A DNA stretch of 21,017 bases, from the NCBI GenBank assembly GCA_964388265.1, contig CAYLXZ010000003.1, positions 1 through 21,017 on the forward strand, in the 5' to 3' direction. The notes beneath the pieces were generated by a model that saw only the letters and a list, made by a program, of their open reading frames with translations, ran no database searches and was not told the origin of the DNA. The translations under genes were made by a program, and so were the position numbers. This DNA comes from Candidatus Micrarchaeota archaeon. GTDB lineage: Archaea; B1Sed10-29. Shown in pieces: positions 1-21,017 of the stretch; position 1 is the first letter of the stretch, and each line of letters opens with the position of its first letter.

Positions 1-710
1 TAAGAACAGCTCTAAGACTAGGTTCGTCAGTACTGATAGTCGGAGAAGTAAGATCAAAAGAAGCACAAGTACTATACGAAGCCATGAGAGTAGGAGCAGC
101 AGGAAACGTAGTAATGGGAACAATACACGGAACAGGAGCCTACTCAGTATGGGACAGAGTAGTGAACGACCTAGGAGTACCGAGCACATCATTCAAAGCC
201 ACAGACGTAGTAGTAACCTGTAAACCAGTTAGATTCAAAGGATCACTCCAAAAACAAAGAAGACTCGTAGGAGTAACCGAAATAGGAAAACACTGGTATA
301 AAGACCCATACAAAGAAGGCGAACTCATAGACATACTTGACTTCGACGCAGGAGAAGACGACCACGAAATACTAGAAGAAAACCTCGACGAATCACAGCT
401 ATTTGAAAAAATCTCAAAAGACAGAGGGCTAACCATGGAAGAAATCTGGAACGACATAAACGCAAGAGCAGACACCAAGCAGTTCCTAGTGGACATGAAG
501 AACAAACACAGCATCCCAGGACTCCTAGAAGCAGAATACACAGTACCAGCACACACAAAATGGAACATAATCCTAGAAAACCAAAGACAAGAACACGGAT
601 CCGTGGACTACGAAGAAGCAGAAGAAAAATGGAAAGAATGGGTGAAGAACGAACAAGTAAAAGAACTCGTAGCAAGGAGGAAACACCGTGAGGAAGCCAA
701 GGAACTCTGA
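1..710 (+). CDS. Type IV pilus / type II-IV secretion ATPase (VirB11/TadA/FlaI family), 5'-truncated by the window
   Basis: The frame is open from position 3 (RTALRLGSSVLIVGEVRSKEAQVLYEAMRVGAAGNVVMGTIHG). It contains Walker B (LIVGEVR) and the His box (GTIHG), so the ORF-track start at 84 is internal. Directly followed by a TadC-like gene. Confidence 0.92.
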   Translation, partial: RTALRLGSSVLIVGEVRSKEAQVLYEAMRVGAAGNVVMGTIHGTGAYSVWDRVVNDLGVPSTSFKATDVVVTCKPVRFKGSLQKQRRLVGVTEIGKHWYKDPYKEGELIDILDFDAGEDDHEILEENLDESQLFEKISKDRGLTMEEIWNDINARADTKQFLVDMKNKHSIPGLLEAEYTVPAHTKWNIILENQRQEHGSVDYEEAEEKWKEWVKNEQVKELVARRKHREEAKEL

Positions 711-2736
711 CTCCTCAGGCGGCTTCCAACCAGGAGGACTTGGAGGAAAAGGAAAGAAACCAAGCGAAAGAAAAGAAAGAGAAAACTGGTACACCAAATT
801 CGCAAGCAACGAAAAGATAAAAGGAGGAGAATGGACCTCCGAAGAATACAGAAGCGCAATAAGTTTCCTGGGCTGGGACCTAACACCCAACGAAATAGCA
901 TCCGCAACCAAGAAAGCAGTAGCACTAACACTGATCCCAGTAATAGCTGCATTCGCATTCCTATTCTACCTAGTATTCATACAAGGAACACTAGGCTTCA
1001 TGATATTCACCTACCTGTCAATGCCTCTTATAATACTGCCAATACTAGTACTATACTACTTCAACAAGTACCCTCTCAAGGCGGCGGAAAGCCAAAGAGT
1101 AGAAGCCCTAACATACATACCAGAGATAGTGAACTACCTCGTAATGTCAATGAAACTCACACCAAACCTCGAGAAAGCAGTTGAATTCGCAGCAGAACAC
1201 GGAAGAGGAAAAATCGCAGAAGACCTCCAAGACATAGTATGGGGACTAAGAGTAGGAACCTATTCCTCAATAGAAGAAGCACTCGACGAACTAGCATACA
1301 AATGGGGAGAATACAGCGATGAATTCAAACACGGATTAATGCTAATAAGATCAAGCAAAGTAGAGCCAAACGAAGCACAGAGAGTAAGACTACTCGACAG
1401 AGCAATGGAAGACGTACTAGACGGAATAAAAGACGACATGACACAGTACGCAAAATCCATGAAACAACCCAGCATCTACCTCTACTACATAGGAGTACTC
1501 CTACCACTCATGCTAGTTATAATGCTGCCAATCGGGTCAATGATGGCGAACCTACCACTAGCCCAAAGCTGGGTACTCATATTGCTCTATAACATAATCA
1601 TACCCATAGGCACATTCATGTTCGCCAGAAACATCTTAAGCAAGAGACCACCTGTCTACGTCCCACCACAGATACCAAGAAGCCATCCAGACGCCCCAAA
1701 AAAAGGACACCTCAAAGTAGGGGGAACCACGATTCCAGCATGGCTACTAGCCATAGCACTAGGCATAGTGATATACGTATCCTTCACTTATCTCCTAGAA
1801 CCAATGTTGAACCCCATGCCCAACCCAGAGATATCCCCACAGGCAGCAGAGAACTACATACCTTTCTTCCATCTATCAGGATCAATACTCGCAGTTGTAA
1901 TAGCCGCATCCATATACCTATACGGAACAAGCTACGGACTTAGAAAAATACAGAAGAAGATAATGGAGATGGAAACCCAGTTCAAAGACTCAATCTATAT
2001 ACTATCCAGCCGACTAGGAGAAAACAAACCAATGGAAGAAGCACTAACCTACACAGAAGAATTCCTAGGAGACACAGCCATAGCCAAGATATTTAGAGAA
2101 ACATCAAACAACGTTAGATCCATGGGCATGACAGTAGAACAAGCATTCTTCGACGAAAACTACGGTTCACTAAGAAACGTACCCAGCAACATGATAAAAG
2201 GAGCAATGACGGTGGTAGTTGACTCAATGAAACTAGGAGTAAAACAAGCGTCCAGAACCCTAGCATCACTATCAATACAACTAAAAGACACAGATGAAGT
2301 CAAGAAAAAAGTTAGAACCCAACTAGAAGACATTACAGCCATGATGAAATCCATAGCATACATAATTGGGCCACTGGTACTAGGGATAACCACAGCCCTA
2401 CAAAGAATAATCATAGAAGCCATGGGTTCAATAAGCGAAACCAGCCTAGGCGGAGGAGGAGCCTCAGGCCAGATGGGAGGAATAGGAGGAATGGCATCAA
2501 TGTTCGGATCAGCAGAAGTCCTAGAAATGGTTCCAGGACCAACATTCTTCCTAGCAATAATAGGAATCTACGTAATGGAAGTCACATTCATATTAATCTA
2601 CTTCACAAGCAGAGTAGAAGAAGGATCAAACAACCTCTCACTCAAGATGAATCTAGCTAAGAGCCTGCCAATTTCACTTATATTCTACCTGTTCTCAGCA
2701 TTCTTCGCATCACAGATGACCACTGCACTAGCATAG
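688..2736 (+). CDS. Type IV pilus membrane platform protein (TadC/FlaJ-like, two T2SSF-type domains), 682 aa
   Basis: Multiple TM segments; two cytoplasmic repeats (LTPNLEKAVEFAAEHGRGKIAEDL and LGENKPMEEALTYTEEFLGDTAIAKIF). GTG start with GGAGG at 676-680; overlaps the ATPase 3' end. Confidence 0.85.
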   Translation: MRKPRNSDSSGGFQPGGLGGKGKKPSERKERENWYTKFASNEKIKGGEWTSEEYRSAISFLGWDLTPNEIASATKKAVALTLIPVIAAFAFLFYLVFIQGTLGFMIFTYLSMPLIILPILVLYYFNKYPLKAAESQRVEALTYIPEIVNYLVMSMKLTPNLEKAVEFAAEHGRGKIAEDLQDIVWGLRVGTYSSIEEALDELAYKWGEYSDEFKHGLMLIRSSKVEPNEAQRVRLLDRAMEDVLDGIKDDMTQYAKSMKQPSIYLYYIGVLLPLMLVIMLPIGSMMANLPLAQSWVLILLYNIIIPIGTFMFARNILSKRPPVYVPPQIPRSHPDAPKKGHLKVGGTTIPAWLLAIALGIVIYVSFTYLLEPMLNPMPNPEISPQAAENYIPFFHLSGSILAVVIAASIYLYGTSYGLRKIQKKIMEMETQFKDSIYILSSRLGENKPMEEALTYTEEFLGDTAIAKIFRETSNNVRSMGMTVEQAFFDENYGSLRNVPSNMIKGAMTVVVDSMKLGVKQASRTLASLSIQLKDTDEVKKKVRTQLEDITAMMKSIAYIIGPLVLGITTALQRIIIEAMGSISETSLGGGGASGQMGGIGGMASMFGSAEVLEMVPGPTFFLAIIGIYVMEVTFILIYFTSRVEEGSNNLSLKMNLAKSLPISLIFYLFSAFFASQMTTALA

Positions 2737-2746
2737 GTGAATAGAC

Positions 2747-3136
2747 ATGAAGAAAGGGCAAATAGGAACAGTCTACAAGCTATTAATAAGTTCAGCTTTC
2801 GCGATAGCCCTACTAGTGATAGTTTACAACTACACTAGTTCAATACAGTCACCAATAACAGGGATAGACGTTGCACAAGACGTGCTGGGAAAGGCGTCTG
2901 ATTCACGAGGACTCTGTTTCTCCAGAGATCCAGTTAAATTCCAAGAAGGACAAACTTACAATCACCAAATGTTTGAAGATGTTTTAGGGTTAAGTTCTCT
3001 TTCCGTAGAACCTAAATTGCCTAAGAGCATTTATGATCCTAGTGATGATGTATTTAAAGCTAATTTGGAGTCTTCTCTTTCAGCAATTTGCAATCCTAGT
3101 TGTAAGCTATATCTTGGGTCAAGTAATTGTGGATAG
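2747..3136 (+). CDS. Prepilin-like protein with class III signal peptide, 129 aa
   Basis: MKKG|QIGTVYKLLISSAFAIALLVIVY: basic residues, Gly, then a hydrophobic helix. AGGTGA RBS just upstream; Cys residues in the C-terminal domain. Confidence 0.85.
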   Translation: MKKGQIGTVYKLLISSAFAIALLVIVYNYTSSIQSPITGIDVAQDVLGKASDSRGLCFSRDPVKFQEGQTYNHQMFEDVLGLSSLSVEPKLPKSIYDPSDDVFKANLESSLSAICNPSCKLYLGSSNCG

Positions 3137-3158
3137 AGTTTGATTCACAAGTCAATAC

Positions 3159-3201
3159 ATTTATAAATAACTTTCTCTTTATTATAATACAGATGAGGTG
3201 A
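3159..3201 (+). promoter_or_regulatory. Putative TATA box (TTTATAAATA) and GAGGTGA RBS for the 3209 pilin
   Basis: Consensus archaeal TATA in the 72-nt intergenic gap, and a strong RBS 7 nt before the ATG. Confidence 0.55.
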
Positions 3202-3208
3202 TCAACAT

Positions 3209-3661
3209 ATGATGAGAGGACAGGCTTTCAGCACGTTTAAATTAATGATAGCTGCGGTAGTAGCCGTAGCAATACTAGGAATACTACTATCAATACTAGG
3301 AGGAATCCAGAGTCCAATGGGCTTTGAACAACAAGCCAAAAACCTATTAAGTGAGGTTTCAGCATCCCCTGGAACTGCTAAAAAAGGCCCTAGTGCTACT
3401 CTGACACCTGGAATTTATTCTCTGTCAAACCTGCAGGCAGCTGCATCAGGAACACTTCACGTAAAATGTAACAGAGGACAATGTGGGTATACAGGAGACC
3501 CTGACTCTGATAGTTGGTTTACGTCAGATGATGGTAGTTTAAAGGTAAGTAGTAAGCTTACTGCGGTTTCATTAGCAGCTTGCTGTACATCTACTGGGGG
3601 CGACTGCTATCTTGGAATAGGGATGGATGTAGATACCGTTTATGATAATAAATGTAAATAA
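3209..3661 (+). CDS. Prepilin with class III signal peptide, candidate major pilin, 150 aa
   Basis: MMRG|QAFSTFKLMIAAVVAVAILGILLSILGGI; has its own putative promoter and RBS; six Cys in the head domain. Confidence 0.88.
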   Translation: MMRGQAFSTFKLMIAAVVAVAILGILLSILGGIQSPMGFEQQAKNLLSEVSASPGTAKKGPSATLTPGIYSLSNLQAAASGTLHVKCNRGQCGYTGDPDSDSWFTSDDGSLKVSSKLTAVSLAACCTSTGGDCYLGIGMDVDTVYDNKCK

Positions 3662-3697
3662 ACCACATCTTAAATGTAAAAAAATAAATGAGAAGAT

Positions 3698-3859
3698 ATG
3701 GATAATATAGGAGGAATGAGCTGGACACCGATATACCTAGCTATTGTGATAGCGATAGCCGTGATACTCTTATTCGCGGTGGTAAAGCCAATGTTCCAAG
3801 GAGGAGCACAGTACGCGGAAACACAGCTCCCATCACTCATTCTTCCACTCCTATCCTGA
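3698..3859 (+). CDS. Small pilin-like single-TM protein, 53 aa (absent from ORF track)
   Basis: Manual translation: MDNIGGMSWTPIYLAIVIAIAVILLFAVVKPMFQGGAQYAETQLPSLILPLLS*. It lies within the pilin cluster and uses host-like A-ending codons (ata, cta, gga). An alternative start at 3716 follows GGAGG. Confidence 0.7.
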   Translation: MDNIGGMSWTPIYLAIVIAIAVILLFAVVKPMFQGGAQYAETQLPSLILPLLS

Positions 3860-3912
3860 ACCAGGTTAAACCCTTACTTCTTCTTTTTCCCTATCTGTAA
3901 CTGACCTAAACC

Positions 3913-3922
3913 TTTTTTATAT
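3913..3922 (+). promoter_or_regulatory. Putative TATA box for a leaderless transcript starting at about 3943
   Basis: TTTTTTATAT lies 21-30 nt upstream of ATG 3943, which has no RBS. Confidence 0.45.
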
Positions 3923-3942
3923 CTAGATATTCTTATTAAACC

Positions 3943-4503
3943 ATGAATAAAGGACAGGAATCAATGCCAATACAGTTACTCCTAGGAGTAACAATACTCA
4001 CATTCGTATTAATCATAGGTTTCTACAGCTACAGACAAGTATGCGCAAGCCAATACAATCAAAAAGTAAAATCAGGATTAAATAAACTAGCTAGAACAAT
4101 GGAACAAGCCTACCAAGGAGGAGTAGGCACCTCACCACCAGCCATAACCATAGATACACAGGCCCCAGGAGGATGCGACGTTAACCTAGAATCAGTGAGA
4201 ATCGTAGATGGAACACCCGAAGCCTGTAAAGAAGGAGTAGGCAAATCGGAATGCGCGATGATAGTAGCAGTAGCTACAACACAACAAGGAGGAAAGTCAA
4301 TACAAGCAAAAGCCTACGCTGATATACCAGGACACGTATCGATAGATATGGATAAAGCATCAAATTGCCATGAAACTGGATTAGGTGATGTATATGAGGA
4401 AGATTTTACTGAAGGTGAAGATTGTGGCTGGACACAGGGAATATACAATGTAGAGGTAGAGAAAGAATCAAACGACATGATAACTGTAAGGGAAGTGGGA
4501 TAA
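3943..4503 (+). CDS. Prepilin-like (minor pilin), class III signal peptide, 186 aa
   Basis: MNKG|QESMPIQLLLGVTILTFVLIIGFYSY; Cys-containing globular domain. Confidence 0.85.
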   Translation: MNKGQESMPIQLLLGVTILTFVLIIGFYSYRQVCASQYNQKVKSGLNKLARTMEQAYQGGVGTSPPAITIDTQAPGGCDVNLESVRIVDGTPEACKEGVGKSECAMIVAVATTQQGGKSIQAKAYADIPGHVSIDMDKASNCHETGLGDVYEEDFTEGEDCGWTQGIYNVEVEKESNDMITVREVG

Positions 4504-5037
4504 ATGAACAGAGGAATATCCACATGGCTATTCACCAAAGTAGTAATGTTGATATTTCTAACCATGACCTTCGCAATCATCCTATCCTTCACAAGCGTGG
4601 TTCAACAGAGAGCCGTTGCCGAAGCAGGAGAACAGATAACCATAAACATCAAGGACTCCACACTCTCACTCCTAGGAATAAAATCCCTTAGAGCCTCAAG
4701 GCACGTCATACTACCAGAAACCATACCTAAAACCTCGGAAAGAGGAGAAAAATACACAGTACACCTAAGAAAGTCAGGAACACAAGGTCCTAATATATCT
4801 GTAGCCATAGCTTTAGGTCACCACGATAACACTGGACAGATAGACAGTTACCTCACGGCATCATCCTTTAACATCCCTTCAAGCTACAATGTTTACTTTT
4901 TAGATGACTCAGATAGTGTAGCAGGAAATGATTTAGTTTTGAACTCAGAAGACTACAACTTTGTGATAATTGAATCAACACCAGGCGTTCTTAACATATC
5001 AGGATGTGAAAAGGATGTAGTGGGTGATTGTCAATGA
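4504..5037 (+). CDS. Prepilin-like (minor pilin), 177 aa
   Basis: MNRG|ISTWLFTKVVMLIFLTMTFAIILSF; ATG directly abuts the previous stop codon. Confidence 0.8.
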   Translation: MNRGISTWLFTKVVMLIFLTMTFAIILSFTSVVQQRAVAEAGEQITINIKDSTLSLLGIKSLRASRHVILPETIPKTSERGEKYTVHLRKSGTQGPNISVAIALGHHDNTGQIDSYLTASSFNIPSSYNVYFLDDSDSVAGNDLVLNSEDYNFVIIESTPGVLNISGCEKDVVGDCQ

Positions 5038-5462
5038 AGAAAGGATTCATTGGCCCGCTGGGAGATGACTTACCTTCACTCATAGCTATTATGCTAGCCT
5101 TGACTCTCTTCTTCTCAGGTTTAACTTTCTCTATGAATGTATTTGACCAGAAAAGAGAAAGAGCACGGTTAATGAAAGGAGCTCTTGACATAAGCAGGGT
5201 AATAATAAAAGAAAAAATCTTACCTATGCAGGAAGAAAAACTTAAAACCGGTGAAGCTAACAGCACAGCAGATAGCAATAACCTTGCCTTCAACGCAGGG
5301 TACGGGGAAGATGGAGTAGAAAATTTAGAGCCTCATCCTCCAGACGCTCTTAATGACAATAATGGATGTGGGAATAACAGTATCTACTTCAGTTACCTCG
5401 TTGTCAAGGAAGGAGGAGACCTAGAAACTCTTAGGGTATGCGTATGGGAGGCTGGAGCATGA
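5034..5462 (+). CDS. Prepilin-like (minor pilin), 142 aa
   Basis: MKKG|FIGPLGDDLPSLIAIMLALTLFFSGLTF. Start moved from 5028 to ATG 5034 because of the ATGA overlap with the previous stop and GGTGA at 5023-5027. Confidence 0.8.
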   Translation: MKKGFIGPLGDDLPSLIAIMLALTLFFSGLTFSMNVFDQKRERARLMKGALDISRVIIKEKILPMQEEKLKTGEANSTADSNNLAFNAGYGEDGVENLEPHPPDALNDNNGCGNNSIYFSYLVVKEGGDLETLRVCVWEAGA

Positions 5463-6022
5463 ATAAAGGACAGTCAGCTATAATGGACGCGTTATTCTTC
5501 ATGATCATATGCTCGGTGTCAGCTACCTTACTCTTCTACGTCTCCAGTCTCTATGGGCAGAGTGTGGACCAGGAGATAAGCGCTATCTACAACTTCGAAT
5601 ACACAGGGAATGCTCTACTTTCTCTGATGAACGTGGATGACGGTGAATTCTGGAGAGGTGTTCAAGAAAAAGTTGAAAATAATGAAGATATTTCAGATAT
5701 AAGGGAAAATATCAGTAGTTATAAAAATGGAAAGATTTGGGAAGAGGTCCTGAATTCTTCTCCAACCAACTACACCTTCCTTTGTTTTAAACCTATTAAT
5801 CCAATGGAGAATCCTGATGCTTGTGGTAACAGTGAGGGGTGTTACCCTGCTAATTATACGCGTGAAAGTAGCATGGGTGGTAACTGCGATTATAGGCCCC
5901 ACGATCCGGGGAAACCCTACAAGTGTAAGGAGAGTGATTTTAGTACTGCAAATTTTACTTCTTATACTCATTCTGTGGTTGTTGATTCTGGTTGCGGGGC
6001 TTTTATGGTGGTTTATTACTAG
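5459..6022 (+). CDS. Prepilin-like (minor pilin), 187 aa
   Basis: MNKG|QSAIMDALFFMIICSVSATLLFYVSSLY. Start moved from 5438 to ATG 5459 (ATGA overlap with the previous stop). Cys-rich C-terminal half. Confidence 0.83.
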   Translation: MNKGQSAIMDALFFMIICSVSATLLFYVSSLYGQSVDQEISAIYNFEYTGNALLSLMNVDDGEFWRGVQEKVENNEDISDIRENISSYKNGKIWEEVLNSSPTNYTFLCFKPINPMENPDACGNSEGCYPANYTRESSMGGNCDYRPHDPGKPYKCKESDFSTANFTSYTHSVVVDSGCGAFMVVYY

Positions 6023-9000
6023 TTGTTTAGTTTTTCTTGAAGTTCTTTTCTTCTTCGTATTGCTATTATTCCGCCTAGTATCGTTATTATGAATATTGCT
6101 AGTGTTGCTGGCTGTGTTGGTGTTGATGGTAGCTGTGCTGCTATTCCTGGTTTTCCTTTCTCTGCTCCTAGTTCTTCTTGTGGTACTGGTTGTTCTCTTG
6201 ATCCCCATGGTGACTGTTTTGGAGTCATCATGCCTGGGTTCTGCATTCCTGCTCCTCTTTGGCTGAACTGTGGGTTTAGTTTGAATGGGAACTCATTGCT
6301 TATGGAGATTTTTCCGTCTTTGTATTCCATCATTCCTCCTTTTCCCCATGCTCTTAGGAGTGGTGTGGAGGAGGTTACTTGTCCTCTTTTGTTCAGAAGC
6401 TCCATTAGTGGTTGTCCGTTTTCTCCTTTTCTCACTCTCATCTTTTTTCCATTTTCTAGCAGTATATCTCCGTTTTCTGCTATTTTATCTATTTTGTATA
6501 CTTTTGGTTCATCCATTCCTTCTCTCTGCACGTAGAGTTTGCCGTTGTCTATCCATATTCTTTCTCCGTCTGCTCCTTCAAACTGTGAGAACTGCATGTC
6601 GTTGGTTAAGTCGCTTGCTCTTTGGTTGTCCCAGAATGAATCTTCTTTTTCTCCGCTGGTGTCTGTTCCGTCCACGTTTTCCATGTTTATTGGGTCGCCT
6701 ATCTTCTCTCCGGTGTTAGAATTGTAGGCTTGTGCTTGTACTTCTCCATTTGGGCCTTCTTGTATGTCTATCTCTGTGTTACCTGTGTTTCTTTCATGTT
6801 TTTCTCCATCAGGGGTATTGATTATAATTTCGTCTCCTTCTTTTGTTATGCTTCCTTTTCCTTCTCCATCGATTTCGGAGAAGTTCAGGTCCTCTATCTC
6901 GGAGAGTTTCTTGTTTAATTTGCTTCCGAGGAGGTTCTTTAGAGCTGTTATGTTTCCGTCTTCATCAGTTACTCCTTCTCCACCCCAGTTCGCATCATCT
7001 GCATCGAAATCCATTAGGTTGTAGATCATTAAGTGGTTCCATTCATCGAAGTTTCTTGTCACGTTCTCTCCGTTCACTTTCACTTCTTTTTCTCCTCTTC
7101 CTGGGATTAGTTTACCGTTATCAAAGCTGATGAATCCATCTACATCTACTTTGAGGGTTTCTCCTAGTTTGTTGTCTCCATCTTCATCTTGTATCTCTAT
7201 CTCATTGTTTCTGTATACCTGGATCTTTGAGTCTGGGAATCTTATTATCTCATTTTTACCGTATTCTTCTCCTGTTCTTTCCGTGAACATTACTACTGTT
7301 TCTTGGTTGTTGTTCCAGATCACTGCTTGGTCTGTTCTTATCATCTGCAGGCCGCCTAGGAGTGTTTTTGTGCGGGTTGTTTCGGCTAGATCTTCTACTG
7401 TTCTTTTGACCTGTTGTTTCTCGAACTTCACTTCATCTGGTATTCCGGGGTTTATTTCCATTAATTCTTCTTGATCGGTTGAATTTCTTATGTTTATCAC
7501 TTTCTGCGGTATTGTGAGTATTCCTCTTTCGTTGTCCCATCTTAGTCCTCGTGCTTGTGGAGCGTCTTTTATTATGGGTGTACTTTCATTGGTTAGCAGT
7601 GAGTATCCTTCTTTTCTCATGCATCTGTATGCTCCTCCTTGGGTCTGGGTACAGAAGGATATGTCCTGAGCTTGATTTAAGAACCAATCTAGTTGTGAGT
7701 CTCTGTCAAAATGTATCTGGTACAGTTCTGATCCGTATAGTCGGGTATGGCTGCTTCCTTTTATTATTCCTTTTAGTGAGGGTGTGCTTATCATTGTTCC
7801 TGCTGCGAAGTTTTCAAGTGAGGCTTTTGTTTCCTGTGAAACTGAACCTAGCCCTATTGAGTCCATTGGGTTGAAGTTGGTGGATCCTCCTATTTGGCTT
7901 TTGACTTCATCTAATATATTTTGAGATCTATTCTCTGGTTCCGTGAGAGCACTCCATCCTAATCCAAAGTGAACAGTTTCTGTGCAGTTCTTCATTTCTC
8001 TTAATCCTTCTTTTTTCTCTCTTTCATATTCTTTTTCAGCGAAGTAGTTACCTATTGCAGCTCCTATTTGAGCTGCTGCTACTGTTAGCCCTACTGGCCC
8101 AGTAGCTGCGTATGATGATGCTGCTACGGCTATTCCTGCACCGTCAGTACCTATTTCTAATGTTTTCGTTGTTGCCATTAAAGCATAGGCTCCTTTTATA
8201 CTTGCTGTGGTATCCTCAATTTTATTTTCACAGAGATTCCCTCTGCTATAAGCTTCATCTATATCTACTACTTCTGTATATGTAGGGTCGTATCCTTTCT
8301 CTGCAGCATCTTCAGTGAGGGTCTGCCAAGCTTTCGGTGCGATGAATACGCCTGTGAGCCCTAAGGTAGCGTATTGTCCGTATTGTCCGAGTCCTGATGC
8401 TGCTCCTAACATCCCTCCGGATGCTCCTGCGAATATGGAGGATCCTATTAAGGCGGGGGTACTGGGAGTCATTTCCACGAGGTTTCCATAGGGTTTTGTT
8501 GTGTAGTCTCCTTTTGGTTTCATTTGAGCTAGTCCCCCTATGTCAAGTCTCTTCACCATAAAGGTTAGAGAGGTGTATCTTTTCCCGTTTCCAGGTACTT
8601 TGTAGGAGCGGGGGTGTTCGAATGAGTAGTAGTTGGATTTTTCAGGTGTTTGGCTGCTGATCATCCATTTTTCTTCTCCATGGAGATTTACTGGGAGTAT
8701 TACGTTTTTTCCCATTCCTCCGATTTTTTCCGGGACTGATCCTTCTTGGTCTAGGGCTATTATTCTCCCTGGGCCAGGGTTTTCTCTTATTTTACTCCTG
8801 ATGTACTGTACATCACTTTTCTCTGTTAGCATATCTTTTAAATTAGGAACGAACCATTCCTGCATGTTCTCAAATACTCCTGCTGGATACCAACCTTTAC
8901 CCTGAAGATATTCTGTGGATCTTATTATCTCGAAATATGAATCTAGACTTTCTTCTTGTTTTATGACTCTCTTTGGAGTAGCTCTAACTTCCATTTCAAA

Positions 9001-10713
9001 TAAATTAAATCCTCTTCCCCTTTCCCCTAGCCATGGTTGAACAGCGATGAAGAATGCCTGTGTTCCTTTCCAGAGATATAAGTTGAATTGACTCCATCTG
9101 GCGAACCCAGCTCCGAATCTAAGTACTCCTGCTGAGACACCACTTTTGATTGCAGTACCAATACTTCCTGAGCCACCGATGGCACCACCTACTTTTTCGG
9201 CGTAAAGACCGTAGTCTCCCGTTGCTTTCAACACATCGTCAATCTCGCTTAGACTGTCAGGATGCTCTGCTTTGAGCCATCCCTTTAAGCTATCTACATC
9301 ATCCATATCTTCCCATAGTACTTCAGGATCATCATATTTACTTGCCTCGTCAAGACTATCGAGTATTTCACCGTGTTTTCCTAGGTCTGTGGTTATACTG
9401 CTCGCGTCGCTGGCTGCATCGGCAGCATCCAGGCCTTTCTCTAATTCTAGGAAATCTACAACTGCGTCGGGAGATTCCTCATATATTGTATATTTATTCA
9501 GACCTTTTGGTTTTATTTCCAGTGCCCAGAGTCCATCATCTGTCTTTGTGATACCTTGCACTTCATCGGAGTTTTTTACTAGTTGGTTTATTACATCATC
9601 GTTACCTGCGTCGAGACCTCCTTTTAGAGCACTAGTTGCGTCCCTTGTATAATCTGATCCTTTTAACATGTACTTCGCGGCATCTAAATCGTCCCAAATA
9701 TCCATTTTCACTAGTGTTTTGGCCTTGGCACCTTTCGCGAAGCTCTTGAATCCACTTGCTTTACCAGCAGCGAATTTCCCCACCGCGCTGATTCCATCAT
9801 CCGCTAGCGCGCTTATACCTTTACTAGCTAACTTTGGAGCATTCTTTAGGGTAGAGCCAGCGTCCGCGAATGCAATTGCCATTCCAACTAATGCTACGAC
9901 ACCATAACCTGTTTCCAGTGGTCTCATCTGGTGAAGTGTTCCTATAAATTCTGAGAGGTGTTTTGGGAATATGAGAAGATCATCGTAGTGCTGGATATGG
10001 GTAGAGGTATAGTTACTTTGGATTACATTAGGAGGACTTTCAGGGTTTTTATCTTGGAAGCCACCTTCCCCTGTCCCACCTAAGTTATCTAGGACCCATT
10101 CCGAGAAACTGTCCAAGGGACCAGGTTCTTCTGGATCTAGATTTTCTGATTTTTCCCTGGCTTTCTCTATTTTTTCTTGAAGTTCTTTCTCTTCCTTATC
10201 GCTAAGGTACCCTCTTTCACATTCATCGGCTTCTCGCCCCGCGCAAACTCTAAGATTACGGTTTATCGCCGTGGTATAGGAAACAAACCCGTCTACAACT
10301 ACTTTACTAAGGTAACCTTTCTCTGGATCAGCCATTGCGTGTTTGGTGACATCATAAGGACGTACTACTTTACCTTCATTTGTAACTATATATTGGTCGC
10401 TCATCCGTTCAGCCCCAGAGATAGTTGAGACTCCGGCTTTATCGTAGTTCTGATAGTTTTCATACTCTGATTTGTCTCCAAAGCCATCTATCGTGATATT
10501 GCTTGTTTTATCGATAAGGCTCTGTACCTGTCCTGAACTTAGCTCAACTACTTCTACTATTGGATCTCCTGAGGTATCTTCGGACTCCCAGTAACGTGTC
10601 TTCGAGTTGGAGATTCTTATTGTGGCGAATGCTCCTGGTACGAATACCTGCATCACTAGAACCGTGGCTAGGGCCACTGAACTATATTTCAATATGCTCT
10701 TCATGTTACTCAT
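6019..10713 (-). CDS. Large secreted / surface-anchored protein of unknown function, 1564 aa
   Basis: N-terminal Sec-type signal peptide (MKSILKYSSVALATVLVMQVFVPGAFA) and C-terminal LPSTP-TM-RRRK tail. GAGGT RBS upstream; the stop overlaps the opposing gene's stop in CTAG 6019-6022. Confidence 0.85.
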   Translation of the reverse strand: MSNMKSILKYSSVALATVLVMQVFVPGAFATIRISNSKTRYWESEDTSGDPIVEVVELSSGQVQSLIDKTSNITIDGFGDKSEYENYQNYDKAGVSTISGAERMSDQYIVTNEGKVVRPYDVTKHAMADPEKGYLSKVVVDGFVSYTTAINRNLRVCAGREADECERGYLSDKEEKELQEKIEKAREKSENLDPEEPGPLDSFSEWVLDNLGGTGEGGFQDKNPESPPNVIQSNYTSTHIQHYDDLLIFPKHLSEFIGTLHQMRPLETGYGVVALVGMAIAFADAGSTLKNAPKLASKGISALADDGISAVGKFAAGKASGFKSFAKGAKAKTLVKMDIWDDLDAAKYMLKGSDYTRDATSALKGGLDAGNDDVINQLVKNSDEVQGITKTDDGLWALEIKPKGLNKYTIYEESPDAVVDFLELEKGLDAADAASDASSITTDLGKHGEILDSLDEASKYDDPEVLWEDMDDVDSLKGWLKAEHPDSLSEIDDVLKATGDYGLYAEKVGGAIGGSGSIGTAIKSGVSAGVLRFGAGFARWSQFNLYLWKGTQAFFIAVQPWLGERGRGFNLFEMEVRATPKRVIKQEESLDSYFEIIRSTEYLQGKGWYPAGVFENMQEWFVPNLKDMLTEKSDVQYIRSKIRENPGPGRIIALDQEGSVPEKIGGMGKNVILPVNLHGEEKWMISSQTPEKSNYYSFEHPRSYKVPGNGKRYTSLTFMVKRLDIGGLAQMKPKGDYTTKPYGNLVEMTPSTPALIGSSIFAGASGGMLGAASGLGQYGQYATLGLTGVFIAPKAWQTLTEDAAEKGYDPTYTEVVDIDEAYSRGNLCENKIEDTTASIKGAYALMATTKTLEIGTDGAGIAVAASSYAATGPVGLTVAAAQIGAAIGNYFAEKEYEREKKEGLREMKNCTETVHFGLGWSALTEPENRSQNILDEVKSQIGGSTNFNPMDSIGLGSVSQETKASLENFAAGTMISTPSLKGIIKGSSHTRLYGSELYQIHFDRDSQLDWFLNQAQDISFCTQTQGGAYRCMRKEGYSLLTNESTPIIKDAPQARGLRWDNERGILTIPQKVINIRNSTDQEELMEINPGIPDEVKFEKQQVKRTVEDLAETTRTKTLLGGLQMIRTDQAVIWNNNQETVVMFTERTGEEYGKNEIIRFPDSKIQVYRNNEIEIQDEDGDNKLGETLKVDVDGFISFDNGKLIPGRGEKEVKVNGENVTRNFDEWNHLMIYNLMDFDADDANWGGEGVTDEDGNITALKNLLGSKLNKKLSEIEDLNFSEIDGEGKGSITKEGDEIIINTPDGEKHERNTGNTEIDIQEGPNGEVQAQAYNSNTGEKIGDPINMENVDGTDTSGEKEDSFWDNQRASDLTNDMQFSQFEGADGERIWIDNGKLYVQREGMDEPKVYKIDKIAENGDILLENGKKMRVRKGENGQPLMELLNKRGQVTSSTPLLRAWGKGGMMEYKDGKISISNEFPFKLNPQFSQRGAGMQNPGMMTPKQSPWGSREQPVPQEELGAEKGKPGIAAQLPSTPTQPATLAIFIITILGGIIAIRRRKELQEKLNN

Positions 10714-11431
10714 TCTTATTACCTCTCTTCATCTTTTTTACCTTTGGGTAGAAGACCCAAATAGATGTTGCTATCACTATTATTAGTAGGATGATAGTAA
10801 CAGAGAGATTTAAGCTTGGTGTTTTTATATAGCCTTTTTCTGGTTTATCCATCCCAGAGATTGTTATTACTTCTTCCTCGATAAAACTCATGTTGGTAAT
10901 GTATGTTTCATCCTTGTAACTGCAGTTTAAGTGATGGATAAATATGTTTTCCTTTGCTTTACATTTTTCGTAATTAATTTGACTTGGTAAGATAAGTGTT
11001 TGTATTTCTTTATCTTCTCCTAACGTCCTATTTCTATATATATGGTGAATCTCTCCATCTGGCTGGGGTTTTCTAAGGTGAACGGTGACCTGTGTTTCTT
11101 TTTGAGGTTTCACTTTCCCTTGACAGTAGGTTGTTAATCTATCTTTACAGTCTATTTGGGTGTTGTTCAAACATTCTACTTCTCCTTCATCAGCGTAGCA
11201 CATTATATTTTCTGTGAATCTCAAATTAATACCTGTATTAGTGTCTATTGTGTAGCAGTACCACTCTCCTCCTTCTTCAAAGCAGTGGCTTTCTTCTGAG
11301 AGATCTGTGCTTTTTGTTGTTAAATTTTCGAGTTGTTCATTGTATTGTTGAGGGGTTTGAGACAATCCTAGAGTAAGAAGTAAGGCTAGAATTATGAAGA
11401 TCTTTACTTCTTTTCTTTCTTTAATCTTCAT
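10706..11431 (-). CDS. Secreted/membrane-anchored Cys-rich hypothetical protein (~241 aa)
   Basis: N-terminal hydrophobic signal (IFIILALLLTLGLS), eight Cys, and a C-terminal TM plus basic tail. ATG 11431 follows the upstream stop at 11434; the ORF track uses TTG 11443. Confidence 0.7.
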   Translation of the reverse strand: MKIKERKEVKIFIILALLLTLGLSQTPQQYNEQLENLTTKSTDLSEESHCFEEGGEWYCYTIDTNTGINLRFTENIMCYADEGEVECLNNTQIDCKDRLTTYCQGKVKPQKETQVTVHLRKPQPDGEIHHIYRNRTLGEDKEIQTLILPSQINYEKCKAKENIFIHHLNCSYKDETYITNMSFIEEEVITISGMDKPEKGYIKTPSLNLSVTIILLIIVIATSIWVFYPKVKKMKRGNKNE

Positions 11432-11433
11432 TT

Positions 11434-11949
11434 TTACATCCAAAGGAGATTACCTCCATGGAACTGTAAGAATACAATAATTATAAAGTATAGAATTACC
11501 CATATCAGGAGGTTCATAAGGTAAATTACAATCAATAATGAGATTGGGAAAGGCATCTCCCATCTCTCAGTCATCTTCCTGTGAACTCTCTTTCCTAAGA
11601 GGTAGATTAAGTATCCTAGGATTCCTGTGAAGACTATCCATCGGACTAAACCGAATAAATCAGTGGTGAACGCGTTTCCCATGACTACGTACCATAAACG
11701 GATGAATATCCAGAAACATAGATTCACAGTGAACGCGGTGAGGAACTCCTGCTTCCATTTACGCCACTCCGACCACTTTTCCTCCACCTTTTGAAGCAAG
11801 AATTTACCAAAGTAAAGGAAGGGGTAAGCGAAGAGAGTTGTTATAAGAGAGAGTACGAGTAGGGTAGTGATTGGATTAGTGGGACTTTCCACGAAGAGGT
11901 ACAGGAATAGATATCCTAAAGGATTTTCAATTATGAGTGGTAAGACCAT
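11434..11949 (-). CDS. Hypothetical polytopic membrane protein, 171 aa
   Basis: Four to five hydrophobic helices with an internal duplication; TTTAAA 23-28 nt upstream of the start. Confidence 0.75.
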   Translation of the reverse strand: MVLPLIIENPLGYLFLYLFVESPTNPITTLLVLSLITTLFAYPFLYFGKFLLQKVEEKWSEWRKWKQEFLTAFTVNLCFWIFIRLWYVVMGNAFTTDLFGLVRWIVFTGILGYLIYLLGKRVHRKMTERWEMPFPISLLIVIYLMNLLIWVILYFIIIVFLQFHGGNLLWM

Positions 11950-12025
11950 ATTTCTTAAAACGTGGACATCGTTTAAATAAAGTGTGGTTATTTATTATAA
12001 GTGAAGGATACAGGTAAGGATAACC
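11950..12025. promoter_or_regulatory. Divergent promoter region
   Basis: 76-nt AT-rich gap between divergent genes, with TTTAAA at 11972-11977 (for the minus-strand gene) and TTATAA at 11995-12000 (for the plus-strand gene). Confidence 0.5.
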
Positions 12026-13495
12026 ATGATTAATCTACTTGGAATGGAACTCAGTTTATTCTGGCTGGCCTTAAACGCCGTTGCTCTACTCGGAGCAGTT
12101 AGCTACGGGTACCTAATCCTAAGATTCAACTTCCCAGACATAAGAATGCTATCAGACCAAATGAAATTCGGACTAGCAGCCACTCTTGGACTGATAATAG
12201 TAATACCATCTCTCTTATCATCTGTATTCATCTTCCAGAACTCACTGTACTCATTCTCCATCGCAGCAGCACTAGCAGGAGCACTGACCCTGGTGCTGAA
12301 AGCATGGGTCGCCTACACCTCCACAGGAAAATCCAAAGTAGCCATGCCCGTTGCCAGAGGACCAAAACCACAGCCAGCGGAAAAAGTAAAAAAGAAAATC
12401 GAGAAGAAGGAACCTGAAGAAAAAGCAGAAAAAGAAATCGAGGAACTAGAAGAATTCGAAGAACCAGAAAAAGAAGAAAAACCCGAAAAGGAAGAAGAAC
12501 CAGAGATAAAACCAGAGAAAGAAAAAGAGAAACTAAAAGAACTTAGAGAGAAAAAGAAACCAAAAGAAGCTAAGGAAGAAGAGGAGAAACCCGAAGAGGA
12601 AAAACCTGAAGAAAAAGAGGAAAAAGAAGAAGTGAAAGAAAAGCCAAAGGAAGAACCCGAAGTCAAGGAAACTGAAGAAGAGAAACCTGAGATCGAGAAA
12701 CCCAAAGTAAAGAAGACAGAAAAAGAGGAAAAACCTGAAGAAAAAGAAAAAGGTAAAGAAGAGGAGGGGGAACCAGAGATAAAGCCAGAGGAAGAAAAAG
12801 AAAAACTCAAAAAGTTAAGAGAAAAAAGAAGAAGAGAAGAAGAGGAACCCGTGGAAATCGAAGAAGAAAAACCAGAAGAGGAGAAGAAAGGAACGCTAGG
12901 CAAACTCAAAGAAAAGATAGTAGGCGGAGAAAAAGAAAGACCAGAGAGAAGACCAAGAAGAAAGAAAGAACCAAAGAAGAAATCTAAAGGAAGAAAAAGA
13001 TACCTCAAACACAGAAGAGAAAAAGAGGAAGAAGAAGGAAAAGGATCACAGTACCTTAGCTACATGGAAGAAGCCGAAGAAGAAGTATCAGGAAAAGTAA
13101 AATCCGAAGAAGTGAAGGAAAAAACCTCGGAAGAAAGCCTAGGAGAACTACCCTCACTAGAACCTGAAGGCGAGGAAGAGGAAACATCCCTAGGAGACCT
13201 AGGGGACCTAGGAGAAGAAGACGTAGAAGGAAGCGTAACAGGAGAACTAGAGGACATCGCAGGAATAAGCGAAGAAAAAGAAGTAGAAGAAGAAACCAAG
13301 GAAGAGAAAGAAGAGAAAGAAGAAGGATGCCCGAACTGCGGAGCCAAAAACACCACAGTAATATACTGCCCGAACTGCGGGTCAGGAGTATGCAGCAACT
13401 GCGCAGAACAGATAAAGTCAGCTGGAAAATTCATAACCTACAAATGCCCAAAATGCGGAAAACAAATACTTGTAAAGAAAGAAGAAAAAGAATAA
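12026..13495 (+). CDS. Membrane-anchored Glu/Lys-rich low-complexity protein with C-terminal 4xCxxC zinc-binding module, 489 aa
   Basis: Three N-terminal TM helices, about 320 aa of E/K/P-rich sequence, then CPNC-x9-CPNC-x4-CSNC-x14-CPKC. Confidence 0.85.
   Translation: MINLLGMELSLFWLALNAVALLGAVSYGYLILRFNFPDIRMLSDQMKFGLAATLGLIIVIPSLLSSVFIFQNSLYSFSIAAALAGALTLVLKAWVAYTSTGKSKVAMPVARGPKPQPAEKVKKKIEKKEPEEKAEKEIEELEEFEEPEKEEKPEKEEEPEIKPEKEKEKLKELREKKKPKEAKEEEEKPEEEKPEEKEEKEEVKEKPKEEPEVKETEEEKPEIEKPKVKKTEKEEKPEEKEKGKEEEGEPEIKPEEEKEKLKKLREKRRREEEEPVEIEEEKPEEEKKGTLGKLKEKIVGGEKERPERRPRRKKEPKKKSKGRKRYLKHRREKEEEEGKGSQYLSYMEEAEEEVSGKVKSEEVKEKTSEESLGELPSLEPEGEEEETSLGDLGDLGEEDVEGSVTGELEDIAGISEEKEVEEETKEEKEEKEEGCPNCGAKNTTVIYCPNCGSGVCSNCAEQIKSAGKFITYKCPKCGKQILVKKEEKE
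12497..12830 (+). repeat. Intragenic degenerate direct repeat (~60 nt, copies at ~12497 and ~12770)
   Basis: gaaccagagataaaaccagagaaagaaaaagagaaact vs gaaccagagataaagccagaggaagaaaaagaaaaact; protein EPEIKPEKEKEKLKELREKK vs EPEIKPEEEKEKLKKLREKR. Confidence 0.7.
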
Positions 13496-14053
13496 CTAAT
13501 CCTTCTTAGCTCTCTTAGTGACATAAGGAAAAGCAAACTTATCTCCAGACAGATGAAGAGGCGGCCTAACCATATCCACCTTCAAGTTACCGTCTTCGTC
13601 AATGTTATCTTCGTCCACATGGATCTTTCTAACTTCCCCGATGATCTGAATATGGTCTCCTTCCTTTTTAGCTTTCTTAACCATACACTCCATACTCACA
13701 GGGCACTCGGACAGTAGAGGAGGTGCCACGAGATCGCTTTCCTCTGTTTCAAGATCAGCTTCCTCTATCTTGGATTTCTCTTCATCCCAGTCCCCTCCAG
13801 TTGTCCATACCTTGTCGAGCATGTCTTCTGTGGGTATGTTGATCACGAACTCTTCTTTCTGGGTTATGCTCCAGTAGCTATGTTTCTTAGGTCCTACTGA
13901 AATCATTAATAATGGAGGGTCGAATGATATTGGTCCGTTGAAGGAGAATGGTGATACATCTGCTCTTCCTCTCTTGCTTACAGTGGTAACTAGCAGAGTA
14001 GGTCTTGGAACCAGGAGTTTATGGAAGTCTCGGTTATCTACATCTATCTCCAT
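13496..14053 (-). CDS. Flavin reductase-like FMN-binding protein (flavoredoxin / DIM6-NTAB family)
   Basis: PRPTLLVTT, SPFSF, PPLLMISV, EFVINIP, ECPVSMEC and GDHIQIIGEV motifs are typical of the family. Confidence 0.92.
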   Translation of the reverse strand: MEIDVDNRDFHKLLVPRPTLLVTTVSKRGRADVSPFSFNGPISFDPPLLMISVGPKKHSYWSITQKEEFVINIPTEDMLDKVWTTGGDWDEEKSKIEEADLETEESDLVAPPLLSECPVSMECMVKKAKKEGDHIQIIGEVRKIHVDEDNIDEDGNLKVDMVRPPLHLSGDKFAFPYVTKRAKKD

Positions 14054-14054
14054 T

Positions 14055-14414
14055 TTAACCCATCCAGATATTTTCCTCTATCTCTACCTCTACTCCTTTG
14101 TCTTCGAGGATAACGTCTCTTATCTCTCCTTCTCCCACGTATTCAACCTGTAGCCTTACTGCGAGAGCTTCCTCTTCATCGAATAAGGTATCTATCTTCT
14201 GGTAGAATTCTTTCTTGGATTTTACTTCCGCGACTACTCCTTTGGATTCTGGTGTGATATCTTTCTTGCCTTCTTGGGTTATGAATATGTCTTCTCCTTC
14301 CTTTGTTTTTCCAGCTATCTCCACGTTGTCTGATGTTATTAACTCGAATGTGTGTAGTTCGTTCTGTCTTAATTTCTTTATTGTTTCTTTTTTTATTCCG
14401 GTTAGGGTTTTCAT
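14055..14414 (-). CDS. DUF473-family archaeal protein
   Basis: N-terminal LTGIKKETIKKL...TFELITSDN and IFIT...DITP...GVVAEV resemble DUF473; lies directly downstream of a PAC2 gene; GGTGA RBS. Confidence 0.7.
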   Translation of the reverse strand: MKTLTGIKKETIKKLRQNELHTFELITSDNVEIAGKTKEGEDIFITQEGKKDITPESKGVVAEVKSKKEFYQKIDTLFDEEEALAVRLQVEYVGEGEIRDVILEDKGVEVEIEENIWMG

Positions 14415-14423
14415 TTTATCACC

Positions 14424-15167
14424 TTAGCTGTACATGGGGGAGGGAGCGGTTTCGGATGATTCTTTGTATTTGTTCTTGGCTTTCTTCATTCTTTTAACCA
14501 TCTTCTTCATCTTGCCTTCTATGTCTTTGGCTTCTTCTCTTAGTTCCTCGGTGTCTACGTCTATGTCTAGGAGTTCGTTTAGTTTTTCCACGAGGTCTGC
14601 TGCTGCTTCTGGGTCAGGGAGGTTTCTTCTTGATTCTACGAGCAGGCTCATTGTTGGGAAGTCTTTCTCCGCGGCTTTTGCGATCAGTTGACCTGATACA
14701 CCCATTGCTGCTCCTTCTTTTATTAGTGGAACGTCGTGGTCTTTTAGGTAGTTTTTCAGGTTGTCTTGGGATACTATTCCGTGTACGCCTTTCTTTTCTT
14801 CTTTCTTTTGGGTGGTTGCCATTCCTCCGATGGATATTATTTTCTTGAGTTTTTGTTCTTCTGCGAATTCAAGTATCTTTCCGGATAATTGATGGATCAC
14901 TTCATTTGGAACTATTAGCTCTCCCATTAGTAGGGCTATTTTCTTGCTTGGGTGTTTGAATATTCTTACTGGGAAGTAGGGTTTTCCTTCGTGGATTGGG
15001 GTTACTGGTGGGAATTCTTCGGAGTATACGTATCCTACTGGCTTCATTTCTTCTTTTTCAACCAGGTAGCTTGATGCGATTGTTCCTACTAGTCCTATTC
15101 CTGGAAATCCTTCGATTAACACGTGGTCGCTTAAGTCAACGTCTTCTGTGAGTTTTATTTCAACCAT
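14424..15167 (-). CDS. Proteasome assembly chaperone (PAC2) family protein, PbaA-like
   Basis: EGFPGIGLVGTIA, FPP, PVRIF, PDPEAAA and LREEAKDIE motifs; C-terminal HbYX motif MYS. Confidence 0.92.
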   Translation of the reverse strand: MVEIKLTEDVDLSDHVLIEGFPGIGLVGTIASSYLVEKEEMKPVGYVYSEEFPPVTPIHEGKPYFPVRIFKHPSKKIALLMGELIVPNEVIHQLSGKILEFAEEQKLKKIISIGGMATTQKKEEKKGVHGIVSQDNLKNYLKDHDVPLIKEGAAMGVSGQLIAKAAEKDFPTMSLLVESRRNLPDPEAAADLVEKLNELLDIDVDTEELREEAKDIEGKMKKMVKRMKKAKNKYKESSETAPSPMYS

Positions 15168-15310
15168 CTTTATCTTATTTATGTCGCTAAAACCTCTTCC
15201 TTTGAGGAGAGGATACAGCGTTCTTATTACATAATTAGTAATGGTAAATATATAAAGGGCAGGGATATATGAAAAATATAGTAGTTAAAGGTTGGTAGTT
15301 TGGTTGGGAT

Positions 15311-16417
15311 TTATCTCTTTGCCTTGAGGAGGTTTTTTCCTTTAGGGAGGAGAGGGATTGAGGCTATGTTTCTTGATGCGTTTAGATCAGCGTTAAGTTC
15401 AAAACCACACTCCTTACATTTAAACTCTCTTCTTTCCCTATTTTCTCTATCTTTGTAACCGCATTTAGAGCAAATTTGTGAAGTATATTTAGGGTTAACT
15501 TCTTTTATTGGGACTCCTTCCTCTTCTGCCTTATATTTAATTTTGTCTATTAGGTCTCGGAACCTCCAAGAGTGAATCTCTCTGTTAAATTCTCTTCCTT
15601 TATCTTCTTCTCTTATTTTTTCTAGTTTTTCTATTGCTATTCCATATTTGTATTTCTTGGCTAGTTCAACTACTTCTTTTGAGATTTTGTGGTTGATGTC
15701 ATTAGAGTAGTTTGTTTCTTTGTTGAAGATGTCTTTTAGTGCTCTCCAATGGTCATTTTCCCCTGTTTTTTCTTCTTGTAGGTGTTTTCTTTTCTCTCTA
15801 TATTCTTTTCTTCTTTCTCTTAGTTTTTTTCCATTATAGAATTTGTTGATTTTCCCTTTTGGATCTGATAACACTAATAAATGCTTAATTCCTAGGTCAA
15901 CGCCAAACCACCCCTTGGGTTCGTATTCTTCTTCGCAAGGTATCTTAAAGGCGATGTAGATAAACCAGTTGTTTTCTTTTTTCTTGAGAACGGCGTTACC
16001 GTATCCGTTGTTGAATAGTTTTTTGAATTTGCTGGGTATTATGAATGGAAGCCACTCTTTCTTTCCTTGTAGTAGTGGTAGTTGTATGAAGTGGCTGTTG
16101 ATTTCTATGAATCTTTTCTTGAAGCTCATTGAGTCTTCCTTATATTTTGACATTCCGTTTGATCGGTATATTTGTATGGCTCTGTTCATTGCTTCTTGTA
16201 CTGTTTCAGAGTATAGTTTTGGGTATTTTTCTCTTACTTTTTTGTATCCATGGCGGTGGGTGTTTCCTCTATTTGGGTATTCTCCCATTTCGTCTATTAT
16301 TTCGAGCCAGAGATTAATGGCTCCTTTGAATTTTTTTACTGCTTTTTTCATTGTTTCTTCTTTGTTTTTGTTTGGTTCCCTTAACTTGAATTTATAATAC
16401 CTTTTTTGCGTAACCAT
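15311..16417 (-). CDS. tnpB: RNA-guided endonuclease TnpB (IS200/IS605 family), ~368 aa
   Basis: RuvC-I GVDLG, RuvC-II IAIEKL, zinc finger CSKC/CKEC and RuvC-III NADLNASRNI, with all three catalytic acidic residues present. Start placed at ATG 16417 (MVTQKRYYKFKL), 23-30 nt downstream of TTTAAATA. Confidence 0.93.
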   Translation of the reverse strand: MVTQKRYYKFKLREPNKNKEETMKKAVKKFKGAINLWLEIIDEMGEYPNRGNTHRHGYKKVREKYPKLYSETVQEAMNRAIQIYRSNGMSKYKEDSMSFKKRFIEINSHFIQLPLLQGKKEWLPFIIPSKFKKLFNNGYGNAVLKKKENNWFIYIAFKIPCEEEYEPKGWFGVDLGIKHLLVLSDPKGKINKFYNGKKLRERRKEYREKRKHLQEEKTGENDHWRALKDIFNKETNYSNDINHKISKEVVELAKKYKYGIAIEKLEKIREEDKGREFNREIHSWRFRDLIDKIKYKAEEEGVPIKEVNPKYTSQICSKCGYKDRENRERREFKCKECGFELNADLNASRNIASIPLLPKGKNLLKAKR

Positions 16418-16439
16418 ATTGTTATTGTGGATAGTAAGA

Positions 16440-16449
16440 TATTTAAAGA
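16440..16449. promoter_or_regulatory. Putative bidirectional TATA box for tnpB (-) and omegaRNA (+)
   Basis: TATTTAAAGA reads TTTAAATA on - and TTTAAAGA on +; the spacing fits a leaderless tnpB mRNA and a + strand start near 16470. Confidence 0.5.
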
Positions 16450-16469
16450 TGTAGGGGAATAATGTATTA

Positions 16470-16652
16470 TAAGCTTGGCTATATGTCGAGCTGTTTGGAG
16501 CCCTTGCTGGCGGGGGTGCAAACAATCCATATTTGAACGGAACCTCTGTATTCAAGTTCTTAGTAATGGAAGTGTAACCTATAGAGTTCCTGTGTCAGGA
16601 ACCCTCTTCTTTCAGGGAGAGGAGGACGTCAGGGTATTTAACTTTGGGAATG
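16470..16652 (+). ncRNA. Putative omegaRNA (reRNA) scaffold plus ~20-nt flank-derived guide
   Basis: Three stems seen by eye: TGTTTG..CCCTTG-ctgg-CGGGGG..CAAACA (16492-16524), GGAACCTCTGTA/TATAGAGTTCC (16539-16590) and the right-end hairpin (16603-16622), ending in GTCAG at 16632. G-T pairs favour the + strand. The 5' and 3' limits are estimates. Confidence 0.6.
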
Positions 16653-16681
16653 TCTAGGTAACCTTCTTTTATTTAGTTTTC

Positions 16682-17572
16682 TCAGAGCAGTTCCAGCACG
16701 TTTATTGATTTAGCGACATTGAACAAGAGCAGGGATAGGGGTAGGAGTATAGATATATAAATAAGGGTTTTTTCTATTTCTTTTTCTTGGTATGCTACGA
16801 ATATCGATGCTATGATGGAGTATAGTGCTATGTAGATTTGGTTACCTAGAATTGAGTTTTTCTTAACTGCTTGTTTTACTCCTTGGCTGAGACCTATATT
16901 GAGTTCTGTGATCGGAGCTATTTCAAGGGTGTTTATCACTGAGATCATGGATCCTAGGAGCACTGGTACTATGAGTCCTCCTGCTAGTAGTAGAGTGTAT
17001 TTTTCCACGGTCGCGGATACTTTTCTTTTTCTCTTCATCTCATGTAGTTTTGAGGCTTCGTTTGCTGTTTCTTCCAGTGACTTGGAGAGGTCGCATCCTG
17101 TTTCATGTCCTATTATAAGTACTTCCACGGCTCTTTCTATTAGATCTGAGTTTATTCTTGCCTTCATGTCTTGAAGTGCTTTTTTCACGGATGAACCTGT
17201 CTTTATCTGTTTATAGGTTTTCTTGAATTCCTGTGCTAGTTCTCCTTCTTCCTTGGATATGTTTTCTAGGACTTTCTCCGTGTTTCTGTATGATGCGATG
17301 GAGGAGGCTTGGTAGAGCAGTGGAACTAGCTCTTTCTCCATCTTTCTTTTCTTCTTTTTCTCAAGGTACCTTGGGTAGAAGTAGAGGTATAAGGGCAGTG
17401 GTGAGGATAGGATGATGGCTAGTAGGGGTGTCAGCACTGGTTTTATTCCTAGGAAGAATAGGAACGCGAACAGCACCACTGGCAGAGTCATTGTTTTCTT
17501 CATTGTCTTTTTTAAGGTTCTTTTCCTCGGTTCTTTAAGTTTCTTCAATTTTTCTATATCCATTTTTATCAT
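16682..17572 (-). CDS. Type II secretion system F / TadC-like membrane protein, 296 aa
   Basis: GELAQEFKKTYKQIKTGSSVKKALQDM...SDLIERAV...ETGCDLSKSLEETA T2SSF pattern; TM helices at both ends; operonic with TadB-like gene and ATPase. Confidence 0.88.
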   Translation of the reverse strand: MIKMDIEKLKKLKEPRKRTLKKTMKKTMTLPVVLFAFLFFLGIKPVLTPLLAIILSSPLPLYLYFYPRYLEKKKKRKMEKELVPLLYQASSIASYRNTEKVLENISKEEGELAQEFKKTYKQIKTGSSVKKALQDMKARINSDLIERAVEVLIIGHETGCDLSKSLEETANEASKLHEMKRKRKVSATVEKYTLLLAGGLIVPVLLGSMISVINTLEIAPITELNIGLSQGVKQAVKKNSILGNQIYIALYSIIASIFVAYQEKEIEKTLIYISILLPLSLLLFNVAKSINVLELL

Positions 17573-18396
17573 TAGGGTTTCTTTGTTGCTGTGTAGCCAA
17601 GTATCAGGAGGTTCAGTGCTGGGAACCCAACTGCGGGTATTAGTAGCGCTTGTGTTGGGCTTATGTTTAGGTTTAGGAAGTTTGATCCTATTATCACTAG
17701 TGCTTGGAACATTGCTGGAATAACTGCGGATGCTGCTATGAATAGCAGTGAATATACGAGTAGTTTCTCGTTGTATTCCTTCATTTTGTTTCTTAGTATT
17801 GATTCTTGTTCTCTGGCTAGTTTCTTGAGTGCTTTGCTTCCTTTTTCTGGGTCTGTGGAGTGGATTGAGGTCATCTGGCTTGCTGTTCTTTTTATGAACT
17901 TGCTTGTGTTTCTTCTGCTCATCTTTGCTAGGGCTTCTGGGAAGCTTGATCCTTTCTTTAGGTCCTTGTTCACTTTCTTGAGTTCCTTTCCTCCTGGGTT
18001 ATCTTGGCTTGCGGCGTGTTGGATGGATCTGTGGAGTGGTGTACCTATCTTTAGTTCTGTTGAAATGGTTCTGAGTGCTCTTGCCATGGATCGATCCAGC
18101 GAGTTATTGTATTTCCTTTTCACTATTCCAGGGATCTTCGTTACCAGGTAGTAGAGGCTGCTGAAGGAGATTAACCCTATTCCAGCTGCTTTCACTGGGC
18201 TCTGAGTTAATAGCAATCCTATTAAGAGCAGTGAAATGGTTATTGATATACCTATGGATATCCTGATGTATCTGTCTGGATCTATATCTGTGTTTTTTAG
18301 TTTTCTCTTTATCTCGAGTCTTCTATTTCTAGGTATAATTACTTCTAGGGGCTTGAATCTTTCTTCAAGCATCTTCTTCGCTTCATCTGGATTCAT
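17572..18396 (-). CDS. Type II secretion system F / TadB-TadC-like membrane protein, 274 aa
   Basis: ALRTISTELKIGTPL...ELKKVNKDLKKGSSFPEALAKM T2SSF pattern with flanking TM helices. Confidence 0.88.
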   Translation of the reverse strand: MNPDEAKKMLEERFKPLEVIIPRNRRLEIKRKLKNTDIDPDRYIRISIGISITISLLLIGLLLTQSPVKAAGIGLISFSSLYYLVTKIPGIVKRKYNNSLDRSMARALRTISTELKIGTPLHRSIQHAASQDNPGGKELKKVNKDLKKGSSFPEALAKMSRRNTSKFIKRTASQMTSIHSTDPEKGSKALKKLAREQESILRNKMKEYNEKLLVYSLLFIAASAVIPAMFQALVIIGSNFLNLNISPTQALLIPAVGFPALNLLILGYTATKKP

Positions 18397-20077
18397 CTTT
18401 AACCTCTTTTATTATCTGTTCTTGGTTTTCTCCGTAGCTAAGTTCAAGTTTCTCCATCAACTTGGTTCCCTTCATCTTCTCAGGCCTGTATCCTTTTTCT
18501 TTGCTGTATATCTCTATTGGTTCTGAGTCTTTGTCCAGCGTGGATGCTTGGATTACTTTCCTCTTCTCTTCGCTTTCTTCTGAGTGATCTATCCATCTTC
18601 TTTGAACTAGGATTAGGTCTATTGTCTTCAGGTCGTTTCTACTTATTCCTAGGGATTTTAGCCTGGTTAATGTTTCTTCTGTTGAGTTTCCGTGGAATGT
18701 TGTGATTGTTCCTTTTCCCTGTCCTGCTAGCATGGTGTTGAACAGCGCCTCTACCTCCTTCTCATCTCTTACTTCGCCTACGATTATCCTGTCGGGCCTC
18801 ATTCTCAGTGTATCGGTTACTAGTTGATACATCTCTATGTCAAGTGATGGTGAGGTGGTTAGTCTTATCACGTGGTCTTGAGGAGGATTTACCTCAGGAG
18901 TTTCCTCTACGAGTATCAGCCTCTCGGTCTCTGGCAGGAAGTTTAGAAGGGTGTTGAGTGTGGTTGTCTTACCGCTTCCGGTGTTCCCTGCTATCAGGAT
19001 ATTCGTATCGCACTTCATGGTTCTTTCTATCAGTTTCATGAGACCTGGGTCTATTGTGTTGTTCTCTACAAGGTCTTTTGGTTTGAATTTGTCTTTTATG
19101 AATTTACGTATGGTCATGCAGTTTCCCGTGGTTGCAAGTGGCTCTATGGCTCCGTGTATCCTACCTTTATCTATATTGGCGTTTACTCTTGGTTTCTTCA
19201 GGGTTATTCTTCTGTCGAGTTTTCTTGCGGCTTTGTTTATAAGGTTCTTCACCTTCTCAGGGTTTGTTATCTCTAGATCTGTCTGTATCCACCCGTGGTC
19301 CACATGGTATACGTATAGGGGTTTCTTTGGGGCTATTATGGATATTTCCTCTAGTTCTTCGTCCTCTATAAGTGTCTCTAGTATGGATAATCCGTTTATC
19401 TCTCTGTGTATGTATCTGGCTATTTTCTCCACATGGTCTTCTGTGATCTCGAGGTTCATTTCCAGGCATTTTCTCTCAGTCTCTGCCTCTATCTCGCTTC
19501 TATCTGTTCCTGTTTCGTTTTCTCTGATGTGTTTTATTATCTCGCTGGTTATCTTGGCTTCCTGTAGCCCTAAGTTCTCTTCTCCTGTGAAGTAAACTGG
19601 TTCATCTCTTTCTTTGGTTATTGCGATCTTTCCTTCTATCTCTCTGGTTTTCTCTAGGTCTCTTACTCTGTATCCAATCTTCTCTCTTAAGGTATTTTTC
19701 TCTTCCTGGGTGTAAACTACTTCCAGCGCGTTGTATGGACATGCTTTCACGCATTTATAGTCCTCTTCACCCGCACATAGATTACATTTAATTGGTGTCT
19801 CTCCATCATGAAGTATCTTGCCATCGGATTTCTCCATGCAGAGCCCGCAGTCACTGCATTTCTCTTTATTCAACTGGTGGTTGTGCGATTGGTTTTCCTC
19901 GAAAGCTGATTCCGGGCAGTTTCTTGTTATGGATTCGTCTAGGCTCGAGGAATGGAAGAACTCCATTAATTCACTTTTGGAGTAGGTTTCCGTCATCTCT
20001 TGAGTTACTTGTGGACAGGCTTCAAAGCAAAGAGAACATCCCTCGACGCACTTGTCTCTATGTACCTCGATCTTCAT
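18383..20077 (-). CDS. TadA/CpaF/VirB11-family secretion ATPase with N-terminal [4Fe-4S] ferredoxin-like domain, 564 aa
   Basis: Walker A GNTGSGKTT, Asp box VEETPE, LRMRPDRIIVGEVR (Walker B) and TTFHG; 12 Cys in ferredoxin-type motifs within aa 10-113. Confidence 0.92.
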   Translation of the reverse strand: MKIEVHRDKCVEGCSLCFEACPQVTQEMTETYSKSELMEFFHSSSLDESITRNCPESAFEENQSHNHQLNKEKCSDCGLCMEKSDGKILHDGETPIKCNLCAGEEDYKCVKACPYNALEVVYTQEEKNTLREKIGYRVRDLEKTREIEGKIAITKERDEPVYFTGEENLGLQEAKITSEIIKHIRENETGTDRSEIEAETERKCLEMNLEITEDHVEKIARYIHREINGLSILETLIEDEELEEISIIAPKKPLYVYHVDHGWIQTDLEITNPEKVKNLINKAARKLDRRITLKKPRVNANIDKGRIHGAIEPLATTGNCMTIRKFIKDKFKPKDLVENNTIDPGLMKLIERTMKCDTNILIAGNTGSGKTTTLNTLLNFLPETERLILVEETPEVNPPQDHVIRLTTSPSLDIEMYQLVTDTLRMRPDRIIVGEVRDEKEVEALFNTMLAGQGKGTITTFHGNSTEETLTRLKSLGISRNDLKTIDLILVQRRWIDHSEESEEKRKVIQASTLDKDSEPIEIYSKEKGYRPEKMKGTKLMEKLELSYGENQEQIIKEVKDESR

Positions 20078-20213
20078 GTGGTTTTTAGTTTTGGTTTCTT
20101 TAAATTCAATTCTCCAACGGTTTTGAGTTAAAGAAAGTTAGATAATCTCTTAAATTACGAGTAGTGAAGTGATATAGGGAAAGATATAAGTACTTGTACG
20201 GGCACAGTAGGTA

Positions 20214-20375
20214 ATGGTGAAGATTATGGTTAAAGATGAAAATAAGTCTTTACTTGACTTTGCTGGGGAATGGAAAGGCGAGAAAGAAGAAACAGAGGAA
20301 ATACTTGAAGAACTAATGGAAGAGAGACATAAAGCTAAAAGAACCTCTAATCATGAGAAATCAAAAACATTTTAA
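20214..20375 (+). CDS. Small acidic protein resembling the C-terminal half of archaeal VapB/DUF217-type antitoxins, 53 aa (absent from ORF track)
   Basis: MVKIMVKDENKSLLDFAGEWKGEKEETEEILEELMEERHKAKRTSNHEKSKTF*. GGAAA-GATATAAGTA (BRE/TATA-like) at ~20178-20192; alternative ATG 20226 after GGTGA. Confidence 0.5.
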   Translation: MVKIMVKDENKSLLDFAGEWKGEKEETEEILEELMEERHKAKRTSNHEKSKTF

Positions 20376-20411
20376 TCAAATACCCAATCTAAAGGTTCGG
20401 ACTTGGTAATG

Positions 20412-20759
20412 CTAGAAGTCTATTTTATCGCCTACTTCCAGGTCTTCTTCATCTGCTTTGCCAGCTGGCATCTCCAAGAGAAACTTACTCGGTTTACCTG
20501 GCATTATGCAGGGATTGAATGGCCTTATATTTCTCTTGATATCCACTATCTCTTTATCTTCATCTAGGAACACTGCGTCGAACCTGAAGAGAACAAAGAA
20601 AGAATGAATAGCTGAAAAGAACTTCGATTCTCTCTTGAACTTGAATAAGAGACAGTAGTCAAATTTAGATTTTCTCCTGAACATCAATCCCCTTACCTTA
20701 CTTAAGAAAGAATCCACTTCCCTTACCTCTAAATCCAGGTCCTCTACATCCATTGCCAT
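20412..20759 (-). CDS. DUF192 (UPF0127) family protein
   Basis: DSFLSKVRGLMFR, IHSFFVLFRFDAVFLD, LLEMPAG and LEVGDKI motifs. Confidence 0.9.
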   Translation of the reverse strand: MAMDVEDLDLEVREVDSFLSKVRGLMFRRKSKFDYCLLFKFKRESKFFSAIHSFFVLFRFDAVFLDEDKEIVDIKRNIRPFNPCIMPGKPSKFLLEMPAGKADEEDLEVGDKIDF

Positions 20760-20904
20760 ATCGTTTTTTTACTTTTCCCCTCTTATAGATGTTTTGGGGT
20801 CTTGGAAAACAACCACTATGGAAAATTAATTTAGAGGTATGGAAAAAATATTTATAGTTGTGTGGGTATAACTTTGTATAGTTACCTAATGACCAGTCAA
20901 AATT

Positions 20905-20918
20905 AACTCCATGGAGTT
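20905..20918. promoter_or_regulatory. Perfect 14-bp palindrome AACTCCATGGAGTT, possible operator
   Basis: Lies between a TATA-like TTTATA (20851-20856) and the AGGAGG RBS of the 20948 gene. Confidence 0.4.
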
Positions 20919-20947
20919 GGAAAAAGCGTTAAAAGGAGGAGATTAAA

Positions 20948-21017
20948 ATGGATAGAGAAACCATAACAGAGAAAATACTGAGAAAATCCACTGCCAGAGT
21001 CCTAAAAACACTTTACG
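20948..21017 (+). CDS. 5' end of a gene running off the window (MDRETITEKILRKSTARVLKTLY...)
   Basis: ATG preceded by AGGAGGAG, open to the window end, host-like codons; too short to assign a function. Confidence 0.6.
   Translation, partial: MDRETITEKILRKSTARVLKTLY

Follow-up and report, generated by a model that had tools for sequence, protein, structure and literature searches.

A probable tnpB-only OMEGA-type element of archaea with nuclease and HgcC-like guide RNA genes arranged head to head

Whether the nuclease and the guide RNA of a TnpB element may be encoded head to head, on opposite strands, is the question raised by a locus in a 21,017-nucleotide stretch of a Candidatus Micrarchaeota archaeon genome (contig CAYLXZ010000003.1; the whole stretch is referred to here as the window). 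In canonical IS200/IS605 elements such as ISDra2, tnpB points to the right end of the transposon and the omega-RNA is co-oriented with it, overlapping or following the tnpB 3' end; the 3' end of this structured omega-RNA (reRNA) is the right end of the transposon and the flank is the guide. This co-oriented architecture was not found in the window. The sole omega-RNA-like module is located upstream of tnpB on the opposite strand, and the head-to-head arrangement proposed in an earlier description made from the DNA letters alone (the sequence-only reading) is therefore the one that is present. The locus probably represents a tnpB-only (IS1341-like, non-autonomous) OMEGA-type element with nuclease and guide RNA genes head to head on opposite strands, extending from about 15290/15313 to 16632 (about 1.32-1.34 kb).

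The tnpB gene (15311..16417, minus strand) is intact, as had been stated; its ORF encodes 368 amino acids and starts with the ATG at 16417-16415. A longer ORF with a TTG start, extending up to 16555, runs over the RNA module and is probably an artefact; if taken, it would make the RNA appear antisense within the gene. The encoded protein matches PF01385 (OrfB_IS605, RuvC; 43.4 bits) and PF07282 (Cas12f1-like_TNB zinc ribbon; 89.2 bits), both above the Pfam cut-offs, and among solved structures it is closest to chains of Cas12f/TnpB (E 2e-29). D174, E263, D344 and the cysteines C316/C319/C334/C337 are invariant across 24 aligned proteins of the clade; from the motif context (GVDLG, IAIEKL and NADLNA) and from what is generally known of these enzymes, we take D174/E263/D344 to be the catalytic D-E-D triad of RuvC. 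At the sequence level, both the TnpB RuvC triad and the CxxC...CxxC zinc finger are intact. The TnpBs of this clade are compact (about 360-400 amino acids) and probably thermostable. The element is flanked by a T2SSF-type gene and a PAC2-family gene.

On the plus strand, the approximately 160 nt from the tnpB start to 16632 are multi-stemmed, in agreement with the earlier description, with a minimum free energy of -55.9 kcal/mol (z -2.82; equally good folds in 2 of 200 shuffles). Positions 16497-16645 of this strand match the Rfam family HgcC (RF00062) from end to end (model positions 1-130; E 1.7e-4), at 30 bits, which is below the Rfam gathering threshold of 50 bits for HgcC. The HgcC-like omega-RNA scaffold is placed at 16497..16632, with a 5' end possibly farther upstream, at about 16472. 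From 5' to 3', it includes hairpin 1 (about 16500-16519), whose loop, CUGGCG, occupies 16507-16512, and then a variable middle stem. Next come the GUUCC/GGAAC hairpin (16586-16602) and the UUCA-loop or right-end hairpin CCTCTTCT-TTCA-GGGAGAGG (16603-16622), behind which AGGACGTCAG extends to 16632; the tail AGGACGUCAG occupies 16623-16632, and the scaffold stops sharply at ...GACGTCAG|. The hallmarks of HgcC are all present: the two 3' hairpins (GUUCC/GGAAC and one with a UUYA loop), the AGGAnGUCAG tail, and complementarity between this tail and the loop of hairpin 1. Just 5' of the HgcC-like core, an extra 7-bp stem (AGCUUGG/UCGAGCU; 16472..16492) could be either a 5' stem of the RNA or a promoter-proximal element; in the alignment with L029, an independent metagenome copy with an 84% identical TnpB and different flanks, one base pair of this stem changes doubly, from C-G to U-A, and another changes from G.U to G-C.

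The hairpin-1 loop (16507-16512) can pair with 16627-16632 to form a pseudoknot, and this pairing covaries across relatives. As scored, 12 of 14 RNAs have a full pseudoknot between this loop and the 6-7 nt that immediately precede the boundary; L030 is full only if shifted by one base (CUGACAU/AUGUCAG) and the solo module C14b remains partial. Compensatory pairs are found in bona fide HgcC (CUGACC/GGUCAG) and in L060 (UUGACC/GGUCAA), and the pairs are CUGGCG/CGUCAG in the window, CUGAUG/CGUCAG in L029 and GUGACA/UGUCAC in both the solo module C14a and the canonical locus L021; the G.U pairs of the window and of L029 are possible on the plus strand only. In three more distant TnpB relatives (L021, L024 and L030), these two 3' hairpins and a GAGGAnGTCAn motif are also present, but downstream of tnpB and co-oriented with it. 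Sequence comparison thus identifies the window RNA as a homologue of the guide RNAs of these co-oriented TnpB relatives, covarying pseudoknot included.

Homology to L029 begins precisely at 16632 and ends near the tnpB stop codon, beyond which nothing is conserved between the two copies, and the RNA module of L029 is likewise upstream of tnpB and antisense. The RNAs are identical at 54 of 66 positions over 16472-16537 and at 69 of 73 over 16560-16632 (the last 73 nt), and the spacer at 34 of 54; for tnpB, dN/dS is 0.069 and pS 0.59, with synonymous sites almost saturated, and synonymous conservation is not unusual in the last tnpB codons (pS 0.71). These comparisons indicate that purifying selection acts on both the TnpB protein and the RNA module. 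Conservation restricted to the region downstream of tnpB, which the sequence-only reading had named as an outcome that would contradict it, was not observed; the conserved side is the upstream, antisense one. Misassembly was discounted, since the same tnpB/RNA unit is found on this independent metagenome contig and in complete genomes.

A sharp right boundary of the element at 16632 is evident from the comparison of copies and contigs. In addition to the halt of the L029 homology, contigs in all four sequencing runs split into different flanks right behind 16631/16632, and six close copies have differing right-end flanks with the boundary directly after GGTCAG. That the RNA runs into the right end had been proposed and is supported by these data, as is the place of the flank (GGTATTTAAC...) in the position expected for a guide. 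Immediately beyond the right end, the flank GGTATTTAACTTTGGGAATG (16633..16652, plus strand) is a putative guide portion and, by analogy with canonical TnpB systems, would form the guide part of the RNA. T-runs at 16667-16680 could terminate a transcript. At the other end of the module, the AT-rich spacer between the divergent units (16418..16471) contains the TATA-like boxes ATATTTAAAG (16439-16448) and TATTATAA (16465-16472), suggesting a back-to-back or shared archaeal promoter region. The spacer measures 11-124 nt in relatives, excluding L073, for which the printed 309 nt reflect an internal start chosen in a gene broken by TGA; six close relatives have one TATA-type box about 20 nt 5' of the HgcC 5' end.

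The divergent layout is not unique to this contig; uniqueness would likewise have spoken against the sequence-only reading. HgcC or HgcC-like RNA was found upstream and on the opposite strand in all 16 full-length readable loci of the TnpB clade. Besides the window and the metagenome copy with 84% identity, these comprise 14 loci in 11 further archaeal genomes, and the majority of the 14 score well over the Rfam cut-off. In the tree, the 16 proteins group as one clade (support 90/89; 98/96 for the 14 others). The 14 loci are made up of five of five further clade loci from four genomes (129, 123, 108, 66 and 34.5 bits) and nine of nine full-length loci from a 133-genome class sample (48-122 bits); in four of these genomes, HgcC matches of at least 50 bits within 3 kb of a TNB-domain gene were in the divergent layout in 4/4 cases. 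As the clade loci are related to each other, they do not represent 16 independent events; the 16 loci come from 12 genomes and one metagenome contig, nine of 14 further loci belong to one family, and the loci were retrieved by protein queries only, such that unsampled members may have other layouts. Across the sampled loci, a divergent nuclease/RNA layout recurs throughout one archaeal TnpB clade. Searches of genome and viral contigs with the protein or the clade alignment returned distant TnpBs or nothing, and tblastn against plasmids gave matches of at most 34% identity. A search for HgcC in the phylum to which a Methanobrevibacter MAG belongs (151 genomes) gave no match, a result made uninformative by stricter filters and by the choice of phylum.

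At the left side, homology to L029 fades over 15290..15313, and the 84%-identical copy shares nothing to the left of this interval; synteny indicates an insertion without fixing the exact left edge. By analogy with relatives, the left boundary would coincide with the tnpB stop codon or lie as much as about 21 nt past it. A left-end-type hairpin, TTTTTTCC-TTTA-GGGAGGAG followed by AGGGAUUG (15333..15352, plus strand), is located antisense within the last tnpB codons. This hairpin includes four G.T pairs, forms on the plus strand only and may be decayed; its counterpart in L029 is the perfect hairpin CTCCTTCC-TTTA-GGAAGGAG-AGGAAT. A GGAAG-hairpin-AGGAA motif is also present at the tnpB 3' end in relatives, and in the 15 relatives inspected there a left-end-type motif, mostly a hairpin, is found at or within the tnpB 3' end; G310 has a weak HgcC-like match on the HgcC strand at this place. 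The subterminal hairpins are therefore on the same (plus) strand at both ends (15333-15352 and 16603-16622), and likewise in relatives. Motifs at the candidate left edges are TTAAA in the window (15285-15289), where the edge is placed only to 15290-15313, TAAAA in L029, and TCTAA, CTTTA, TTTAA and TCACA in Thermococcales-type copies. The elements of G310 and G372 are single-copy and gave no copy-based boundary mapping.

Three alternative explanations were weighed against this interpretation. The sequence-only reading had set the element at 15183-16632, with the hairpin at 15193-15212 as left end and TTTAT as TAM; L029 would then be a left-end deletion derivative and the empty allele would be ...TTATTTAT|GGTATTTAAC... 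The hairpin concerned, CCTCTTCC-TTTG-AGGAGAGG, is part of a module at 15186..15219 (plus strand) outside the shared element. It is in direct orientation with the right-end hairpin (16603-16622) on the plus strand and similar to it, as had been claimed, but the two are 79% alike over 24 nt and the term near-identical is too strong. Its stem equals the right-end stem at 14 of 16 positions, and each of the two hairpins is separated by 10 nt from its proposed edge (TTTAT| and TCAG|, respectively), a mirror-like spacing. The adjacent 10-mer GTCGCTAAAA resembles GTCACTAAAA, a sequence that is repeated on the left side of the L029 copy and present once on its right side, at a distance of 3 nt. These boundaries are also favoured by a native spacer that would be 64 nt versus 85-120 nt in relatives, and by the multi-copy state of the module in metagenomes, where depth peaks sharply in bin 15158-15251 and loose ends are seen ahead of 15186 and after 15219. 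However, L029 shares nothing with 15183 to about 15290, and the 11-mer array of L029 resumes 3 nt past its right end, fitting a left end about 14 nt beyond the tnpB stop. Relatives carry GGAAG-hairpin(TTTA)-AGGAA at or in the tnpB 3' end, copy homology begins at the stop codon, and the 15193 hairpin has no AGGAA tail. Furthermore, the module is single-copy in its own genome, and no further copies were found in 30 other genomes of the phylum (allowing up to 3 mismatches) or in the viral contigs searched. We thus regard the left end at 15183 and the TAM TTTAT as unlikely; the shared element begins at about 15290-15313, with 15333-15352 as left-end hairpin, and the module at 15186..15219 is possibly a relic end of another element. 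For the empty allele or excision joint, four public DNA runs yielded no contig bridging the element and no joint spanning it, and no second copy of the element was found in its own genome. When 15168-15310 plus 16633-16681 was compared with the spacers of three same-family genomes, 45-247 of 500 shuffles were as good.

The other two alternatives concern the role of the RNA. It could be a chance neighbor, i.e., a gene-less guide-RNA mini-element (PATE or stand-alone omega-RNA) functionally unconnected to a TnpB that uses a co-oriented RNA of its own. Solo HgcC-like modules do occur, with two around an AAA_14/DUF4143 ATPase gene in the same genome (C14), two on a viral contig and seven solo HgcC matches of at least 50 bits in G215, and since such gene-less modules are common, adjacency by itself is weak evidence. 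Chance adjacency is nevertheless very hard to reconcile with a pairing of the same spacing and orientation in 16/16 clade loci from several archaeal families, with an 84%-identical pair that shares the unit up to the same right boundary despite different flanks, and with the lack of conservation past the tnpB stop; downstream of tnpB, the minus strand has a weak fold (-24.9 kcal/mol) and no HgcC match at E<=1. We consider this explanation highly improbable. Alternatively, the upstream antisense RNA could regulate tnpB, and the true guide RNA could be a sense-strand RNA in the tnpB 3' coding end, extending to about 15290-15313. The hairpin in the tnpB tail (15333-15352), the overlap of canonical omega-RNAs with the ORF 3' end and an element end about 0-21 nt from the stop codon, by which a sense RNA could reach the flank, are compatible with this possibility. 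In addition, PMC4247193 includes an account of three HgcC RNAs of T. kodakarensis that start inside transposase genes in the sense direction. By contrast, the plus-strand RNA is homologous to the co-oriented guides of relatives and its pseudoknot reaches the last base before the boundary, while the tail hairpin of the window forms on the plus strand only, its G.T pairs turning into A.C on the other strand. Beyond the GTCAG end, flanking sequence varies freely, which fits a guide side. Reading the left end on the minus strand gives unlike target motifs in two close copies (ATACC vs CACTA), and the last tnpB codons lack unusual synonymous conservation. A regulatory role with a sense-strand guide is therefore improbable.

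The transposases of these genomes count to some extent against the preferred interpretation, a tnpB-only element with divergent nuclease and guide RNA genes, in that none could be linked to its movement. The Y1 (HUH) transposase PF01797 was not found in the genome of the window (82% complete) or in five other genomes with clade members (91-99% complete), although the lack of a Y1 transposase fits a tnpB-only, non-autonomous element. The serine recombinase PF00239 was found in three of five genomes searched, beside other TNB genes and never beside clade loci; it was not found in the genome of the window or in G310.

Under this interpretation, the plus strand would carry both transposon-end hairpins and the omega-RNA, which would start at about 16472-16497, reach the right end at 16632 and read on into the flank, such that the flank would become the guide. 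tnpB would be transcribed in the reverse direction out of the same short AT-rich spacer, and TnpB would bind the separately made RNA in trans. Because this RNA would lie outside the tnpB mRNA, no processing out of that mRNA would be needed. TnpB and RNA would then cut DNA that carries a target-adjacent motif followed by a guide match, i.e., the donor site in its empty state, by analogy with the homing of canonical TnpB systems. In this account, transcript start and end, RNA-protein binding, guide length, TAM and cleavage are predictions.

The window element shares a number of features with canonical ISDra2-type systems, including the RuvC triad and zinc finger, a guide-adjacent pseudoknot, subterminal hairpins on one strand, and an RNA 3' end that coincides with the right end and places the flank in guide position. 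Unlike these systems, its tnpB is on the strand opposite the RNA and points toward the left end, the last codons being antisense to the left-end hairpin; the RNA is upstream, presumably with its own promoter, and not excisable from the tnpB mRNA; and the element has no tnpA in cis, with none found in the genome. In IscB/IsrB loci, the omega-RNA is upstream of the nuclease gene and co-oriented with it, with the guide at the 5' end by the left end. The window resembles these loci in having the RNA gene upstream of the nuclease ORF, but its RNA is divergent and its putative guide is at the 3' end by the right end. As in PATEs and stand-alone omega-RNAs, the same RNA module occurs with transposon ends, with solo copies in the same genome (C14) and in those of relatives; unlike PATEs, the window module accompanies a tnpB that is intact and under selection, in a geometry fixed clade-wide.

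The RNA family itself is not new. HgcC (RF00062) has been known since 2002 (Klein et al. 2002, as cited in PMC4247193 and PMC4615843), and, according to passages of PMC4247193, HgcC RNAs have been confirmed by northern blot and dRNA-seq and one HgcC of P. furiosus is antisense to a transposase gene. The divergent arrangement had thus already been glimpsed, though not interpreted as guide RNA, and no paper was found that interprets antisense HgcC as a divergent guide RNA. In passages of this literature, the function of HgcC is described as unknown, and PMC4615843 notes that HgcC has the RE-like UUCA tetraloop of tnpB sotRNAs. The window RNA resembles HgcC in aligning over its full length, with the GUUCC/GGAAC hairpin, a UUCA/UUUA-loop hairpin, the AGGAnGUCAG tail and a loop CUGRCN that pairs with this tail, and beside relatives of the window protein the same upstream-antisense position is taken by bona fide HgcC RNAs, with scores of up to 129 bits. 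It differs from HgcC in its longer and different middle stem and its extra 5' stem. The Halobacterium sotRNAs (RF02656/RF02657) are described in PMC4615843 as sense transcripts that overlap the 3' end of IS1341-type tnpB and are made from their own start sites. Like these, the window harbors an archaeal TnpB-only element with an RE-derived structured RNA that has a UUCA tetraloop, but here the RNA is upstream, antisense and non-overlapping.

On balance, with somewhat less confidence than for the element itself, we favor the view that HgcC serves as guide RNA for a monophyletic clade of archaeal TnpBs whose nuclease gene is reversed inside the transposon, forming two divergent genes around one compact promoter region. 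If this is true, the HgcC RNAs of hyperthermophilic and other archaea would have a testable function, as guides for the adjoining, oppositely oriented TnpB, and omega-RNA surveys restricted to the downstream region of the same strand would miss or mis-assign the guides of the whole clade. The locus would represent a natural two-gene TnpB system in which RNA biogenesis is independent of tnpB mRNA processing and guide and nuclease levels are separately adjustable. Stand-alone HgcC copies could use the same TnpB in trans, and the many solo copies in the same genomes raise the question of whether one TnpB is served by several guides in this way. The arrangement is relevant to the production and regulation of OMEGA RNPs and to the origin of separate guide genes toward Cas12, and it may represent a move toward guide loci that are separate, as in CRISPR-Cas12 systems.

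The tnpB gene of the window (15311-16417, minus strand) is an intact ORF of 368 aa with the N-terminus MVTQKRYYKF. The encoded protein matches the Pfam families OrfB_IS605 (43 bits) and Cas12f1-like_TNB (89 bits), its closest solved structures are Cas12f/TnpB chains (E 2e-29), and D174, E263, D344 and four zinc-finger cysteines are invariant among 24 proteins of its clade. Three alike pyrimidine-arm hairpins were found on the plus strand: H1 (CCTCTTCC-TTTG-AGGAGAGG; 15193-15212), H2 (TTTTTTCC-TTTA-GGGAGGAG; 15333-15352), which lies within the final tnpB codons, and H3 (CCTCTTCT-TTCA-GGGAGAGG; 16603-16622), which is followed by AGGACGTCAG as far as 16632. The 215 nt from the tnpB start to 16632 begin with an AT-rich spacer, which gives way to a multi-stem region; the sequence-only reading had described this combination of minus-strand tnpB, plus-strand hairpins and multi-stem region up to 16632 correctly. 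The computed folding energy of 16470-16632, taken as plus-strand RNA, is -55.9 kcal/mol (z -2.82), matched by 2 of 200 shuffles; an equal length of sense strand downstream of tnpB reaches -24.9 kcal/mol (z -2.09).

The sole meaningful Rfam match in 14800-17000, scanned at a permissive setting, was HgcC (RF00062) at 16497-16645 on the plus strand (model positions 1-130), which was found again in a second scan and scored 30 bits (E 1.7e-4), under the cut-off of 50. The alignment takes in the first hairpin, the GUUCC/GGAAC hairpin, the UUCA-loop hairpin and the tail AGGAnGUCAG. The passages on HgcC in Gomes-Filho et al. (2015, PMC4615843) term its function unknown and describe an "RE-like" UUCA tetraloop, as in the sense-overlapping RNAs of IS1341-type tnpB genes.

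A metagenome scan provided an independent copy of the element on a 2015-nt contig (L029), whose TnpB is 84% identical to that of the window. BLASTN homology (L029 152-1490 to window 16632 down to 15318) begins exactly behind TCAG at 16632 and fades at the tnpB stop, and the flanks are unrelated at either side, placing the right boundary at 16632. Between the two copies, dN/dS for TnpB is 0.069, showing selection on the protein, and pS is 0.59, so that the silent sites of tnpB are near saturation. Seen against these sites, the RNA module is under selection as well, with 54/66 identical positions in 16472-16537 and 69/73 in 16560-16632; the spacer (16418-16471) has 34/54. The two RNAs also differ by an 18-nt indel in the variable middle stem, and in the alignment by one C-G to U-A double change in the stem 16472-16492. 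Among contigs aligned to the window from four DNA runs of two studies, depth was maximal over 16568-16661 and many contigs diverged right after 16631/16632 into differing sequences, as would be expected at a transposon end with a variable guide behind it. Within tnpB, pS against L029 is only 0.23-0.27 in codons 41-140 (window 15997-16294) and 0.66-0.88 in the remainder; this tract could reflect recombination or overlapping constraint. An antisense ORF (15969-16397, plus strand) overlaps it, and may be a composition artefact.

Modules of the same kind accompany more distant TnpB genes at 35-46% identity, found in a same-family genome (L021), on contig C1 of the own genome (L024, a partial gene) and in a metagenome (L030). 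There, the same two hairpins and GAGGAnGTCAn lie downstream of tnpB on the gene strand, whereas in the window the module lies upstream and antisense. A pseudoknot adjoining the guide is known from TnpB omega-RNAs (ISDra2 structures). Pairing of the first-hairpin loop with the last 6-7 nt ahead of the boundary was scored in 14 RNAs and was full in 12 as scored; L030 pairs fully only if shifted by one base (CUGACAU/AUGUCAG), and C14b, one of two solo modules of the own genome, pairs partially. The pairs include CUGACC/GGUCAG in bona fide HgcC, UUGACC/GGUCAA in a relative (L060), CUGGCG/CGUCAG in the window, CUGAUG/CGUCAG in L029, GUGACA/UGUCAC in both the other solo module (C14a) and the canonical L021, and AUUGACC/GGUCAAU in L024, with compensatory changes among them. 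RNAalifold independently recovered the same long-range helix. The G.U pairs of the window and L029 would be A.C on the opposite strand, identifying the plus strand as the selected one. The RNA of the window is thus homologous to the co-oriented guides of its relatives.

The divergent layout, proposed from this single locus, was borne out and proved more general. A protein search of a large collection separated two groups of relatives by their C-terminal tails: nearer ones (at least 41% identity; by name Thermococcus, Natronomonas and Asgard MAG proteins among them) have short tails, ..NIASIPLLPKG.. or ..RAFLPALKGEASSPQ.., and more distant ones have long tails. In a 401-genome sample across Archaea, five clade loci were found in four genomes, all five with HgcC directly upstream of tnpB on the opposite strand (129.1, 122.9, 107.7, 65.8 and 34.5 bits). 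In these four genomes, all four HgcC matches of at least 50 bits within 3 kb of a TNB-domain gene were in divergent layout, three weak HgcC-like matches (26-44 bits) lay downstream of and co-oriented with other TNB genes, and seven further matches of at least 50 bits in one genome (G215) were solo. A 133-genome sample of one class added ten clade loci. All nine full-length ones show an HgcC match of 48-122 bits in the same upstream, opposite-strand position, and the remaining locus, a gene fragment, lacks HgcC. With the window and L029, HgcC or an HgcC-like RNA is therefore divergent in 16/16 full-length clade loci examined. These form one group in a maximum-likelihood tree of 27 TnpBs (support 90/89; 98/96 for the 14 other than the window and L029), and the 11 remaining rows, one known to be canonical and ten unclassified by layout, fall outside it. 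The 16 loci are kin, coming from 12 genomes and one contig, with one family supplying nine of the 14 further loci, which points to one or few ancient events, later conserved, rather than 16 independent ones. A possible serine-recombinase version of the divergent layout was seen at G213:C14:5313-7905, where an IS607-like pair on the minus strand (resolvase 6353-6751, TNB domain 5313-5471) has a plus-strand HgcC match (48.9 bits) about 0.8-1 kb upstream.

The HgcC 5' end lies 11-124 nt from the tnpB ATG in 13 of the 14 further loci; the other, L073, was excluded because its 309 nt stem from an internal start chosen in a TGA-broken gene. Six loci that are close kin have spacers of 55-64 nt with a single TATA-type box (TTTTAAATAC or nearly so), which precedes the 5' GAGGG of HgcC by some 20 nt and is some 30 nt away from the ATG. 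We infer that such a spacer resembles an archaeal promoter that is either shared by the two genes or arranged back to back. In the window, 79 nt separate the HgcC 5' end from the ATG and contain two TATA-like boxes, at 16439-16448 and 16465-16472.

The left end had been placed at 15183 with TTTAT as the TAM, and both assignments are probably wrong. On the HgcC strand, most relatives show the stop-codon complement, about 20 nt ending in GGAAG, a TTTA-loop hairpin and AGGAA, and homology among close copies starts at the tnpB stop codon. This motif is fitted by H2 and a perfect L029 counterpart, and not by H1. In L029, seven tandem 11-mers (TGACACTAAAA, 1512-1590) stop 14 nt before the tnpB stop, and one unit resumes 3 nt beyond the right end, which fits a clean insertion. 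The left boundary of the window element is hence most likely within 15290-15313. An A/T-rich TAM appears more likely than TTTAT, although uncertain; candidates are TTAAA (15285-15289) in the window and TAAAA in L029, and close Thermococcales-type copies have TCTAA, CTTTA and TTTAA. By contig depth and genome searches, H1 belongs to a separate 34-nt module (15186-15219, plus strand), which is multi-copy in metagenomes, as seen from a depth spike and loose ends; it occurs once in the own genome and was not found in the 30 other genomes of the phylum. A 10-mer next to H1, GTCGCTAAAA, resembles the 11-mer TGACACTAAAA / TGTCACTAAAA flanking the L029 copy on both sides. In L029 (96-148), a perfect 20-nt palindrome, CTAGGAGTAATTACTCCTAG, comes after the unit right of the element; these sequences recall the iterons of a small replicon or virus that may have received the element by insertion. 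At four Thermococcales-type loci (L061, L068, L070, L071), tnpB ends in ..AGGAGGTGA right at the element edge, with a host gene ATG 4-6 nt beyond on the same strand, so that the element end resembles a Shine-Dalgarno sequence of the adjacent gene.

The element lies between a PAC2-family gene (14424-15167) and a T2SSF-type gene (16682-17572), which are 1514 nt apart in the window versus 85-120 nt in three same-family genomes, identifying it as an insertion. One same-family genome (G004, locus L047) carries a different 1.2-kb stretch with small ORFs in this spacer, which may be a recurrent insertion spot. The right end adjoins CCCAAAGTTAAATACC (16633-16650, minus strand), which is similar to the CCAAAACCTTAAATA box that two relatives (L045, L046) have ahead of the PAC2-family gene, a likeness not significant against shuffles; the element may have separated this gene and its TATA box, so that the gene would rely on read-through from tnpB. 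Nearby, a T2SSE/FlaI-type ATPase (18383-20077, minus strand) is extended at its N-terminus by about 130 aa, in which several cysteine motifs of the 4Fe-4S type occur; its Fer4 matches are weak, some of them under cut-off.

Searches for a Y1 transposase were negative in the own genome (82% complete) and in five other host genomes, and serine recombinases, present in three of five genomes searched, adjoin other tnpB genes, suggesting that the element is non-autonomous. Gene-less modules also occur. The own contig C14 carries two HgcC-like ones in direct orientation (L014 1436-1640 and 2949-3090, corresponding to G000:C14:6804-6943 and 8252-8393, both plus strand) on either side of an AAA_14/DUF4143 ATPase gene (412 aa), with no tnpB near them. 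Two direct copies of about 240 nt (L056 1-236; L057 ~2290-2531), with a right-end hairpin almost identical to that of the window, lie about 9.1 kb apart on one 11.9-kb viral contig, and no tnpB of the window family was found within the flanks examined.

In the proposed mechanism, the plus-strand RNA would be transcribed from the spacer on past 16632 into GGTATTTAAC..., be bound in trans by TnpB and, by analogy with canonical TnpB homing, guide cutting of the element-free site. Homing would need just an RNA on the hairpin strand facing the right flank, as the RNA module here does, making tnpB orientation irrelevant. A full-text literature search for HgcC and TnpB returned Gomes-Filho et al. (2015) alone, and no description of a divergent TnpB/omega-RNA layout was found in the literature searched, passages of PMC13565253, PMC12558985 and PMC4810608 included. 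Passages of Jäger et al. (2014, PMC4247193) report northern blot confirmation of HgcC RNAs, three T. kodakarensis HgcC RNAs beginning within transposase genes in the sense direction and one P. furiosus HgcC antisense to a transposase gene. The physical arrangement had thus already been seen once, predating knowledge of RNA-guided TnpB. Judged from sequence, the element is a conserved TnpB/omega-RNA variant with the nuclease gene inverted and the putative guide on its own divergent unit, and the HgcC family would thereby be linked to a proposed function, as the guide of a divergent TnpB.

Follow-up and report, generated by a model that had tools for sequence, protein, structure and literature searches.

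A ferredoxin-type module lacking the ligands of one predicted cluster at the N-terminus of an archaeal type IV filament assembly ATPase

The window, the whole stretch of 21,017 nt that was analysed, includes a single open frame on the minus strand (18383–20077, 564 aa) in which a ferredoxin domain is joined to a type IV filament (Tad/FlaI/GspE-type) assembly ATPase. The translation is free of stops throughout, and residues 1–122, with 12 Cys, are followed by an intact FlaI/GspE/TadA-type ATPase. A preliminary description had proposed one such gene from positions 19724–20077, which encode residues 1–118, and the Cys positions it listed and both strings it quoted (FFHSSSLDESITRNCP and CSDCGLCMEKS) are present in the translation. 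Two genes for TadC/T2SSF-like platform proteins are found downstream on the same strand, the first (17572–18396, 274 aa; Pfam T2SSF, E 1.3e-12) overlapping the stop of the ATPase gene and the second (16682–17572, 296 aa; Pfam T2SSF, E 4.5e-11) following it. Upstream, also on the minus strand, is a DUF192 (COG1430) gene (20412–20759; Pfam DUF192, E 3e-17). The same order of ATPase and first platform gene recurs in 11 related loci, all of which have at least one downstream T2SSF gene; eight have two, and nine carry the DUF192 gene upstream. The conserved cluster consists of DUF192, the ferredoxin–ATPase fusion and two TadC-like genes.

Pfam T2SSE matched residues 297–512 of the fusion protein (E 2.3e-37, 129 bits, with the cut-off at 24.9), and Fer4_10, Fer4_7, Fer4_2 and Fer4 all exceeded their cut-offs at the N-terminus. 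In an alignment of 103 sequences, the Walker A motif (GNTGSGKT, residues 364–371, positions 18965–18988 of the minus strand), the EETPE box, the RMRPDR...GE.R motif and the His box fell in invariant or near-invariant columns, with E391–E395, R425–D429, E435, R437 and H462 invariant. The ATPase part has three further Cys, at residues 204, 320 and 356. An AF2 model of the whole protein (pLDDT 92.9, pTM 0.82) was used in Foldseek searches, in which the ATPase matched Archaeoglobus fulgidus GspE (2oap, E 4e-32), FlaI (4ihq, E 2e-30) and CpaF (8rjf, E 1e-28), and its N-domain and RecA-like core reproduce the two-domain fold of the solved secretion ATPases. The fusion shares these two domains, together with the His box and the Walker A and B motifs, with GspE, FlaI/ArlI (4ihq, 4ii7) and CpaF/TadA, and its gene, like theirs, has TadC/T2SSF platform genes as partners. 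A locus with two such genes corresponds to the 'system 1' layout described in PMC13705601. Judged from its sequence and predicted fold, the ATPase part is a T2SSE/VirB11-type secretion ATPase of the archaeal FlaI/GspE/TadA branch and a predicted filament motor. The difference lies at the N-terminus, as GspE, FlaI and CpaF have no Fe-S domain and begin with extensions that are short, disordered or helical, whereas the fusion has about 122 extra residues that form a multi-cluster-type ferredoxin module.

Faulty assembly does not account for the fusion. Positions 18300–20800 are covered without indels by Logan contigs of two runs that belong to one study, and a contig from a second sample (X2, 19431–19857) reads across from the ferredoxin part into the ATPase N-domain without a single difference. 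The same single-frame architecture recurs in 27 genomes of the window's phylum and, in another phylum, in four of the 121 genomes sampled. The explanation that assembly or gene calling has joined a ferredoxin gene to an ATPase gene is thereby refuted, and we give it practically no weight.

The N-terminal module (residues 1–122, positions 19712–20077, minus strand), delimited by the A1-HMM match and by fold search, has Cys at residues 10, 14, 17 and 21, at 54, at 74, 77 and 80, and at 98, 101, 109 and 113, and its model has a pLDDT of 91. Group I (20015–20050) consists of C10, C14, C17 and C21-P22, all invariant in seven family sequences. Its spacing, CxxxCxxCxxxCP, has one residue more than the CxxCxxCxxxCP that is usual in relatives with 16 Cys. 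A radical-SAM reading of CxxxCxxC was considered and set aside, as the motif runs on as xxxCP within a ferredoxin fold and the relatives have CxxCxxC. Group II is reduced to C54-P55 (19913–19918), which corresponds to II4 and is invariant in 95 selected sequences. The positions of II1–3 in the 16-Cys relatives are taken by residues 34–53 (19919–19978), where the corresponding HMM columns hold F, S and I; in this segment a helix was predicted at 34–45 or 34–41 in two models, and K, L, F and S residues are conserved in the family alignment. In group III (19826–19858), C74, C77 and C80 are present and the fourth ligand, III4, is Ser84. Group IV (19739–19786) is complete, with C98, C101, C109 and C113-P114 in a KCxLC...CxxxCP arrangement. 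The module is followed by a linker (residues 123–135, positions 19673–19711) with a predicted helix at 124–133/134, ending in a conserved LGW-type motif, here IGY, in which G135 is nearly invariant. The LGW-type motif persists at the N-terminus of an orthologue that lacks the ferredoxin module (G009).

The module thus retains 12 of the 16 ligands of four-cluster ferredoxin subunits. The proposal that it belongs to the DmsB/HycB/NarH type, with four Cys groups, was borne out by fold search, by profile alignment and by most homologues. In a VIA fold search, the module model (residues 1 to 126–135) aligned over its whole length (119–129 residues) with 9mqx_E, 7qv7_G, 8c0z_F, 6cz7_B, 6x6u_B and 2vpw_B, with Z values of 11.2, 11.2, 10.4, 10.2, 9.9 and 9.5. 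Across HycB3/4 of HDCR (7qv7), AorA-type subunits (9mqx_E, 8c0z), ArrB (6cz7_B), PsrB/NrfC (2vpw_B), FdnH, NarH, DmsB and CooF, the same nested double-ferredoxin fold was matched by the whole module with Z between 11.2 and 6.5. The module profile is collinear with PsrB 52–137, FdnH 99–191 and NarH 183–263, and the group motifs follow in the same order as in four-cluster subunits, including KCDLC...CxxxCP in group IV. The module is much more compact than these subunits, with about 105 residues for the four groups and a short spacer between groups I and II. They also differ in context, since four-cluster subunits dock a catalytic subunit and the module is instead fused to an ATPase, with one ligand set missing in the window.

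Simple 2[4Fe-4S] ferredoxins matched either residues 40–93 (Z about 4) or, in split form, residues 1–123 with about 62 residues aligned. Since their matches are confined to an inner unit or to a split outer one, the pairing is predicted to be nested, with an inner ferredoxin unit made of groups II and III placed within an outer unit made of groups I and IV, a topology to which the loss patterns described below also point. This topology was read from the ranges of the fold search rather than from coordinates of the AF2 models, which are built without cofactors. The best sequence scores against the module came from the polyferredoxins MvhB (9sw6_G, E 8.5e-37) and FwdF (5t5i_F), but these were local, with single repeats lying on groups III–IV; FwdF gave a weak Foldseek probability (0.33–0.57) and was absent from the top VIA matches. 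MvhB and FwdF resemble the module as single ferredoxin units and not in the nested four-group layout. As MvhB repeats align to groups III–IV with a similar short spacer, tandem pairing of I with II and III with IV was considered, and was set aside in view of the fold search and the loss patterns.

We collected 259 relatives, 127 of which carry the ferredoxin module. The preliminary description had asked whether homologues keep 16 Cys, and 94 of the 127 do, 75 directly and 19 with the first group-II Cys shifted by a CxC spacing. On the sequences collected, the ancestral and commonest form of the module is one with 16 Cys for four predicted [4Fe-4S] sites. In the window's phylum, which is of the small-genome (DPANN) type, exactly one copy of the fusion was found in 27 of 31 species genomes and in 10 of the 11 of high quality. 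The 12-Cys pattern is present in all six genomes of the window's family (f1), which span three genera, while the other 21 fusion-bearing genomes comprise 19 with 16 Cys, one with 15 and one with eight. Within the same phylum, some orthologues, recognised by synteny or as best matches, have eight Cys (G014, G023) and others have no ferredoxin module (G009, G008), and their existence argues that the module is an accessory to the ATPase. The fusion was absent from the five named genomes that were checked, labelled Micrarchaeota, Woesearchaeota, Parvarchaeota, Iainarchaeum and Hydrothermarchaeota. A scan of genome contigs with full-length alignment gave, among the matches listed, only ones to the ATPase domain, many of them to bacterial CpaF. 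A search for short stand-alone forms of the module (query P0050 residues 1–122) produced one candidate and none that scored, in a method that requires shared 5-residue words and that distant relatives could escape.

Reduced modules elsewhere in the collection indicate how the Cys are paired. In P0054/P0064, P0158 and P0140, I1–3 and IV4 are lost; P0138 has lost both I1–3 with IV4 and II1–3 with III4, leaving two non-adjacent sites; and P0226 has lost I1–3 with IV4 and III1–3 with II4. These lineages sit at separate places on the ATPase tree, and whole predicted clusters have been lost independently in them, always as nested sets. Tandem pairing would leave partial ligand sets in the window's clade, P0054/P0064, P0158 and P0138; the pattern in P0226 is compatible with both schemes. 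The fold search and these independent losses support the earlier proposal that the four missing Cys, II1–3 and III4, are the ligands of a single cluster. What is left in the window's family is an adjacent pair of sites in the outer unit (I1–3 with IV4, and IV1–3 with I4) and one site in the inner unit (III1–3 with II4), the ligands of the fourth site having been replaced by the conserved helical segment. Since the Cys come and go only in whole nested sets, we infer that clusters are really bound, and cluster binding by the module is strongly implied by its sequences and model, although Zn is a conceivable occupant of the sites.

The remaining clusters were suggested at the outset to be real and under selection. 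Over seven distinct f1 sequences all 12 module Cys are invariant, compared with 18 of the 110 other positions, and strong constraint on them is supported. The module as a whole is less conserved, with identities of 41–55% in f1 against 70–77% for the ATPase core, while pairs of 16-Cys sequences with similar core identity (66–71%) have 50–74% in the module. The f1 module is thus evolving faster than its own ATPase core and seemingly faster than 16-Cys modules, which could mean relaxed constraint. This faster evolution, and the reduction or loss of the module in related lineages, would be expected if the module were a decaying remnant whose 12 Cys are functionless leftovers. That reading is very unlikely given the invariance of the 12 Cys across three genera, the conserved residues that the replaced segment has of its own and the confidently predicted fold, and neither frameshifts nor scattered Cys losses nor partial ligand sets were seen in the six f1 genomes.

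The lost site is presumably FS3 in NarH numbering, the middle of the wire, a label partly checked through the alignment to NarH 183–263. Literature searches for the assignment of Cys groups to numbered clusters gave nothing usable beyond general statements; FS1:FS2 and FS3:FS4 are located in two domains and electrons move in numerical order (PMC8301774, PMC8840923). With an interior site gone, the lone inner cluster and the outer pair would be too far apart for electrons to pass quickly between them, and transfer through the domain would therefore not be the selected function in the window's family. This distance argument is drawn by analogy with known four-cluster structures and not from coordinates of the module model. 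A through-wire function in the window's lineage is unlikely; each of the two remaining parts, the outer pair and the lone inner cluster, might still pass electrons to or from a partner of its own.

All of the closest folds and sequence relatives are nevertheless electron-transfer subunits, 16 Cys are retained in most lineages, and a Flavin_Reduct gene lies downstream in nine of the 11 related loci and at 13496–14053 in the window. The module might then be a working electron-transfer subunit that passes electrons from a soluble carrier, either the 66-aa ferredoxin of the genome or the flavin-reductase-like protein of the neighbourhood, to a partner at the pilus base, with the 12-Cys form a shortened version. 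We regard this as improbable. An interior site is missing in the window's family and only two non-adjacent sites are left in P0138, orthologues do without the module, and the locus has neither an oxidoreductase catalytic subunit nor a membrane redox anchor, in the window or in the 11 related loci; molybdo/tungstopterin, hydrogenase and CODH subunits were likewise not found there. PAC2 and DUF473 genes separate the pilus genes from the flavin reductase gene, so the linkage may be mere inherited gene order.

A structural or sensory accessory role of the module is the best inference, and the two can be compared with other P-loop ATPases that carry additional domains. ABCE1/Rli1, a twin-ABC protein with an N-terminal 2x[4Fe-4S] domain, and the COG1149-type MinD proteins with a ferredoxin insert resemble the fusion in combining a P-loop ATPase with a ferredoxin-type module outside a classical redox enzyme. 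Candidates for both are present in the window's genome, and ABCE1 also gave a weak Foldseek match (7o80_Bz). Both belong to unrelated ATPase classes, and ABCE1 has two clusters rather than four or three; the likeness is an analogy only. The Fe-S domain of ABCE1 has a scaffold role, and a tetracysteine Zn site keeps a docking domain in shape in GspE/PilB-type ATPases. By the same token, the module may be a purely structural Fe-S (or metal) scaffold that keeps an N-terminal docking domain in shape and senses nothing, a reading that we consider possible if rather doubtful. It would fit the retention of the I4 with IV1–3 site, which ties the N-terminal strand and the C-terminal group together, in every module-bearing sequence inspected individually, the loss of interior or terminal sites while the domain stays, and the existence of module-less orthologues. 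Folding 120 residues around four low-molecular-weight clusters would, however, be expensive for genomes in which a recognisable SufBD is often missing, and the retention of all 16 Cys in most lineages suggests that the number of clusters matters. Scaffolding and sensing are inseparable by sequence alone.

The supply of clusters in these genomes is a side question that the fusion raises, since many are without recognisable SufBD. The window's genome has other Fer4 proteins, a cysteine-desulfurase-type gene and a Mrp/ParA-type gene, which count in favour of clusters. On the other side, the search for SufBD gave no match in G000 (82% complete) or the rest of the six f1 genomes (one of them 91% complete), and a match in only 10 of the 31 genomes of the phylum. 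We do not claim a link between the cluster loss and the absence of SufBD (none of six f1 genomes against 10 of 25 elsewhere), as the numbers are small and the genomes related.

Fe-S clusters are not known from any ATPase studied in type IV pili, archaella, Tad systems or type II/IV secretion. MshEN is a c-di-GMP domain at the N-terminus of MshE/PilB extension ATPases; like the module, it is an N-terminal accessory of a pilus ATPase that could gate assembly, but it binds a nucleotide and not metal clusters. In agreement with the preliminary description, literature searches turned up no characterised example of a ferredoxin/pilus-ATPase fusion, and the word 'ferredoxin' is absent from the two surveys of archaeal pili that were searched (PMC4858521, PMC13705601). 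The latter does describe AapX (arCOG07320), an Fe-S protein with a genetic link to the Aap pilus of Sulfolobales; AapX is encoded by a separate gene, belongs to another family and is not a fused ferredoxin domain.

Taken as a whole, the gene would belong to a minimal archaeal type IV filament machine of the Tad/Epd-like kind, made up of an assembly ATPase and two TadC-like platform proteins, and would encode the ATPase, with an Fe-S accessory module whose intact predicted clusters permit assembly and whose damage switches it off; we give this reading an even chance of being correct. In it, clusters would be truly bound by the module, and the module would be an accessory N-terminal domain with a cluster-dependent folded state, working like other N-terminal extensions of the ATPase superfamily in docking system-specific partners or sensing a signal. 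With intact clusters, under conditions that are anoxic, Fe-S-replete and of suitable redox state, the hexameric motor would engage the platform, and oxidative damage or loss of clusters would turn assembly off. The more specific proposal of a redox-gated pilus motor, in which the module reads redox, oxygen or Fe-S status and turns on and off either the ATPase itself or the contact that it makes with the TadC platform, so that a genome-reduced archaeon of symbiont type extends its attachment filaments only under suitable anoxic, energised conditions, is offered tentatively and has less than an even chance. Gating might occur through reduction by the small ferredoxin or through oxidative damage to the clusters.

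Pili are thought to mediate host contact in DPANN-type archaea. The window's lineage is a natural experiment in which the ligands of one interior cluster have been cleanly removed and three sets kept, and this clean loss supports both real cluster binding and a fixed pairing of ligands. The predictions that follow are that a monomer contains 12 Fe here and 16 Fe in relatives with 16 Cys, and that EPR would show one interacting pair and one isolated cluster. If redox gating is true, the 16-, 12-, 8- and 0-Cys forms in one phylum would be a tuning series of the switch. If the clusters are real, a very widespread family of motors would gain a new type of input.

The fusion gene (18383–20077, minus strand) was translated as a single 564-codon frame encoding a Cys-rich N-terminal ferredoxin module (residues 1–122) and a FlaI/GspE/TadA-type ATPase. 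The cysteines of the module are at residues 10, 14, 17, 21 / 54 / 74, 77, 80 / 98, 101, 109, 113, the same 12 positions listed in a preliminary description of this DNA, and both peptides quoted there were located in the translated protein. Three additional cysteines (204, 320 and 356) are in the ATPase part. In Pfam searches, T2SSE covered residues 297–512 (E 2.3e-37) and several Fer4 families exceeded their cut-offs at the N-terminus. A frameshift or stop separating two genes was looked for but not found, as the frame is uninterrupted and Logan contigs from two runs of one sediment study (the window may itself derive from one of these runs) cover 18300–20800 without indels. A contig from the sample of the other run, corresponding to 19431–19857, extends from the Cys-rich part across into the ATPase N-domain and shows no differences. 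The fusion of a pilus ATPase to a Cys-rich module is real. The ATPase part is intact and, with every testable family feature present, belongs to the archaeal FlaI/GspE/TadA branch.

The relationships of the module were examined using A1, an HMM built from 16 hand-chosen sixteen-Cys N-termini. Its top sequence matches were the polyferredoxin MvhB (E 8.5e-37), through repeated local matches, and FwdF, followed by four-cluster subunits that matched collinearly, namely HycB4, NrfC/PsrB (chain 52–137), FdnH (99–191), EbdB and NarH (183–263). The NarH range presumably starts and ends where NarH Cys groups II and IV start and end. The structure was predicted with a pLDDT of 92.9 and pTM of 0.82 for the full-length protein, and a pLDDT of 91 for residues 1–135 alone. 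A fold search of 48,161 chains, independent of Foldseek, placed four-cluster electron-transfer subunits at the top, every one spanning the whole module model. These were tungsten aldehyde oxidoreductase (AOR) chains (9mqx_E, Z 11.2; 8c0z_F, Z 10.4), a hydrogen-dependent CO2 reductase (HDCR) chain (7qv7_G, Z 11.2) and the B chains of arsenate reductase (Arr; 6cz7_B, Z 10.2), WOR5 (6x6u_B, Z 9.9), polysulfide reductase (2vpw_B, Z 9.5) and nitrate reductase A (NarGHI; 1q16_B, Z 6.5). Foldseek agreed. All later matches had Z ≤ 4.7, and the simple 2[4Fe-4S] ferredoxins at this level matched either residues 40–93 only, e.g. 1dur_A with all 55 of its residues, or spanned residues 1–123 while aligning just some 62 of them (5t5i_G, 8amp_A). 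As the four-cluster subunits match the whole model and the simple ferredoxins only 40–93 or a split 1–123, the module as modelled is a nested double ferredoxin, with an inner unit (Cys groups II and III) inserted in an outer unit (groups I and IV), and its predicted fold is the four-cluster fold. The likeness to HycB/DmsB-type subunits lies in this fold, but the module in the window lacks both their defining 16 ligands and a relay context, and so would be derived from that family rather than a functional member of it.

A word-indexed search listed 120 relatives of the fusion protein, and a profile search run exhaustively against representatives at 50% identity returned 51,006 ATPase relatives, of which the best 150 were taken. 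A1 matches 127 of the 259 proteins collected. The preliminary description had raised the question of whether homologues keep 16 Cys, and most do; Cys is present in all 16 ligand columns in 75 of the 127, and another 19 reach 16 Cys with a CxC spacing that shifts the first Cys of group II, as in the relative P0006 (Cys 34, 36, 41, 45). The pattern CCCC xxxC CCCx CCCC is common to the fusion protein of the window and the four collected relatives closest to it (56–88% identity).

Only 31 species genomes of the window's phylum are in GTDB, and 27 of them, including 10 of the 11 of high quality, match A1 (E ≤ 1e-10) with exactly one copy each. Nearly all of the matching frames are about 535–590 codons long, and three are shorter (136–339 codons). 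The 12-Cys pattern was found in all six genomes (three genera) of the window's family, f1, two of them cut by contig ends, whereas the 21 other matching genomes have 16 Cys in 19 cases, 15 in one and 8 in one (G014). The ligand loss is thus a family-level trait of f1, most simply explained by one event. Of the four phylum genomes with no A1 match, three were inspected. The orthologue in G023 has a minimal 8-Cys ferredoxin within the gene order found elsewhere (DUF192 / ATPase / TadC / TadC / PAC2), while the Cys-rich module is absent from those of G008 and G009 (92% complete), the latter starting at a conserved LGW linker motif. Hence, orthologues with 16, 12, 8 and 0 Cys occur within one phylum, and the module is dispensable in some of them. 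In the G023 locus (L144) and in P0170, two CxxCxxCxxxCP motifs are just four residues apart, an unusually short spacer for a 2[4Fe-4S] fold. In another phylum, such a module was found in 4 of 121 sampled genomes, and all six module frames found there were fused to the ATPase. Public relatives of the fusion protein carry the names Diapherotrites, Iainarchaeum and Micrarchaeota, and the commonest phylum in its ESM Atlas cluster is Iainarchaeota; together with the genome size, these point to a DPANN-type archaeon as the host.

In nested four-cluster proteins, each cluster is bound by Cys 1–3 of one group and Cys 4 of the partner group, giving the ligand sets I1–3+IV4, IV1–3+I4, II1–3+III4 and III1–3+II4. 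The module in the window is without II1–3 and III4, and nothing else is missing. Under nested pairing, three sets are therefore complete and one is wholly absent, in line with the earlier proposal that exactly one cluster's ligands had gone. Tandem pairing (I with II, III with IV) would turn the same loss into two damaged sites. Variants from other lineages test this choice independently. I1–3 and IV4 are missing from P0054/P0064, P0158 and P0140, the last retaining one stray Cys. P0138 is missing both I1–3+IV4 and II1–3+III4, and its eight remaining Cys make up exactly two nested sets. P0226, missing I1–3+IV4 and III1–3+II4, is compatible with both pairings, and P0211 resembles it but with a degenerate group III. 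The ATPase cores of 184 of the 259 proteins were placed in a FastTree tree, the other 75 having a length beyond 420–720, no Walker A match, or Walker A in the first 200 residues. In this tree, which is quick and unrooted so that counts of losses are approximate, the window clade (five sequences, support 100) falls among 16-Cys sequences, losses of I1–3+IV4 occupy at least three separate places and P0138 represents a second, separate loss of II1–3+III4. By a rough reckoning, if any of the four position-4 Cys could equally have been the single one lost, the probability of five concordant events would be about 0.001. I4 and IV1–3 were present in all domain-bearing sequences inspected individually, and the invariant columns among 95 selected sequences, a set leaving out the most divergent forms, were I4, IV1–3, II4 and III1–3. 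These patterns in the sequences indicate that ligands are retained or lost as whole nested sets.

Conservation of the remaining cysteines, on which the preliminary description depended, was found in a comparison of seven distinct 12-Cys-family sequences (five genomes and two metagenome proteins). None of the 12 Cys varies among them, versus 18 invariant positions among the other 110 in residues 1–122. The naive probability of this (0.16^12, about 4e-10) is overstated through kinship and general Cys conservation, but the contrast is clear. The clusters are probably bound in vivo. The segment in place of II1–3 is predicted to be helical and contains conserved K, L, F and S residues of its own. 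In single-cluster ferredoxins a helix fills the second site, and the replacement segment may be analogous. Within f1, identity is 41–55% in the module versus 70–77% in the ATPase C-domain, and 16-Cys pairs with core identities of 66–71% have module identities of 50–74%. As the f1 module is more diverged than the C-domain, and seemingly also than the module in these pairs, the sequences may reflect some relaxation of constraint.

In the window, DUF192 (20412–20759) is upstream of the fusion gene, and two T2SSF/TadC-like genes (17572–18396 and 16682–17572) are downstream, followed by PAC2, DUF473 and Flavin_Reduct in that order (13496–15167), all on the minus strand. A TnpB/IS605-OrfB gene with a Cas12f-like TNB domain (15311–16555, minus strand) has the second TadC-like gene on one side and PAC2 on the other, and splits a run of genes that is uninterrupted in related genomes. 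A 334-bp spacer separates DUF192 from the fusion gene, and a TTTAAA box is found about 25–30 nt before the ATPase start codon. Eleven loci in genomes of the phylum other than the window's own, with 113 neighbouring ORFs called using a simple in-house script, were compared. The platform genes are conserved beside the fusion ATPase, with at least one T2SSF gene downstream in 11/11 loci and two in 8/11; in the three single-T2SSF loci an uncalled gap adjoins the ATPase. DUF192 (COG1430), upstream in 9/11 loci, overlaps the fusion gene in one (L126). PAC2 (11/11), Flavin_Reduct (9/11) and, less consistently, DUF473 (4/11) follow the pilus genes phylum-wide, a linkage that may simply reflect an inherited order of genes. 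The Flavin_Reduct flavoprotein is the sole redox-type gene near the ferredoxin module. One ATPase with two platform genes matches the layout of "system 1" of methanogens, Thermococcales and DPANN, as set out in PMC13705601.

The window's genome (725,682 bp, 45 contigs, 82% complete; the window is contig 3) contains seven matches to the fusion ATPase, a large coding share for filament or secretion motors in 0.73 Mb, and the Cys-rich module is only on the fusion gene. SufBD (PF01458) was not found in this genome or in any of the six f1 genomes, one of them 91% complete, and was found in only 10 of the 31 phylum genomes, counts that are subject to genome incompleteness. Many phylum genomes with no SufBD match nonetheless encode multi-cluster Fe-S proteins. 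Besides the fusion gene, the window's genome has six Fer4 loci, among them a ferredoxin frame of 66 codons, two frames of MinD/ParA type that contain a ferredoxin part, and a 588-codon frame that we take to be ABCE1. It also encodes one gene of cysteine-desulfurase type (Aminotran_5) and one of Mrp/ParA type. Given these genes, Fe-S proteins belong to the proteome.

The window also contains a separate second type IV filament/pilus locus (3–6022, plus strand), with the C-terminal portion of a further T2SSE ATPase (3–710), a 682-aa T2SSF-type platform protein (688–2736) and six small ORFs (2747–6022). The N-termini of the six resemble prepilin (class III) signal peptides, reading MKKGQ, MMRGQ, MNKGQ, MNRG, MKKG and MNKGQ ahead of a hydrophobic stretch in each case. 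A 1564-aa ORF (6019–10713, minus strand) with a signal-peptide-like N-terminus had no Pfam match, and no family was found for the 245-aa and 171-aa ORFs preceding it. Large Laminin_G_3/ConA-like proteins are found near pilus genes in related loci. In a 489-aa ORF (12026–13495, plus strand) the N-terminus is hydrophobic, and the weak zinc-ribbon/RING-like matches at the C-terminal end all fall under Pfam cut-offs.

The II1–3+III4 site, which we take to be FS3, would be interior to the cluster chain given the two-domain layout of the four clusters and the order of electron passage, and its loss in f1 argues that a relay through the whole module is not what selection maintains there. The two non-adjacent sites kept by P0138 point likewise. 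According to PMC8301774 and PMC8840923, FS1:FS2 occupy one domain and FS3:FS4 the other, and electron transfer follows the cluster numbering. For the 16-Cys forms a relay is conceivable. The module would most likely be an accessory N-terminal domain with a fold dependent on its clusters, either scaffolding a docking surface only or informing the motor of redox state or of whether the clusters are intact. We consider a combined structural/sensory accessory role with real clusters about evenly balanced, and true redox gating within it doubtful. The proposed role would parallel other N-terminal extensions of the ATPase superfamily that dock partners or sense signals, MshEN being a c-di-GMP example. 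PMC13705601 proposes such extensions as interaction interfaces.

Full-text literature searches, covering main texts, found no paper describing the fusion and no characterised example; the preliminary description likewise knew of none. "Ferredoxin" had no matches in the main texts of PMC4858521 and PMC13705601, and PMC8407392 held nothing relevant to the fusion. Automatic database labels exist, e.g. JGI 'Flp pilus assembly CpaF family ATPase/Fe-S-cluster-containing hydrogenase component 2'. What the window adds is a single ligand set lost cleanly throughout a family, a test of nested pairing, and the 16 / 12 / 8 / 0 series.
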